Positions 1 through 64,000 of a stretch of 64,000 bases of DNA are shown here, in pieces. Numbering within the stretch: the first letter of the stretch is position 1; each line of letters starts with the position of its first letter. The notes beneath the pieces were generated by a model. That model worked only from the letters and a program-made list of their open reading frames with translations, made no database searches and was not told where the DNA came from. The position numbers and the translations under genes are program-made. Source of the DNA: Bryobacterales bacterium (GTDB taxonomy: Bacteria; Acidobacteriota; Terriglobia; Bryobacterales; UBA6623); contig OZ242259.1 in assembly GCA_965207035.1 (NCBI GenBank), positions 586,111 to 650,110 of the forward strand. The letters are read 5' to 3'.

Positions 1-207
1 CATGCAGCGGAAGATGCGACGGTGCTTCTCGATGGCGAAATCATCCATGTCAAGCGCTCCGCCAACTTGCGGGAATACGCTGCCATCAACGATCACGAGC
101 CCGAGGACAAACATCTCGGCCTCGATGCTCATCGGCAATCCGCGCTTCAACGCCAGCGCGTTGACCTGCTGATCGGCCTGAAGCTCCTGTTCTTCGATGG
201 GGGGCAT
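1..207 (-). CDS. dnaB: replicative DNA helicase DnaB, N-terminal 69 codons (gene continues past left edge)
   Basis: The reverse complement of 1-207 reads MPPIEEQELQADQQVNALALKRGLPMSIEAEMFVLGLVIVDGSVFPQVGGALDMDDFAIEKHRRIFRCM with no stop. LP-x-SIEAE-xx-VLG ... DF-xxx-H-xx-IF is the DnaB N-terminal domain pattern. It is absent from the ORF track because there is no stop in the window. Confidence 0.6.
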   Translation of the reverse strand, partial: MPPIEEQELQADQQVNALALKRGLPMSIEAEMFVLGLVIVDGSVFPQVGGALDMDDFAIEKHRRIFRCM

Positions 208-626
208 GGGCGTACTTGGATTCGTCTAGCCTCGAGCTTCGCCGGGGGCACCTGACCAGCCTCGAAAGTCAGGAATATCGTATTGCAGCCGTTGTCCCGG
301 GACCAACCGAACCGGCGCGAGCATGGCGACCAAGAAAACGGGCTAGGCTTCCAGACTTGTCGGCGGCTCAACCGAATGGCAATCTAACCCGCCACCATCA
401 TACTCCCTCGAAAAGTCGCTAGGAATTGGCAGAACGAAGCGCCAGCGAGACGCCGGCGAAGGGTTCCCAGAGCAATCTCCGCGCTGTTGCCATCGGCCCG
501 ATGCTGGCAACTCTTCGACGCAAATTCATTCATCTCGAAGCCGTCGCAGGCTGGCGTCCCGACGTCGGCTCAGGGCGTGTCGAGCGTGTAGCGGCTCCGG
601 AGGTCGCTGCGACCCCGACCCTTGCC

Positions 627-1433
627 TCACCGCAAGAATTGCAGATAGCCGTAGAGTGCGGGCAGGGCAAACAGTAGTCCGTCGATGCGATCCAGGACTC
701 CGCCGTGCCCAGGGAGGAGCTTTCCGCTATTCTTCATCTCTGCAGTGCGCTTGAGTGCCGATTCGGCCAAGTCACCTATCTGCCCGAACAGGTTGATCAC
801 AAGTGCCAGCACCATGGCTTCCATGTTTCCGATTTCGCCTGCTAGGAAGACCGCGGCATACGCGGAACCGGCAGTGGGGCCGACAACCACCGAAGCGATC
901 GTGCCCTCCCACGTTTTGCTCGGACTGACGACCGGAGCGATCGACCGTCGTCCGATCGTCTTGCCGACGGCCAGCGCGACCGTATCGCCGACCGCCGTCA
1001 CCACGAGGGCAAAGACCAGCCAGTGAGGTGAGAGGTCATGCAGCAGCATTCCCCAGAGCAACGGGCCCGCGATGTAAACGACCCCAGCCGCAGTCACCGC
1101 AGCAGATGGGAGCACACTTTGGATGGGCCTCCCGGCGAGCACGCCGGTGCCGAGCAAGAGCACCAAGTAGAGACTGGAGAACAATGCACGGTCCAGATTC
1201 GGGCACAGCAGCCAGATAAGTGCCCCCGCGTAACCAAGTGTCGGGTAGGGCCGCATGCCGCTCTCCACCAAGATTCCGAAATACTCGCGGAGGGCCAGCA
1301 ACGCAAGGATCGCGACGGTCCCCAAGATGATGGGAGGGCTTGCACGGAAGGCCAGCAACCATGCTGCCGAGGCCAGTAGAAGGCCTATGAGAATCCGAAC
1401 CACGATGGGAGTGTCAGTCGTTGACCACGACAA
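627..1433 (-). CDS. cdsA: phosphatidate cytidylyltransferase (CDP-diglyceride synthase)
   Basis: ORF 627-1502. It is polytopic, and the C-terminus SALKRTAEMKNSGKLLPGHGGVLDRIDGLLF matches the CdsA signature. The ATG at 1502 would overlap uppS by 89 nt, so an in-frame TTG at 1433 or GTG at 1403 is a more plausible start. The start is uncertain. Confidence 0.8.
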   Translation of the reverse strand: MSWSTTDTPIVVRILIGLLLASAAWLLAFRASPPIILGTVAILALLALREYFGILVESGMRPYPTLGYAGALIWLLCPNLDRALFSSLYLVLLLGTGVLAGRPIQSVLPSAAVTAAGVVYIAGPLLWGMLLHDLSPHWLVFALVVTAVGDTVALAVGKTIGRRSIAPVVSPSKTWEGTIASVVVGPTAGSAYAAVFLAGEIGNMEAMVLALVINLFGQIGDLAESALKRTAEMKNSGKLLPGHGGVLDRIDGLLFALPALYGYLQFLR

Positions 1434-2241
1434 CCTCGTCTTTGGCGGCCTCCCTGGTCGTGGAGGAGGAGCGGTTCGATAGGCCTCCGTATCGGCGGTC
1501 ACGACTTTGGTAGTCCAGCAAGGCTTCCAACAAGTCCACCGTACGGAAATCCGGCCAGTACCTGTCCGTAACCCAGATTTCGCAGTACGCGATTTGCCAG
1601 AGCAGGAAGTTGCTGATTCGAAACTCGCCCGAAGTCCGAATCAACAAGTCGGGATCACCGCTGTCGGCTGTGTAAAGCAGGTCGCCAAGCTCCCGTTCGT
1701 TGATTCGTTGTGGCGCGCCGTGTTTGCCGGCGCGACGGAGCAAGTCGTTGACCACGTCCACAAGCTCGGACCGGCCGCTGTAGTTCAAGGCGACATTCAG
1801 CCGCATACCTGTGTTCGCAGCTGTCTCGACGATCGCGTTGTCGATGTCGTCTCGAACTTCCTGGGGCAGTGCTTCTATCCGACCGATCGTCTGAAATCGA
1901 ACTCCGTTCGCCTTGAGTTCCGGCAGCTCGGCACGAAGGTACTGGCGCAGCAGCTTCCACAGAGTCTCGATCTCGGAATGGGGTCGCTTCCAGTTCTCGA
2001 CCGAAAAGGCATATAGCGTCAGAGTCTCAATGTCCAGGCGACAACAGGCCTCGATGATCTCCCGGACCGGTTTGACCCCGGCTCGATGACCCGCAACGCG
2101 CGGCAGGAAGCGCTTCTTTGCCCACCGACCATTGCCGTCCATGATGACGGCTATATGCCTCGGAAGCCTGGTTGGGTCCAGACTTCTAGCCGTTTGCCAT
2201 TCCTCGCTACCAGGTGAGGCCCACTCGAGAAACTCCTTCAT
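1414..2241 (-). CDS. uppS: isoprenyl transferase / undecaprenyl diphosphate synthase
   Basis: cis-prenyltransferase motifs HIAVIMDGNGRWAKKR, FSVENWKRP and RTSGEFRISNFLLWQIAYCE. The uppS-cdsA order is a conserved pairing. Confidence 0.9.
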   Translation of the reverse strand: MKEFLEWASPGSEEWQTARSLDPTRLPRHIAVIMDGNGRWAKKRFLPRVAGHRAGVKPVREIIEACCRLDIETLTLYAFSVENWKRPHSEIETLWKLLRQYLRAELPELKANGVRFQTIGRIEALPQEVRDDIDNAIVETAANTGMRLNVALNYSGRSELVDVVNDLLRRAGKHGAPQRINERELGDLLYTADSGDPDLLIRTSGEFRISNFLLWQIAYCEIWVTDRYWPDFRTVDLLEALLDYQSRDRRYGGLSNRSSSTTREAAKDEVVVVND

Positions 2242-2619
2242 CGTGTGCAGGATCGGACCTAGGCTTCATCGTACAATGCCTCCTCGGAGAGGTCTAGCTT
2301 TCGGCTCGCGGTAGAACATCGCCGTTCGCGAACAGCAACGCTTTCCGGCCGACGAGAGCGGAAACCGGCATCTCCTCCGAAGATACTCGACTCTTACGTT
2401 TGACATGTAGTTGCAAATAGTGATATCGTCCTAGAGCTGAACGGGACAACTCCGATACGCCCGCTAATGTAATGTAGACAGCGTACGATGGAGTCCATTG
2501 TCTCAGTTGGTGTTGGTGAGAGGATTGAGCGTTTGGCTGTGTTGCAATCGATTTGCATGAGTAACGTCGGCCTCGATCGTGTCCACCACTGCCGATGAAC
2601 CACCCTTAGGAGGACTGCC

Positions 2620-2886
2620 ATGCAATGTGAATCGGCCTTACTGGCGCGCGAAGATGGATTCGGCTCTGTCACTCGCTGCGGCCACGGCCTTGTCCATGTT
2701 CAACTGGGCGTGACCACGCTGACCCTCACTGATGAGCAGTACCAGCGATTTGTCGCGATGTTGGCCGATAGCGCAGCGAGTTACGAGCTGTGGCGTCACA
2801 CCGAAGAGCTGTCTCGTCTGGACGAGGGACACGCGGCCAGCACGGAGGGAACGGATGCGGACTGTTCTAGCCCCCTCCCAAACTGA
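2620..2886 (+). CDS. hypothetical small protein (88 aa)
   Basis: ATG preceded by AGGAGG at 2609-2614. I recognise no domain. Confidence 0.45.
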   Translation: MQCESALLAREDGFGSVTRCGHGLVHVQLGVTTLTLTDEQYQRFVAMLADSAASYELWRHTEELSRLDEGHAASTEGTDADCSSPLPN

Positions 2887-2974
2887 CGTCGCACGCGTCT
2901 CCTGTAGTGCCCGGCCTGCCCGTCGAGCTTCGGCGGGCGATGATCGGTGCCTAGGGGTGGGCGGCGACGGGCGG

Positions 2975-4231
2975 TTGATCGAAGCACCCCAAAGACTCGC
3001 TCGACGCCAGTTCTTGGCGGTTCTTGCGACTTCGGTTGGTGCCCAAGCAGCGCCTTGGCGTCAGTTCCTAGGCAATGGATCCCGTTCCCTCGACGGCGGC
3101 GAGAGATTGCCGACCGAGTGGTCAGATGGACACAACGTCGCGTGGCGTGCCGCAGTCCCGGGCTACGGTCAGTCCAGCCCCGTCGTGGTCCAGGACCGGG
3201 CCTTTGTCACCAGCGTTGACGGAGCGCAGAAGGAGTCCCTTCTTGTCACCTCGATCGACTTGGCGTTGGGCGAGTTGCTATGGACGCAGCGTATTGATTC
3301 AGCCCAACGCATCGAAGAGTCCGACATGGTCAGCACGGCAGCCCCCACGCCAGCTGTCCATGGAGACACCCTGATTACGTTCTTCGAGACCGGAAACTTG
3401 TTGGCGACCAGCCTTGAAGGAGAGCGTCGCTGGGAGCGCCGATTGACGGAGGAGTATGGTGAGTTTCGTGGTCGCCACGGCGTCGGCAGTTCGCTTCGCA
3501 TGTGCCGCGCCGGAGTTCTCGCGCTGGTGGCCCATGACGGCCCGTCGTACCTGATTTGCGTCGATCCCGAAGACGGTCGAACCGTCTGGAAAACCGACCG
3601 CCCGGATGGTGTCTCTTGGAGCACTCCCACGACGGTCGAACATGTAGGCCGAGAATTCGTACTGGTCAGTGCTGGTGGAGCGCTGGAAGCCTACGCGACC
3701 GAGGACGGATCCCAACTGTGGGTGTTGGACGGTCTGGACGGAGCGTTTATCGCCTCGCCGACACCGATGAACGGTGGGGCGATCATCGGATCGAGCATGA
3801 AGGGCAAGACTGCGGCCGTGCGATTCGGTTCCGAGGCAAGTAGTGTGCCGGAAGTGGTTTGGCACGCGCAAGAGGCATCGTCATACTTCAGTTCCCCGCT
3901 CCTCCACCGGGACCGTGTCTACATGACCAGCAAGGCGGGCATCGCATTCTGCTTACGCTCCGACACCGGGGACAGCGTCTGGCACTCGCGCCTGGAGGGC
4001 CAGTGCTGGGCGTCTTCGATCGGCCTGGGGGACCATGTGTATTTCTTTGGAGTTGACGGCGTGACGGACGTTGTTCAAGCCGGTGATAAGTTCGTCCCCG
4101 TTGCTAGCAACCGACTGTCCGTTGGAGGGCGCCTGTACGGAGTTGCGCTCGCTGATCGGGGCCTTCTGTTGCGGTACGCCAAGGATTTGGTGCTGGTGGC
4201 GGGTGGTGGACCACCAGATATCTCGCCGTAG
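2975..4231 (+). CDS. PQQ-like beta-propeller repeat protein, Tat-signal (BamB/PQQ enzyme-repeat family)
   Basis: ORF 2732-4231. The twin-arginine signal LARRQFLAVLATSVGAQAA begins near 2990, so the start is probably TTG 2975 or GTG 2957. The body has repeated propeller blades of the type G-x-SSPVV...D-RAFVTS...LWT. Confidence 0.7.
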   Translation: MIEAPQRLARRQFLAVLATSVGAQAAPWRQFLGNGSRSLDGGERLPTEWSDGHNVAWRAAVPGYGQSSPVVVQDRAFVTSVDGAQKESLLVTSIDLALGELLWTQRIDSAQRIEESDMVSTAAPTPAVHGDTLITFFETGNLLATSLEGERRWERRLTEEYGEFRGRHGVGSSLRMCRAGVLALVAHDGPSYLICVDPEDGRTVWKTDRPDGVSWSTPTTVEHVGREFVLVSAGGALEAYATEDGSQLWVLDGLDGAFIASPTPMNGGAIIGSSMKGKTAAVRFGSEASSVPEVVWHAQEASSYFSSPLLHRDRVYMTSKAGIAFCLRSDTGDSVWHSRLEGQCWASSIGLGDHVYFFGVDGVTDVVQAGDKFVPVASNRLSVGGRLYGVALADRGLLLRYAKDLVLVAGGGPPDISP

Positions 4232-4411
4232 CCCTTACCGGACCGGGCGGTTTCGCCGAAGGTGGGGCTCAGGGGGATGTCGGCCGCGCTTGCCGGATCG
4301 GCTAGCGCGTCATGCATTTGAGCCAGTCGGGCAGACCATCAGTTGCGACTGGCTCGCCGTCTCTTGTGGATGCAGCGAGCGATTCGATGGTTGGGATAGA
4401 ATGAGGGCGTC

Positions 4412-5470
4412 ATGCGACGGCGACTCGGTTTCGGGCTGGCTGCGATGCTTTGCGTTGCTGCCGTCTGCTCCGCTCAGGAACCGGTTTCCGATCCGGACAG
4501 CACCATTCGAGTCGAGGTCAATGTCGTCAACCTTCCGGTCACTGTGACGGACTCCGAAGGTCGATTCATCGTTGATCTGAAGAAGTCGGACTTTTCAGTC
4601 TGGGAAGACGGCCAGCTCGTCGAGATTCGCTACTTCACGCGAAGCGTCGAGGAAGAGAAGAAGCCCCCCCTGCACGCAGGCTTCATCGTTGATCTGAGCA
4701 ATACGGCGCGACTCTACTACAAGACATACCAGACATCCATCGGCGACTTGGCCTGGATGCTTGTGCCCGAGGGTGGGAGGAACAAGGGCTTTCTGTTCGG
4801 CTATCACACCGAGGTCGATGAACTCGTCGATTTCACTGACGATCCCGTGACCCTCACCGAGAAGATGGAGAACCTCAAGCACGGTGGCGGAAGCGCCATG
4901 TTCGACGCCATTTACCGAGCATGCGCAGAGAAGTTGGTTTCCATGCCCTACCAAGGAGCCAGCGAACCGCGCAAGGTCCTGGTAGTCATCGGTGACGGGC
5001 ACGACAATGCCAGCAAGCGATCCATCGACGAAGCCATCCATGCGGCGCAGCTGCACCAAGTCACAATTTATGCCGTGAGCACGGTCGGTTGGGGATACCA
5101 CCATGCGGAGGAGTCCAATCTTTTCAGGTTGGCACGTGAGACTGGTGGCCGGGTGGTTCGTCCCATGCAGAAGGTTCACAAGGATGTCTCTGGCTATCTC
5201 TCAAAGCCACAGGACGCTGGGAATTATCAATACGAAGTTGGTACCGGCGGGTATGCGGCAGCGCAGTTGCAGGCACTCTACGACGCCATATTGAATGTCG
5301 CTGGCAACGTGCAGAGCCAGTACATTCTCGGATATGTTCCCGGCCGTTCGTTTTCGGACCAGCAATTCCGGCAGATCGATGTCGAGTTGAAACTCTCCGG
5401 CGCGGACGTGGAAGTCTACCACCGGCGCGGCTATTTTCCGCCGGTGCCCAGTCCCGAGGAACGGCCCTAG
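4412..5470 (+). CDS. VWA domain-containing protein (acidobacterial VWFA-related type)
   Basis: Signal peptide, then VNVVNLPVTVTDSEGRFIVDLKKSDFSVWEDGQLVEIRYF, which is typical of the acidobacterial VWFA-related family. A VWA fold follows (VLVVIGDGHDNASKRS). Confidence 0.7.
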   Translation: MRRRLGFGLAAMLCVAAVCSAQEPVSDPDSTIRVEVNVVNLPVTVTDSEGRFIVDLKKSDFSVWEDGQLVEIRYFTRSVEEEKKPPLHAGFIVDLSNTARLYYKTYQTSIGDLAWMLVPEGGRNKGFLFGYHTEVDELVDFTDDPVTLTEKMENLKHGGGSAMFDAIYRACAEKLVSMPYQGASEPRKVLVVIGDGHDNASKRSIDEAIHAAQLHQVTIYAVSTVGWGYHHAEESNLFRLARETGGRVVRPMQKVHKDVSGYLSKPQDAGNYQYEVGTGGYAAAQLQALYDAILNVAGNVQSQYILGYVPGRSFSDQQFRQIDVELKLSGADVEVYHRRGYFPPVPSPEERP

Positions 5471-5615
5471 GTGCTCGCCGGAGCGGGGCCGGGACGCAGC
5501 GCCACCGCGGAGTTCGTTGTTCTCTTCCGGGTTGCATCAAGCGTCGGTTTGGGTGTCAGGCATGGTCCGAGCGTGACCGCGAGGGGTCGGCGTTCCTCGG
5601 TATAATCCGGAAAGG

Positions 5616-6452
5616 TTGGAACTCGAAGTCCATACGCGCCGACTGCACGACATCGGACTAAACGCCTACGAGTCGCAAGCGTACATCGTGCTGATTGGGC
5701 ACATGCAGTTTAAGGCGCTCGATGTGGCGAGTCGCGCGAATATTCCTAGAGCAAAGATCTACGAAGTCTTGAACAGCTTGGTCGACAAGGGCTTCGTGCG
5801 CGTCGTTCACGGGAAAACGAAACAGTTTTCGGCGGTTGAGCCGAGGTTAGCCTTGGAAGGCTACCTGAATCGTCGGCGCGAGCGGTTTCTTCGCGAATGG
5901 GAGGATCGGCAGCAACTTGCGGTTTCCCTCAGCGACGATCTCGCGACGATTTTCCAGAATGGCTCTCACGGTGACAGCCGGCTCGATTATCTGCGAATCA
6001 TTGGCGATACCCGTCAGATTGTCGAGGAGTATCGGCAGATGTTGCTGCAGACTTCAAACGAGTACTTGGAGTTTGCAAGGCCGCCGTACGGGGTCGACCC
6101 CGGACATGAACCGATTGTGAAAAGCCTGGCGGACAGGGGCACGACCTGCAGGCTGATGTTTGATTCGGCTGAGGTGCAAACTCCTGGCAGGCGAAACCAG
6201 CTCATTCACTTGGAAGACGCCGGAGCAGATGTGCGAGTCGGGCCCAACCTGCCTATGAAGCTGGCTCTCTTTGACAGCCATAGCGGGATGATTTCGCTAG
6301 ACGACCCAGTTGTGAGCCACCAGAAGATCACAGCGTTGGTGTTTGAACACCGGAGTTTGGGCACGGCAATGCGCACGTTGTTTGTAGACTTTTGGAACCG
6401 CGGCGCGAAGTTGGAAGACTTTCAGTTCAATGAATCACTCCCCGGGGACTAG
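5616..6452 (+). CDS. TrmB-family transcriptional regulator
   Basis: N-terminal wHTH LHDIGLNAYESQAYIVLIGH...ALDVASRANIPRAKIYEVLNSLVDKGFV is a classic TrmB N-domain. TTG start. Confidence 0.7.
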   Translation: MELEVHTRRLHDIGLNAYESQAYIVLIGHMQFKALDVASRANIPRAKIYEVLNSLVDKGFVRVVHGKTKQFSAVEPRLALEGYLNRRRERFLREWEDRQQLAVSLSDDLATIFQNGSHGDSRLDYLRIIGDTRQIVEEYRQMLLQTSNEYLEFARPPYGVDPGHEPIVKSLADRGTTCRLMFDSAEVQTPGRRNQLIHLEDAGADVRVGPNLPMKLALFDSHSGMISLDDPVVSHQKITALVFEHRSLGTAMRTLFVDFWNRGAKLEDFQFNESLPGD

Positions 6453-7374
6453 GCCATCTCAGTTGGGTGGTCTGGACTGTCCAATCCCCAATGCCGTGGT
6501 GCCGGTCGCAGGACTTGGAACCCGTCTGTTACCTGCAACGAAGTCCCAGCCCAAGGAGATGCTTCCGGTCGCTCGGAAGCCGATTGTCCAGTATGTTGTC
6601 GAGGAGCTCGCGCGATCTGGCGTCAGGAACTTGTTGTTCGTCACCGGGCGCGGCAAGGCTGCAATCGAGAATCACTTCGATCCGGATTTGGCCTTGAGAG
6701 AGTCGCTCGGCAAGGCAGGGAAAGAGGAACTGCTGGCTGCGCTGGACTTCCAGGAGTTGGGGCTGAACATCCTCTATACGCGACAAAGCGTCCAGCGCGG
6801 ACTTGGGGACGCAATCCTCCAGGGAGAGGCATTCGCGGCTGGACAGCCCGTCATCGTTGCCTTGGGCGATTCGATCATCGGGATCGAAGGGAATTCGACA
6901 GCGTGCCGGCGCATGGCAGAGGTCTTTCTCGCACATGATGCGGCAGTCGTCGTCGCGGTGGAGGAAGTGCCGGAAGACCATGTTTCCTTTTACGGCATCG
7001 TGGAACCCGGCGGAGTTGGCGACACGTTCGCTATTCGATCACTGGTGGAGAAGCCGGCCGCGAAGGACGCACCCAGTCGCCTCGCCGTGTCCGGCCGCTA
7101 CGTGTTTTTCCCCGGGATCTTCGAGATCATCCGGCGCCTTCGCCCCGACAAGCGGGGAGAGATCCAGATCACCGATGCGATTCGCATGGTCGCCGAGAGT
7201 GGAGGCAGCGTGTTGGGAGTGAGGCTGCGGCCGGACGAGACGCGGTACGACATCGGAAATTTGCCGAGCTACTTCGAAACGTTCATCGAGTTCGCACTGG
7301 CCGATCCCGACCACGGTCCCCGGGTACGGAGGTACTTGCGACGGGTCTTGGCCCGTTCCCGCGGCGGAGCATAG
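6430..7374 (+). CDS. galU: UTP--glucose-1-phosphate uridylyltransferase
   Basis: AVVPVAGLGTRLLPATKSQPKEMLPVARKPIVQYVVEE is the GalU N-terminal motif. The ATG at 6430 overlaps the trmB-like stop; the TTG at 6463 is an alternative start. Confidence 0.85.
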   Translation: MNHSPGTRPSQLGGLDCPIPNAVVPVAGLGTRLLPATKSQPKEMLPVARKPIVQYVVEELARSGVRNLLFVTGRGKAAIENHFDPDLALRESLGKAGKEELLAALDFQELGLNILYTRQSVQRGLGDAILQGEAFAAGQPVIVALGDSIIGIEGNSTACRRMAEVFLAHDAAVVVAVEEVPEDHVSFYGIVEPGGVGDTFAIRSLVEKPAAKDAPSRLAVSGRYVFFPGIFEIIRRLRPDKRGEIQITDAIRMVAESGGSVLGVRLRPDETRYDIGNLPSYFETFIEFALADPDHGPRVRRYLRRVLARSRGGA

Positions 7375-7379
7375 AAGCA

Positions 7380-7994
7380 ATGACCTGCCTTCTCCTCGTT
7401 GATTTGCAGAACGACTTCATGCCGGGCGGAGCGCTGGCAGTGCCTCTCGGGAACGAGGTCATTGGAACCGCGAATCGGTTGGCTGCGGACTTCGACTACG
7501 TGGTTGCTTCCCAAGACTGGCATCCGAGCGATCACCGCAGCTTCGCTTCGCAGCATCCCGGGAGAGAGCCGGGAGATGTGATTGACCTGGCCGGGATCGA
7601 GCAAGTTCTATGGCCGGATCACTGCCTGCAGGGATCCTTCGGGTCAGAGTTCCACGCAGACCTGGACAGAGGCCAAGTGGATGCCGTGTTCCGCAAGGGC
7701 ACGGATCCGCAGCTTGACAGTTACAGCGCATTCTTCGACAACGCACGTCGCCGGTCGACAGGACTGTTGGAGCATCTGGCGACCCGTGGTGTAAAGGACC
7801 TCTGGCTCTTGGGGCTTGCTTCGGACTACTGCGTCAAGTTCAGCGCCTTGGATGCCGTATCGGTCGGCCTACGGACCCATGTCGTGGAAGATGGCTGTCG
7901 CGGGATCGATCTCTCGCCCGGTGACGTGGCCCGTGCTTGGGACGAGATGCGAGCCGCCGGAGTCGAGATCGTTTCGGAGGCGTCGGTGCGATGA
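7380..7994 (+). CDS. pncA: nicotinamidase/pyrazinamidase (isochorismatase fold)
   Basis: LLLVDLQNDFMPGGALAV, QDWHPSDHRSFAS, and the catalytic Cys context LASDYCVKFSALDA. Confidence 0.8.
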   Translation: MTCLLLVDLQNDFMPGGALAVPLGNEVIGTANRLAADFDYVVASQDWHPSDHRSFASQHPGREPGDVIDLAGIEQVLWPDHCLQGSFGSEFHADLDRGQVDAVFRKGTDPQLDSYSAFFDNARRRSTGLLEHLATRGVKDLWLLGLASDYCVKFSALDAVSVGLRTHVVEDGCRGIDLSPGDVARAWDEMRAAGVEIVSEASVR

Positions 7995-8539
7995 GCGAGC
8001 ATCCCGAGAAGATCGCCGAAGGGCGATATCTCCGCTTGGTCAAACGCGGGTCTTGGGAATATGTCGAGCGAGTGAATGTCGCCGATGTTGCGGTGCTCGT
8101 GCCAGTTACCGCTGCAAACGAAATTGTGCTGGTTGAGCAGTACCGGATACCGGTGCTGGCAACGATGATCGAGTTGCCGGCCGGGCTTGTGGGCGACGAG
8201 GACGGGTTTCGCGGTGAGAGCCTGAGGGATGCCGCGAACCGGGAGCTGGAAGAGGAGACCGGGTTCCGAGCAGATTGTCTGACGTTGTTGGCTCGCTCGC
8301 CGACTTCCGGCGGATTGACGAGCGAGACGGTAGCGTTCTTGCATGCGACCGGCCTCGCGCGAGTCGGCTTGGGCGGAGGAGTGGCAGGGGAGGACATCCG
8401 GGTCCATGTAGTTCCCTTGGACAATTTGATGAGATGGCTTTCCGACCGTGAGTGCGAGGGTTGCTTGATCGACCCGAAGATTTATGCGGGAGTTCAATTG
8501 CTGAAGAGCGGCGGCACCGCCGCTCAGGGCGATGGTTGA
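7991..8539 (+). CDS. NUDIX hydrolase (ADP-ribose pyrophosphatase-like)
   Basis: ATGA overlap with the pncA stop. Nudix box GLVGDEDGFRGESLRDAANRELEEETGF. The ORF track starts at 7937, but MSEHPEK at 7991 is the coupled start. Confidence 0.8.
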   Translation: MSEHPEKIAEGRYLRLVKRGSWEYVERVNVADVAVLVPVTAANEIVLVEQYRIPVLATMIELPAGLVGDEDGFRGESLRDAANRELEEETGFRADCLTLLARSPTSGGLTSETVAFLHATGLARVGLGGGVAGEDIRVHVVPLDNLMRWLSDRECEGCLIDPKIYAGVQLLKSGGTAAQGDG

Positions 8540-8590
8540 ACCTGGATGTAATAAGGCAAGCCACCGAGGAACCATTCCTATACTGATGAG

Positions 8591-9664
8591 GTGGGTTCGG
8601 GGAACTACGACGCGGTGCTGCTCGTATCCTTCGGCGGGCCCGAGCGACGCGAGGACGTGATTCCGTTTCTCGAGAACGTGACTCGCGGAAGATCCGTCCC
8701 CCCGGAGCGCCTGCTTGAGGTGGCCAAGCACTATTACGAGTTCGGGGGCAAGAGTCCGATCAACGATCAGAATCGCCTTCTCGAGGCGGCATTGCGGGCC
8801 GAACTCAGCCGGCGGGGGCCTAAACTGCCCGTCTATTGGGGCAATCGCAACTGGCACCCTCTCCTACGGGACACGATTCGAACCATGGCCACGGAGGGCG
8901 TAAAGCGAGCGGTCGCGTTCGTGACGTCTGCCTACAGCTCGTACTCTGGCTGTCGCCAGTACCGGGAGAACATCGAAGAAGCTCGCGACGAACTCGGTGG
9001 GCTCGCTCCGAAGATTGACAAGATTCGTCCGTTCTTCAATCACCCTGGCTTCATCGAGGCGATGGCCCACTTGGTTCGGTCGGGACTCGACGTTGCCAAT
9101 TTCGAGACGGCAAGGGAATTCACGATGCTCTATTCCGCCCACAGTATTCCATCCGCGATGGCCGAGACGTGCAGGTACGTGGACCAGCTCAAGGAGGCTG
9201 CCGGGCTGGTCAGCGAACGGGTGGGAATCGCGGACTGGGAACTGGTGTTCCAGAGTCGGAGCGGCCCCCCGTCCCAGCCTTGGTTGGGACCGGACATCAA
9301 TGACCGATTGCGCGCTCTGCCCAGTCAGGGCGTGAAGCGGGTCTGCGTCACGCCAATAGGATTCCTTTCGGACCACATCGAGGTGCTCCATGATCTCGAC
9401 ACCGAAGCCGCCGGGGTCGCGAAGGAATCCGGACTCGGCTTCATCCGCACGCCCACTGTAGGCACCGATCCTCGTTTCGTCGCGGGGGTGCGCGATTTGA
9501 TTGCCGAGCGAGTCCTGTCTAGCACCTCGCGGAAAGCGATTGGCGCCATGCCGCCGTGCCCAGACGTTTGTCCCGCCGATTGCTGTCCTCGCCCTCCCTC
9601 CCGACGCCATTCGGGTCAGTGCGGGGGGAGCGTCAGTGCCCAGCGGGCTCGGCCACAGGGGTGA
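8591..9664 (+). CDS. hemH: ferrochelatase with Cys-rich C-terminal tail
   Basis: The N-terminus AVLLVSFGGPERREDVIPFLENV and overall ferrochelatase colinearity support the call. The C-terminal PPCPDVCPADCC tail is discussed in the findings. GTG start. Confidence 0.85.
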   Translation: MGSGNYDAVLLVSFGGPERREDVIPFLENVTRGRSVPPERLLEVAKHYYEFGGKSPINDQNRLLEAALRAELSRRGPKLPVYWGNRNWHPLLRDTIRTMATEGVKRAVAFVTSAYSSYSGCRQYRENIEEARDELGGLAPKIDKIRPFFNHPGFIEAMAHLVRSGLDVANFETAREFTMLYSAHSIPSAMAETCRYVDQLKEAAGLVSERVGIADWELVFQSRSGPPSQPWLGPDINDRLRALPSQGVKRVCVTPIGFLSDHIEVLHDLDTEAAGVAKESGLGFIRTPTVGTDPRFVAGVRDLIAERVLSSTSRKAIGAMPPCPDVCPADCCPRPPSRRHSGQCGGSVSAQRARPQG

Positions 9665-10046
9665 TCAGGCGGGCCGGACGCCCTGTAAGCCGGTTTCTGT
9701 ACCCGTCCGGAAACGGGTGGCAGCCATTCATCTCGAACGCTTGTTGCCAAACGCCTCTAGCGACCTACCCGGGACTCAGGCGCGACGGGCAGCCGCGTCG
9801 TCCCCTATTTGGTCTTGCTCCGCGTGGGGTTTACCCTGCCGTCGCGGTTGCCCGCGACGCGGTGCGCTCTTACCGCACCATTTCACCCTTGCCCCGGAGT
9901 CCGGGGCGGTATGTTTTCTGTGGCACTTTCCGTCGACGCCCCCTTGCGAGAACGCCTCCCGGCCGTTAACCGGCACGCTGCCCTGCGGAGACCGGACTTT
10001 CCTCCGTGCCCGAAGGCACCGCGACTGCCCGGACGACCGACCCTCC
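9658..10046 (-). ncRNA. rnpB: RNase P RNA, bacterial type A
   Basis: The minus strand carries GGAGGAAAGUCCGG (reverse complement of 9990-10003), GGGUGAAAUGGUGCGGUAAGAGCGCACC, CCAAAUAGGGG and AGAUGAAUGGCUGCCAC...ACAGAAACCGGCUUA. These are colinear with E. coli rnpB conserved regions. The ends are estimated from P1 pairing and are good to about 10 nt. Confidence 0.9.
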
Positions 10047-10096
10047 TACCAAGTATAGGGCCCTAGCAGGATGAGAGGACCGCTCCGCGATGGACG

Positions 10097-11563
10097 TCAG
10101 GCAAGAATCGGCGTCACGACCTTCGCTGGCTCCACGCCTGTGAGCTTCGCATCCAAGCCCTGATGGCGGTATGTGAACCGCTCGTGGTCGATTCCGAACA
10201 AGTGCAACAGTGTTGCTTGGTAGTCGCGGATGTGGACGGGGTCCTTGACGATGTTGTAGGAGAATTCGTCGGTCTCACCATAGACCGTGCCTCCCTTGAT
10301 CCCGGCTCCCGCCATCCAGAGGCTGTAGCACCGTGGGTGGTGGTCTCGACCGTAGTCGGTTGGCGTCAGTTCGCCTTGGGAGTAGATGGTCCGTCCAAAC
10401 TCGCCGCCCCAGATGACCAACGTGTCATCGAACAAGCCCCGCTCCTTGAGGTCCTGGATCAGAGCCCAGGCCCCGCGGTCGGCCTCGCGGGCCTGTGCGG
10501 GGAGCACGAGAGGGAGGTTTCCGTGAACGTCCCAGCCGCGATGGTAGATCTGCACGAAGCGCACGCCGCGCTCGACCAGCCTCCGGGCCATGAGCGCGGC
10601 ATTCTGGAACTTGCCCGGCTCACGCGCTTCTTCCCCCCAGCGCTTCCATGTGCTCTCGGGCTCCGAGGAGAGGTCGCTCAGTTCAGGAACCGAGGTCTGC
10701 ATGCGGAAGGCCATCTCGTATTGCTCGATCCGCGCCAGCGTCTCGGGGTCGCCGATCCGCTCGTGGTTGATCTGATTCAGCTCCGCCAGACCGTCCAGCA
10801 TCCGCCTTCGGACGGTCGGGGTCACCCCCGCGGGATTCTTCACGTAAAGGACAGGGTCGTTGCCGGCTCGCAGCCCTACCCCGGCGAATTCGGGAGAGAG
10901 AAAACCCGCACTCCACAGCTTTGCGGAGATGGCCTGCTGGCCCGCTTTCGGATGGCTACGTTCTGCGTTCATGACGACAAACGTCGGCAGGTCCCGGTTC
11001 AGACTGCCCAGGCCATAGGAAATCCAGGAACCAATGCACGGCCGGCCGGCCACTTCGCGCCCCGTTTGGATGAATGTGATCGCCGGCTCGTGGTTGATGG
11101 CGTCTGTGTTCATCGAGCGAATGATGCAGATGTCGTCTGCCATGCTGGCCGTCAGTGGTAGCAACTCGGAAATCCAAGCCCCGCTCTGACCGTGCTGCGA
11201 GAACTCGAAGATCGACGGGGCTATGGGGAATCGCGCTTGTCCGGAAGTCATCGTGGTCAGCCGTTGGCCTTGGCGAATGGACTCCGGCAGATCCTTGTCG
11301 TACCAGTCCTTCATCGCGGGCTTGTAGTCCAGCAGGTCCATCTGTGGTGGCGCCCCCATCGTGTGCAGATAGATGCAGCGCTTTGCTTTCGGAGCGAAGT
11401 GCGGCAGTTCCGGCAGCCCTCCGCTCCTAACCTCTGTCGACTTAGACCCGCGGGCCTCGTCCGCTAGCAGGCTGGCAAGCGCGATGCCTCCAATGCCTTT
11501 CGCTTGCCGGGCGAAGAACTGCCGGCGGGTCTCGGTCTTGATCACATGTTCCACTGGGCTCAT
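10097..11563 (-). CDS. DUF1501 domain protein (sulfatase-fold, Tat-exported)
   Basis: Tat signal TRRQFFARQAKGIGGIALASLLA and DUF1501-type length and composition. It lies directly downstream of a PSCyt/DUF1553 gene, which is the canonical pair. The ORF extends to 11599; the ATG at 11563 is preferred. Confidence 0.75.
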   Translation of the reverse strand: MSPVEHVIKTETRRQFFARQAKGIGGIALASLLADEARGSKSTEVRSGGLPELPHFAPKAKRCIYLHTMGAPPQMDLLDYKPAMKDWYDKDLPESIRQGQRLTTMTSGQARFPIAPSIFEFSQHGQSGAWISELLPLTASMADDICIIRSMNTDAINHEPAITFIQTGREVAGRPCIGSWISYGLGSLNRDLPTFVVMNAERSHPKAGQQAISAKLWSAGFLSPEFAGVGLRAGNDPVLYVKNPAGVTPTVRRRMLDGLAELNQINHERIGDPETLARIEQYEMAFRMQTSVPELSDLSSEPESTWKRWGEEAREPGKFQNAALMARRLVERGVRFVQIYHRGWDVHGNLPLVLPAQAREADRGAWALIQDLKERGLFDDTLVIWGGEFGRTIYSQGELTPTDYGRDHHPRCYSLWMAGAGIKGGTVYGETDEFSYNIVKDPVHIRDYQATLLHLFGIDHERFTYRHQGLDAKLTGVEPAKVVTPILA

Positions 11564-11612
11564 CGTCTGTGTCTCCGTAGCGTCCTGCAGCCCGCGCAAT
11601 GTCGATAGGCGG

Positions 11613-14600
11613 TCACTTGTTGAGGGCCTCGTCCAAGTTCATGAGTTGGTTAGCCATCATGGTCCAAGCTGCTAGCGAGGTTCGAGGCAGCGACGAATCG
11701 ATAGGGTACTCGCCCGTGTCCAGGAGACGGTCCGCCGCGTCTTTGTCGGACTGGTAGTACCCCACGAACTCATCGAAACTTTGCTTCGCCACAGCCTGTT
11801 CCCCGGCGTCCAACTCGCGCGACAGCAGGCGTGTCGTCATGAAGCCAAGGCGCTCGGGGAAACCCGGCTCCGCCTGTTTCATCGCCGCTTGCGCCAGATA
11901 CCGGGACGCCTCCACAAACTGGGGGTCGTTCATAGTCACCAGCGCCTGCAACGGGGTGTTCGTACGTTCGCGTCGTACGGTGGCGTGTTCGCGAGTCGGC
12001 GCGTTGAAGATCTGCATGGAAGCCGGCGGGGCGGCACGTTTCCAAAACGTGTACAGACTCCGCCGGTAAAGCTTCTCACCCTCGTCTCGTTCGTAGAAGC
12101 GAGTGTTGCTTCCAAGCATCGCGACGGATTCCCAGACCCCGTCCGGCTGGTAGGGCTTGACGCTCGGACCGCCGATCCGCTCCACGAGAATGCCACTAGC
12201 GGCCAGTCCGAAGTCGCGAAGCATTTCGGCGTCCATGCGGAAGCGCGGCCCCCTGGACAGCATGCGGTTCTCGGGGTCCTTGGCAATCTTCGTACTGTCG
12301 GCCTGTGAGGACTGGCGGTAGGTCGAGGAAGAGAGGATCGTTCGGAGCAGAGCCTTCACATCCCAGTTTCGCTCCCGAAACTCGGCTGCCAGCCAATCCA
12401 AGAGCTTCGGATGCGAAGGCAACTCACCCTGGGCTCCGAAATCGTCGCTCGTCCGCACCAGCCCGGTGCCGAACAGTTGCTGCCAGAATCGATTCACGGT
12501 TACGCGGGCTGTCAGCGGATTCGCCTCGCTTACGAGCCATTTCGCCAGATGCAACCGGTTGACGACACCGTCGTCTCCCAACGACGGCAGGAATCCAGGA
12601 GTCGCCGCTGGGATCTCCTCCCGGCGCTGGTCGTACATTCCTCGGAACAGGATGTGAGCGGTCGGCTTGCTGCCTTCCTTCTCTTGCATCACGTGCGTTA
12701 CCGCACCTCTGCGGCGGATCTCTCGAATCGATCGCTCCGAGCGTTTGGCCTCCAGGAATCCGGCGCGGTAGCGTTGGTCGTGCACATTCAGGTAGTGCAG
12801 GCCCAGGACTCGCTTCTCGTCCTCGCGCAACTCAGCCGGAGCCTTGGAGCGGGCAAGCTCCAGCGCCGGCCAGTTCGCCACGACATTGGCTTCCTCCACG
12901 CTCAGCTCGCGGTTGTACAAACGAAAATCGGCGATGCCGCCGCCGGCCAGATCGCGGTTCTTGATCTCTTCGTCGTCCTTGTAGAAGCCCCGTCCCAGCA
13001 GCACAGGGCGGTCCGGGGCGAGGTCCCCTTCCAGCCTTGCGAAGTGCTCGCTGCCCTGGAACGGCATGCGTTCGCCGTTGTAGTAGATGCTCAAGCCTGC
13101 CCTCTCGCCCGAACCGTCGTACGTCACCGTGACATGCCGCCAAGAGCCCGGCTCGAGCTGGTATTGGTTGTTGGGCCGGATCTCGATGTTCGACGCCTTG
13201 TCGTCGTGGGTGGCGGTCATCTTGAATGTGATTTGACGTCCACCTAGAGTCACGACCCATCCGCGCATCTTGTTCTCGGGGTCCGTCTGGCTTGCTACGA
13301 CATAGTTGCCTGCTTCGTCGGGATGTCGTACCCAGAATGCCAGCGAGAAGGGCTTGCTCCCGTCTATCTCCCATGGCGGGAACTCCAGAAAACCGTCCTC
13401 TTCGAAGGTCAATGCACCGATGTTCTCGGCAGGTCCCTCCGATGCGTCCACTCCTGCCGACAGCGCGAGCGGGACGCTGCGGCCGTCTTGGACGACGGCT
13501 TCAGTGCCCACCTGGAGTGGCGCATCAGCAGTCTGCAATGGACTCTCCAAGCTGCCGTAGCTGCGCCTGGCTAGCCACTTGTCAAACTTTGGCCCCGGCG
13601 CGGCTGCGGCTTCGGCCAGTTGCGCGCGAGTTTCGCGAAGCGACTCTCGGAGGTTGTTGTAGCGTTCCCGGTCTTCATCTCGCGGCACGATGATGTAGGG
13701 AGGCACGTCCGAGATGTTGCCGTCCATGACGTACTGGGTCGTGTTCCGGAAGAACGCGGTCATGGCGTAGAAGTCGCGTTGCGTGATGGGGTCGAACTTG
13801 TGGTCGTGGCAGGTCGCGCAACCGACTGTGAGGCCCAAGAACACCGTGCCGGTGGTGTCGGCTCGATCCTTGGCGTAGATCACCTCGTACTCTTCCGGAA
13901 TGACGCCGCCCTCGTTCGTCGTTGCGTTGCAGCGGTGAAAGCCGGAGGCGACGAGCTGGTCTAGGGACGGGTCTGGAAGCAAGTCTCCAGCGACCTGTTC
14001 CAATGTGAATTGATCGAATGGCAGGTTGTGATTGAAAGCGTTGATGACCCAGTCCCGGTATGGCCACATCTCCCGGTAGTTGTCAATGTGGATGCCGTGT
14101 GTGTCTGCGTATCTCGCCGCGTCAAGCCAGTACCGGGCGCGATGCTCTCCGTACGCCTCGGAGGAGAACAGGCGATCAAGGTAGCGCTGGTAGGCGCCGG
14201 GCTCGTTGTCATTGAGGAACGATGCGAGCCCTTCGGGCTTAGGAGGCAGGCCCGTGACGTCAAGCGCCGCGCGACGCGCGAGCACGCGCCGGTCTGCTTC
14301 CGGAGCGGGTGCGATTTCGTTTTCTTCAAGCCGGGCCAGCACGAAACGATCGATGGGATTCCGCGCCCACCCCTCGTCCGTCACCGCGGGCAGGGAGGGG
14401 CGCTTCGGGATCTCGAACGCCCAGTGGCCGGACCAATCAGCCCCTTGCTCGATCCAGTCGCGAATTGTTTGAATTTGCTCCGGTTCCAGGCTCTTGTGCG
14501 AGTACTCGGGAGGCATGCGCAAAGCCGGCTCCGCGTGCGTGATCCGCTGGTACAGCAGGCTTACCGCGGGATCGCCCGGCACGACCGGTGCGCCGTTCGC

Positions 14601-14798
14601 CCGCTTACCGAACAAGCCTTCCTTCCTGTCGAGGCGCAACTCCACCATGCGCGTGGACGGGTCGGGCCCATGGCATTGAAAGCACTTGTCAGCGAGAAGG
14701 GGCCGAACGTCGGCTTGGAATCCCACGGCTGCCGAGACCTGAGGGAGCGCCGCCATGGCCACAAGCAGCCCCGAAACACGATCCCAGCGAACTGTCAT
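11613..14798 (-). CDS. PSCyt1/PSCyt2(DUF1549)/PSD1(DUF1553) protein with internal LamG-like domain
   Basis: Signal peptide, then the planctomycete-type cytochrome motif CFQCHGPD. A central concanavalin/LamG-like block runs from PFSLAFWVRHPDEAG to WRHVTVTYDG. The DUF1553-type C-terminus is long, giving 1061 aa in total. Confidence 0.75.
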   Translation of the reverse strand: MTVRWDRVSGLLVAMAALPQVSAAVGFQADVRPLLADKCFQCHGPDPSTRMVELRLDRKEGLFGKRANGAPVVPGDPAVSLLYQRITHAEPALRMPPEYSHKSLEPEQIQTIRDWIEQGADWSGHWAFEIPKRPSLPAVTDEGWARNPIDRFVLARLEENEIAPAPEADRRVLARRAALDVTGLPPKPEGLASFLNDNEPGAYQRYLDRLFSSEAYGEHRARYWLDAARYADTHGIHIDNYREMWPYRDWVINAFNHNLPFDQFTLEQVAGDLLPDPSLDQLVASGFHRCNATTNEGGVIPEEYEVIYAKDRADTTGTVFLGLTVGCATCHDHKFDPITQRDFYAMTAFFRNTTQYVMDGNISDVPPYIIVPRDEDRERYNNLRESLRETRAQLAEAAAAPGPKFDKWLARRSYGSLESPLQTADAPLQVGTEAVVQDGRSVPLALSAGVDASEGPAENIGALTFEEDGFLEFPPWEIDGSKPFSLAFWVRHPDEAGNYVVASQTDPENKMRGWVVTLGGRQITFKMTATHDDKASNIEIRPNNQYQLEPGSWRHVTVTYDGSGERAGLSIYYNGERMPFQGSEHFARLEGDLAPDRPVLLGRGFYKDDEEIKNRDLAGGGIADFRLYNRELSVEEANVVANWPALELARSKAPAELREDEKRVLGLHYLNVHDQRYRAGFLEAKRSERSIREIRRRGAVTHVMQEKEGSKPTAHILFRGMYDQRREEIPAATPGFLPSLGDDGVVNRLHLAKWLVSEANPLTARVTVNRFWQQLFGTGLVRTSDDFGAQGELPSHPKLLDWLAAEFRERNWDVKALLRTILSSSTYRQSSQADSTKIAKDPENRMLSRGPRFRMDAEMLRDFGLAASGILVERIGGPSVKPYQPDGVWESVAMLGSNTRFYERDEGEKLYRRSLYTFWKRAAPPASMQIFNAPTREHATVRRERTNTPLQALVTMNDPQFVEASRYLAQAAMKQAEPGFPERLGFMTTRLLSRELDAGEQAVAKQSFDEFVGYYQSDKDAADRLLDTGEYPIDSSLPRTSLAAWTMMANQLMNLDEALNK

Positions 14799-14957
14799 TC
14801 AGCCACATTATATATGCCTACAAGGTCCAGCCTCGCCGTGATTGGACCGCGGCGGCGCATGATCGCGGTCCCCACCCATGTCAGGGAGCCGCTATCGCGT
14901 GAAGCGGAGGCTCCGCGGTCAGTCAATGCCTGTTTGCGCTCGCTAGAATCGAATGCA

Positions 14958-17942
14958 GTGGCATTGTTGCGGTCATTCCCCATTGCACTTGTTCTGCTGT
15001 TGACGGCGTGCAGCGTTTCACCTCCACCCGCAGGAGACGATTTCGAAGTTGTCGAAGGGCTCGAGATGACGCTTTGGGCGAGCGAGCCGCTGCTTGTAAA
15101 TCCGACCAATTTCGACATCGACGAGCGCGGCCGCGTGTGGTTCATCGAATCGGTGAACTACCGCAGCGATCTGAAGAGCAAGCCCAAGAATGATCTCGCC
15201 GGCGACCGCATCGTCATCCTCGAAGACACCGACGGAGACGGACAGGCGGATCACCGCAAGGTCTTCGACCAGCATCAGGAAATGCTCGCTCCCCTGGGCA
15301 TCTCAGTTCTGGGCAACAAGGTCGTTGTTTCCCAGTCTCCGGACCTGTTTGTGTACACGAAGGACGAGGACGACCGGATTGTTTCGAAGGAAACCCTGCT
15401 CACCGGCTGGTCCGGTGTCGACCACGATCACGGGCTGCACGTGGTGCTGTTCGGTCACGACGGGCGCTACTACTTCAATTCCGGGGACCAGGGCTTTGAC
15501 ATAACCGACCGGTCTGGGCGAGTCTTTCGCAGCAGTCCCGACGGACCGTATTACGCAGCGACGGTGCAGACGGTGAAGCCCGACGGCACTGATTTTCGCG
15601 TGTTGGCCCACAACGCCCGCAATCCCTACGAGATCGCCCTGGATTCCTTCGGTTCGATCTGGCAGACCGACAACGACGATGACGGTAATCAGTGGACGCG
15701 ACTGCTGTACGTGATGGAAGGCGCGGATTTCGGGTATTGGGGACCAGGAGGCAGGCGGTGGCGCGTGGACAAGGGCACTCACTTCCACGAGGAGCGGCCG
15801 GGAACCGTTCCGTACGTGGCACGCACGGGTCCGGGCTCTCCTACGGGGCTGGTCCTCTACGAAGGCGAGCTGCTACCAGCCAAGTATAGGAACCAGTTGT
15901 TGCATTCTGAGCCGGGCAAGCGCCTGATCCAGACTTTCATCATCCGGCCGGATGGAGCGGGATTCGCGATGAAGGCCGAGACCACGGTCGCTTCGACGGA
16001 TCCAATCTTCCGGCCTAGCGACCTCGCCGTTGCGCCCGACGGCGCGGTGTTCATTGCCGATTGGCAGGATCTCGTGGTCGGAGGTCACAACATGCTGGAC
16101 ATCGAGAGAGGCCGGATCTTCCGTCTCGCACCGATAGGGCACAAGTCCACGGTTCCACCTCTCGACCTGGAGAGCGAAGCTGGAGTGCTCGCCGCGTTCG
16201 GATCGCCGAACCAGGCCACGCGCTATCGCGCTTACCAGGAATTGCTGCTGCGTAACGACCAGGAGCGGGCGGCAATATTGTTGCGTGCCTGGCGTGGCGG
16301 AAGCGAAGTCTTGAGAGCCCGCGCCCTTTGGATGCTTGCGGGACTGAGTGCCGATGGGAAAGCAGCGCTCGAGGAGGCCCTCGGCTCAGACGACCCCCGA
16401 TTCCGAATCCTGGCCCTCCGGGTATCACGGCTGCTCGACTCCAGTTCTGTGGACGCACTCGGAGCGTTGGCTGCCGATCCCGACCCGCAAGTCCGGCGCG
16501 AAGTCGCTCTGGTTCTCCGCGACGTACCCGCCGAGTCAAAGATTGGCTTATGGCTGCAGTTGGCCGATGGATATGACGGTGCGGATCGTTGGTACCTCGC
16601 TGCGCTGCGAATCGGGGCGTTCGGTGCGGAAGATGCCATCTTCGCGGCCTTGCGCCAGCGGCATGCCGACTGGGACCCGCTGATCGCGGACTTGTACTGG
16701 GTGTTGCAAGCCCCGGCCTCGGGTGGGTATTTGTCGCGTGTTGTCGGAGACGATTCGAGACCTGTGGAGCAGCGCTTGCAGGCCCTGGATGCGCTCGGTT
16801 GGCTATCCGCGCCACGAGTTGCCCGCACTGTCGCGGCGATCGCCGCGAATCAAGCGGCGCCTTTGGAACTCAGGAACCGCAGCCTTTATTTCCTGACCAA
16901 GCAGCTCTACAGCGATTGGAGTGAAGTTCGGACGAGTCCGGCCGTGTTGGCAGCGATTGCTCACGGGCTTGAAGAGGATGGTACGCGATCACAAGCTCTT
17001 GAATTGGCGGCGTTATTGCCGGATACAGCGCTCGCCGACTCGCTGGGCCGGCTTGCAGCCGACGAATCCGCGGGAGAGGACGACAGGGGCACGGCCCTTC
17101 GGGTGCTGGGGAGAATCGGGGGAAATGCTGTTGCAAGTCTGCTTCGGAAGCAGTTGTCCCGGGGGCCGCTCGCATTGCGAATCGCGGCTGTAGACGGTCT
17201 CGGCGCGGCGGCCCCCGAAGACCTTAGCGAACTGCTCGTCGGCACGATCATTTCCGATTCCCCCAATGAAGTTCGCAGCGCGGCATTGGGGGTTCTAGGC
17301 CGGGGACCGGCGGGCATGCACTTGATTCTGGACATGGAGGAGTCGCAGAACCTGCCGGCAGAAATGCGCACGCTGGCTTCGGGGATTGTCAACTCTTCGC
17401 GCGACGCGACAGTCCGCGAGCGCGCCGGGAGACTTCTCCCGCCGCCGAAGAGCCGCAACGAGAGGCCGGTGATTCGTCCGCGCGAAATCATTGAGGCCGT
17501 CGGGAGCGCCAGTCGGGGGCGTGAAGTGTATCACCGCACGGACGGTGCAAACTGCGTCAAGTGCCATTCGCTGACGGCAGGCGAGGAACGAGTTGGACCC
17601 AGCTTGGCGGCGATCGGCTTGAAATACGGAAAGGCAGGGATGCTGAATGAAATCGTCTATCCCAGCGCAGGGATCGCACCTGAGTACCGGTCGTGGATCT
17701 TGGATACAGGCAGCCATGGTTTGATCACCGGGCTTCTCGTGGAAGACACGGCGGATCGAGTGGTGGTAAGGACTGAGAACGCTGACGAAATCCAACTGGC
17801 TCCGGAGGACATTTTCGAGCGACGTCAAGCCAATCTGTCGATCATGCCGGAAGATCTGGTTGGGGCAATGACGACGCAGGAACTCATCGATCTCCTGGAA
17901 TTCCTATCGACATTGCGGGCGGATTTGGACGGTTCCGGATAG
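14958..17942 (+). CDS. PVC-type heme-binding protein: membrane-bound dehydrogenase-like beta-propeller + HEAT repeats + C-terminal cytochrome c
   Basis: GTG 14958 gives MALLRSFPIALVLLLTAC, a lipobox (LTAC). The N-domain LWASEPLLVNPTNFDIDERGRVWFIES is followed by HEAT-like repeats. The C-terminus has a CVKCHS heme motif. The track ORF start at 14010 overlaps the opposite-strand gene and is rejected; the ATG at 14859 is an alternative. Confidence 0.7.
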   Translation: MALLRSFPIALVLLLTACSVSPPPAGDDFEVVEGLEMTLWASEPLLVNPTNFDIDERGRVWFIESVNYRSDLKSKPKNDLAGDRIVILEDTDGDGQADHRKVFDQHQEMLAPLGISVLGNKVVVSQSPDLFVYTKDEDDRIVSKETLLTGWSGVDHDHGLHVVLFGHDGRYYFNSGDQGFDITDRSGRVFRSSPDGPYYAATVQTVKPDGTDFRVLAHNARNPYEIALDSFGSIWQTDNDDDGNQWTRLLYVMEGADFGYWGPGGRRWRVDKGTHFHEERPGTVPYVARTGPGSPTGLVLYEGELLPAKYRNQLLHSEPGKRLIQTFIIRPDGAGFAMKAETTVASTDPIFRPSDLAVAPDGAVFIADWQDLVVGGHNMLDIERGRIFRLAPIGHKSTVPPLDLESEAGVLAAFGSPNQATRYRAYQELLLRNDQERAAILLRAWRGGSEVLRARALWMLAGLSADGKAALEEALGSDDPRFRILALRVSRLLDSSSVDALGALAADPDPQVRREVALVLRDVPAESKIGLWLQLADGYDGADRWYLAALRIGAFGAEDAIFAALRQRHADWDPLIADLYWVLQAPASGGYLSRVVGDDSRPVEQRLQALDALGWLSAPRVARTVAAIAANQAAPLELRNRSLYFLTKQLYSDWSEVRTSPAVLAAIAHGLEEDGTRSQALELAALLPDTALADSLGRLAADESAGEDDRGTALRVLGRIGGNAVASLLRKQLSRGPLALRIAAVDGLGAAAPEDLSELLVGTIISDSPNEVRSAALGVLGRGPAGMHLILDMEESQNLPAEMRTLASGIVNSSRDATVRERAGRLLPPPKSRNERPVIRPREIIEAVGSASRGREVYHRTDGANCVKCHSLTAGEERVGPSLAAIGLKYGKAGMLNEIVYPSAGIAPEYRSWILDTGSHGLITGLLVEDTADRVVVRTENADEIQLAPEDIFERRQANLSIMPEDLVGAMTTQELIDLLEFLSTLRADLDGSG

Positions 17943-18415
17943 CCGGAGGGATCTCCGGTGCGTGCGTCCCGTGTGCGGAGTGCGAATTCGTGTCCTCCAG
18001 CCGCCGTATTCGGTGAGATCGCTCTCGTCACTCGAATAAGCCGTCGCGCGGACCAACCGGCACGGTGAGTCAAGGGGCCTCATTCTGATCTCATGCTGAT
18101 TGCGACCTTTCAATCGGGTGTGTCAGCCGTACCAGCAAATGGCTGGCAACCAAGATCCAGTGGGTCCTTGGTCGGGGCTGAACGCCACTGCGAATGAAGC
18201 CGCGCCCGATGGGCCCCAACGCACATCGAGTTGGGTTCGCTTCGCCGACGGGTTTCCGTGGTGCCCATGGTACCTGCGAGCCCGGTGCGAGGTCGATCGC
18301 GGATAGTTGTGCTGCTACGGTGCGTTCCGACGGAGGGGGGATCGCACTACATTGGGCTCTGAGCCCGGAGCACCCAGATTTCGGCCCTAGCCAGTTGTGT
18401 GGCTCTTGAGACACA

Positions 18416-19033
18416 ATGACTCCTACGGATTTGTCTTGGATACGCCAGTTGGGTCAATGGATCGCGGGAGCGGCGGCGTTCCTGGGGCCGTGGGGCGTCT
18501 TCGTCATTGCCTTCTCTGACAGCGCGTTCATCCCGATGCCCCAGGGAGTGGACGCATTGCTGTTGGCACAGGCGATTGCCAGTCCCGAGATCGCGTACCT
18601 TGCCGCTGGTCTGGGAGCGCTCGGATCCGTGGTTGGCAGTACCGTGCTGTACTTTCTTGCCCGAGGCGCGGGGCAGGGGCTCTTGCTCAAGCGGCTCTCT
18701 TCGAACGGAATCAACCGGCTCAGCCGGCTCATGGGCAGGTGGGGCGCCGCGCTGTTGATTCCAGTGACCATGATTCCCCTTCCCATGCCGATGAAGCCGG
18801 TGGTTCTGGCTGCGGGCATCTTTCGAATGCCGCTAGTCTCGTTCTGGAGCGCGATCAGCTTCTCGCGGCTGGTCCGCTACTTCGGGATAGCCTTTCTCGG
18901 CATGCAGTATGGCGATCGAGGGCTAGCACTGGCCTTGGAGAACATGCACCTGGCGTTGCTCGGCTGCGGTTGCTTCGTCGCGCTGTTCATTTCAGTGCAC
19001 CGATTCTCCACCCGATGGCTGAACCGTGGGTAG
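18416..19033 (+). CDS. DedA/YqaA-family membrane protein
   Basis: It has about 4-5 TM helices, and FSDSAFIPMPQGVDALLL is typical of the YqaA/SNARE-associated family. Confidence 0.6.
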   Translation: MTPTDLSWIRQLGQWIAGAAAFLGPWGVFVIAFSDSAFIPMPQGVDALLLAQAIASPEIAYLAAGLGALGSVVGSTVLYFLARGAGQGLLLKRLSSNGINRLSRLMGRWGAALLIPVTMIPLPMPMKPVVLAAGIFRMPLVSFWSAISFSRLVRYFGIAFLGMQYGDRGLALALENMHLALLGCGCFVALFISVHRFSTRWLNRG

Positions 19034-19188
19034 CGAACGATGACAGGGTGGTGATGCTGTGCGCTCCACGACCGAGCCGCACTGACTCCACCCAGGGTCA
19101 ACGTGTGCAGTCCGAGCGTCTGCGGGCTGCGACGGAGACCTGGTCACCTTCTCGCTTGCCCAAGAGCACGCCTATTGTGAAGCGCGTG

Positions 19189-20001
19189 CTACGGGTTGGG
19201 TGGCAGACGGGGAACGTCGGACGGGATGGCGAAGATGCTGGCGCTCAATGGTCGGTTGGTTTCGTAGCTCTGGGCGTAGAGCTCGAATACCTTCTCCTCG
19301 TCGCGCTCCCTCCGGATCACCCAAGGGAGCAGGGAGTCGCCCACCGGCTTGTATCTCCCGAACACCGACTTCTCCTCGTACGGTATCTGTGTCTCGCGAT
19401 CTCGTCGCAGGTATCGCTGCTGGAGCGGCAAGCCGTCCGACTTCCTCAGGAAAAGCGTGATTGTCTCGCCCTCGTCGTCAACGATGTCTACCGCTTCGCT
19501 CGGCACGTTGTCGACTATCTCGGTGCCTTGGTAGTAGTAGTACAGCCCCGGTTCATCCAAGCGGTAGCGCATGAAGTAGAAGATGTCCCGTCGGCTCGCC
19601 TGCCGGTAGCGCTCCATGTAGTCCTCTGGTTGCGGGACCGCCCCTCGGTACGTGACCTCGTATCCCTGACCATTGAGGAACAGGGCGTAGTAGTCGCCCT
19701 TTCGCGTGTAGACTTCGCGCCGTTGCAGCGGGAGCCAGTCGTCGCCAGCGTCCGGGCGCATGTCTTCGAATCTGTCGTAAATCGTGATTTCGGCCTGCCC
19801 ACGGACTTGGCGGTTGTAGAACGAGTAGGCGCGGCCGGATCTCACCTGTGTCCGAATGTCGAGGAAGCTCTGGCCACCAATCGACTCGAATGCGTTGCGG
19901 ACGAGCCGCTCCCCCTTTTCCTGTCGCGTCTCCGCGTGTAGGGGGAGTGCATTCCAAGCAGCGGTTCCGCACGCGATTCCGAAGCTCCGTCGAGTGATCA
20001 T
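19189..20001 (-). CDS. hypothetical exported protein
   Basis: N-terminal signal MITRRSFGIACGTAAWNALPLHA and ordinary amino-acid composition. The overlapping 400-aa plus-strand ORF is Arg/Val-rich shadow. Confidence 0.55.
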   Translation of the reverse strand: MITRRSFGIACGTAAWNALPLHAETRQEKGERLVRNAFESIGGQSFLDIRTQVRSGRAYSFYNRQVRGQAEITIYDRFEDMRPDAGDDWLPLQRREVYTRKGDYYALFLNGQGYEVTYRGAVPQPEDYMERYRQASRRDIFYFMRYRLDEPGLYYYYQGTEIVDNVPSEAVDIVDDEGETITLFLRKSDGLPLQQRYLRRDRETQIPYEEKSVFGRYKPVGDSLLPWVIRRERDEEKVFELYAQSYETNRPLSASIFAIPSDVPRLPPNP

Positions 20002-20090
20002 GGTTGTCTTTCTGGTTGCGCCCCTCTGCCATATTCTTTCACGTTACGGTTCCAGACGCTGGGCATGGGGTACTCTGGTGAAAATACCCG

Positions 20091-23039
20091 ATGGAGACGC
20101 TCTCGGCGGCAGGCGAAAGGGAACGAGTTGCGGCCTTGCTCGAGACCTTGGGCAAGCGCGTTCCCGAGAGCGCTGTGGCTAGAATCCCTCGGCTCTTGGA
20201 GGTGCTTCCGGATCCCGTCGGAGCGCTTCAGCGCCTCGATCAGTACTATCGCCGACGGTCGCACAAAGCAAGCTCCAAGGACTTTGAGGCTAATGCGATC
20301 TACGCTGCGCTCACAGTCTTTGGCAACAGCCGGTATTTGTCGAACATGCTGTTGAACTCGCCGGGCCTGTTGCAATGGGCTCTCGACTCGCAAAACCTTG
20401 AACGAACGATACCGCCGGGGGAACTCCGCTCCGATCTGGGATCGTTCCCTGTCGACGCGAACGATGAACAGGCAGCCATGCTGCTCGCGCGATTCAAGGG
20501 CAGGCACATGCTGCGAATTGCCCTCCGGGACCTACTCTCTGTTGCTCCGTTAGCTGACACGGCTCTCGAACTGTCGACCTTGGCGGACACGGTCATACAA
20601 GGTGCACACGACCATATCCGTCAACAGCTCGTCAAGCGCTTGGGACGGCCGCTTTGCCCGACGGAGTCGGGGATGATGCTTTGCAACTTCACGGTTGTTG
20701 CGCTGGGCAAGCTTGGCGGAAGTGAACTGAACTACAGTTCAGACATCGACCTGATGTACCTACACACGGGAAGCGGCCAGACTTCGGGCCCGATTGTCAT
20801 CTCGAACAAGGATTTCACCGGCCAGCTGGCCATGCGACTCACAAGCCTGCTGTCCATGGTTACCCCCGAGGGCTTCAGCTATCGGGTCGACTTGCGATTG
20901 CGGCCCGAGGGGAGTGCCGGAGAGCTGGTCGTGCCGCTATCGAGTGCTGCTCAGTATTACTTGAATCGGGCACGGGACTGGGAGTTGCAGATGCTCATCA
21001 AGGCGAGGCCGGTGGCTGGGGACCTACACCTGGGCCGCAGGTTTCTGGAGATCGTCTCGCCTCAGATCTACAAGACTTCCACAGACTTTTCACAGATCGA
21101 ACGCTTGGCGGAAACTCGAGACCGCATGCAAGAGCAACGCCGCAGGCATGGTCGGACGAGCCTCGATGTCAAGCTGGACCTTGGAGGCATCCGAGACATC
21201 GAGTTTCTTGTCCAGTGCTTGCAGAGACTGTACGGCGGTCAAGACCGATTCCTCCGTAGTGGCGGGACGATGTACGCCTTGCATCGACTCCGGGAGAAAG
21301 GGCATCTCGGGACGGGCGACTACGGGGCGTTGTTCAGCGCGTACAGGTATCTGCGCAAGGTCGAGCACTACTTGCAACTCATGGACAACAAGCAGACCCA
21401 CGAATTGCCCAAGGACGCCGCATCCCTCCGCCGTTTGGCGTTGCAGATGGGAATGCGCTCTGGCAGCAGCCACCACGGGGCCCTTGAAGCGGCCATCAAG
21501 AAACGCTATGAGGCGGTAGCTGAGATCTACGACCGAGTGATTCGCAGCCAGCGTCCGCCAATTCCGAAGGCCACTCCAAGGGGAGCAAGCGCCCTGGCTG
21601 CACCGGCCGCGCCCAAGAGTGCCCGGGATGAACCGGTGGTGTCGGCTGTCTGGCGTGTCCACTTGCCGCGCCTCAGGCGTGCTTCGCCCGAACTGGCGTC
21701 AAGCTTCGAGACGCTGAGCCTCCGGTGGGGGAACCGCGCGTTGGAGCATTTCCTCGAACGGGTGGTCGGAATGCCCAAAGCGCTTGAGATTCTGGTGAGT
21801 CGTCGCGAGCTCGTGCCGTCTATTGCTGAACTCATGGAATATAGTCCGCACTTCGCCGGGTATCTGTTGCGGTTCCCCGAGGACGCTGCAGTGATCGCGC
21901 CCGCGAACGGAAGTTTGCAGGACGATCGCGCTGGGGGTTCCCAGGCCGGTGGAGGCGCGATGCCGCCGGAGGTGCGCTCGATTCTTGATGCCAATCTTGG
22001 TCCGGACGATGCGGCAGCGGAACTGAGGAAGTTCTTCCGTCGGGCGATGCTTGCCATTCAGACCCGGAGCATCTGCCAGGGCGAAGACGTTTTCCGAACC
22101 CTGTTGAGCGCGAGCGACCTGGCGGAGTGTATTCTTCGGGCCGCTCATGCCCTGGCTCTACGCGAAGTGCTTGACATCCCTTCTGAACAGGCCGAAATGC
22201 CGGACGCCGTCCGGATCATCGCGCTGGGTCGATTGGGGATGCGCGAATTCGATCTCGGATCGGATGCTGATGTCGTGTTCGTGATTCCCGACAAGGAGGC
22301 GTCTAGACGGGCAAAGTGGACGCAGGTGGTCAATCGAATCATCGACATTGTCAGTAGCTATACCGCGGAGGGCCAGATGTTCAGCATCGACACACGGTTA
22401 CGTCCCCTTGGTCGAGATGGCGAACTGGTTCAAACCGAGAAGCAATTCCTCACGTATCTTGCTGGTCGCGCGGAATCCTGGGAGGCGCTCACCTACATGA
22501 AGGCTCGGACGGTGGCAGGGGACGCGGACGCGGGGGAAGGTTTCTTGGCCCGCCTGCAGGAAGTGCTGTGGCAGCACTTTGCGCATCGCGAGGAACTTGG
22601 ATCCCTGCTCGCCCGAATGCGGGCTCGCATCGAAGCGGAGCAAGGAGAGGCTAAGCCCCTCAAGTCGGGGCGTGGGGGGTACTACGATATTGACTTCATT
22701 CTCATGTATTGGCGTCTGCTGCATGCGGAGTCGTTCTATGCATCGCTGAACACGCCGCAGCGAATCGAGATCATCCGAAAGACCAGTCCCGAGCACGGGG
22801 CCGACCTTGACGTCTTGCTCAGGACTACGAGGATTCTTCGGTCACTGGATCACGGGACAAGATTGTCCAAGGGCACTTCGTCACACGCGCTGCCCCCCAC
22901 GGAATGGCAGCGCGAACTGCTGGCGGAACTCGTGGCGAGATGGCTTCCAGCGGAAGACAGAGCCACGCCGCTCGCGGAACTGGTTGAGTCCGCTAGCAGG
23001 GCCGCCCGTGAAGTGTTCAACGAGGCGTTTCGCGCCTAG
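20091..23039 (+). CDS. glnE: bifunctional glutamine synthetase adenylyltransferase/adenylyl-removing enzyme
   Basis: Two nucleotidyltransferase halves are present: VALGKLGGSELNYSSDIDLMYL and IALGRLGMREFDLGSDADVVFV. Length is 982 aa. Confidence 0.9.
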   Translation: METLSAAGERERVAALLETLGKRVPESAVARIPRLLEVLPDPVGALQRLDQYYRRRSHKASSKDFEANAIYAALTVFGNSRYLSNMLLNSPGLLQWALDSQNLERTIPPGELRSDLGSFPVDANDEQAAMLLARFKGRHMLRIALRDLLSVAPLADTALELSTLADTVIQGAHDHIRQQLVKRLGRPLCPTESGMMLCNFTVVALGKLGGSELNYSSDIDLMYLHTGSGQTSGPIVISNKDFTGQLAMRLTSLLSMVTPEGFSYRVDLRLRPEGSAGELVVPLSSAAQYYLNRARDWELQMLIKARPVAGDLHLGRRFLEIVSPQIYKTSTDFSQIERLAETRDRMQEQRRRHGRTSLDVKLDLGGIRDIEFLVQCLQRLYGGQDRFLRSGGTMYALHRLREKGHLGTGDYGALFSAYRYLRKVEHYLQLMDNKQTHELPKDAASLRRLALQMGMRSGSSHHGALEAAIKKRYEAVAEIYDRVIRSQRPPIPKATPRGASALAAPAAPKSARDEPVVSAVWRVHLPRLRRASPELASSFETLSLRWGNRALEHFLERVVGMPKALEILVSRRELVPSIAELMEYSPHFAGYLLRFPEDAAVIAPANGSLQDDRAGGSQAGGGAMPPEVRSILDANLGPDDAAAELRKFFRRAMLAIQTRSICQGEDVFRTLLSASDLAECILRAAHALALREVLDIPSEQAEMPDAVRIIALGRLGMREFDLGSDADVVFVIPDKEASRRAKWTQVVNRIIDIVSSYTAEGQMFSIDTRLRPLGRDGELVQTEKQFLTYLAGRAESWEALTYMKARTVAGDADAGEGFLARLQEVLWQHFAHREELGSLLARMRARIEAEQGEAKPLKSGRGGYYDIDFILMYWRLLHAESFYASLNTPQRIEIIRKTSPEHGADLDVLLRTTRILRSLDHGTRLSKGTSSHALPPTEWQRELLAELVARWLPAEDRATPLAELVESASRAAREVFNEAFRA

Positions 23040-23072
23040 GCCAAGGGCGAACCGCGCCCGCCCGTGTGGAAT

Positions 23073-23160
23073 GGCTCTGACCAAGCAGCAGATCGGCGTC
23101 GTTCGCCGTTGCGACAGGGTGGTTGTGCAGTCCGACTCGGATCGGGTATGTCAACGGCTT
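23073..23160 (+). pseudogene. ghost fragment of the dnaG Toprim-coding segment
   Basis: About 80% nt identity by hand alignment (one 3-nt indel) to 24779-24870 inside dnaG. It translates as ALTKQQIGVVRRCDRVVVQSDSDR against DnaG ALTTQQIGVIRRHCDTVVVNFDSDR. Confidence 0.6.
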
Positions 23161-23229
23161 GGCGATCCGGGCAGGCGGCTCCCGAGGCCGGCTTCCCGGG
23201 CGCACGTGATCCGGTACAATGACTCCGTT

Positions 23230-23889
23230 ATGAGAACCGTTTTTTCCACGGTATGCTGTGCCGTCTTGCTTGCGGTGCCCGCAGTTGGTGCCGATGACGG
23301 GTGGGTCGAACTCTGGGATGGTTCGACCTTCTCCGGCTGGAAGTTGAGCACAGACAATCCGTCCACATTCAAGATCGTTGACGGTGCGATCGTGGCCCAG
23401 GGGCCGCGCGCGCACCTCTTTTACGCGGGTGAAGTCAACGGAGGTGTTTTCCGCGACTTCGAACTCAAGGTCGACGTCCTCGCGAAAAACAATTCGAACG
23501 GTGGGATCTACTTCCATACGGATTTTCAGGAGACCGGGTGGCCACGGAAGGGATTCGAGGTGCAGGTCAACAACACATTCCAGCGCGATCCGCGCAAGAG
23601 TGGCGGTCTTTACGGTGTCTCCGACAACCTAATCGCGCCCGTGGGGGATGACGAATGGTTCGAGGAGCACATCGTCGTGCGCGGGAACACCGTCAAGATC
23701 TACGTCAACGGCCATCTGATCACGAATTGGGTTCAGCCCGAGGACTGGGATGGACTCCGCCCTCTGCCGAACGGAAGAGGGCAGAGTTTCCCTGAGCGCA
23801 AGCTCAGCTCGGGCACGATCGCGCTCCAGGGCCATGATCCCAACAGCGTGGTGATGTACAAGAACATCCGCATCAAAGTCCTCGACTAG
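23230..23889 (+). CDS. DUF1080 domain protein (3-keto-disaccharide hydrolase-like, exported)
   Basis: ATG 23230 gives the signal MRTVFSTVCCAVLLAVPAVGA. This is followed by GWVELWDGSTFSGWKL... and ...GTIALQGHDPNSVVMYKNIRIKVL, the DUF1080 hallmarks. The track ORF start at 22807 is rejected. Confidence 0.75.
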   Translation: MRTVFSTVCCAVLLAVPAVGADDGWVELWDGSTFSGWKLSTDNPSTFKIVDGAIVAQGPRAHLFYAGEVNGGVFRDFELKVDVLAKNNSNGGIYFHTDFQETGWPRKGFEVQVNNTFQRDPRKSGGLYGVSDNLIAPVGDDEWFEEHIVVRGNTVKIYVNGHLITNWVQPEDWDGLRPLPNGRGQSFPERKLSSGTIALQGHDPNSVVMYKNIRIKVLD

Positions 23890-23929
23890 AGGCGTCGCTC
23901 GCGACGCCCGTCGGCAAGTATGGCGTCTC

Positions 23930-25684
23930 ATGGATTTTGCGCAGGAGGTCAAGGCAGCGGCTGACATCGTCACCGTAGTGGGGACGCATGTCCGCCTGCG
24001 CCAGCAGGGCGGGAATCGTTTCATCGGGCTTTGTCCGTTCCATTCGGAGAAGACTCCATCGTTCACGGTTCATGGAGGATTGCAGTTCTACAAGTGCTTC
24101 GGCTGCGGCAAGAGTGGCGATGTATTCAGCTTCCTGATGGAAATCCAGGGCCTGAGCTTTGTCGAGTCACTCAGGGTTCTTGCGGCGCAACAAGGTCGGT
24201 CCATGCCGCAGGCCGGCAAGGGGCCGGGGCTTGACGCGGGAGCGCGCAAGCGTGAGCAGTTGTTGCGAATACACGCCCTGGCGCAAGAGTTTTTCGTCTC
24301 TCAGTTGCGTTCGGCAACTGGCGCCAGTGCCATGCGATACTTGCGGGCCCGCGGAATCGGAAAACCCGAAATCGACGAGTTTGGCCTCGGCTACGCGCCT
24401 CCGAGGCAGGGACTGAAGGAGCATTTCAAGAACCGCGGGCTCAAGCGCGGCGACGTGCGTGATTCCGGACTGATCGGAGAGTCAGAGAAGGACCGGTCCC
24501 TGTACGACCGATTTCGTGACCGATTGATGTTCCCTATTCATTCGGACATGGGCAAGCTGATCGGTTACGGGGGCCGCATCTTGGATCCTGACAAACAGCC
24601 AAAATACCTGAATTCGCCGGAAACGCCGATCTACCGGAAGCATGCTGTGCTCTATAACCTCCATCGGGCACGAACGGCCATGCGTCAGAGCAGTCGCGTG
24701 GTGCTGGTTGAAGGCTATATGGACGTGATCGGTGTTTGGAAGGCGGGTATCCGAAATGCGGTCGCCACATGCGGAACGGCGCTGACAACTCAACAGATCG
24801 GCGTCATTCGCCGCCATTGCGACACGGTGGTCGTGAACTTCGACTCGGATCGGGCGGGTCAGGCGGCCGCGGAGCGGTCGGTTGAGTTGCTCTTGCGCGA
24901 AGGAATGAATGTGCGTGTGCTTGAGCTTCCAGGTGGATTGGACCCGGATGAGTTTTGCAGCCAGCATGGCGCCGAGGAGTATCGACGCCAACTGGACCGC
25001 GCCCCGCGTTTCTTTCACTGGCTGCTGGACCGGTCCCGGCAGCAGTTCGACCTCGCCACGGCCGAGGGCCGCACTGCGGTCTTCGAGAAGCTGCTGCCGT
25101 CTGTGATCCTGCTGCCGGAGGCGGTCCAGCGAGCCACCACGGTCGTTGAGCTGGCGGAGCACATCGGGCTTCCACAGGGTGTGGCGCTGAATCGCCTGCG
25201 ATCCGCGACGAATCAAGGCGAGCGGACTGCCGACCGCGGAACGCCCCAGCCCGACGGCCTATCCCCCGGGGAACGCCTGCTTGTCGTCTTGCTCGCAAAC
25301 GATGGCCAGGCGCGGAGGGAATTGCTGGAAGAGGCTCACGATCTCGCATCGGGTGCCCTTTCGAGCCAGAGAATCCTAGCCGCAATGCGGGCCGTCGAGA
25401 ATTCGGGTGACGGGTACCACCATTCGGCAGTGGAAGGACGGCTCGAGGATGAGGACAGGGAACGGCTCGCGCGCTTGGTGCTGGACGGTGACCGGCCCGT
25501 ACCGACCATTGACGAGGGCAGGGAAGCGCTCACCGCCTTGCGCCTCAAAGTCACCCGCGACCGCTATCGAGATCTGCTGCGAGGCATCGCGGAGGCCGAG
25601 CGTTTGGGAGACAAAGGCAAGCTGGCGGAAATGCTGGGCCAAATCAAGCGGATGGAACCGGACCTGGGTCTCGTTGAGCGCTAG
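23930..25684 (+). CDS. dnaG: DNA primase
   Basis: Zinc-binding CPFHSEKTPSFTV...YKCFGCGKSGDVFSFL. Toprim block VLVEGYMDVIG...VVNFDSDRAGQ. Confidence 0.92.
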   Translation: MDFAQEVKAAADIVTVVGTHVRLRQQGGNRFIGLCPFHSEKTPSFTVHGGLQFYKCFGCGKSGDVFSFLMEIQGLSFVESLRVLAAQQGRSMPQAGKGPGLDAGARKREQLLRIHALAQEFFVSQLRSATGASAMRYLRARGIGKPEIDEFGLGYAPPRQGLKEHFKNRGLKRGDVRDSGLIGESEKDRSLYDRFRDRLMFPIHSDMGKLIGYGGRILDPDKQPKYLNSPETPIYRKHAVLYNLHRARTAMRQSSRVVLVEGYMDVIGVWKAGIRNAVATCGTALTTQQIGVIRRHCDTVVVNFDSDRAGQAAAERSVELLLREGMNVRVLELPGGLDPDEFCSQHGAEEYRRQLDRAPRFFHWLLDRSRQQFDLATAEGRTAVFEKLLPSVILLPEAVQRATTVVELAEHIGLPQGVALNRLRSATNQGERTADRGTPQPDGLSPGERLLVVLLANDGQARRELLEEAHDLASGALSSQRILAAMRAVENSGDGYHHSAVEGRLEDEDRERLARLVLDGDRPVPTIDEGREALTALRLKVTRDRYRDLLRGIAEAERLGDKGKLAEMLGQIKRMEPDLGLVER

Positions 25685-25844
25685 ATCAACGAAGCGCGAT
25701 CGCTATCCGATCGACGCACGAATTCTCAGGCGGGAGAACTTGAGAGCGCCCTCAGGGATCAAACCTTCGGCGCCTGTCCGTGTCGGCGGCACGCATTTGG
25801 TCCGTGGATCTGAGCCGGAATCATCCCGCCTTCGATCTCTCCGC

Positions 25845-27173
25845 TCATGAGGCGGTATCTGCAACCGCAGCCCGAGAAAGAGCCGGCTCCCGCGATTCGG
25901 TCCCGGCGTGTCTGGTGACACCTGGGGTTGCTTCTCCCCCGGCCTTGCGCAGAAGCCGTCTTTCGCGATGATCAAGATCCTTTGAAGGGGCGTGGATCTG
26001 TGCGCTACGAGTCATTTCAAGGGCGGTTTGGAGGTCCTTCTCCTTGTGCTCGTAGTGCTTGGCAAGCTGCTCGAAGGCCGAGGCTCGATATGGGTTGGCG
26101 ACACGGGACAGGTCTCGCAGCAGTCGGACTTGGATTCCGCGGTTTCCGGCCTGCCCCTCAAGGCAAGCAGATTCCCAAATGGAAGCAAATACGCAGCGCG
26201 GAGGGAGCCCCGCACGGATCGCCTTGCGATAAAGATGAAGGGCGTCCTCTCGGTCGCCGTTCTTCCGCATCCAGCGTGCCAGGCCGAGCATGTCTTCCGC
26301 GTGCCGGAAGGCTGTTTCGCCAGGCTCGGCGAAGGCTGGCATGAGGACTGCCCCTAGGCACGCCAGGGAGACCAGGTCCAGTATGTTGTGACTGAACACG
26401 GGCCGCAGCCCGGCGGGGTTCCCTGTGCGTAGGAAGTTGAAATACCGGTGTGGAATCAGTGCTCCCGCGACATCGTCGTGGCGCTCAAACCCGAGCACCT
26501 CCGATTCCAGAGTGCCCATCCGGCAGTTACTCATCCTCTCGCTCCATATGCGACGAGCTGGATGGAGCAGATCGACATGGAGAAGTCTTCCCATAGGGCT
26601 GGCCTGGCGCTTCAGCCTGTAGCGGGTCTCAAGGAGCGGGACATCATACGATTTGCCGTTGTACGTGATGAGTGCGTCGTAGTGGTTCAAGCATTCCGAG
26701 AGTGCGTCCAGCATGGCCGACTCCTCGTCGTAGTCGCGCATGAAGAAGAGTCGCACGCGAAAGCCGTCGGTCTCGATCGTCCCCACACCAACCAGGAATG
26801 CGCACGTCCCCGTTCCACCCGCCAGCCCGGTAGTCTCGGTATCGAGGAACGCCCAGTGCCTTGGGCCAATAGGCTGCGCTTCGCTGTCGGAAATGTTTGT
26901 CAGCCAGTTCCCTGGAATCAACTGCAGATCACCAACCCGGATGTTGCCATGCATGCGGTCGTTCGGGACCATGTGCTCTTGCATCAAGAAGCGGCCTAGG
27001 GAGCCTTGGCGCTCTTTACCCTCGAGGTGAAACTCTCCGTGACGGGATGATGCAGACGGCCGCTCCCGTGGCGCGGCGTCTCCCGCCGGTTCACGGTTGT
27101 CAATCGCACGCTCGGCCGCAACGTTGATGCGCCGTCGCAACTGGTCGATGTCTCCTTGGGTTATGCGTCGCAT
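25845..27173 (-). CDS. RNase H-fold (DnaQ-like) exonuclease with C-terminal TPR-like region, MrfB/YprB-like
   Basis: WAFLDTETTGLAGGTGTCAFLVGVG is an exonuclease motif I (DxE). There is a helical repeat tail. It lies 20 nt downstream of a DUF1998 helicase gene. Confidence 0.65.
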   Translation of the reverse strand: MRRITQGDIDQLRRRINVAAERAIDNREPAGDAAPRERPSASSRHGEFHLEGKERQGSLGRFLMQEHMVPNDRMHGNIRVGDLQLIPGNWLTNISDSEAQPIGPRHWAFLDTETTGLAGGTGTCAFLVGVGTIETDGFRVRLFFMRDYDEESAMLDALSECLNHYDALITYNGKSYDVPLLETRYRLKRQASPMGRLLHVDLLHPARRIWSERMSNCRMGTLESEVLGFERHDDVAGALIPHRYFNFLRTGNPAGLRPVFSHNILDLVSLACLGAVLMPAFAEPGETAFRHAEDMLGLARWMRKNGDREDALHLYRKAIRAGLPPRCVFASIWESACLEGQAGNRGIQVRLLRDLSRVANPYRASAFEQLAKHYEHKEKDLQTALEMTRSAQIHAPSKDLDHRERRLLRKAGGEATPGVTRHAGTESREPALSRAAVADTAS

Positions 27174-27193
27174 CTGGTCCTCGCTGCAAGCGG

Positions 27194-29572
27194 TCAGGCG
27201 GCTTCCTGTTGCTGATGCTCGGAGGTCAGCGCGGCCAGCAACTGGAGCGCCACATCCTTTGCTTTTTCGCCGACCTCACCAGGCGCTCCCACGCATCTAG
27301 GGCACCCGCCTGCACAACGGCACCCTTCGATGAGTTCACGAGCCATGCAAACGAGTGATCCACGCATCCGGAACAGTGGTTCGCTCTGGCCGATTCCACC
27401 CGGGAAGTTGTCATAGAGGAAGATCTCCGGACATAGCAATGCCTCGAATTCGTCCTTGCTGCTTGATGTTGATACTCCCAGATCACGCGGATCGCACATC
27501 AAGAGCACTGCCCCGACCGTGCGCAGCACGTTCCCGAGCCCCACGAGTCCATCGCGGGTCTCGGTCGTCGTGTAGGGCAGGGAAGCGAGCGAAGCCGCCG
27601 GGAACAGAAGCCAGAACGCTGTGGTGTGCATCTCCTGCTCCGGCATTGAGAGCTTGCCGTCGCCGACATTCTCATTGGTGTGAAAGCGAATCTTCTTGAA
27701 ACCGACGACTCGGCTTGTGATGCGGACTTCGCCGTGGCTTGCCAGCGAAGCTCCGAGAGAGTCATCATCGAAACCCTCAAGCCGCTCGACCTGGGTGTGT
27801 TCGACCGCATCCGTATAGTAGCCGCACTCGACCCTGCGGACGTACGCCTTGCGTTCCTTAAAGTCCAGACTGTCCACGTGGAACAGCTGGCCCTCGTGAA
27901 GATAGATCGCCTTTTCGTGCAGTGTCGTAAGAGCGGCCGGAAATGCGACCTCTCCGATTACCCTCGAGCCTCCGCTGATGTCAATCACGACGAAATTGTC
28001 ACTAGTGACCTTGCGGAGGCTGATGGCGTCCGCCGGATAGGCCTCCGATGTCCAGTGCCACGCCCCGCCGGCGTGGTGGAGAACCCCGGTTTCCTCCAGG
28101 AAGGCGCACATCTCGCCAGTGTCGTGCGGACCGAAGCGCTCGTCCTCGTGGATCGGCAGTTCGAACGCCGCGCATTTCAAGTGGCTAACCAGAATCTCGA
28201 GGTTGTCCGGATTCACATGCGCATGTTCGGGTGAGCCGTCGAAGAAGTACTCCGGGTGCTCGATTACGTACTGGTCGAGAGGGGCGGACGAAGCGACGAG
28301 AACAGTTACAGAAGCCGCGCTACGTCGTCCGGCCCGCCCGGCTCGCTGCCAGGTTGAAGCGATCGAGCCAGGGTATCCCGCCAGCACGACTGCGTCGAGC
28401 GAGCCGATGTCGATTCCGAGTTCCAGGGCATTGGTGGCTACGACTCCGTGAACCTCTCCGTCGCGGAGCTGGCGTTCGATCTCGCGCCTCTCCCGTGGAA
28501 GATAGCCGCCACGGTAGCCACGGACGGCTGCTACCCCGCCCGGGGGCCTGCCGACCGATTCCTTGAGGTATCGCGTGAGGATCTCGGTCACCAGGCGGCT
28601 GTTGGCGAATACAAGGGTCTGACGGCCTCGCTCGAGGAAGGACTCCGCCAGGCGCCGCGCCTCGTTGACGTAGCTGCGCCTGATGCCCAGCTGCGCGTTC
28701 ACGACGGGCGGGTTGTAGAAGACGAAGAACTTCTCTCCGCGCGGGGCTCCGTTGTCATCGACCAGCTCGAATTGCTCTTCGCAGAGGCTCTGGGCGAGCT
28801 CTTTGGGATTCGCGATGGTGGCCGAGCAGCAAATGAACTGGGGGTTGGAGCCGTAAAAGGCCGCGATGCGCTTGAGACGCCGCAAGACATTTGCCAGATG
28901 GCTTCCGAAGACGCCGCGGTAAGCGTGCAGCTCGTCAATGATCACGTACTGCAGGTGCTCGAAGAAGCGCGCCCAGCGAGTGTGGTGCGGCAGCACTCCG
29001 GAGTGAAGCATGTCGGGATTGCTGAGCACGACATTGGCGCGGCGCCGAATTGCCCTGCGGGCGTCGGATGGCGTGTCTCCGTCATACGTGAAGGCTCGGA
29101 TGTCGGAGCCAAGGGCGGCACCGAGGCTGTTGAACTCTTCGAGTTGGTCTACGGCCAGGGCCTTGGTCGGAAACAGGTAGAGCGCGCAGGCTGAAGGATC
29201 AGAGGCCAGCGCGTTCAGGACCGGCAAGTTGTAGCAAAGCGTCTTGCCACTGGCAGTCGGCGTGACGATAACGGCATGCTTTCCGCTCGCGATGCGGTCC
29301 CAGCTTTGGGCCTGATGCGAGTAGAGCGTCTCAATACCCTTGGATGCAAGCGCTTCACGCAGGCGGTCATCGATCGCTTTCGGGAAGTCAACCCAGCGTG
29401 CCTCGCGCGCCGGCAGCTTCCTGATCGTCGGGACTGGCGAATCAGTGCGTCGATGCATTGCCTCGAATCGCTCGATCATGCCATGGAGCGAGTTGTCGGG
29501 CGGAGAGATCGGCGCGAGGCCTTTTCGTCGACCCCGGACTGCTGGGTATTCTGGATCGAGGTTTTGATTCAT
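27194..29572 (-). CDS. DEAD/DEAH-box helicase with C-terminal DUF1998 zinc module, MrfA/YprA-like
   Basis: Helicase motifs VTPTASGKTLCYNLP, IIDELHAY, CSATIANP and AGRAGRR. The C-terminus has CRCAGGCPRCV, the four-Cys module of DUF1998. Confidence 0.8.
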   Translation of the reverse strand: MNQNLDPEYPAVRGRRKGLAPISPPDNSLHGMIERFEAMHRRTDSPVPTIRKLPAREARWVDFPKAIDDRLREALASKGIETLYSHQAQSWDRIASGKHAVIVTPTASGKTLCYNLPVLNALASDPSACALYLFPTKALAVDQLEEFNSLGAALGSDIRAFTYDGDTPSDARRAIRRRANVVLSNPDMLHSGVLPHHTRWARFFEHLQYVIIDELHAYRGVFGSHLANVLRRLKRIAAFYGSNPQFICCSATIANPKELAQSLCEEQFELVDDNGAPRGEKFFVFYNPPVVNAQLGIRRSYVNEARRLAESFLERGRQTLVFANSRLVTEILTRYLKESVGRPPGGVAAVRGYRGGYLPRERREIERQLRDGEVHGVVATNALELGIDIGSLDAVVLAGYPGSIASTWQRAGRAGRRSAASVTVLVASSAPLDQYVIEHPEYFFDGSPEHAHVNPDNLEILVSHLKCAAFELPIHEDERFGPHDTGEMCAFLEETGVLHHAGGAWHWTSEAYPADAISLRKVTSDNFVVIDISGGSRVIGEVAFPAALTTLHEKAIYLHEGQLFHVDSLDFKERKAYVRRVECGYYTDAVEHTQVERLEGFDDDSLGASLASHGEVRITSRVVGFKKIRFHTNENVGDGKLSMPEQEMHTTAFWLLFPAASLASLPYTTTETRDGLVGLGNVLRTVGAVLLMCDPRDLGVSTSSSKDEFEALLCPEIFLYDNFPGGIGQSEPLFRMRGSLVCMARELIEGCRCAGGCPRCVGAPGEVGEKAKDVALQLLAALTSEHQQQEAA

Positions 29573-29951
29573 GGATGTTGCCCCTGTTTGCGATTCAATT
29601 TCTACGATATTCGTGTTTTCAAATCAGTTTGTTCTTAATATATTCTCACACGGCCAGCATTGTAGTCAAGGCATCCTGCACGTCTCGGGGCGATCGACCT
29701 CCAATTTGCCGAGTCGATCCACGCGGCAGGTGCTGTTCGCCCAGCAGCCGGCCATCCCGGTAGATCACGGTTTGCCCAGATCGGGCTCGCCGTCGGCGCG
29801 ATCTAGTCGGATCGCAGCGTCAGCGTCGAGCCACCTCTGGTATCGCAATACGCGCGAATCGCGCAGGGGATTCTTGGATCTTTTTGAGAGGTTGGTTGCG
29901 ACGCTCCGGCCGGGTGCGCCATGGGGGCACTTCGGCGCTCGATCTGGTTGC

Positions 29952-30959
29952 ATGCGTTCCAAGCGCTGTCTTTGCCTCGCTCAGCGCTACAATCTCAACA
30001 TCTTGATCGGCAGCACCGCCCGCTATGACAGAACTTGCCCAAGATCTTGGCCATCTCTGCTTCTGGCTGCGATCGGCCTGTTGCTAGACGTGAGCCCCGG
30101 TGTGGCTCAGCAAACCATGTCTGGACCTCGAATCAAAGCCCTCATCGTCGACGGGTTCAGCAATCACGACTGGCGCAAGACGACTGCCTTCATAGCGTCG
30201 ACTCTTACCGAGACCGGCATGTTTGCGGTCGATGTCACGACGACCCCCGAAGAACCGGACGATCCGGGTTGGGTACGATGGCGCCCGAAATTCTCCGACT
30301 ATGCCGTTGTCATTCTCAACTGGAACAATGTTCGTCACCCCGAGATTCGTTGGCCGCGGCCCGTCGAACACGCGGTGGAGACTTACGTGCAGGGCGGGGG
30401 CGGTCTGCTCGTCTTTCATTCCGCGAACAATGCATTCTCACACTGGCCCGAATACGACCGCATGATCGGACTTGGCTGGCGTGACAAGCACCATGGCGTC
30501 GCATTGCAGCTCGATGCCGACGGTAATATCCGAAGGATTCCACCCGGCGAGGGCGAAAGGACCAGTCATGGCCCGCGTCAGGACACGATCGTGATTCAAC
30601 TCGACGACCACCCAATCACACTCGGCACCCCAAAACGATGGATCACACCCGATATCGAGGTTTACACCTACGCACGGGGTCCTGCCGAACAACTCACCGT
30701 CCTTACTTATGGTCGTCACATCGCAACCGACAGTTATTGGCCGCTTGAATGGGTTGTGTCTTACGGCCAGGGGCGGGTCTATAGCTCGTCGTTCGGGCAC
30801 ATCTGGAAGAGCGACAGCGGAATCCCCGACCGTGTGCGCTGCATGGGTTTCCAAACAAGCCTGATCCGCGCGGCGGAGTGGCTTGCGAGCGGCACTGTCA
30901 GTTACCCGGTGCCGGCTGATTTCCCGAGCGAGCACTCCATCGCCCTACGAAGTCGCTGA
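29952..30959 (+). CDS. ThuA domain-containing protein (exported)
   Basis: IKALIVDGFSNHDWRKTT...GGGLLVFHSANNAF is ThuA-like (class I glutamine amidotransferase-like fold). The start is uncertain: ATG 29952, with the signal-like segment SLLLAAIGLLLDVSPGVAQQ following. The track start at 29571 is rejected. Confidence 0.65.
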   Translation: MRSKRCLCLAQRYNLNILIGSTARYDRTCPRSWPSLLLAAIGLLLDVSPGVAQQTMSGPRIKALIVDGFSNHDWRKTTAFIASTLTETGMFAVDVTTTPEEPDDPGWVRWRPKFSDYAVVILNWNNVRHPEIRWPRPVEHAVETYVQGGGGLLVFHSANNAFSHWPEYDRMIGLGWRDKHHGVALQLDADGNIRRIPPGEGERTSHGPRQDTIVIQLDDHPITLGTPKRWITPDIEVYTYARGPAEQLTVLTYGRHIATDSYWPLEWVVSYGQGRVYSSSFGHIWKSDSGIPDRVRCMGFQTSLIRAAEWLASGTVSYPVPADFPSEHSIALRSR

Positions 30960-31048
30960 CCGTCGGGCAGCCTTCTCCGCCCACGGCCTTTGATGTGAGC
31001 CGCGTCTGGATTCGGGTCACGGCTCACCGAATGCAATACCATCGGACC

Positions 31049-34039
31049 ATGGATTCGGAGAGATTTGGTTCTGCGCGATCACCACGGGGCATCCTTTTGG
31101 CTTGCCTGCTTGCGGCTTGGTTTTCGAGCGCGAGTGCGCAGCCGGCATTCAAGATCACGTTCGCGGCTCAAAGCCAAAACCACGGACGGGTCTGGAACGG
31201 AGGTGTCGATGATGCCTCGCGGTTGCGTGGGATGCTTGGCTGGCACCTTCATGACGACGATCGCCTGCGACCCCCATCGCGTTGGGACGTGATGACGCAA
31301 TCGGTGGGCGGCGACGTGGCTTCTCCCGGTGTGATCTTGACGCTGAACGGACCCGAATCGCTTCCGTTCACCTTTTTCACCAGAATCGGTGACACGACCT
31401 TCGTGCCGGCCGAAGTTCCCTACGGCGAGGTTTACTACCCGCCTGGATTACGCGGCGACATCGCCATCGAGCGCGTGCCGCACCCGATCGTTGTCTCGGG
31501 TCAGCAGACCGAGAGCGACGATCCGGCCATGATTCGTACTAGGTCGGGTGAGTATTGGCTCGCGTGGGTTGCCTATCGCACTGTCGAGCGTGACGGCTAT
31601 TACCTGAAAGGGGCGGACCGGGTGATGGCCGCCTGGAGCGAGGACGGAGTCCGGTGGTCGGAACCGTCGGCGGTCACTTCCATGGGAGACCACTTCCGGG
31701 TTGCGCTGGGGGAAGATGCGCACGGCCGCATTTGGTGCGTGTATTCGCGTCAAGAGGCCTTGGGCAGCGGTAACTTCGACCTGTATGCGAAGAGCTTAGA
31801 GCACGGGCGGTGGTCGGATGCCGTACGGCTGACCGAGGACCCGCGACCGGATGCGTTCCATCGGGTCGCAGCGACCGGTGATGGGGAACTGTACTTGGTC
31901 TGGGCCGGTTTCCGCGACTCCCCGGACGGCGGCCCGCCACAAAGCGACATCCTCTTGCGACGCTTTGACGGTTCCGCATGGGGGCCGGAAGTGCCTATCA
32001 CGGATTCCCCGGAGGACGATTGGGAGCCGGCTGTGGCAACGGACTCGGCGGGCCGGGCGTGGATCGCTTGGGATTCATACCGATCGACCGGCGGCTACGA
32101 CTTGCTGCTCCGGTCGGCAACCGCGGAAGATGAAGGCCCGCTCGTGGAACTGTCAGCGAGCCCGTACTCGGAGATGCGAGCCGATGTCGCAGTCGATCGG
32201 GCCGACAGGGTTTGGGTTGCTTGGGAGGAAGGCGCCCCGAACTGGGGCAAGGACTACGGCTACCGGAATCCGCGCCACAGAATCAATCTCAAACAGGGTG
32301 CCCTGTTGTACGACGCGCAGAACGCAAGGCCCCCACGAGTGGCCGTGCTGGAGGACGGTCAATGGCTGCGGCCGAGAGAGGCGTTGCCGGGTTCTGTTCC
32401 GAAATTCCTGAGGCCGGGTCTGTTCCAGAATCCCCGTTTGGCCGTGGACGGCGAGGGCAATGCGTGGGTGGTGATGCGACACCAGTGGCGCGGTGCCGGG
32501 CGCTGGGGAGGACATTTATTCGACTCCTACGCCACCACATGGGCAGACGGGGGGTGGATCTCCCCGGTTCTGCTACCGGGGAGCACCGGGAGGCAGGACA
32601 CGCTCGTCGCGACCGCTCCGGCACCCGATGGATCGATCGTCGCGGCCGTGGTCGGCGATGGTCGCAGGCTGCCGGTAGGATTGCCGAAACACCACGCCAT
32701 CGCCGTTGTTCGGCTGGACGGGAATGCGCTGCCGGGTACGTCGAGCAGTCCTCCGCTGGTCCCGTTCGAGCCGAGCGTAGCCGAGGCATTCGTACCCACC
32801 CATCCAAACGAGGACGCGGAGATCGACGCGATCCGCGACCACAGGGTGGAACTGGACGGGTTGCCATGGAAAATCGTTCGGGGTGACCTGCACCGCCACA
32901 CTGAGATCTCCATGGACGGGGCAACTGATGGCACCCTCAACGATGCCTATCGATACGCTCTCAATGCGGCGCAGCTTGATTTTCTCGGCGTGAGCGACCA
33001 CAACTACGGCCAGTGGCTCGATACTGACCAGCCGACAGACCCGCAGTCAGACAACGAGTTCCAGTTCTGGCGGACGCAGAAATCGGTCGACCTCTTCCAT
33101 GTCCCGGGACGCTTCACGCCTCTCTACGGGTACGAGCGGACCACGAATTTCCCGCTCGGTCACCGCAACATCTTCCATGCGACGCGCGGGGTGTTCAGCC
33201 TGCGGGTGCCCATGTTGCACGTGCGCGACCGACCGGAACTCCTTGATTCTGATCCGCCGAAGCTGTGGGCCTACCTCAGGCGGACCGGCGGCATCGGCAT
33301 TCCGCACACTTCGGCGACCTCGATGGGGACGAACTGGCAGCGGCGCGATGACGAGGTCATACCCGTCACCGAGATTTATCAGGGAGACAGGAACTCTTAC
33401 GAGACACAAGGCGGTCCGAGGGCTGCCCTTCCGGACGCCCCGGGTATGGGTTCGGCGGGGCGACCGCCGCATCAGGACGGCTTGGTCCAGAACGCGCTCG
33501 GTGTCGGGTACCGGATGGGATTCATCGCGTCCAGCGACCACCGGTCTACGCATATCTCCTACGCCAACTTGATCGTGCCGGACCGAATCACTACGCGGGC
33601 CGACTTGATTGACGCGATGCGCAATCGGAGGACATTTGCCTCCACTGACAACATTGCAGTCGATTTCCACTCCGGAGGACAGCACCAGGGATCGGTAACC
33701 GTGGCGGCTGAGGCGCCGGTGTTCACCGCTCGGATTCGCGGCACGGCTCCGATCCTCAAGGTCGAAGTGATCAAGAACAACCGGTCGGTCTACACGCGGT
33801 CGGGTGACGGGGAGCTTGATGTCGAGTTCGAGTACCGGGATGCCGAATTCGACGACACTTCGATGGGAGCGACAGCCACCGTCCAGGACTGGTCGCGGCC
33901 CGAAACCGGGATCCGCCCCCGGCCGGACCCCACCGAGAGCTACTACTACTTGCGAGTCATCCAGTCGTTCAGCGCCGACGAGCCCGACAAGGAAGGCGAG
34001 ATCGCTTGGTCTTCTCCTATCTTCGTGACCCGCGAGTAA
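31049..34039 (+). CDS. large exported protein: BNR/sialidase-like propeller region fused to PHP/CehA-type metallophosphoesterase-like domain
   Basis: Signal MDSERFGSARSPRGILLACLLAAWFSSASA. Asp-box-like SEDGVRWSEP and repeated W-x-AW/VW blades. Later GDLHRHTEISMDG...LDFLGVSDHNYG and SSDHRSTH, which are His-rich PHP-like motifs. Confidence 0.55.
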   Translation: MDSERFGSARSPRGILLACLLAAWFSSASAQPAFKITFAAQSQNHGRVWNGGVDDASRLRGMLGWHLHDDDRLRPPSRWDVMTQSVGGDVASPGVILTLNGPESLPFTFFTRIGDTTFVPAEVPYGEVYYPPGLRGDIAIERVPHPIVVSGQQTESDDPAMIRTRSGEYWLAWVAYRTVERDGYYLKGADRVMAAWSEDGVRWSEPSAVTSMGDHFRVALGEDAHGRIWCVYSRQEALGSGNFDLYAKSLEHGRWSDAVRLTEDPRPDAFHRVAATGDGELYLVWAGFRDSPDGGPPQSDILLRRFDGSAWGPEVPITDSPEDDWEPAVATDSAGRAWIAWDSYRSTGGYDLLLRSATAEDEGPLVELSASPYSEMRADVAVDRADRVWVAWEEGAPNWGKDYGYRNPRHRINLKQGALLYDAQNARPPRVAVLEDGQWLRPREALPGSVPKFLRPGLFQNPRLAVDGEGNAWVVMRHQWRGAGRWGGHLFDSYATTWADGGWISPVLLPGSTGRQDTLVATAPAPDGSIVAAVVGDGRRLPVGLPKHHAIAVVRLDGNALPGTSSSPPLVPFEPSVAEAFVPTHPNEDAEIDAIRDHRVELDGLPWKIVRGDLHRHTEISMDGATDGTLNDAYRYALNAAQLDFLGVSDHNYGQWLDTDQPTDPQSDNEFQFWRTQKSVDLFHVPGRFTPLYGYERTTNFPLGHRNIFHATRGVFSLRVPMLHVRDRPELLDSDPPKLWAYLRRTGGIGIPHTSATSMGTNWQRRDDEVIPVTEIYQGDRNSYETQGGPRAALPDAPGMGSAGRPPHQDGLVQNALGVGYRMGFIASSDHRSTHISYANLIVPDRITTRADLIDAMRNRRTFASTDNIAVDFHSGGQHQGSVTVAAEAPVFTARIRGTAPILKVEVIKNNRSVYTRSGDGELDVEFEYRDAEFDDTSMGATATVQDWSRPETGIRPRPDPTESYYYLRVIQSFSADEPDKEGEIAWSSPIFVTRE

Positions 34040-34064
34040 GGCGCTTCTTGGAAGTCGTGTCCGT

Positions 34065-35204
34065 TCAGTCGATGAGCGCCTGGTATGCCAGAGTCTGAAA
34101 GTCTTGCCGGATGTTGAGGTGCGTGTACGGGCGGATCTGCGTCATGAGAATCCCAATCACCTCGTCGTCCGGGTCGACCCAGAAGACCGTGCAGTAAGCT
34201 CCGCCCCAGCCATAGGTGCCAACAGCGCTTGGCATCCCGCTCGCGCCGAGGTCGGTTGTCACCGAGTAGCCCAGACCGAATCCGAAGCCCGCGCCTCGCA
34301 ACCAGACCGCCTTGTCGCCAGTGTGGTTGGTGGTGATCAGCCGCACGGTTCGCGGTCCGAGAATGCGGACTCCGTCCAGTTCTCCGCCGTTCAGCATCAT
34401 TTGGTGAAAGCGAAAGTAATCGGTTGTCGTCGAAACCAGACCGCCCCCTGCGCTGAAATACACATGCGGTTCACTGACCCATCGGCTGTTTTCGTCGGGC
34501 CTCTCCGCCAGTTCGATCTTGCCTCCGGCGTCGGGCCGGTACAGGGCTGCGAACCGCGCGAGCTTCGAGCTGGGCATGTAGAAGTGTGTGTCTGTCATTC
34601 CAAGCGGAGTCAGGATCTTTTCCCGAAGATACTGGTCCAATGACATGCCCGAGATGACTTCGATGAGTCGTCCGGCGACATCCGTTGCCGGGCCGTATTC
34701 CCACTTCGCTCCAGGCTCGAAATTGAGTGGAAGCTCCGCCAGCGCCGTGACATAGTCCCCGACTGTGCCCCCCGGCTGGCGGTTCGCACGAACTTCGTTG
34801 TAGAGCGATATCGTGATTCCTCTGTACGGATTGGGTAGGCCCGCGGTGTGGGTCAGCAAGTGTTGAAACGTGATGGGACTCGCAGCGGCGACCCGCTTGA
34901 ACGGGCCGCGGGCGGAGTCCGCTGGCCCGACTGGCACGGCGACATCCATGCCGGCGAACTCTGGCAGGAACTTCGAGATCGGATCTCGAAGCTGGAAGTG
35001 ACCGTTTTCCCACAGCATCATCAGAGCCACCGTGGCGATTGGCTTGGTCATCGAGGCGATCCGGAAGATCACGTCGTTCGACATCGCCGCCTGCGTCTCG
35101 GCGTCCCTGTATCCGAAGCTTCGGTGGTACACGACGTTCCCCGAACGGGCGATCAGGGCAACCACTCCTGGCACTTCACGGCGGTCGACGTACCCCTGCA
35201 GCAT
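34065..35204 (-). CDS. beta-lactamase-family serine hydrolase, 5'-truncated by island insertion (reading frame continues without a start codon up to TAG at 35277-35279)
   Basis: SxxK motif ASMTKP and class-C/PBP4*-like colinearity. The conserved N-terminal segment PESAGFSSVRLEHVDR is encoded upstream of the first ATG (35204). It has no ATG/GTG/TTG before it and is closed by a TAG at the att core. Confidence 0.8.
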   Translation of the reverse strand: MLQGYVDRREVPGVVALIARSGNVVYHRSFGYRDAETQAAMSNDVIFRIASMTKPIATVALMMLWENGHFQLRDPISKFLPEFAGMDVAVPVGPADSARGPFKRVAAASPITFQHLLTHTAGLPNPYRGITISLYNEVRANRQPGGTVGDYVTALAELPLNFEPGAKWEYGPATDVAGRLIEVISGMSLDQYLREKILTPLGMTDTHFYMPSSKLARFAALYRPDAGGKIELAERPDENSRWVSEPHVYFSAGGGLVSTTTDYFRFHQMMLNGGELDGVRILGPRTVRLITTNHTGDKAVWLRGAGFGFGLGYSVTTDLGASGMPSAVGTYGWGGAYCTVFWVDPDDEVIGILMTQIRPYTHLNIRQDFQTLAYQALID

Positions 35205-35270
35205 TCGGTCGACGTGTTCGAGCCTTACGGACGAGAAGCCTGCGGATTCTGGCTCTCCCAGGACCGCAGG

Positions 35271-35277
35271 GGCGGCC
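35271..35277. repeat. attL core (GGCGGCC)
   Basis: It is identical to 44296-44302. The extended similarity is CCGCAGGGGCGGCCTAAGCGGTACTGAG (35264-35291) against CCGCATAGGCGGCCAAGGCGGCACTGGC (44289-44316). Confidence 0.6.
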
Positions 35278-35448
35278 TAAGCGGTACTGAGGCGCTCGGA
35301 GACCCCATTATCAGACCAATTGTCTTTTAACTCACTGGTACTAATAGACTTATGGTCATATAAGGCGAGCATGGCCCGAGGCTTCCCGTTCCTAAAATAC
35401 CTCCGGTCTGCTAGTAAAACGTGGGGTATATCGTGATACGCTGGAGCC

Positions 35449-36633
35449 ATGGCAAGCATTCTTAACGCTCGATCCTGCAAGGCGGCGAGGCCAACACCGG
35501 GCCAGCGATTCACCTACTACGGAGACGGCCTCGGGCATGGCCTCCGCCTCCGCGTCGCTCAATCCGGCGCGAAGTATTGGGAGCAACGGCTCACGGTCAA
35601 CGGCAAGCGGCGGGACCTTGGCCTCGGGCCGTTCCCGGAGATTGACCTAGACGCGGCGCGGGAGCTTGCCCTAGACAACAAGCGGACGGCCCGCAAGGGC
35701 GGGAACCCGCTGGCGAATAGCATCACGTTCCGGGAGGCCAGCGACGCTTGCACGGCCCTTGACGCTGCGAGTTGGAAAACAGACAAGCAACGGCGGGACG
35801 CGGAGGCCATGATGGACCGATGGGCGCTGCCTCGCCTCGGGGCCGTCAAGGTTGCCGCGATCAACCGGGGGGACGTCATGGACGCGCTAGAGCCTATCTG
35901 GATTGATCGGGCAGCGACGGCCAAGCGGGTCCTACAGCGGCTCTCCCGCGTGTTCGATTACTGCGTGGGCCGGGGTTACCGCGACGACAACCCGGCGGAC
36001 GTGGCGATCATGACAGCGGCGCTCCCAAAGCAACCGAAAGCGACGAACGGCAACGGCAACGGCAACGGGGCGGCGCGGCATCATGAGGCCGTCCCCTATG
36101 CGGAGCTTGCCGACGCGCTGGCCAAGGTGGACGCCTCCAGTTCGGGCGCGACCGTCAAGGCGCTGGTCCGCTTTACGGCCCTCACGGCTGCCCGGATCGG
36201 GGAGGCGCGGGGCGCTCAGTGGTCCGAGATTGACCTAGACGGCGCGGTCTGGACGATTCCAGCGGATCGCATGAAGGGCGGGCGGGAGCATCGCGTCCCG
36301 CTGGCCGATGCGGCTGTGGCGATCCTCCGCCAACAGCTTGCCATCCGGCCCCGGCGCTGCCCGTTCGTGTTCACTGGCACGGCAGGGCGGACTATCGGGG
36401 AGGGAACAGTCCGTAAGCTGTTCCGGTCGCTCCAGACCATCGGGGACCCTCACGGCCTACGCTCCAGCTTCCGCGATTGGGCGGCAGAGAATACCGAGGC
36501 CCCCCGCGAAGTGCTGGAGACGTGCCTAGCGCATGTTGTCGGCGGCAAGGTCGAGCGGGCCTATGCACGGACGGACCTGCTGGACAAGCGGCGGGCCGTC
36601 ATGGACGCTTGGGCCGACTATCTGGCCCGCTGA
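35449..36633 (+). CDS. int: tyrosine-type site-specific integrase (P4/CP4-57-like, DUF4102 N-domain)
   Basis: N-terminus YYGDGLGHGLRLRVAQSGAKYWEQRLTVNGKRRDLGLGPFPEIDLDAARE. Catalytic region ARIGEARGAQWSEID, HRVPL, HGLRSSFRDWAAE and ERAYARTD (R..HxxR..Y). Confidence 0.9.
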   Translation: MASILNARSCKAARPTPGQRFTYYGDGLGHGLRLRVAQSGAKYWEQRLTVNGKRRDLGLGPFPEIDLDAARELALDNKRTARKGGNPLANSITFREASDACTALDAASWKTDKQRRDAEAMMDRWALPRLGAVKVAAINRGDVMDALEPIWIDRAATAKRVLQRLSRVFDYCVGRGYRDDNPADVAIMTAALPKQPKATNGNGNGNGAARHHEAVPYAELADALAKVDASSSGATVKALVRFTALTAARIGEARGAQWSEIDLDGAVWTIPADRMKGGREHRVPLADAAVAILRQQLAIRPRRCPFVFTGTAGRTIGEGTVRKLFRSLQTIGDPHGLRSSFRDWAAENTEAPREVLETCLAHVVGGKVERAYARTDLLDKRRAVMDAWADYLAR

Positions 36634-36653
36634 CACTCAGGACGGTCCCACAG

Positions 36654-36689
36654 CGGCCCCCGGAGCCAATCTGACGGCCTCGGGGGCCG
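36654..36689 (+). terminator. possible stem-loop after int
   Basis: CGGCCCCCG (36654-36662) pairs with CGGGGGCCG (36681-36689) around an 18-nt loop, followed by TTCGTG. The loop is large and the U-tract poor, so this is weak. Confidence 0.25.
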
Positions 36690-36835
36690 TTCGTGCGTCT
36701 AGGGGTCCGGGAGCGATTGGCGGCGAGTACAGCGTCTTGGCAGAGCACGCGAGGCCCCAGTCGCTCCCGGTTCGGGCGATCCTCGCGGTAATGGTCTTCG
36801 CCCCGAGGATCGGCCCGAGCCTCCAGAGTACCCCC

Positions 36836-36881
36836 GATTGGCGATGGCGGGCAGTGATTGGCGATGGCGGGCAGTGATCGG
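36836..36881 (+). repeat. tandem 20-bp repeat pair, set 1 (GATTGGCGATGGCGGGCAGT x2 + GATCGG)
   Basis: Perfect tandem copies at 36836-36855 and 36856-36875. The whole ~46-bp block recurs at 37386-37431. Confidence 0.9.
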
Positions 36882-36941
36882 CCCCGGCCAATCGGAGGCG
36901 CAGTCTACCCCAATGGACGGCGGAGCGGGTCCGGGGTGGAC

Positions 36942-37301
36942 CTAGCTCTTAGGTCCAGACCGCAGCGCCTCGGCGGTGTGCGTCAACAGGATTGTCCGGC
37001 TGTCCAAGTATGGGGCGGGGTTGGCCTCGCGTTCGGCTTCCATTAACCCCAGACGGGCGCTATGCCAAGCGACTGATCCGTACCGTACCGTGTCCGATCG
37101 GTTCCCGGATGCCCTGACAATCCAATGCAGCAGTCGTATCAGGGGCGATGGCAGTCTCGTCTCTTGTAACCGTCTCGCCATGGCCCCAGAGGCAATGTCA
37201 TGAGGGCCGACGGTGGGAGACGCTGCCGTCATGCGGACGCCTCCGGGGGAACGGCGAGACGCGCTGACGTTGACCTGTGCTAAGTTGGGGGTCTGGGTCA
37301 T
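36942..37301 (-). CDS. hypothetical protein between the two repeat sets (possible island regulator; coding status uncertain)
   Basis: This is the only non-low-complexity ORF in 36.64-37.85 kb. An internal ATG would give a 79-aa product starting MARRLQETRLPSPLIRLLHW. There is no clear SD and no recognisable domain. Confidence 0.25.
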   Translation of the reverse strand: MTQTPNLAQVNVSASRRSPGGVRMTAASPTVGPHDIASGAMARRLQETRLPSPLIRLLHWIVRASGNRSDTVRYGSVAWHSARLGLMEAEREANPAPYLDSRTILLTHTAEALRSGPKS

Positions 37302-37385
37302 GGCGGGGCTTCGCCTTTGATCCTTGACGCCTCGGAGCTTGGGTCAGTTCCGGGGCGTTTTCATTGATCGCCTCCAGCTTACCTC

Positions 37386-37431
37386 GATTGGCGATGGCGG
37401 GCAGTGATCGGCGATGGCGGGCAGTGATCCG
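37386..37431 (+). repeat. tandem 20-bp repeat pair, set 2 (GATTGGCGATGGCGGGCAGT, GATCGGCGATGGCGGGCAGT, GATCCGG)
   Basis: It is a direct repeat of set 1, 550 bp downstream and in the same orientation. Confidence 0.9.
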
Positions 37432-37439
37432 GCCCCCTG

Positions 37440-37600
37440 CCGCAAGACCCCCCGGCCCGTCCCGCAAGACCCGTCCCGCTAGACCCCTCCCCTGCCGCAA
37501 GACCCGTCCCCTGCCCGTGGGGGGGGGGGGAGGGTGTGTCAACATGGCACACCCTCCCCGGCCCCCGGCCCCCTGCCGTTAGACCCCTGCCGCTAGACCC
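37440..37600 (+). repeat. array of six direct CCG(C/T)(A/T)AGACCC 11-mers flanking a G12 tract and a 12-bp inverted repeat
   Basis: The 11-mers lie at 37440, 37462, 37476, 37495, 37576 and 37590. The G12 tract is at 37519-37530. GGGGAGGGTGTG (37527-37538) and CACACCCTCCCC (37548-37559) are perfect inverted arms with a 9-nt spacer. Confidence 0.9.
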
Positions 37601-37628
37601 CTCCCCGTCCCGGTCCCCTCCCGGTCCC

Positions 37629-37688
37629 GATCCGTCCCGATCCGTCCCGATCCCTCCCCGATCCGTCCCGATCCGTCCCCGATCCGGG
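37629..37688 (+). repeat. tandem decamer array GATCCGTCCC (about 5.5 units, two 11-nt variants)
   Basis: Read directly from the sequence: gatccgtccc gatccgtccc gatccctcccc gatccgtccc gatccgtcccc gatccggg. Confidence 0.9.
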
Positions 37689-37782
37689 CAAAACGGACCT
37701 TGGGGACCCCTGCCCCGGACCCGCTCAGGGTAGAGCAGCGTAGCGGCTTAGGGACGAGCTAACACACCCCCACGGGGGGCCG

Positions 37783-37834
37783 GATTCCCCATAACCGCGT
37801 GTGGGGAATCACTGACGGCCATTTGGCCGTCAAT
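37783..37834 (+). promoter_or_regulatory. composite control element upstream of terL: 9-bp-stem inverted repeat + 20-bp palindrome TGACGGCCATTTGGCCGTCA
   Basis: GATTCCCCA (37783-37791) and TGGGGAATC (37802-37810) form the inverted repeat. The palindrome is at 37813-37832 and ends 26 nt before the terL ATG. The palindrome recurs at 39753-39772 and 44109-44128. Confidence 0.6.
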
Positions 37835-37858
37835 TTCGGGCCGGGGCGAGCCTGAGAT

Positions 37859-39424
37859 ATGGGAACCCCCAACACGGCCTCCGCGCTGATCCGCTACCTA
37901 GAGACGCTGACCTGCACTCAGGGCCAAGGTGCGGGCGATCCGCTGGAGGTCCTGCCGTGGCAGCGGCGGTTTATCAGGGGCGCATTCTCGGGGCCGGGGG
38001 ACGCGGCCCTGAGCGTGGCAAGGGGGAACGGCAAGACAACGCTGCTGGCCGGGGTCGCTGCTGCGTTCGTGAATGGCCCGCTCAGGCAGCCTCGGGCGGA
38101 GGTTGTGATCATCGCGGCCAGCTTGGCTCAGGGCAAAATTTCGTTTTCCCACACGCGGGCATTCTTGGAGGCGAGCGGTTGCGACCTGACGGCGCGCAAG
38201 CTGTGGAAATGCCACGACGGCGTCAATAGTGCGAGCATCGAGCATCGGCCCTCGGGGTCCCGCGTTCGGGTTATCGGATCGGACCCCAAGCGGGCGCACG
38301 GTCTGGCCCCCGCGCTGATCCTCGCCGATGAACCCGCGCAATGGCCCCCCAACACGGCTGAGGCCATGGTCGCGGCCCTCAAGACCGCTCGGGGCAAGAT
38401 TCCCGGCGCGAAGATGATCGCGCTAGGGACGCGGCCAGCGGAACCCGATCATTGGTATCAGCGGATGCTAGACGGGCAGGGCGTCAGCTACGCGCAATCC
38501 CATGCGGTCCCCTCCGGGACCGGGGACGCGATGCTCGGGCAGCGTGGATTTTGGCGCAAGGCGAATCCGTCGCTCGGGTTCATGCCAGACCTAGAGGCCG
38601 CGATCCGGGACGAATGGTCAACGGCCAGCAGGGACCCGTCGCTGCTGGCCTCATTCAAGGCATTACGCCTGAATATGGGGGTCCCGGACGTTCTGGCCTC
38701 AAGCCTACTGGAGGCGGAGACGTGGCGGCGCATCGAGGCCCCGGAGGGCCAAGGCGTCGAGCGGCGCGGGCCGTGGGCGCTCGGGGTCGATTTGGGCAGT
38801 ACAGCGGCCATGTCTGCCGTGGCGGGGTACTGGCCCGAGACGGGCGCATTGACGGCCCTTGCTTGCTTCCCGGCAGACCCTCCGCTGGCGGATCGGGGAC
38901 GGCAGGATGGGGTCGCTGACCTGTACGTCCGCATGGCGGAGCGGGGCGAGTTGATTATAGCGGGGCGCTACGTCTCGGAGGTCCCCGCGCTGTTGCGGGA
39001 GGTTGTGGACCGATGGGGGGTCCCGGACGTGATTGTCTCGGATCGCTGGAGGCTCGGGGAATTGCGGCAAGCATTGGAGGCGGCAGGTATGCCCAGGACG
39101 GCCCTTGCCACGCGGGGGCAGGGGTACTTTGACGGCGGGGCGGACGTGCGGGAGTTCCGTAAACAGTGCGCCTCGTTGGCCGTGCGGCCTGACGTTTCGC
39201 TGCTGCTGCGGGCCGCGATGGCGGAGGCCCGCGTTCAGACTGACGCGGCTGCTAACGCGAAGCTGGCGAAGGGTTCCGAGGGGGGACGGCGGCGGCGGGC
39301 GAGGGATGACGCGGCGGCGGCTGCGATCCTCGCAGTAGCGGAGGGGACCCGTAGGGCCGGGACCGGGACCGGGACCGGGGACAGCGACGGGACCCCACGG
39401 CGGAGGCTGCGAGTATGCGCGTAG
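37859..39424 (+). CDS. terL: phage terminase large subunit
   Basis: Walker A context SVARGNGKTTLLAG and a Walker B-like LILADEPAQW. The C-terminal nuclease-half length is typical of the Terminase_1 family. Total 521 aa. Confidence 0.8.
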   Translation: MGTPNTASALIRYLETLTCTQGQGAGDPLEVLPWQRRFIRGAFSGPGDAALSVARGNGKTTLLAGVAAAFVNGPLRQPRAEVVIIAASLAQGKISFSHTRAFLEASGCDLTARKLWKCHDGVNSASIEHRPSGSRVRVIGSDPKRAHGLAPALILADEPAQWPPNTAEAMVAALKTARGKIPGAKMIALGTRPAEPDHWYQRMLDGQGVSYAQSHAVPSGTGDAMLGQRGFWRKANPSLGFMPDLEAAIRDEWSTASRDPSLLASFKALRLNMGVPDVLASSLLEAETWRRIEAPEGQGVERRGPWALGVDLGSTAAMSAVAGYWPETGALTALACFPADPPLADRGRQDGVADLYVRMAERGELIIAGRYVSEVPALLREVVDRWGVPDVIVSDRWRLGELRQALEAAGMPRTALATRGQGYFDGGADVREFRKQCASLAVRPDVSLLLRAAMAEARVQTDAAANAKLAKGSEGGRRRRARDDAAAAAILAVAEGTRRAGTGTGTGDSDGTPRRRLRVCA

Positions 39425-39732
39425 GCTCAGGGCAACCGCTTACAGGGAATCCACGGCCCCTGTATCGGCCAGACCTGCACGGGCGGCGCTGGCAAGCGAT
39501 CCGGCGGGCCGTGCTGCTGCGGGACCGCTACCGCTGTAGAGTGTGCCTTCGGGCGGCGAGGCTCGAAGTTGACCATATCCGGCCCATCCGGCAGGGCGGC
39601 GAGGCGTGGAACCTAGCGAACCTCCAGACCCTCTGCCGTGGCTGCCACATTGACAAGACACGGCGCGAGAATACCGGGCGGAGGCGCAACCGCTTGCCTC
39701 CCGGATGGGACGCGCTGCTGCTGGAATTGTAG
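39415..39732 (+). CDS. HNH endonuclease
   Basis: CRVCLRAARLEVDHIRPIRQGGEAWNLANLQTLCRGCHIDKT is an H-N-H motif with CxxC pairs. It overlaps the terL stop by 10 nt. Confidence 0.85.
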   Translation: MRVGSGQPLTGNPRPLYRPDLHGRRWQAIRRAVLLRDRYRCRVCLRAARLEVDHIRPIRQGGEAWNLANLQTLCRGCHIDKTRRENTGRRRNRLPPGWDALLLEL

Positions 39733-39752
39733 GACCCGCTTGGCCCGTTTAC

Positions 39753-39772
39753 TGACGGCCATTTGCCCGTCA
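39753..39772 (+). promoter_or_regulatory. second copy of island palindrome (TGACGGCCATTTGCCCGTCA) upstream of capsid gene
   Basis: It has one mismatch to the perfect palindrome and shares the flanks ACTGACGG...CGTCAAT. It ends 40 nt before the capsid ATG at 39813. Confidence 0.55.
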
Positions 39773-39812
39773 ATCGAGGGCCGCTGATACCGTGAGGCTT
39801 GGAGGTTGCCTG

Positions 39813-41066
39813 ATGACTAACAGACAACGCTTGGAGCTACGATCCTCAGAGATTCGCAGCCGCTTGAATGAGATCGCGGGCCTAGAATCCGAGGCCCTAA
39901 CGGATGAGATTCGCAGCGAATCGGACAAGCTGCAAGGCGAGTATCGGGGCGTCGAGACTCAGCTACGCGCTGCCATTCTGGCGGAGGGCGGAGACGGCAA
40001 GGGGGGCGATGGTTCCCCACAACCGCGTGTGGGCAATGACGGGAACCCCGAGGCCCCCGAGGATCGGGAGCTACGCTCCCTGATCGGCAAGGCGTCGCTG
40101 GCAAGCATCGCTGACGCGGCGCTAGAGCAGCGCAGCACGGACGGCGCGGAGGCGGAGCTACAGCAGCACTTGGGGCTAGGGCCGTCTCAGGTCCCCGTCG
40201 AGTTGCTGCGAGGCGATCCGCTCCCGGAGGCGCTGGAGACGCGGGCCGTAACTCCCGCACCGGCTGATACTGGCGTCTCGCAAGCGGCGATCATTCCCTA
40301 TCTGTTCCCGCGTTCGGCGGGCGCATATCTCGGGGTCAGCAACCCCACGGTCCCCGTAGGGGAGCGGCTGTTTCCCGTGCTGACTACCCCGGCAACGGTC
40401 CACGCTCCGGCCAAGGATGCGGACGCGGCGGAGACTACGGGCAGCTTCGCCACAACGGCCCTGAAACCGGCGCGGCTGCAAGCTGAGTTCTTTTTTAATC
40501 GGGAAGATTTGGCGACGTTCGCCGGAATGGAGGCCGCGCTGCGCCAGAATCTCGGGGACGCGCTGGCCGACGCGCTGGACGGCAAGATCATAGGGCAATT
40601 CTTCGCGGCCTCGGGGGGTCTGGCGAACCCCACGAACCCCACGGCAGAGGCTACGTTTTCGACCTATCGCGGCCAGCTATTCGGAGGCATTGATGGGCGC
40701 TACGCCAACACGGCGGCTGACCTGCGCTGGCTGGTCAACAGCGACACATACAAGCATCTTGCCTCGAAGTATCGCGGCAACACTGCCGACGATTCGGCCC
40801 TCGATTCGCTCATGCGCGTCTCGGGCGGGGTCCGCGTCTCAACGCACATTCCGGCCAAGGCGGGCAACGTCAGCGGGTTCCTAGCGTCCAAGGCGGGCGC
40901 ACGCGGCCAGAATGCGGTCGCTCCGGTCTGGCAGGGGGTCAGCCTGATCCGCGACGAATTCACCAAGGCCGACCGGGGTCAGATTCGCTTGATCGCGGTC
41001 ATGCTCTACAGCGTGGCAATTCTCAGGGCCGATGGATTCCAGCGGCTCGAAGTTCACACGGGTTGA
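39813..41066 (+). CDS. phage major capsid protein, HK97 family
   Basis: GGAGG at 39801-39805, then ATG 39813. N-terminal coiled-coil delta-like region (RQRLELRSSEIRSRLNEIAGLE...). The C-terminal part ...WQGVSLIRDEFTKADRGQIRLIAVMLYSVAILRADGF is typical of HK97-fold MCPs. Confidence 0.8.
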   Translation: MTNRQRLELRSSEIRSRLNEIAGLESEALTDEIRSESDKLQGEYRGVETQLRAAILAEGGDGKGGDGSPQPRVGNDGNPEAPEDRELRSLIGKASLASIADAALEQRSTDGAEAELQQHLGLGPSQVPVELLRGDPLPEALETRAVTPAPADTGVSQAAIIPYLFPRSAGAYLGVSNPTVPVGERLFPVLTTPATVHAPAKDADAAETTGSFATTALKPARLQAEFFFNREDLATFAGMEAALRQNLGDALADALDGKIIGQFFAASGGLANPTNPTAEATFSTYRGQLFGGIDGRYANTAADLRWLVNSDTYKHLASKYRGNTADDSALDSLMRVSGGVRVSTHIPAKAGNVSGFLASKAGARGQNAVAPVWQGVSLIRDEFTKADRGQIRLIAVMLYSVAILRADGFQRLEVHTG

Positions 41067-41092
41067 TGGATAACCCGTGCGGAGACTGACGG

Positions 41093-41707
41093 ATGGAACG
41101 GCTAGAAACTGGCGATGCTTTTGTCCTGAGCGTCCCTGAGCTTGAAATCCGGCGGGGTAGGGGCGGCGGCGGCGGGGCGGGTCGATACGTCCTTGGCCGC
41201 TTCCCCTACGGAGTCACGGCAACGATACGGGACCGGGGACGCCTCCGCAAGGAACGGTTTGGGGTCAAGGCGTTCGCTCGGGCAATCGAGCGGGCGGAGG
41301 AGGAGATTAACCTCTTGGCCGGTCACAATTTCGGCCAGCCGCTGGCCTCCAAACGGGCCGGGTCGCTGAAGCTGGACGATACCCCCGAGGCCCTGACATT
41401 CGAGGCCAAGCTGCCCGACAAGGGGCCGTCATGGATTGAGGATACGGTTCTGGCGCTGGAGGCCGGGTTGGCCGTGGGCGTCTCGCCGGGATTCCGTGTG
41501 CCTCCGCTCAACGTGGTCCCGGACGCGGAGGTCGAGGTCCCGGAACCCGGCAATCCGGGGGTGTTTATCCGGCAGATCAATCAAGCCATGCTTTACGAGT
41601 TGTCCATCGTGACGCGACCCGCTTACAGCGCCTCCAGCGCGGAGGTCGAGGCGCGGGCCGTTGCGTACAGCTTCGCCGATCCTGAGCGGAGGCGGCTATG
41701 GCTGTAA
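41093..41707 (+). CDS. HK97-family prohead protease
   Basis: YGVTATIRDRG...ERFGVKAFARAIE....INLLAGHNFGQPLA...L.LDDTPEALTFEAKLPD matches the S78/U35 prohead protease layout (conserved H in the LxxH block). It lies adjacent to the capsid gene. Confidence 0.65.
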   Translation: MERLETGDAFVLSVPELEIRRGRGGGGGAGRYVLGRFPYGVTATIRDRGRLRKERFGVKAFARAIERAEEEINLLAGHNFGQPLASKRAGSLKLDDTPEALTFEAKLPDKGPSWIEDTVLALEAGLAVGVSPGFRVPPLNVVPDAEVEVPEPGNPGVFIRQINQAMLYELSIVTRPAYSASSAEVEARAVAYSFADPERRRLWL

Positions 41708-42030
41708 TGGACCTAGCGGCGCTGTATGAGGCCGTCACGCTCAACGCGGGGCCTCCAAGCGGCCCCGAGGCTGCCCGCTGGGAGTCGCTGTATGCGGGTG
41801 CCTGGGCGATTATTGACAGGTATGCTCCCGAGGCCCCCGAGGGCGTCAAGAATGAGGCGCTAGTCCGTTTCGCGGGGTACGCGGCGGACGTGCAAGGCGT
41901 CACTAAAGAGGCCATCGGGGAGCAGTCGGTAGAGTACACGGACCGCACGTCCCCGGCAGTATTCAGGCGATCCGGCGCGATGGGGTTGCTGTCCCCGTGG
42001 AAACGGCGGCGGGCCGGGAGGATCGGCTGA
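41698..42030 (+). CDS. gp6-like head-tail connector (adaptor) protein
   Basis: 110 aa, overlapping the protease stop. The ...AGAWAIIDRYAPEAPEGVKNEALVRFAGY... pattern is typical of the phage gp6-like head-tail connector family. Confidence 0.55.
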   Translation: MAVMDLAALYEAVTLNAGPPSGPEAARWESLYAGAWAIIDRYAPEAPEGVKNEALVRFAGYAADVQGVTKEAIGEQSVEYTDRTSPAVFRRSGAMGLLSPWKRRRAGRIG

Positions 42031-43088
42031 TGCGCTGGCCGTGGCAACGCTCCGAGGCCGACGCGCTGGAGACCCGCGACGCTGACTACAGCGACGCGAT
42101 AGTCGGGCAGATTCTACGCAACGCTACGGGCGGGGAACCCGCAAGCATGTACGCGCTGGCCGCGCTGGAGGCGGCGGCGGGAATCGTGGGGCGATCCTTC
42201 GCCGTTGCGTCCGTCCAGTCGGCCTCGGGTCTGGTAACGGAGGCGCTGCCCCCCTCCCTGCTGGCCCTGATCGGTCGCTCCCTGATCCGGCGCGGGCAGC
42301 TTGTCTGTAGCATCGAGACGACGGGCGGACGCCTTGCGCTGCTGCCCGCTGCAAGTTGGGACGTCCAAGGCGGGCCAGACCCTCGAAGCTGGCAGTACCG
42401 CCTCGAATTGGGGGGACCCTCGGGCAGCGTCACGCGGCGCAATCCGGGCGAGGGCGTGATAGACCTGAGGTATAGCTGCGATCCGGCGCAACCATGGCGC
42501 GGCCTCGGGCCGCTACAGGTTGCGAGGCTAGACGGGCGGCTAGGTTCCGAGTTGGCGGCGGCGCTCGGAGACGAGGCGGCAGGGCCTCGGGGTTCGCTGC
42601 TGCCCGTACCGGGCGAGGGCGGAGACGGGGAATTAGACGAGCTACGGGCCGATATCGCGGGGTTGCACGGCAAGGCGGCGCTGCTGGAAACCACTAGCGG
42701 CGGATGGGGCGAGGGCAAGGGCGCGGCCCCTCAGCAGGATTGGACGCCTAAGCGGCTCGGGCCGAATCCTAGCGCGGCGCTGGTACAGCTCCGCCGGGAC
42801 GTTGAAACGTCCGTGGTTGCCGCGTGTGGCGTCCCGCTGGAATTGCTGACTCCGGCTGCTGGAACAGGCGGACGCGAATCTTACAGACGCTTCCTATTCT
42901 CGACTGTGGCCGCGCTCGGGCGCATCGTTGCGGACGAATTGACCCGCAAGCTGGAGACGCCAGTATCGCTCGACTGGGGCGAGCTACGGGCGGCGGATAT
43001 CTCGGGACGGGCGAGGGCCTACCAGTCGCTAGTCGGGGCCAACATGGACGCCTCCAAGGCGGAGCGACTGGCGGGTCTGCTGGAGTAG
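42030..43088 (+). CDS. phage portal protein (HK97 family, short form)
   Basis: TGATG overlap with the adaptor stop (42028-42032). The central and C-terminal regions ...RESYRRFLFSTVAALGRIVADELTRKL... are portal-like. Confidence 0.65.
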   Translation: MRWPWQRSEADALETRDADYSDAIVGQILRNATGGEPASMYALAALEAAAGIVGRSFAVASVQSASGLVTEALPPSLLALIGRSLIRRGQLVCSIETTGGRLALLPAASWDVQGGPDPRSWQYRLELGGPSGSVTRRNPGEGVIDLRYSCDPAQPWRGLGPLQVARLDGRLGSELAAALGDEAAGPRGSLLPVPGEGGDGELDELRADIAGLHGKAALLETTSGGWGEGKGAAPQQDWTPKRLGPNPSAALVQLRRDVETSVVAACGVPLELLTPAAGTGGRESYRRFLFSTVAALGRIVADELTRKLETPVSLDWGELRAADISGRARAYQSLVGANMDASKAERLAGLLE

Positions 43089-43104
43089 ATAGGGGGTAAC
43101 TGGG

Positions 43105-43425
43105 ATGCACTCAAACTGCTGTATCACCTGCGGGGCGTCGCTGGCAGGGTTCCGCTCAAATCGGAGATTCTGCGAGCCTTGCATGGTGCGATGGAATCGC
43201 GAGAGGAAAGGCCCCTACGACCGGGAGCGGCGGGCGCGGGAGCGGGAGCTACGCGGCAAGCGGACGTGTGCTGGTCTTGGCTGCGAGGTCGATATCACGA
43301 ACACGCACGGCAGGACCCTCCGCTGTCCCGATTGTGCGCGGGAGCGGGCGCTGGAGGGGAACCGGCGGAGTAGCGCACGATGGGCGGCGCGTAAGCGGGA
43401 GCGGGCAGCCAAGCGGGCAGCCTAG
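43105..43425 (+). CDS. Arg-rich double zinc-ribbon protein (106 aa), function unknown
   Basis: Two Cys pairs per half: CCITCG...CEPC and CAGLGC...CPDC. A strongly basic RERRARERELRGKR linker and tail suggest nucleic-acid binding. Confidence 0.55.
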   Translation: MHSNCCITCGASLAGFRSNRRFCEPCMVRWNRERKGPYDRERRARERELRGKRTCAGLGCEVDITNTHGRTLRCPDCARERALEGNRRSSARWAARKRERAAKRAA

Positions 43426-44069
43426 CGGGCCTCGCGGGCCTCGGCAAGGTTGATCCTCGCCTCCCATCCCTGAGCGGACAGCGACGGGGCGCACGTGCGG
43501 GCCTCGCGGCCCTCCCTGACGCGATCCTTGACGGCGGCTGCCCAATTGCCCGATACCTGAGCGACGGCCCCGGCCAGCGTCTCCAGCAGGGCGTCCAGTT
43601 CGGCTGCCTCCAGTTCGGCTGCCTCTAGGTATTCGATGGCCCCGCTCAGGAGGCCGTCAAACCTCCAGCTTGCGCGGCTGCCGTCCCCGAATTCGGACGC
43701 GGCAACCTCCGGGGCGAGGCGGCGGAGTTCCACGGCCCCGGCCAGCAGTTCGTCGGGCGAGCGAATCAGGCGCGGCGCTAGGAATGCGCGAGCCTCCAGC
43801 AGTCGGCCTAGGGCGTCCCGCTCCATGGCGTCGAGGCGATCCGAGACTCCCCGGCCAATCGGGGCGCTGCCCCGGATGCGCGCCAACAGCGACCGCTCCG
43901 GGCCATCGTAAAGCGTCTCGGCCTCGACTAGTTCCGGCGGATCGCTCGGGGCAGGGTCCCGCAGCACGGTAGCGCAGCGTTCCCCCGTCTCCGCATCGTG
44001 CCAGCATCGCAGCGTGAGGCGCGGCGTGGGGTGCAGGTCAATGTCCATGATCCGGTTTGTAGTGAACAT
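43422..44069 (-). CDS. hypothetical protein, reverse-oriented island gene
   Basis: ORF 43422-44180 (TTG). The ATG at 44069 (MFTTNRIMDIDLH...) is preferred because it leaves the palindrome at 44109-44128 in the upstream region. The protein is helical and acidic, with no recognisable domain. Confidence 0.5.
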   Translation of the reverse strand: MFTTNRIMDIDLHPTPRLTLRCWHDAETGERCATVLRDPAPSDPPELVEAETLYDGPERSLLARIRGSAPIGRGVSDRLDAMERDALGRLLEARAFLAPRLIRSPDELLAGAVELRRLAPEVAASEFGDGSRASWRFDGLLSGAIEYLEAAELEAAELDALLETLAGAVAQVSGNWAAAVKDRVREGREARTCAPSLSAQGWEARINLAEAREAR

Positions 44070-44108
44070 GCCCAACAGTGTATCGCGGGGCCTCGGGGCC
44101 TCGGGGAT

Positions 44109-44158
44109 TGACGGGCATATGGCCGTCAGTGATTCGGGACAACCGCGTGAGGGGAACC
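44109..44158 (-). promoter_or_regulatory. third copy of island palindrome (TGACGGGCATATGGCCGTCA) plus flanking AACCGCGTG module
   Basis: The palindrome is at 44109-44128, 39 nt upstream of the minus-strand ATG at 44069. The adjacent GATTCGGGACAACCGCGTGAGGGGAACC matches 22/28 with the module at 37783-37810. Confidence 0.55.
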
Positions 44159-44295
44159 CGCTACTCCCGAAAACGTGCAAGATGGGCGGTTTTTTTTGGT
44201 GTGGGGGCGTGTGGGGTATCGGGGTCCCCGGTACTCTCCCGAATAGGACCCTAAACTATTGATTTATAAAGACCTTAGAGGCCATATCCCGCATA

Positions 44296-44302
44296 GGCGG
44301 CC
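44296..44302. repeat. attR core (GGCGGCC)
   Basis: See attL. On the minus strand, this core is codon-aligned (GCC GCC) in both the orphan 5' fragment and the truncated hydrolase body. Confidence 0.6.
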
Positions 44303-44373
44303 AAGGCGGCACTGGCAAGAACACTCCCGGCAACAGCGGCGGCCGCCATGAGTCGTGGGATCGCGCGGAGCAT
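44296..44373 (-). pseudogene. orphaned 5' end (start codon + signal peptide) of the split serine hydrolase gene
   Basis: The minus-strand ATG at 44373 is preceded by GAGAGGA. It encodes MLRAIPRLMAAAAVAGSVLASAALAA up to the core, then runs into island DNA (YAGYGL, stop at 44275-44277). Confidence 0.7.
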
Positions 44374-44536
44374 GGATTCCTCTCTTTCGTTTGTCCCGCA
44401 GGAATGTCTCGCAGCCTTGGCGGAAGCGCGAGTGACGGCGGATCGGGGCGTATCTGTTGTACCAGACTGCGCTTCGCACTCTGCAAGCCCCGCTCGGGAA
44501 GCTAACTTCCGGCTGTGCCCGGGTAGAATCGTGCGT

Positions 44537-44579
44537 ATGCTGCGATTTGGAATCGTCGTCTTGGGGTGGGTTCCCCTAG
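44537..44579 (+). pseudogene. orphaned 5' end (start + most of signal peptide) of the IS-disrupted sulfatase gene
   Basis: ATG 44537 encodes MLRFGIVVLGWVPL, then the IS begins at 44580. Continuing at 46555 gives ...VASAAPNILFVMSDDH in frame. Confidence 0.7.
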
Positions 44580-46550
44580 CGGTAGTTTACGGGCTTTCGT
44601 CGCTGTCGTGGGGGTAGGGCCCGCGAAGTGATTCCATCCACAGCAGTTACCAGTCGGCGCTCCATCCTCTTTTGTATTACCCTATATGAGATTCTGGATC
44701 AATTCCTTTGAGAATTGCTTGCATTCGCTTCCATGGTGTTCTAGTATTACCCTATATGGCATCCATCGTCGGCAAGAAAAAGGGCAACCAAACCTACTAC
44801 TACGTCGTCACCTCCGGCCGCGTCAACGGCAAGCCCCGCATCACCCACCAAACCTACCTCGGTACCGCCGATCGACTCGCCCAACTCGTCCGCGACAAGG
44901 CCGCCCCCATCCCTCTCGAGGCCACGGCCCGCGACGCCGGCCTCCCGGTCGCCCTCTGGCAGGCCGCCCAACTCTCCGGCACCCTCGACGCCCTCCTCTC
45001 CGTCTGGCCCGCCCCTAAACGCGGCCCCTCCATCCCCCATTTCCTGCTCCTCGCTGCCTTCCACCGCATCTGCGCACCAGGCCCCAAGACCGAGGTCGCC
45101 GACTGGTACCGCCACTCCGTCCTCGCCGACCTGTGGGGCTTCGCCCCCAGCCTCTTCTCCTCCCAGGCCTTCTGGGACCATTTCGACGCCATCGACGTCA
45201 GCGCGGCGCTCACCGAGCCCTCCTCTGACGAACTCGAGCAGGCCCAGCTGGCCCTGCTGCAGGCCTTCCGCGCCCGCGACCTCGTCAGCCAACGCGTGCT
45301 GGCCTACGACACCACCAATTTCCACACCTGGATCGGCACCACCAACACCCGCAACCAACTCGCCCAGCGCGGACACAACAAGCAGAAGCGCCACGACCTG
45401 CGCCAGATCGGCCTCAGCTACGCCCTCGACGGGCAGCACGGCCTCAGCCTGTGTCATCACGTCTACCCGGGCAACGTCACCGACCGCGACGAGTTGCCGG
45501 CCTGCCTCGGGCGCATCACGCGCCTGCTCGACGGGGCGTCGATTCCGCGCGAGACGGTCACACTGGTGTTGGACAAGGGCAGCGCGGCGCTGGCCAACAC
45601 CCTGGCCCTGCAGGCCAGCGGGCTGGGCTGGATCGCAGCGCTGCCGTGGGACCAGGCCCCGGCCGCGCTGCGCTCGCGTGCGGTCGAGGAGTTGGCCGCG
45701 GTGCCTGGCGAGCCCGGCCTGCGGGTCGGGTCCGAGCGCACCCTGGTGCACGGGGCCGAGTATCTGGGCGTGCTCCGGCATTCGGCGGGTTTCGCCGCCG
45801 AACAGTTCCAGAGCGTGACCCTGTCGCTGGCGAAGGCGACGCAGAAGCTGCGGGCCCTCGCGCGGGAGATCGGCCAGCCCCGGGACCGGCACACGGAACA
45901 GGGCTTGCGCAACCGGATCCAGCGCTGGCTGCGGCCGAACTTCGTTTCGCAGGCGCTGAGTTACACGCTGCGGCGCGGCGCGGACCGCAGTTGGGACCTG
46001 CAGTTCGCGATCGACGCGGAGGCGCTGCACCGGCTGTTGACCGAGCGCTTCGGGCGGACCACGCTGGTAACCAACCGGCTGGACTGGAGCGCGGCCGAAG
46101 TGGCCACGGCCTACAACGGCCAGCAGCACGTGGAGCGCGTGTTCCGCGGCCTCAAAGGCGGGGACTGGCTGGGATGGGGGCCGCTGCACCACTGGACCGA
46201 CAGCAAGATCCGGGTGCATGCGTTTTACTGCCTGTTGGGGGTGTCGCTGATGCAGTACCTGTACCAGCAGGCACAGGCTGCGTGGCCGCTGTTGACCATG
46301 GAAGGGCTCAAGCACGAACTGGGGCAGATCCAGCGCATCGACCTGCTGTATCCGCCGCTGGGGGCGAAGGGACCGCCGCGGGTGGCGACCATCACGTCGA
46401 AGCAGACATTGACCCAAGCGGCCCTGGTGTCCGAACTGGGATTGGAGAAGCTGCTCAAGACCGACGGTAGGTAATACAGCCAGCCCACACCTAACTGACT
46501 CTGAGCCAGTACGTTACAACTATTTTTCCTTCAACTTCAGTAAACTACCG
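44580..46550 (+). mobile_element. insertion sequence, 1,971 bp, 11-bp perfect terminal IRs (CGGTAGTTTAC), 4-bp CTAG target duplication
   Basis: IRL 44580-44590 and IRR 46540-46550 (GTAAACTACCG). CTAG lies at 44576-44579 and 46551-46554. It carries a single DDE transposase ORF. Confidence 0.8.
44756..46474 (+). CDS. DDE transposase, IS4-superfamily (IS1634-like)
   Basis: The N-terminus MASIVGKKKGNQTYYYVVTSGRVNGKPRITHQTYLGT resembles the IS1634-family N-terminal pattern. 572 aa. The 556-aa antisense ORF is GC shadow. Family assignment is tentative. Confidence 0.75.
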   Translation: MASIVGKKKGNQTYYYVVTSGRVNGKPRITHQTYLGTADRLAQLVRDKAAPIPLEATARDAGLPVALWQAAQLSGTLDALLSVWPAPKRGPSIPHFLLLAAFHRICAPGPKTEVADWYRHSVLADLWGFAPSLFSSQAFWDHFDAIDVSAALTEPSSDELEQAQLALLQAFRARDLVSQRVLAYDTTNFHTWIGTTNTRNQLAQRGHNKQKRHDLRQIGLSYALDGQHGLSLCHHVYPGNVTDRDELPACLGRITRLLDGASIPRETVTLVLDKGSAALANTLALQASGLGWIAALPWDQAPAALRSRAVEELAAVPGEPGLRVGSERTLVHGAEYLGVLRHSAGFAAEQFQSVTLSLAKATQKLRALAREIGQPRDRHTEQGLRNRIQRWLRPNFVSQALSYTLRRGADRSWDLQFAIDAEALHRLLTERFGRTTLVTNRLDWSAAEVATAYNGQQHVERVFRGLKGGDWLGWGPLHHWTDSKIRVHAFYCLLGVSLMQYLYQQAQAAWPLLTMEGLKHELGQIQRIDLLYPPLGAKGPPRVATITSKQTLTQAALVSELGLEKLLKTDGR

Positions 46551-46583
46551 CTAGTTGCGTCGGCCGCTCCCAACATCCTCTTC

Positions 46584-48032
46584 GTGATGAGCGACGACCA
46601 CGCCGTGCCCGCGCTTAGCGCGTATGGAGGAGGATTGATTTCCACCCCCAACCTCGATCGGCTGGCCGCAGAGGGGGCGCGGTTCGACGCCGCATTTGTC
46701 ACGAACTCGATCTGCACGCCCAGCAGGGCGGTCGTGCTCACCGGCAAGCACAGCCACACGAACGGAGTCCTGACACTGCCGGACGCTTTCGACGGCACGC
46801 AGCAGACGCTGCCGAAGCTGCTCCAGGCGGCTGGGTACTACACCGGAATGATTGGCAAGTGGCACCTGAAGAGTGAGCCGACTGGATTTGACGAGTACGC
46901 GGTGCTTCCCGGCCAGGGCCTGTACTACAACCCGATCCTGCGGCACACGGGAGAGTGGCCGAAAGGGCAAGTCCATGAAGGCTACGTGACCGACGTGATC
47001 ACTGACCAAGTGCTGAGATTTCTTGAGTCTAGACCACGAGATAGGCCGTTTTTCTTGATGTATCACCACAAGGCTCCGCACGATGTGTTCGTCCCGAAAC
47101 GGGAGCATGCCGGGCTGTTCCCCGAGCCGATTCCCGAGCCTCCCACGCTCCACGAGGATGTTGGCCAGCGCATCGCTCTGCGCGAAACCGTCGAGGTGAT
47201 CGGACACCGGCACACGTCGTACGGTGTGCCGGAGTGGCGCTGGTTCCTGACGCGTGTCCGCTACAGGCCTGACGAGATCGCCAGGTGGGAGCGAGAGCTA
47301 GCGGGGATTTCCGGTCCCGCGTTGCGCAGCGCCCAGTACCAGATCTACATGCGCCGATACTTGCAGTGTGTCCATTCCATTGACGAGAACATGGGTCGCG
47401 TTCTGGAGTACCTCGATGACAACGGTCTTGCTCGCGACACATTGGTGGTCTATACCTCGGACCAGGGGTTTTTCCTCGGTGAGCACGGTCTCTATGACAA
47501 GCGCTTCATGTACGAGCCATCCCTTCGGATCCCTCTGCTGGTACGCTGGCCGACTACCGTGCCGGCCGGAACCGTGCCAACCGAACTGGTCCAGAATCTG
47601 GACTTTGCGCCAACGATGCTGGATGCCGCCAGCGTCCGTATTCCGTCGGACATGCAGGGAGCAAGCTTTCTGCCCCTGGCGAAAGGGGATAGGCCGAGTG
47701 CATGGCGGGAAGCGATCTACTACCGCTATTGGATGAACCGGGCGCACTTTAACGTTCCGGCGCACTTGGGCATCCGCACGCCACGAGACAAGCTGATCTT
47801 CTTCTATGACAGCGCAACCGGGCCGGATGGCAGCAGCAGGGTCAACGGCGCAAGGCCAGGCGTGCGTGACCCGTTCTGGGAGTACTACGATCTTGAGGCG
47901 GATCCGCTCGAGATTCAGAACCTGCACGGTGACCGGCGCTATGCGGAGCGCATTCGAATGTTGAGGGATCGGCTTGCGGAGTTGCGCCGGCGGTATGGGG
48001 ACGACAAAGACGGCTTCGACTTCGCGGAATAG
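46584..48032 (+). CDS. sulfatase (arylsulfatase A family), body of gene; signal peptide severed by IS
   Basis: PNILFVMSDDH and the formylglycine motif CTPSR in FVTNSICTPSRAVVLTGK, plus sulfatase colinearity. The frame is open upstream to the IS end at 46555 but has no start there. Confidence 0.8.
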   Translation: MMSDDHAVPALSAYGGGLISTPNLDRLAAEGARFDAAFVTNSICTPSRAVVLTGKHSHTNGVLTLPDAFDGTQQTLPKLLQAAGYYTGMIGKWHLKSEPTGFDEYAVLPGQGLYYNPILRHTGEWPKGQVHEGYVTDVITDQVLRFLESRPRDRPFFLMYHHKAPHDVFVPKREHAGLFPEPIPEPPTLHEDVGQRIALRETVEVIGHRHTSYGVPEWRWFLTRVRYRPDEIARWERELAGISGPALRSAQYQIYMRRYLQCVHSIDENMGRVLEYLDDNGLARDTLVVYTSDQGFFLGEHGLYDKRFMYEPSLRIPLLVRWPTTVPAGTVPTELVQNLDFAPTMLDAASVRIPSDMQGASFLPLAKGDRPSAWREAIYYRYWMNRAHFNVPAHLGIRTPRDKLIFFYDSATGPDGSSRVNGARPGVRDPFWEYYDLEADPLEIQNLHGDRRYAERIRMLRDRLAELRRRYGDDKDGFDFAE

Positions 48033-48165
48033 CGCCGAGGCCAATCGGATCCGGACTCCGCCTGTGTTCGGTAGCACTGGCATTCCGAGTTGTCGCCGGC
48101 ACACCGGCCACGGGTCGCCGCACGACAGTCGATTGCGCGAACGGTGGTCACAGGTTGGGCCTGCC

Positions 48166-48546
48166 GTGTACAATAATTGGGCTGTGCTGCGGGGTTTTTT
48201 CTTGGCTGTTGCATTACTCGTAGCCGGAGCGGTTTCTGTGCCCTGTCTGGAGGCTGCCGAATTCGAAGGGAAATGGAAGGTTGTGTGGGACACGGAAGGC
48301 GGCACCCGCACGAGCGAATGGAGCATCACCCGGGAGGGCGATTCGATCAAGGTTGAGATGCATGGCCAGGTGTTCGAAGGCACGGTCGCGGACAACCGGA
48401 TCGTCTTCGAGGGCAGGTACCATGCTTCGGAGGCTGGCTACAGTTCCACTATGAAGGTCGAGGGTACGCTGGACGGCGGCGTGATCACGGGCCGGGGCAC
48501 TTGGGCCGAGTATGGGATGACCTTCGTCGCCCGGCGTCCGGATTGA
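48166..48546 (+). CDS. small exported hypothetical protein
   Basis: A GTG at 48166 or 48184 gives the signal MLRGFFLAVALLVAGAVSVPCLEA. The mature part is beta-rich. The track start at 47974 overlaps the sulfatase end. Confidence 0.45.
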   Translation: MYNNWAVLRGFFLAVALLVAGAVSVPCLEAAEFEGKWKVVWDTEGGTRTSEWSITREGDSIKVEMHGQVFEGTVADNRIVFEGRYHASEAGYSSTMKVEGTLDGGVITGRGTWAEYGMTFVARRPD

Positions 48547-48569
48547 AATCCTTGGCCCGGCGCGGGGGG

Positions 48570-49565
48570 TCAATCGATCAGCCGCAGGCCGAACCACGCC
48601 AAACCTCCAACCAGCAAGAGGATTGCAACGAGCTGTTCCGCCCTCCCGTTGACGCACCTGAGACGGATCGCGCCAGCGGCGGTGACGATCAATCCTTCGG
48701 TGCTGATCGCCCCCGATAGGAAATACGGCGCCTTCATCGCGGTTGCAGCCAGGAAGGCGGCGAGGAACAACCCGTGGAAGCAACCCATCGAACCGCACAC
48801 GATCCATCGATGTCTTGCATCAGGCAGGAACAAGATCTCCGACGCCATGTACGCGACCGTCAGGGCGGCGGCGGCCTCCAAGAAGCGCAGCGGAGGAATC
48901 CATCCCAGGGTGCCGGCAGTTGCCGCGACGGCAGTCTGGGCGCATAGAAACGCACCGGCGCACACGAAGAACTCCCGTCTCGACCGTGCCGCCAGAGCCA
49001 GGACCGCAAGGAATAGGAGGAGTTCAGGGCTGGTGATCGCCTTGCGCGATCCCGCCCCGACGTTCGTTGCCACGACCTCGCCCAGCGTAGGGGGGACAAA
49101 GCGTATCTCGGACTGGCGGGAGGTGATATCGAATACCGTCTGTCGCGCGGAATCCCCTTCGCCCGACTGCAGGATGTGCATGTGATGCGGGACAGTGACT
49201 GAAGGAAAGTCGCAACGCACCGAGATCTTGGCGGGTGGTGCGGCGAACCGGTATTCCGCCTCGCAGATGTAGAGTCCCTGGCCGGCCTCTTCGCGGCACG
49301 CCTGGTCCGCGAGTACACCCGCTTGTCCCTGCGAGAATACCTGGAATGCCTCCAAAAGCGTCGCTTGGGGGTTCTCGTCTTCTGGGACCTCCGAGAGGGG
49401 CATTCTCAGCTCGTACTGCACTGCTTGGCCAGCTAGGCGCAAGCTGCCTTGACTCACGCTCAGGACGTGCGCTGTCGCGGGAATCGCACAAAGGATCGAG
49501 GCAGACCCAGCCAGTGTTCCGACGACACCGTCTCGGATCAACTGTCGCGCACTTGCTTGGCTCAT
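48570..49565 (-). CDS. HupE/UreJ-like membrane protein with N-terminal periplasmic domain
   Basis: Signal, then a soluble domain with PHHMH. The C-terminal TM bundle LLLFLAVLAL...LEAAAALTVAYMASEI...GCFHGLFLAAFL resembles the HupE/UreJ_2 pattern. Confidence 0.5.
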   Translation of the reverse strand: MSQASARQLIRDGVVGTLAGSASILCAIPATAHVLSVSQGSLRLAGQAVQYELRMPLSEVPEDENPQATLLEAFQVFSQGQAGVLADQACREEAGQGLYICEAEYRFAAPPAKISVRCDFPSVTVPHHMHILQSGEGDSARQTVFDITSRQSEIRFVPPTLGEVVATNVGAGSRKAITSPELLLFLAVLALAARSRREFFVCAGAFLCAQTAVAATAGTLGWIPPLRFLEAAAALTVAYMASEILFLPDARHRWIVCGSMGCFHGLFLAAFLAATAMKAPYFLSGAISTEGLIVTAAGAIRLRCVNGRAEQLVAILLLVGGLAWFGLRLID

Positions 49566-51010
49566 TTCAGCCCGAAGGCGTACATCGATGTCAGCGAGCG
49601 AATGTAGATCTTCCCGTCAACGATGGCCGGTGTGGCGAAGCAAGTGCCGTCAAGGGCACTCGTTTCCAAGACCTTCCAGTTGGCGCCAGGCTCCACGACG
49701 CTGATCATGCAACTTTCGCTGATCGTGAAGATCTTGCCGTCGCCGGCGACGGGGGAAGCCCAGTACTTGTCGATCGCGTCTCCCAGCCGCGCGACGCGGT
49801 CGGCTGTTCCTGAATCGGGATTGACGCTGCTGAAGATGCCACCGTCCTTTACCAAGTAGATCTTTCCTCGATAGAGCAGGGGGGAGGGAGTGTTCGGCAG
49901 TGACTTGTTGTAGCGCCAAAGCACGCCGCTATTGGTGATGTCGCCGCGCTCTGCGCCCGGGCGGATCGCGACGAGATTGTTCACAGGCGCCCGCCTGGCG
50001 GCGTAGAAATACCAATCGCGTTCGTCGAGCTTGCCATCGCCTCCCAAGTCGGCCTCTCCCCACGGGTGGTCTTGCCTGAGCCTTTCCTCGGGCGCTTCGT
50101 TCCGCGACAGTAGCTTGTCTCCATCCCGGTCGAACTCGGCGATCACATCGGCAAACGAAGGGGTTTGCTTCTGTTGGCCGGGGTCGCCGCCAATTTCCCA
50201 TCCGTTGATGTAGATGGTGTCACCCTCGAAAATCGGAACGCACTTGAGCTGCCAAGCGAATCCGTTGACCCACCACAGCTGCTGGCCTGTCTTGAGATCG
50301 TAGGCTGCGACTCGGTAGGCGCCTGGCACGACCACCTGAGCCGTGCCTCCCTCAGGCCTGAAAACGCCGGCCGTGCCGTAACCGCGGGTGGTTTCGGGAC
50401 GGTCGGTCTTCCACACCGTCTCGCCGGTGTCTTTGTCGAGAGCGATGAGGTAGGACCCAACCTGTTGGTCGCAAACGATCAGCAGCTTGCCATCGGCAAG
50501 AATTGGCGAAGACCCGTGGCCGTTTTGGTTGACGAAAGGCCCCATCGGGCGCTTCCACCGCTCGTTGCCATTCGAATCGAACGACAACGCCCCGAAGTCG
50601 CCGAAGAAGACATACACATTTTCGCCGTCGGTGACCGGAGACGGTGATGCGGGTCCGTGCGTTCTCTGGAAAGGTTCCCGGCGCGGTCTGGAAACCTCCT
50701 GGATCCAAACAACCTCTCCGGAGGAACGCTCCAACGCGAGCACGAGCAGCCTCTGGTCTTCGTAGGCCGTTAAGAAAATCCGATCGCCTGCGACTACCGG
50801 AGACGAATGGCCCGACGGGACGGCGCTCTTCCACAGCAGGTGGGTGTTTTCGCCGAAGCGAGCAGGCAGTTCGCCGCCCTCGGCAACTCCGGTCCCGCGT
50901 GGACCCCGGAACTGCGGCCAGTCCGCCGCGGAGGCACTGAAGGCAACGAGCGGGACGGCCATGAGCATGGGCCAGTTCATGCCCCACAATATACCGCGCA
51001 GTCGGAGCAC
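49562..51010 (-). CDS. PQQ-like beta-propeller protein with inserted EF-hand pair
   Basis: Signal, then WPQFRGPRGTG...SSPVVAGDRIFL blades. The insertion DRDGDKLLSRNE ... DLGGDGKLDERD lies at aa 294-332 (50015-50131). ATGA overlap with the downstream gene. Confidence 0.7.
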   Translation of the reverse strand: MLRLRGILWGMNWPMLMAVPLVAFSASAADWPQFRGPRGTGVAEGGELPARFGENTHLLWKSAVPSGHSSPVVAGDRIFLTAYEDQRLLVLALERSSGEVVWIQEVSRPRREPFQRTHGPASPSPVTDGENVYVFFGDFGALSFDSNGNERWKRPMGPFVNQNGHGSSPILADGKLLIVCDQQVGSYLIALDKDTGETVWKTDRPETTRGYGTAGVFRPEGGTAQVVVPGAYRVAAYDLKTGQQLWWVNGFAWQLKCVPIFEGDTIYINGWEIGGDPGQQKQTPSFADVIAEFDRDGDKLLSRNEAPEERLRQDHPWGEADLGGDGKLDERDWYFYAARRAPVNNLVAIRPGAERGDITNSGVLWRYNKSLPNTPSPLLYRGKIYLVKDGGIFSSVNPDSGTADRVARLGDAIDKYWASPVAGDGKIFTISESCMISVVEPGANWKVLETSALDGTCFATPAIVDGKIYIRSLTSMYAFGLK

Positions 51011-51056
51011 CGGAGCGCCCTACGGCGTGATAGAGTGCAAGAACCGCACCATTGCA

Positions 51057-52901
51057 ATGGAACGGATCGGACGTTACGAGATTGTCTCCGAGCTGGGCCG
51101 CGGGGCGATGGGCGTTGTCTATCGCGCCCGCGATCCGAAAATCGGTCGCGAAGTTGCGGTGAAGACAATCAGGCTCGGCAATCACGCTGACCCAAGCGAG
51201 ATCGGCGAACTCCGGCTCCGTTTGTTTCGGGAGGCGCAGTCAGCGGGGCGCCTGTCCCATCCCGGTATTGTCACGATATTTGACGTTGACGAAAAGGATG
51301 GACTGGCCTTCATCACGATGGAACTGGTGGAGGGGGAGCAGCTGTCGCATTCGCGAGCGTCGAGACTTGAGATCGGCCGCAAGATCGAATTCCTGAACGA
51401 GCTGCTGGGGATGGCCGGGTCGGCTCTCGATTATGCCCACAGCCGAGGCATCGTACACCGAGACATCAAGCCGGCCAACATCATGGTTACCCAGAGCGGT
51501 ATCAAGCTCATGGACTTCGGCGTGGCGCATATCGCATCCTCGCAACTGACTCGCACTGGCACGATGGTTGGTACCCCGAACTACATGTCTCCCGAGCAGG
51601 TGCGCGGAGATCCAGTTGACGGCCGTTCGGACCAGTTTTCTCTCGCGGTCATTGTCTACGAACTCCTGACGGGCAAGAAGCCCTTCGATACGGGAAATGT
51701 CACATCGACGATCTACCGGCTCGTCAACCAGGATCCAGACGCTCCACGCAGGCTGGAGCCGAGCATTTCGCCCGAGCTGGAACGCGTTCTGCTACGCGCG
51801 ATGTCGAAGGATCCGGCGAAACGCTTTGGTTCGTGCGGCGCCTTCGCCAAGGCGTTCGCGTCCATGCCCCGCATGCCAACCCAAAATGCGGCGGCGCCGG
51901 CAGAGATCCGCCGCGAGCCGAGTTCCGACGGGGATGAGACCGTGGCGGATGTCCCTTCGCCGGTGGTTGTCGTTGCTGATGAGACATTGGCCAGCAGTCC
52001 CACCCACCGATTGCCTGACTCCACGCGCCAGATTCCCCGCGGGAGGAAGCTGAACCGCACCCTTGATCCCTCCGAGTCACGCGAGCCCGCTCGGCCGGGT
52101 GGTGCCCGCTGGCCGTTCGTGATTTTCGTCTTGCTGTTGGTGGCGGTCGGGACCTTGAGCGTCTTGTTGGTACGCTACCCCGGCCTTCTTGAAGACCCGC
52201 AAACCTTGGTTGACGCGATGCTTGGGGCCGAGCAGCTGTCCTCAGAGCCGACCCAGACAGCCGAGCCAGGACCCATTGAGACCATCTCGGCATCGCCACC
52301 ACTCGAATCCGTGGTGCCCGTCTCCGACCCGGTTGAGGTTGCCAACGGCCCAGCCATCGAAGTCCCAGCGCCAGCATCGACATCTACCGAAACTGCCAAC
52401 GAACAGAGCGGAGCCGGAGATGGAGTCGAAGATGCGCGCGAGTTCCAGCCCGACGGGCAAACTCGGCTGGCTTCCGAGACGGCGGTTGTCACGTTCACCA
52501 GTTTTGCCGACGGTGTTCAGGTTTCCGTGGACGAGAACCCCGAGTGGCGATGCGTTACCCCCTGCGCGCCCATGGAGCTACCGGTCGGGGAGCACTCGGT
52601 AGTCGCGAATCGCGAGGGGTATGGCCTCCAGCGGCGCACAATCACCGTGGACCAGGCGGGCATGACCGTGGACTTGTGGCTGGAGCCGCGTCAATCGGCC
52701 TTGGTGATCGGCAGCGATCCGACAGGCGGCAAGATCTTCGTCGACGGCCGAGATACGGGAAAGGTCACGGCAAACCAAGTGTTTGTTTCTCCAGGGAGGC
52801 ACTCGATTCGGATCGTAAAGGGGTCTCTTGAGGCGAGCAGGACGATAGACGTGCAAGCCAACGAGACGCAGTATCTGGATTTCCGGTTAGGCACCAACTA
52901 G
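51057..52901 (+). CDS. Ser/Thr protein kinase with TM segment and C-terminal PEGA domains
   Basis: MERIGRYEIVSELGRGAMGVVYRARD, HRDIKPANIM, DFGVA and GTPNYMSPE. TM WPFVIFVLLLVAVGTLSVLLV. The C-terminus has SDPTGGKIFVDGRDTGKVT..SPGRHSIRI. The track start at 50844 is rejected. Confidence 0.85.
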   Translation: MERIGRYEIVSELGRGAMGVVYRARDPKIGREVAVKTIRLGNHADPSEIGELRLRLFREAQSAGRLSHPGIVTIFDVDEKDGLAFITMELVEGEQLSHSRASRLEIGRKIEFLNELLGMAGSALDYAHSRGIVHRDIKPANIMVTQSGIKLMDFGVAHIASSQLTRTGTMVGTPNYMSPEQVRGDPVDGRSDQFSLAVIVYELLTGKKPFDTGNVTSTIYRLVNQDPDAPRRLEPSISPELERVLLRAMSKDPAKRFGSCGAFAKAFASMPRMPTQNAAAPAEIRREPSSDGDETVADVPSPVVVVADETLASSPTHRLPDSTRQIPRGRKLNRTLDPSESREPARPGGARWPFVIFVLLLVAVGTLSVLLVRYPGLLEDPQTLVDAMLGAEQLSSEPTQTAEPGPIETISASPPLESVVPVSDPVEVANGPAIEVPAPASTSTETANEQSGAGDGVEDAREFQPDGQTRLASETAVVTFTSFADGVQVSVDENPEWRCVTPCAPMELPVGEHSVVANREGYGLQRRTITVDQAGMTVDLWLEPRQSALVIGSDPTGGKIFVDGRDTGKVTANQVFVSPGRHSIRIVKGSLEASRTIDVQANETQYLDFRLGTN

Positions 52902-52916
52902 GGGGGGTGCTCATTC

Positions 52917-55715
52917 ATGTTGGATCGGATCGCCGTCCGTGGAGCGCGCCACCACAACCTTCAGAACATTGATGTTGACATCCCGCGCGATGCATTCACT
53001 GTCATCACTGGGCTGAGCGGATCGGGGAAGTCGACCCTCGCATTCGACACGATCTACGCCGAGGGGCAGCGCCGGTACGTGGAAACCCTGTCCGCTTATG
53101 CCCGTCAGTTCTTGGATCAGCTGGATCGGCCTGATGTCGATTCCATCGAGGGGCTTAGCCCCGCATTGTCCATCGAGCAGAAGACTGCTAGCCGTAGTCC
53201 GCGATCGACAGTCGGTACTGTGACCGAAGTCTACGACTATCTGCGCCTGCTGTACTCCTCGGTGGGAACACCGCATTGCGTCAATTGCGATCTGGTAATC
53301 CAGAAACAGCCTTCCGACCAGGTGGCGGCGCAAATCGTCGAGCAGCAGGCAGGTGGGTTCATCAGCGTTCTCGCGCCATGCGTGCGGGGACGCAAGGGAC
53401 ACTATCGCCGGGAACTGGAATTGTATGCCCGTAAGGGTTTTGTGACCGCCCGCATTGATGGCGTCTTGGAACGGCTCGATGATTTTCCGCCTTCGATCAG
53501 GCTCGACCGCAACAAGAATCACACAATCGAGGTCGTTGTGGACCGGATCCAGGTCCGCGAGGAAGCAGAGAAACGGCTCCGGAATTCAATTCGGACTGCC
53601 TCCGAGCTTGCCGACGGCCTTGTGCTGATAGTCGCCGAAGATGGCACGGAGACGCTCTATTCGGAGAAACTGGCGTGCGTCGAATGCGGCGCGAGCCTCC
53701 CGGAATTCGAGCCGAGGTCGTTCTCGTTCAACAGCCGTTTCGGAGCCTGCGAAGGCTGCGGAGGTCTCGGTGTGATCTGGGATCCCGATCCGGAGAAGCT
53801 GATCCGCTGCCCGGATCGACCCCTCCGGGACAGCGGCTGGCCTACTTCGGTGGGGTTGCGCACTCCCGTGGAGGCAGCGCACCAATTCTCGATCGTTGCG
53901 GGCGTCGACCTGCGCAAGCCTTGGAATCAGCTCTCCGCGGATGAGCGTGAGTGGCTCCTCTACGGTTGGAGAGGAAATCTGCCGAAAGAGCATTTCTTCC
54001 GGCGTGTCAGATTCTGCGGCTTGATCCCCGAACTGCGCGGATACCTCGAGATGGCCCCGGGGTACCAGCCCACCAAGGGAGTGATCCAATTCATGTCCAA
54101 TCGGTTATGCCCTGACTGTTCGGGCGCTCGTCTGCAGGCGGCATCTCGATTCGTGCGCGTGGCGGGATTGTCGATATCGGACATGGCTCGGATGCCCTTG
54201 TCCGATTTAGGCGTTCGATTGCACGATCTTCGGCTCGAGGGGCGGAAACAAGAGGTGGCCGAGCGCATCTTGGAGGAAATCCGCCAGCGCGTGGACTTCC
54301 TTTCGGACGTCGGTCTGGGCTATCTGTGCCTGGACCGGCCATCGGCGACACTATCGGGAGGCGAGGCCCAGCGGGTCCGGCTGGCGACCCAGATCGGCAC
54401 TCGCTTGCGAGGTGTGCTGTACGTACTGGACGAGCCTTCGATAGGACTTCATTCCCGCGACCACGGTCGGCTCCTTGACGCCCTTATCGGACTGCGGGAC
54501 ATAGGCAACACGGTGGTGGTCGTGGAGCACGATCAAGCCACGATCGAGCGCGCGGATCATGTAGTCGATCTCGGCCCAGGTGCCGGAAGACTCGGGGGTG
54601 CGGTGGTTGCCTCGTGCACGCCCCGTGAAATCGTGCGTGACGACGGGTCGCTCACGGGAGATTATATTGCCGGCCGAAAGACGGCTAGCGTACCCGCTGC
54701 GAAGCGTCCATCGCGACGTAGGAAGCTCTCTGTCAAGGGGGCCCGCAAGCACAACCTCAAGGGCATTGATGTCGAATTCCCCACCGGGAATCTATGTGTT
54801 GTAACGGGTGTGTCCGGTAGCGGCAAGTCGACTCTGGTGAACGGTATCCTGTATCCGCTCGTGAAGGGCCTCCTCGGATCCGAGATGATTCCGCCCGGCC
54901 ACTATGACCGGATCGACGGCCTGCACCACATTGACAACGTTGTACGCATCGACCAGACGCCCGTCGGACGGACACCGCGATCGAATCCGGCGACCTACAC
55001 GGGCGTCTTCACCCCGATACGCGAGTTCTACTCCCTGCTGCCTGAATCCCGGGCGCGGGGGTACGCTCCCGGCCGATTCAGCTTCAATGTCGTCGGAGGG
55101 CGTTGCGACGCTTGCGAGGGAGACGGTGTCCGGAGGATCGAGATGAACTTCCTGCCCGATGTGTTCGTGAACTGCGATACCTGCCGAGGAAGGCGGTACA
55201 ACCAAGCGACTCTGCAGGTGCTATACAAGGGTCGCTCTATCGCTGACCTTCTGGAAGCCCCGGTCGAGGAAGTACTGGAGATTATGGATCGACTGCCCGC
55301 GGTTCGCAAGAAGCTCCAGACGCTCGTGGATGTCGGTCTTGGCTATATCCAACTCGGCCAGTCTTCGACAACTATTTCGGGCGGGGAAGCGCAAAGGATG
55401 AAGCTCGCCAAGGAACTCAGCAAGCGCCAGACGGGGCGGACCCTGTACATTCTCGACGAGCCCACCACGGGGCTGCATTTCGATGACATCCGGAAGTTGT
55501 TGATGGTGTTGCGTCGCTTGGTAGACCACGGCAACACGGTGATCGTGATAGAGCATCAGCTGGATGTGATTCGCTCGGCTGATTGGATCGTGGACCTCGG
55601 GCCAGAAGGCGGCGATCTGGGCGGTGAGGTCGTATGCACTGGGACACCCGAGCGAGTGGCGGCAGTTGAAGCGAGCCACACGGGAAGAGCTCTCCGGGAG
55701 ACGGGTGTGCGGTGA
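52917..55715 (+). CDS. uvrA: excinuclease ABC subunit A
   Basis: RGARHHNLQNIDVDIPRD..VITGLSGSGKSTLAFDTIYAEGQRRY. A second ABC half has GVSGSGKSTL and LSGGEAQR repeats. 932 aa. Confidence 0.95.
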   Translation: MLDRIAVRGARHHNLQNIDVDIPRDAFTVITGLSGSGKSTLAFDTIYAEGQRRYVETLSAYARQFLDQLDRPDVDSIEGLSPALSIEQKTASRSPRSTVGTVTEVYDYLRLLYSSVGTPHCVNCDLVIQKQPSDQVAAQIVEQQAGGFISVLAPCVRGRKGHYRRELELYARKGFVTARIDGVLERLDDFPPSIRLDRNKNHTIEVVVDRIQVREEAEKRLRNSIRTASELADGLVLIVAEDGTETLYSEKLACVECGASLPEFEPRSFSFNSRFGACEGCGGLGVIWDPDPEKLIRCPDRPLRDSGWPTSVGLRTPVEAAHQFSIVAGVDLRKPWNQLSADEREWLLYGWRGNLPKEHFFRRVRFCGLIPELRGYLEMAPGYQPTKGVIQFMSNRLCPDCSGARLQAASRFVRVAGLSISDMARMPLSDLGVRLHDLRLEGRKQEVAERILEEIRQRVDFLSDVGLGYLCLDRPSATLSGGEAQRVRLATQIGTRLRGVLYVLDEPSIGLHSRDHGRLLDALIGLRDIGNTVVVVEHDQATIERADHVVDLGPGAGRLGGAVVASCTPREIVRDDGSLTGDYIAGRKTASVPAAKRPSRRRKLSVKGARKHNLKGIDVEFPTGNLCVVTGVSGSGKSTLVNGILYPLVKGLLGSEMIPPGHYDRIDGLHHIDNVVRIDQTPVGRTPRSNPATYTGVFTPIREFYSLLPESRARGYAPGRFSFNVVGGRCDACEGDGVRRIEMNFLPDVFVNCDTCRGRRYNQATLQVLYKGRSIADLLEAPVEEVLEIMDRLPAVRKKLQTLVDVGLGYIQLGQSSTTISGGEAQRMKLAKELSKRQTGRTLYILDEPTTGLHFDDIRKLLMVLRRLVDHGNTVIVIEHQLDVIRSADWIVDLGPEGGDLGGEVVCTGTPERVAAVEASHTGRALRETGVR

Positions 55716-56506
55716 CTGACTTCATCAAGGATCCCGCGCTTGGGAGCGAAAGGGGCAGTGCAGATCCCGAGGCCGGACGCGCTGAGCCCCCGCCGATTTG
55801 GCGATACCGGGAGGTTTTTACGCTTGTTGCCGTGGCGATTCTGGCTCAGATGGCAGCGCTGGCTGGAGCGGTGGCGATTGCCCAGAGACGATACGGGCTC
55901 GCCATGGACGAGATCAGCGACCTGCTCGGCCGGGAACCGCGCCTCGCCGTACCCCTTCAACTCGTCATGTGGCTTCCCGCGCTAGGCTACATCGTCTATG
56001 TCGTGAAACACAGGTACGCCATGCCGCTCCGTGAAGGTCTGGCTTGGGTCCGGCTTCCGAAACCGGCGAGGAGCTATCTTCGCGCCGGCGCGCTGCTCGC
56101 GCTGGGGTCGGTCCTGGCGAGTGTCGTGTTGAGTGACCCGACGCAAGTGAGTCCGATGCAGGACCTGCTCGCCAATCGAGAAGCCCTATGGATTCTTGGC
56201 GGGTTCGGCGTGTTGGTGGCGCCGTGGATTGAGGAAATCGTGTTTCGAGGCTTTCTCTACGCAGCCTTCGAACGGGCCCACGGCCGGTGGGTGGCGCTTG
56301 TCGTGACCAGTGCCATCTTTGCCGCGCTGCACGGTTCGCAGTACGGCTGGCATTGGCAGCAGCTAAGCATCCTGCTCGCGGTGGGCGCGACATTCGGTCT
56401 GGTCCGGATGCGTAGCGGGTCCACGAAGGCGACCACGCTCGTCCATGCGGCATACAACGGGTTGCTCTTCCTTGTCGTGCTATCGGTGCCGGACGGGCTC
56501 AGCTAG
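55712..56506 (+). CDS. CPBP family intramembrane glutamic endopeptidase (CAAX protease-like)
   Basis: The EEIVFRGFLY motif, later FAALHG and HAAYNG, and a multi-TM layout. GTGA overlap with uvrA. Confidence 0.75.
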   Translation: MTDFIKDPALGSERGSADPEAGRAEPPPIWRYREVFTLVAVAILAQMAALAGAVAIAQRRYGLAMDEISDLLGREPRLAVPLQLVMWLPALGYIVYVVKHRYAMPLREGLAWVRLPKPARSYLRAGALLALGSVLASVVLSDPTQVSPMQDLLANREALWILGGFGVLVAPWIEEIVFRGFLYAAFERAHGRWVALVVTSAIFAALHGSQYGWHWQQLSILLAVGATFGLVRMRSGSTKATTLVHAAYNGLLFLVVLSVPDGLS

Positions 56507-56536
56507 ACTGGGAGGTCGGCCAGACGACGAGGGCCT

Positions 56537-57610
56537 GTGCCGAATCCAACCATGGTAAAGACCATCGAATGGACTGCGGACGGAGTGGTCATGATCGACC
56601 AGACGAAGCTACCGGCCGAGGAAGCATATGTCACTTGTCGAGATCACTTGGAGGTGGCGGATGCCATCCGCACGATGGTAATCCGCGGTGCCCCCGCGAT
56701 CGGCTGCGCGGCTGCCATGGGCGTTGCCATCGGGGTCCTCAAGGCTAGCGACGAGGAGTTGGACGCCGAATTCGATGAGATTTGCGAGATCCTAGCCTCG
56801 ACGCGCCCAACCGCGGTCAATCTTTTCTGGGCGATTGAGCGGATGCGAAAGCTGTACTGCGGGCTGCGAAAGCAGGGAGCGGGGCTTGACCTGATCCGCC
56901 AGCGTCTCGTGAGCGAGGCCCAGCAGGTGCTGGTAGAGGACATTGCCAGCAACCAAGCCCTCGGGAAGCACGGCGCGTCACTCCTACCGTCAGGCGGCAC
57001 GGTGATGACCCATTGCAACGCCGGAGCGTTGGCAACGGGGGGGTATGGTACAGCGCTCGGGGTCATCCGCGCAGCAGTGGATAGGGGCAACGCCTTGGAC
57101 GTGCTCGCGAACGAGACCCGCCCATTCATGCAGGGAGCGCGGCTAACCGTGTGGGAGCTGCAGCAGGACGACATACCGGTGACTCTGCTGACGGACAATA
57201 TGGCCGGGCATATGATGCAGCGCGGCTGCGTGCAGGCTGTTGTGGTGGGCGCCGATCGGATTGCCGCGAACGGTGATGTCGCCAACAAGATTGGGACCTA
57301 TTCGGTAGCCGTGCTGGCGAAGGAGAGCGGGATTCCGTTCTACGTGGCGGCTCCAACCTCGACTGTTGACCTGGGTCTGGCGTCTGGCGAGGAGATTCCG
57401 ATCGAGGAGCGGGCGCCTGAAGAGGTGACTCAGGTCCAGGGGCTTCAGATCGCGCCGCACGAGACGCGGGTCTGTAATCCGGCTTTCGATGTGACACCCA
57501 GCCGCTTCGTTACAGCGATCATCACAGAGAATGGAGTTGCTGTTCCGCCGTACGGCGGAGCATTGCGAGCGCTGGTTGTCGAAGGAGCCTCGGGCCGCGA
57601 CGAGACTTGA
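56537..57610 (+). CDS. mtnA: S-methyl-5-thioribose-1-phosphate isomerase
   Basis: [17 protein letters not shown]..., [37 protein letters not shown] and [18 protein letters not shown] are eIF-2B-like MtnA hallmarks. Confidence 0.88.
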
Positions 57611-57619
57611 GGGCGCGGG

Positions 57620-57868
57620 GTGAAGTTCTCGGACCTGCTACGGACTACGATTCGAAATGCCGAGATCCCCCTGCGCTTCGAGCCTGGCGCGGAAGAAGCC
57701 ATCACCGAGCCAGTGATCGAACTTCTTAGGGCGTGGGTCGCGATGCACGATCCGAATTCTGCGGAAGACGAGTTCGAATTCGGCCAAAAGGCACTGGTCG
57801 TGAGACTGCTTGAAGAGCTGGAAGACGGTCACGATATTCCGGTTGCCGACGAATTGCCGGAGGGCTGA
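57620..57868 (+). CDS. hypothetical acidic small protein
   Basis: 82-aa ORF with a GTG start, 10 nt after mtnA. No recognisable domain. Confidence 0.35.
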   Translation: MKFSDLLRTTIRNAEIPLRFEPGAEEAITEPVIELLRAWVAMHDPNSAEDEFEFGQKALVVRLLEELEDGHDIPVADELPEG

Positions 57869-58117
57869 AAGCAGCGGGGCGCAAACGGCGGCGGTATCCC
57901 GGGAAACCGGTCTCTGCAATGTGAGCGCCGTTCGGTGTGGCGAACACAGGCCAGAGCGGTAAGATAATGGCAAGTCGCCGTATGTCAATGCGGTGGTTGC
58001 TATGCGATGGGTGCGTTTGTACGTGTCGTATGGCAGGGGGCGGAAGCGCCCGCACATTTCTGTTGAAACCGCTGCCCGATCGGGGTGGCTGGGAGGGCCC
58101 ACTCAGGGGAATGATCC

Positions 58118-59410
58118 ATGCAACGTAGATCCTTTATGGCGGCTTCTGCCACGGCTGTGGCCACGGCCGCGAGCGCCGCCTCGCCGAGCGGGAAGATCCG
58201 GTTAGGAGTGATCGGTGGCGGTCGGCGTGGGCGGAGCAACCTCCGGTCAGTGTTGAAGCTTACCGAGGACATCGAAGTGGTTGCCATCAGCGAGGTGTTC
58301 GAGCCGAACCTGCAACTGACGTTGGAGATGGTGCCGAACGCGAGGGTCTATCCCGACTTTCGCGAACTGATCGAGGCAGATGACATCGATGCCGTCCTGA
58401 TCGCCACTCCCGACCACTGGCACGCCTATATGACGGTCGAGGCCTGCAAGGCTGGCAAGGACGTGTATGTCGAGAAGCCGATTTCAGTCACCGTGCACGA
58501 AGGCCAAATGATGGTCAAGGCGGCGAGGAAATATGATCGGGTTGTACAGGTTGGGACGCAGCAGCGGTCTGGCAAGCACTTCCAGGAAGCCAAGGACATT
58601 GTCCAGAGCGGTCGCCTCGGCACGATCAGTTTCGTGCGAACCTGGAACTACTCGAACGCGTACCCCGACGGAATTGGCACCCCGCCCGATACCGAGCCAC
58701 CCGCCGATCTCGATTGGGACATGTGGTTGGGCCCGGCTCCCGAAAGGCAGTTCAACAAGAACCGATTCGGCGTGAATCCCTACTCCTTCGCGCACTTCCG
58801 GTGGTTCTGGGACTACGCCGGCGGCATGATGACCGACTGGGGTGTCCATTTGCTGGACATCGTGCTGTGGGCCATGGCCGAGCCCGGACCCCGCTCGATC
58901 TCAACCTACGGCGGCAAGTACGCCTTGATCGACAACCGCGAAACGCCTGACACGATCATGGCGAGCTACGAATTTCCGGGATTCGTTTGCACTTACGAGA
59001 ATCGAGTTGCCAACGCCAATGCGGGCGGACTGCCTGGCTACGGTATTCAGTTCCATGGCACCGAGGGTACGCTGTATGTGAATCGAGGATATTGGGAAAT
59101 CACCCCGGAACAGCGGCGTAACCGTGGAGGGGGGGCTGAGAATCGCATGGAGGCGGCTCGGGGCGAATCCCGAAATCCGACCACCGACGATCACTGGCGG
59201 GATTTCGTTGCTGCGATCCGCGACCGTTCCAAGCCGATCTGCGACATCGAAATCGGCCACAGGTCCACAGCCATGGCTCTGCTGGGGAACGTTTCGATGC
59301 GCAGCCGGCAGCGGGTCGACTGGGACCCCGCTTCGGAAACGACCAACAACAAGGAAGCGCAGACCTACCTGCGCAGCGAGTATCGGCCGCCCTGGAAGCT
59401 CGAACTCTAG
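58118..59410 (+). CDS. Gfo/Idh/MocA family oxidoreductase, Tat-exported
   Basis: Tat signal MQRRSFMAASATAVATAASAAS. Rossmann segment IRLGVIGGGRRG and DAVLIATPDHWHA...GKDVYVEKP. Confidence 0.8.
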   Translation: MQRRSFMAASATAVATAASAASPSGKIRLGVIGGGRRGRSNLRSVLKLTEDIEVVAISEVFEPNLQLTLEMVPNARVYPDFRELIEADDIDAVLIATPDHWHAYMTVEACKAGKDVYVEKPISVTVHEGQMMVKAARKYDRVVQVGTQQRSGKHFQEAKDIVQSGRLGTISFVRTWNYSNAYPDGIGTPPDTEPPADLDWDMWLGPAPERQFNKNRFGVNPYSFAHFRWFWDYAGGMMTDWGVHLLDIVLWAMAEPGPRSISTYGGKYALIDNRETPDTIMASYEFPGFVCTYENRVANANAGGLPGYGIQFHGTEGTLYVNRGYWEITPEQRRNRGGGAENRMEAARGESRNPTTDDHWRDFVAAIRDRSKPICDIEIGHRSTAMALLGNVSMRSRQRVDWDPASETTNNKEAQTYLRSEYRPPWKLEL

Positions 59411-59428
59411 CTTGGAGCGGGGAGGCCG

Positions 59429-60904
59429 TCACAACTCGTCGGGAGCGAAGTATTTCGATAGGAGCGTGTCAGGATCCCGCGTTCCCACCATCGACCCTAC
59501 GACGCAGGCCAGCCCGCTTGCCGCAAGCGCCCAAACGAACGGATCGAGCCCCATGAAGCTCCTTGTGCCATAAGCGACGTACTGTAGGATAAAGGTCGCA
59601 AAGCCTGTCGCGATCCCACTGAGGCATCCGGTGCGGTTCATGCCTGGCCAATAGACCGCGAACAGGGTGGGCAACAGGAATGTTGCGGCGAGTCCGGTCC
59701 CCGAAAAGATCACGATGTACTGCAAGTAGTCCGGTGGGCGCAGCGCGAAGACACCCGCCACCAAGCCCACGGCGAGAATCGCAAGGTGAGTCGCGAGCCG
59801 GGCATTCCCCTCGGTGGCCGGTGCCCGGGTGTTTCGCTCGTACAGGTCGCGGGCGATCGCCCCGGCGGCAACAAGCAGGAACGAGCTGATCGTTGACATG
59901 ATCGCAGCCATCGGTGCCGCGAGCACGAAACCCGCCAGTACGGGCGGGACGGCGGCTAGGATGGTGGCAGGCATGGCATGGTCGCTGGCGGCAAGATCGG
60001 GCACTAGGACGCGGCCCAGGATTCCGACAAAGATCACCGCGGGATAGAGCAAGAGAATGTAGCAGCCGATCAGTATTGACGCCCGACGCAGTGAGGGCAC
60101 ATCCCGGCAGGCGAGGAATCGAGTGATCAGCGATGGCTGGCCAGCGACGGCGAGGGGCCAAATGAAAAAGAACGAGATCGCGGCCGATAGAGGCAGGAAC
60201 TGGTCCGGCCCTGTGGCCGTGAGCAAGTCGGGGGACTGGGCGGCCAACCCGTCGTAGACTGCCTGAAGTCCGCCCACTCGGTAGAGTCCGAACCCTGCTG
60301 TGAGCAAGACGCCGACGAGCATCACGATCGCCTGAAAGCTGTCGGTCCAAGCGACGGCCCGAAATCCTCCATAGGCGGTGTAGACGCAGACGATGACCAA
60401 GAAGCTCAGGACGCCCCACACGTAAGGAATTCCCAGGGCCGCTTCGAGTACGCGTGCTCCAGCGATGTACTGCGCAACGATGAAGCTCGTGTGCAGGACC
60501 AGCATCGCCACTCCCGAGATCGCGCCGATCGCGCGGCTTTCGAACCGGTCTCGAAGCAGGTCCGGAAACGTTAACGCGCCGGTTGAACCTCCCAGTTCCG
60601 CAATTCGACGTCCCAGCAGCCAAAACCCCGCCGTTGCAACCACGATGTAGCCGGAGATCCACAGCATCACCGACCAGCCGTTGGCGTGCGCTAGGGAGGG
60701 CGCCCCGATGAACGTACCCCCGCTCGCCGACGTTGCGATCCACGTGAGCCCGAGCACCCACGGTCCGATCGTGCGGCCGCCGATGAAAAACTCTCGCATG
60801 AACCCGCCCTTAACGGCCTGTCGCCGAGCAAGGTATGCCAGGAGAAAGGTGAACGCCAAGTACAGGCCGAAGGCGACCGGAACCAAGGGCGCTGATTCGT
60901 ACAT
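59429..60904 (-). CDS. panF: sodium:solute symporter family transporter, PanF-like
   Basis: About 13 TM helices. GFVLAAPMAAIMSTISSFLLVAAGAIARDLY closely matches my recollection of the E. coli PanF segment FLAAPMAAIMSTINAQLL...IKDLY. A small membrane-protein gene lies upstream, as in yhdT-panF. Confidence 0.6.
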   Translation of the reverse strand: MYESAPLVPVAFGLYLAFTFLLAYLARRQAVKGGFMREFFIGGRTIGPWVLGLTWIATSASGGTFIGAPSLAHANGWSVMLWISGYIVVATAGFWLLGRRIAELGGSTGALTFPDLLRDRFESRAIGAISGVAMLVLHTSFIVAQYIAGARVLEAALGIPYVWGVLSFLVIVCVYTAYGGFRAVAWTDSFQAIVMLVGVLLTAGFGLYRVGGLQAVYDGLAAQSPDLLTATGPDQFLPLSAAISFFFIWPLAVAGQPSLITRFLACRDVPSLRRASILIGCYILLLYPAVIFVGILGRVLVPDLAASDHAMPATILAAVPPVLAGFVLAAPMAAIMSTISSFLLVAAGAIARDLYERNTRAPATEGNARLATHLAILAVGLVAGVFALRPPDYLQYIVIFSGTGLAATFLLPTLFAVYWPGMNRTGCLSGIATGFATFILQYVAYGTRSFMGLDPFVWALAASGLACVVGSMVGTRDPDTLLSKYFAPDEL

Positions 60905-60910
60905 GGGAGA

Positions 60911-61165
60911 TCAGGGCTTCGACTTGTCGGCTCCGCTATCCAAGCAGAAACGGATATGAAGGACGAAGAACACAGCCCAGGGCACGAGAACTCCGTACGC
61001 GGCCCAGCGCGGGACGCCAAGGACGGAGGCGCCTGGCATCGAGTCGAGCCAAGTGGACAAGCCAACCGTCAGAACCAGCGCAGCGAACCACATCAGAGCC
61101 GCTACGAATGCCTCTCGGCGGGCTGGCCTCGAGTCCGAGCGGGGCGGGCCGGTGCTATCAGACAT
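60911..61165 (-). CDS. small two-TM membrane protein (YhdT/DUF997-like partner of the symporter)
   Basis: 84 aa with two hydrophobic helices, 6 nt upstream of the symporter start. The assignment rests on context only. Confidence 0.4.
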   Translation of the reverse strand: MSDSTGPPRSDSRPARREAFVAALMWFAALVLTVGLSTWLDSMPGASVLGVPRWAAYGVLVPWAVFFVLHIRFCLDSGADKSKP

Positions 61166-61219
61166 GTGCGAAGTTGGTTGGGCTCGAAGGTTCCCTTTGA
61201 GGCCCCCGGCGGTTACTCG

Positions 61220-62212
61220 TCACTCTTCGAACGCGGCGTCGAACTTCCGGGTCGATGGCTCGAAGTCGACGCTCTTGGTGAAGTGGCAAGCTTCCTCTGC
61301 TCCGGCTTCTCTGTCCATTCCGCTGTCTTCCCATTCGATTGATAGCGGACCGGTGTAGCCGATATGGTTCAAAGCCCGGATGATCTCTTCGAAGTCCACT
61401 CCGCCCCGACCGAGCGAGCGGAAGTCCCAACCCCGGTCTGGATGGCCAAAGTCGAGGTGCGACGCCAAGATGCCCGATTTGCCGTCGAGCTGCAGCGCCG
61501 CGTCCTTCATGTGCACATGGTAGATACGGTCCTTGAACTCACGGATGAAAGTGACGGGATCGACTTGCTGCCAGTGAAGGTGGCTCGGATCGAAATTGAA
61601 GCCAAAGGCTTCACGATGGCCGATGGCTTCGAGGGCTCTATGTGCCGTGTAGATGTCAAACGCAATTTCGGTCGGATGCACTTCAAGGCCGAAACGGACT
61701 CCAACCTGGTCAAAGACATCCATGATGGGGTTGAACATTTCCGCGAAGTAGGCAAATCCCTGGTTGAGTGTCTCTTCGCTCACCGGGGGGAAGCTGTAGA
61801 GCATGTGCCAAATGGACGAGCCCGTAAATCCGTTCACTACGTTGATGCCGAGATTGCTTGCAGCCTTGGCGGAGTTCTTTAGGGCCTCGACGGCCCAGGC
61901 TCGTTTCCCCTCCGGATCGCCGGCCACCCCTGCTGGAGCGAACTGGTCGGAGCGGGAGTCATTGTTGGGATCGCAGACGAGCTGGCCCGCGAGATGATTG
62001 GAGATGGCGTGCAGCTGGAGGTTGTGGGTTTCCAGAATCGCCTTCTGTTGCGCGCAGTAGTTCAGGTCAGTAGCAGCCCGGTCGACATCGAGATGGTCGC
62101 CCCAGCAGGCAAGCTCCAAGCCATCGTAGCCCCACGAAGCAGCTTTCTCCGCGAGGATTGCGAGCGGGAGGTCGGCCCATTGGCCGGTAAAGAGGGTGAC
62201 AGGTCTAGCCAT
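61220..62212 (-). CDS. sugar phosphate isomerase/epimerase (xylose isomerase-like TIM barrel)
   Basis: [15 protein letters not shown]..., [11 protein letters not shown] and [11 protein letters not shown] are typical AP endonuclease 2 / xylose isomerase-like barrel motifs. Confidence 0.75.
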
Positions 62213-62710
62213 GGAAAGTAGGCCTCCTACGGGAGGACGGGATGAGAAGGCATTCTAGCAAACCGTCTGGGGACTTGCGGATCTCAGGACTCCAATGAAC
62301 ACGACTGATCGAGGCAAACAGACACCTCGGCCTGCCCTGGCGGGACGAGACGTCGAGAACCTCCGTTCTGTCGCACTCGGCGGGCATTTCTAGGTGCTTG
62401 GTGCCGCTTGGTGGCGGGATCCGTGGGTTGTCGCGGACGGCCGGTAGACGGCGGTGCCTGCAGCGTATCGGTCGCGTGATGACCGTGCACGGAGCATGAA
62501 CATGGCAACAAATCATCGGGCACGGCAAACGGATGCGGAGAACCCAGTGATGCGCTCTGGCCGCGAGGGATAGCCAATGTCGTCCGTTCGATTGAGCCCA
62601 GTGCGGCCCAATGAACGCCCATCCTGCGATTCGTGTTCGAATCGCGGCCGCTGTTTCCGGGCAGCGCCATGCTACCATCACGTTTTCTGGCGATCCGCTC
62701 CTGAACTTAC

Positions 62711-63922
62711 ATGCGGCTTTGGTGGCTTCTCCGCTTGCCGGCATTGGTCGGCCTGCTCACTGTCTTGGCAGCGTCGGCAACGGCAATCGAAATCGCCACG
62801 GGCTCGATGCTCGGGCCGCGCTACCAGCAGGACCGGTTTTATGTTCGTGGAGGGCCAACATCATCGTGGGGCTTGACTTATGGTGGGGGTTCGTTCAAGC
62901 GCAACGTACGCGGCAGTTTGGCGCTAGTCCGGGTTCCCCACGCGATTTTTGATGACGAGTGGCTCCGCGAACGGCAGTTCGATCCGGACCGGAACACGGA
63001 CCGACTGATCGAGCAACTCGATTTGTATCGAAGGCACGGCGTAGGAGGTCTTGTCGTTAGCCTTCAAGGCGGCGATCCCGGGTACTCGGCTGAGGCCAAT
63101 GGAGTCACGCGGGGCAGGAGCGCGGACTTGGGCGAGGGCGCCGGTGCCCTCGTCAGTGCATACGAGCCGGATGGGTCACTCAAGCCCGCATGGCTGGACA
63201 GGCTGGACAGGCTGATCGGGGCCACGAACAGCCGGGGTATGGTCGTGTGCCTGGTTTTGTTCCAACAGGATCAGGATGAGGCGCTGGAGTCTCCGGAAGC
63301 GATTCTGGCTGCCGCTCGCAATGTCGCTCGGCACCTGATAGAGCGTGACGCGCGCAATGTGATCATCGACTTGGCGGACGCCTGGGACGAACCTCAGGGA
63401 CGTTGGGATCACCGCCGGTTCGTCCCGCGATACGTGGAGCACTTGATCCGCACGGTTCGTGAGGAGTTCCAGGACTCTGACTTCACGCCGCCGATCGGCG
63501 CATCGAGCGGTTCCGGAATGCTGTATCCGCTGTCATTGGCACAACTCTGCGACGTCGTCCTGCTGCAAGGCGACGGGCGGAGCGCCGCGGACAAACTGGC
63601 GCGTTCAAGGCAGTTCAAACGTTACGAGAGGCCCGTACTGATGGTGAGCGACAGGAATGGCGTTCAAGCGAAGCGGTCGGAATTGGAGGCCGAGGGGTCC
63701 ATTGCCGAAGCCTACATTCGAGGGGCATCGGGCTGGAGCTATGTGCCTTCGGGTACGGTGAACGTGTTCCCATTCATCTACCACCTGCCTGAGACGTCGG
63801 CGGTCGAAGACTCATGGCCGGATGCCCGGCGCTTCCCGGCCTACTTCCGCGCAATGCTGGAGCGGATCGCCCGGATTGTGCTCCGCAAGCCGCCTTCAAC
63901 CTCGGGGGAGGGCAAACGCTAG
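62711..63922 (+). CDS. hypothetical exported protein (possible glycoside-hydrolase-like barrel)
   Basis: Clear signal MRLWWLLRLPALVGLLTVLAASATA. Domain assignment is not possible by eye. Confidence 0.5.
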   Translation: MRLWWLLRLPALVGLLTVLAASATAIEIATGSMLGPRYQQDRFYVRGGPTSSWGLTYGGGSFKRNVRGSLALVRVPHAIFDDEWLRERQFDPDRNTDRLIEQLDLYRRHGVGGLVVSLQGGDPGYSAEANGVTRGRSADLGEGAGALVSAYEPDGSLKPAWLDRLDRLIGATNSRGMVVCLVLFQQDQDEALESPEAILAAARNVARHLIERDARNVIIDLADAWDEPQGRWDHRRFVPRYVEHLIRTVREEFQDSDFTPPIGASSGSGMLYPLSLAQLCDVVLLQGDGRSAADKLARSRQFKRYERPVLMVSDRNGVQAKRSELEAEGSIAEAYIRGASGWSYVPSGTVNVFPFIYHLPETSAVEDSWPDARRFPAYFRAMLERIARIVLRKPPSTSGEGKR

Positions 63923-63923
63923 C

Positions 63924-64000
63924 GTGGTCCAGCAACCCTCAGCGACGCCAGTGCTCCTGATCGGCGCCGGCATGATCGCCCACGATCAGGTCCTCCCGGC
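63924..64000 (+). CDS. start of a Rossmann-fold protein (partial, runs off right edge)
   Basis: GTG 63924 reads VVQQPSATPVLLIGAGMIAHDQVLP. LLIGAGxIA resembles a dinucleotide-binding loop. The fragment is very short. Confidence 0.3.
   Translation, partial: MVQQPSATPVLLIGAGMIAHDQVLP

Follow-up and report, generated by a model that had tools for sequence, protein, structure and literature searches.

A palindrome private to one 8.8-kb capsid-encoding island lies at three inferred promoters and may be the operator of an island-specific regulator

The 64-kb stretch of DNA analyzed here (the window) contains a compact integrase-bearing island, over which GC content rises from about 0.61 to 0.67–0.70 between ~36 and ~44 kb. 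Apart from the integrase gene and one ORF next to it, its genes fall into three units: a terminase/HNH pair, a capsid-to-portal operon, and a single convergent gene on the reverse strand (Table 1). For the capsid gene (P0001, 417 aa) and the reverse gene (P0121, 215 aa), the assigned ATG starts match those of the deposited proteins, and the reverse gene has coding-type GC3. A conserved minus-strand ORF of 119 aa (36942–37301) is 57% identical to an ORF of the closest relative, L036. Searches against Pfam and PHROGs found no tail, lysis, replication or known regulator genes in the island. The flanking genes (DUF1501, PSCyt1/PSCyt2/PSD1 and sulfatases) indicate, from their sequences, a Planctomycetota-type host.

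Table 1. Positions in the window of the island, its genes and the sequence elements discussed in the text
Feature	Position	Strand	Description
Island	35421..44219		8.8 kb; bounded by direct repeat GTGGGGTAT (at 35421 and 44211)
Integrase gene	35449-36633		P4-type
Candidate cos site	37702..37730	+	Family-conserved GGGGACCCCTG (37702-37712) plus about 18 nt ending in GGG
Module B copy 1 (B1)	37783..37810	+	GATTCCCCATAACCGCGTGTGGGGAATC; abuts A1; forms hairpin
Motif A site 1 (A1)	37811..37834	+	ACTGACGGCCATTTGGCCGTCAAT; perfect 8-4-8 palindrome core 37813-37832; upstream of terL
Candidate -10-type hexamer, terL	37848..37853	+	GAGCCT; 13 nt after site 1, 5 nt before ATG 37859; promoter element inferred
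Unit 1	37859..39732	+	terL (37859-39424), HNH endonuclease (39415-39732)
Motif A site 2 (A2)	39751..39774	+	ACTGACGGCCATTTGCCCGTCAAT; between HNH stop (39732) and capsid ATG (39813)
Extended -10-type element, capsid operon	39785..39793	+	TG-a-TACCGT; hexamer 13 nt after site 2; inferred
Unit 2	39813..43425	+	HK97-type capsid, S78 prohead protease, conserved 110-aa protein, portal, two-zinc-ribbon basic ORF (43105-43425)
Module B copy 2 (B2)	40011..40038	+	Within the capsid ORF; the N-terminal region has a lineage-specific insertion here
Unit 3 (reverse gene)	43422..44069	-	215 aa; convergent
-10-type hexamer, reverse gene	44077..44082	-	TACACT; 7 nt before ATG 44069, 24 nt after site 3; inferred
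Motif A site 3 (A3)	44107..44130	-	Minus strand reads ACTGACGGCCATATGCCCGTCAAT; upstream of reverse orphan gene
Module B copy 3 (B3)	44131..44158	+	Abuts A3; strand orientation as B1 although A3 is inverted

Several features of the island and its borders were recorded alongside. The att core, GTGGGGTA(T/C), lies at 35421–35429 and 44211–44219 in the window, the first copy only 19 nt before the integrase ATG, and at 5314 and 14281 in L036. It is therefore common to two islands at different host loci; that of L036 interrupts a peptidase S15/S9 gene. Beyond attR, some 480 nt further right, is an IS-type DDE_Tnp_1 transposase ORF (44708–46474; GC3 0.89, local GC 0.71), preceded by two copies of GTATTACCCTATATG at about 44674 and 44741. 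Two pairs of a 20-bp tandem repeat, GATTGGCGATGGCGGGCAGT (36836–36880 and 37386–37430), bracket the 119-aa ORF and are related, in inverted orientation, to a three-copy motif of L036, GGTCAACACTTGCTCTCCGCCATC (6896, 7307 and 14173); by sequence these repeats look like iterons or operators. Between the same ORF and the candidate cos site, the interval 37434–37690 is a dense C-rich run of short repeats, with a 14-bp CCCGTCCCGCAAGA-type unit, about eight copies of a 10-bp unit (GATCCGTCCC), a G11 run and a 22-nt inverted repeat (37520–37566). This run may serve as an origin or as an accessory to packaging; the island itself carries no replication gene.

The element of main interest is a 24-nt near-palindrome, motif A, present in three copies. 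Read toward the downstream gene, all three sites conform to ACTGACGGCCAT[T/A]TG[G/C]CCGTCAAT; the conserved unit is asymmetric and points at the gene that it precedes. The dyad has 8-bp arms around a 4-bp spacer, with no arm mismatch at site 1 and one each at sites 2 and 3, which have the imperfect right arm GCCCGTCA in common. Dyad symmetry with helically phased half-sites, as found here, is expected of an operator, but a palindrome by itself does not discriminate between a protein site and a hairpin. Every copy is intergenic, and intergenic DNA makes up roughly 15% of the island. At sites 1, 2 and 3, the ATG follows after 24, 38 and 37 nt when counted from the 24-mer, or after 26, 40 and 39 nt when counted from the 20-mer, close to the 26–40 nt given in the initial annotation, whose sequences and coordinates for the three copies were reproduced. 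When the window was searched for TGACGGCC-N4-GGCCGTCA with up to two mismatches, exactly three matches were obtained against 0.07 expected, and none of 100 dinucleotide shuffles gave three. Allowing a third mismatch added one weak match, which is at chance level, and a scan with variable spacers returned the same three sites and no more. The earlier statement that the palindrome occurs nowhere else in the 64 kb is thus upheld.

Looser resemblances to motif A were also seen. A degenerate palindrome with a 5-nt spacer, TGACGGCC-TCGGG-GGCCGTTC (36672–36692), lies 39 nt past the integrase stop codon and could be a weak fourth site or the int terminator. The half-site TGACGGCC occurs in isolation seven times in the island (35421–44219), at 35841, 36594, 36672, 38850, 41424, 41730 and 43652, compared with 0.6 in dinucleotide shuffles and five occurrences in the other 55 kb. 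The same 8-mer is only in the top 2% of 8-mers of island coding DNA, and its enrichment may be compositional.

Motif A is confined to this island. Host DNA flanking it in the window (55 kb) holds no copy, and IMG/VR gave no match. A degenerate 20-mer scan of 185,579 GTDB genomes, representatives that did not include the source genome, returned 35 singletons; the taxa are unrelated and do not include Planctomycetota, and no island-like genes lie nearby. The single match of the 24-mer in JGI metagenomes is inside a TfoX-like coding sequence (FLIDGHMAVS) and is attributable to chance. The box of a host global regulator (e.g., SOS/LexA-type) was considered and is unlikely because the flanks have no copy, the public collections yielded nothing beyond chance, and other Planctomycetota have no match.

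Motif A is held in register with sequences that resemble core promoter elements. A 46-nt cassette is common to sites 1 and 2, and within it the motif ends exactly 13 nt 5′ of GAGCCT (terL) or TACCGT (capsid operon); beyond the palindrome, 13 of the 22 positions of the cassette are identical. The terL hexamer is homologous to TACCCT of L036, with the A(-11) and T(-7) positions kept, and the capsid hexamer is followed by GGAGG (39800–39804), 8 nt before the ATG. For the reverse gene the hexamer makes a good -10; it is separated from site 3 by 24 nt, which contain an 8-nt tandem duplication, CCCCGAGG. The additional 11 bp are approximately one helical turn, which leaves motif A on the same helical face. 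A position fixed relative to the putative core promoter is a further property expected of an operator. Since the motif ends 13 nt before the hexamer at sites 1 and 2, it covers the -35 position there, spanning about -48 to -25 with its center near -36.5; at site 3 the center would be at approximately -47.5.

A scan with an E. coli-type sigma-70 consensus called no promoter near the three sites, and a literature search for a Planctomycete promoter consensus yielded nothing useful. The sigma-70 scan is superseded by a pattern at the gene starts of the elements themselves. At 8 of 34 gene starts in five islands (the window and relatives L036, L037, L057 and L058), the ATG comes 5–8 nt after the end of a TAnnnT hexamer. 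Examples are the window integrase (TACGCT-6-ATG) and reverse gene (TACACT-7-ATG), terL of L036 (TACCCT-5-ATG), and terL (TATGGT) and capsid (TAATAT) of L037, each 6 nt before the ATG. Because only 1.4 such starts would be expected, the hexamers are credible -10 elements, and the pattern points to leaderless-type promoters with little or no -35. It also suggests that members of this element family commonly have leaderless mRNAs and promoters without a -35; the reverse gene is probably leaderless.

The initial annotation had read the palindrome as a dimeric-regulator operator or as a promoter element for a dedicated activator or sigma factor, and had added that it might be the handle through which a helper phage de-represses the island. 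The 13-nt register and the shared cassette bear out the general idea of a promoter-associated regulator site. The sigma-factor version fares poorly. It would treat motif A as the -35-type element of a dedicated sigma factor, either as an ECF-like GGAATC-N17-CGTCAA or as motif A combined with the downstream hexamer, and on inspection sites 1 and 3 do read G/CGAATC-N17-CGTCAA, which is ECF-promoter-like. However, the GAATC element is missing at site 2, the spacing between motif and hexamer (13, 13 and, 11 bp longer at site 3, 24 nt) is incompatible with the fixed spacing of a sigma factor, sigma elements are not palindromic, and no sigma gene was found in the island. We regard this as the least probable of the explanations considered.

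At sites 1 and 3 motif A abuts a second repeat, module B, with core AACCGCGTG. The initial annotation had noted a flanking module at these two sites; it is real (21/26 identical between them) but is not limited to two copies, as a third lies at 40011–40036 in the capsid ORF. All three copies in the window are direct on the + strand, so site 3 combines an inverted motif A with a direct module B and is not a simple inversion of site 1. The module reads GATTCCCCAyAACCGCGTGTGGGGAATC and contains the quasi-palindrome TTCCCCACA-N6-TGTGGGGAA, the arms of which look similar to a DnaA box, TTATCCACA. Module B had no match in IMG/VR. L036 likewise has three copies, in other places (6835–6861, 9574–9600 and 14200–14225), and some copies are in coding DNA, at the terL/HNH junction in the case of L036 and, in the window, in an insertion near the capsid N terminus.

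The sequence that precedes terL in these elements includes a probable packaging site. Homologues of the capsid number in the hundreds. Four contigs encoding such homologues were retrieved (L036, L037, L057 and L058), and a scan of IMG/VR added 19 loci, many of them virome contigs of 9–12 kb that start ~200–250 nt before terL. In 11 of 24 loci, the exact 11-mer GGGGACCCCTG precedes terL and is on its strand (in the window, at 7939 in L036, 8102 in L058, 7721 in L039, 8607 in L042, 5958 in L053 and 9124 in L054, and at the ends of L047, L048, L049 and L051), and it is kept across elements whose TerL proteins are only 25–70% identical. Four virome contigs end 16–18 nt past it, at the G-run. From this sequence pattern, GGGGACCCCTG is probably the cos site of the whole family. 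Three observations on individual contigs are added here. L051 (10.75 kb, all genes on one strand) has an O-like replication initiator gene (HTH_36, 9853–10368) just before cos; SIR2_2/DUF87 genes, possibly defense cargo, follow the L058 island (15145–18383); and the 5′ end of L050 (1–113) is a 113-nt perfect palindrome, probably an assembly artifact because L052 has plain sequence there.

With the predicted cos end near 37730, A1 would lie ~80–100 nt inside the left genome end, where cosB sits in lambda-type systems. This raises the question of whether motif A acts as a nucleic acid structure (an RNA or single-stranded DNA hairpin serving as a terminator, processing or stability element) or as the cosB part of a terminase recognition region. 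The 101 nt between cos and terL contain four tandem hairpins, of which A1 is one (fold z = -4.3), and the hairpin previously described at site 1 is real, with 11 pairs in RNA including one G-U. In L036, a palindrome homologous to motif A, CCACCGCC-ATTG-GGCGGTCC, lies beside a module B and differs by one symmetric, compensatory change of G:C to C:G. At sites 2 and 3, however, the folds are no better than those of shuffled sequences (z = -1.5 and -0.95), and the two sites share an uncompensated C-C mismatch. A terminator is further opposed by the tails, which have no U-tract after any copy (AATTTCGG, AATCGAGG and AATCCCCG), by an intrinsic-terminator scan that called none of the three sites, and by the lack of an upstream co-directional gene at sites 1 and 3. 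Rfam gave no family. Three dispersed copies make no sense for a cosB, a role that GGGGACCCCTG probably fills, and L036 has neither module B nor motif A between cos and terL. We consider a structural or packaging role for motif A improbable.

L036, the only close relative available, was compared with the window. Its capsid is 80% identical and its gene order is the same, and both motif A and the reverse gene are absent from it. Relative to L036, the window has an insertion of ~70 nt just upstream of the terL -10 candidate. This insertion contains a G/C hairpin along with B1 and A1, and a remnant, GATTCCC, is left at that point in L036. The right end of L036 has its own repeated motif and a reverse gene that is unrelated and matches DUF2513 weakly. 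The module B that adjoins its motif A-like palindrome is also, toward its opposite side, part of a composite: that B is succeeded by GGACTGCCC-N4-GGGCAGTCC, then after 10 nt by GATACT and, 7 nt further on, by the ATG that starts a 79-aa ORF. No three-copy palindrome was found in L036 or L037, the closest relatives. Different palindromes overlie the same core promoters elsewhere: GACACAA-TATC-TTGTGTC in L047, CCCACA-GTA-TGTGGG in L051 and GTAAC-ATCG-GTTAC in L046 at terL, and GTGTCA-TAAT-TGACAC in L057 at the capsid gene. Such differences between related elements are consistent with an operator; conserved architecture with variable sequence is what marks specificity-determining operators. Against an operator, L036 appears to manage without a shared one.

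The same comparison admits the view that the three copies are relics of a recent duplication or recombination of a promoter cassette, in which the palindrome has no present function. The B1–A1 block is an insertion beside a remnant, the similarity of the cassettes runs on into their flanks (over 46 nt for sites 1 and 2, and over 54 nt in inverted orientation for sites 1 and 3), and the motif is confined to one island. Yet the 24-mer is 22–23/24 identical among sites against ~60–67% for the flanks, so the palindrome is the conserved part of the cassettes; moreover, symmetry is kept in all three copies and the register with the -10 hexamers is preserved. We judge a functionless relic to be very improbable.

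Two island products were examined as possible partners of motif A. The reverse gene product is an orphan: in 5.8 billion clusters its sole match is itself, and low-complexity matches were all that came from a full HMMER scan of 1.8 billion representatives; its structure model (pLDDT 45) is unusable. The zinc-ribbon ORF (43105–43425, +, 106 aa) contains two CxxC...CxxC modules, each followed by an Arg-rich helix (RWNRERK and RWAARKRER), and is predicted to fold as two Zn-knuckle-plus-helix modules. It is absent from the deposited protein set and no homologues were found. For both products, Pfam, PHROGs, PDB sequence searches, HMMER, and AlphaFold with Foldseek were all null, and no DNA-binding domain or HTH was detected in the reverse gene product or any other island ORF. 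The initial annotation had named the zinc-ribbon protein, beside the 36942–37301 product and helper proteins, as a candidate cognate factor. This proposal found no backing, as the protein gave no Ogr/Delta or other family signal and did not match Ogr_Delta (PF04606) even at E ≤ 10. In distant relatives, a similar basic motif (AYxREYRRKKR) is fused to the N terminus of TerL, a hint of a TerS-like role in DNA recognition. The reverse gene product is the best candidate for a putative cognate regulator of motif A.

The sign of the regulation was weighed from promoter geometry. Late genes of phages and satellites are usually under positive control (P2 Ogr/P4 Delta, Mu Mor/C), and motif A could be a late-gene activator site that replaces a missing -35 and through which terL, the capsid operon and the reverse gene would be turned on jointly. 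Such an activator might be encoded in the island (e.g., the zinc-ribbon protein, whose two modeled Zn-knuckle-plus-basic-helix modules could contact two half-sites) or supplied by a helper phage. No -35 hexamer is recognizable in either the terL or the capsid promoter, and the -10 candidate of terL is weak; these features weigh against a repressor and fit activator-dependent late promoters at least equally well. The placement of motif A is less favorable to activation: a center near -36.5 is not the usual -41.5 or -55, and with ~-47.5 at site 3 the geometry is not uniform. In addition, the extended -10 of the capsid promoter could work unaided, and the zinc-ribbon ORF has no family, homologue, structural match or deposited record to recommend it as an activator. 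On balance, an activator site seems unlikely, though it is the alternative to which we give most weight.

We conclude that motif A is, to judge from its sequence context, a regulator-binding site integral to three putative promoters. Our preferred reading, held tentatively and with somewhat less than even confidence, is that it serves as operator for a single dimeric regulator specific to the island. This regulator is most likely a repressor, for which the orphan reverse gene is the candidate. A dimer of it on motif A would occlude the -35 region, a contact site of RNA polymerase, in the promoters of terL-HNH and capsid-portal, and would thereby silence the two morphogenesis units. At site 3, the regulator would bind one helical turn further upstream of the leaderless reverse-gene promoter, and if the reverse gene does encode the regulator, site 3 would provide autoregulation.

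The operator reading has parallels in the repressor operators of temperate phages and satellites (lambda CI at OR/OL, P22 C2 and SaPI Stl). As in those systems, motif A is a near-palindrome (8-4-8, about 20–24 bp) in several copies per element that overlap core promoters, with one copy before a candidate regulator gene, and the sequence varies among related elements in the manner of immunity specificity. It differs in that the island has no detectable HTH or DNA-binding domain, the sites are on terminase and capsid promoters rather than early ones and occur singly rather than in tandem cooperative sets, and protein binding to motif A is a prediction. The late promoters of P2 and P4 have a dyad, TGT-N12-ACA, near -55, at which small zinc-finger activators (Ogr and Delta) shared by helper and satellite act. 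The likeness extends to a recurring dyad upstream of morphogenesis operons, the lack of a -35 and a small zinc-binding basic protein. However, motif A is centered near -36.5 or -47.5, its sequence is unrelated, the zinc-ribbon ORF matches neither PF04606 nor other families, and no helper is known for the island. The stoperators of mycobacteriophage L5 resemble motif A as several oriented repressor-site copies in short intergenic gaps, aligned with transcription. They are asymmetric 13-mers in about 30 copies that block elongation, whereas motif A comprises three palindromes at -10 hexamers, and its isolated half-sites are not convincingly enriched in island coding DNA.

As an element, the island is most like the cf-PICIs, with an integrase, its own terL, HNH, capsid, prohead protease and portal genes, probable cos-type packaging and no tail, holin or lysis genes (PMC10085698; 10.1101/2025.02.11.637232). 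It is half their size, and its gene order (terL-HNH-capsid-protease-x-portal) is unusual. Pfam and PHROGs searches found no AlpA/MerR/Stl regulator, primase-replicase, TerS or head-tail adaptor/connector. SatelliteFinder defines cf-PICIs by 11 core components (PMC10085698), of which at most six are recognizable in the island by Pfam and PHROGs rather than by SatelliteFinder profiles. The cf-PICI hosts described are Proteobacteria and Firmicutes, in contrast to the Planctomycetota-type host read here.

A more far-reaching possibility is that motif A is a single control point, at which the orphan regulator or a helper-phage factor gates packaging, capsid assembly and excision together in a minimal, undescribed lineage of elements. 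Excision would be gated through the A3/B3 pair in the attP arm, about 60–110 bp from the att core, giving a Cox-like coupling of recombination to late transcription in a satellite without replication or regulatory genes of known type. We consider this doubtful. If true, minimal elements (about 9–11 kb) that are cos-packaged and have capsid and terminase genes but no tail would form a single-control lineage, found in Planctomycetota and in environmental bacteria of other kinds.

Taken alone, motif A is one more operator-like palindrome and moderately ordinary: it is an ordinary kind of switch with a new sequence, for which no named regulator family can be claimed. Within an 8.8-kb island that has the full kit for a DNA-filled capsid and nothing recognizable for replication, regulation, tails or lysis, it marks three inferred promoters as well as a candidate orphan regulator. 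The more interesting by-products are the minimal island family, its cos motif and its leaderless promoters. In the host phylum, as read from the flanking genes, phage satellites and promoter architecture are essentially uncharacterized; the register between motif A and the -10 hexamers, the leaderless pattern and the cos motif offer mutable targets for learning how such an island is kept silent, how it is switched on and whether a helper phage is involved.
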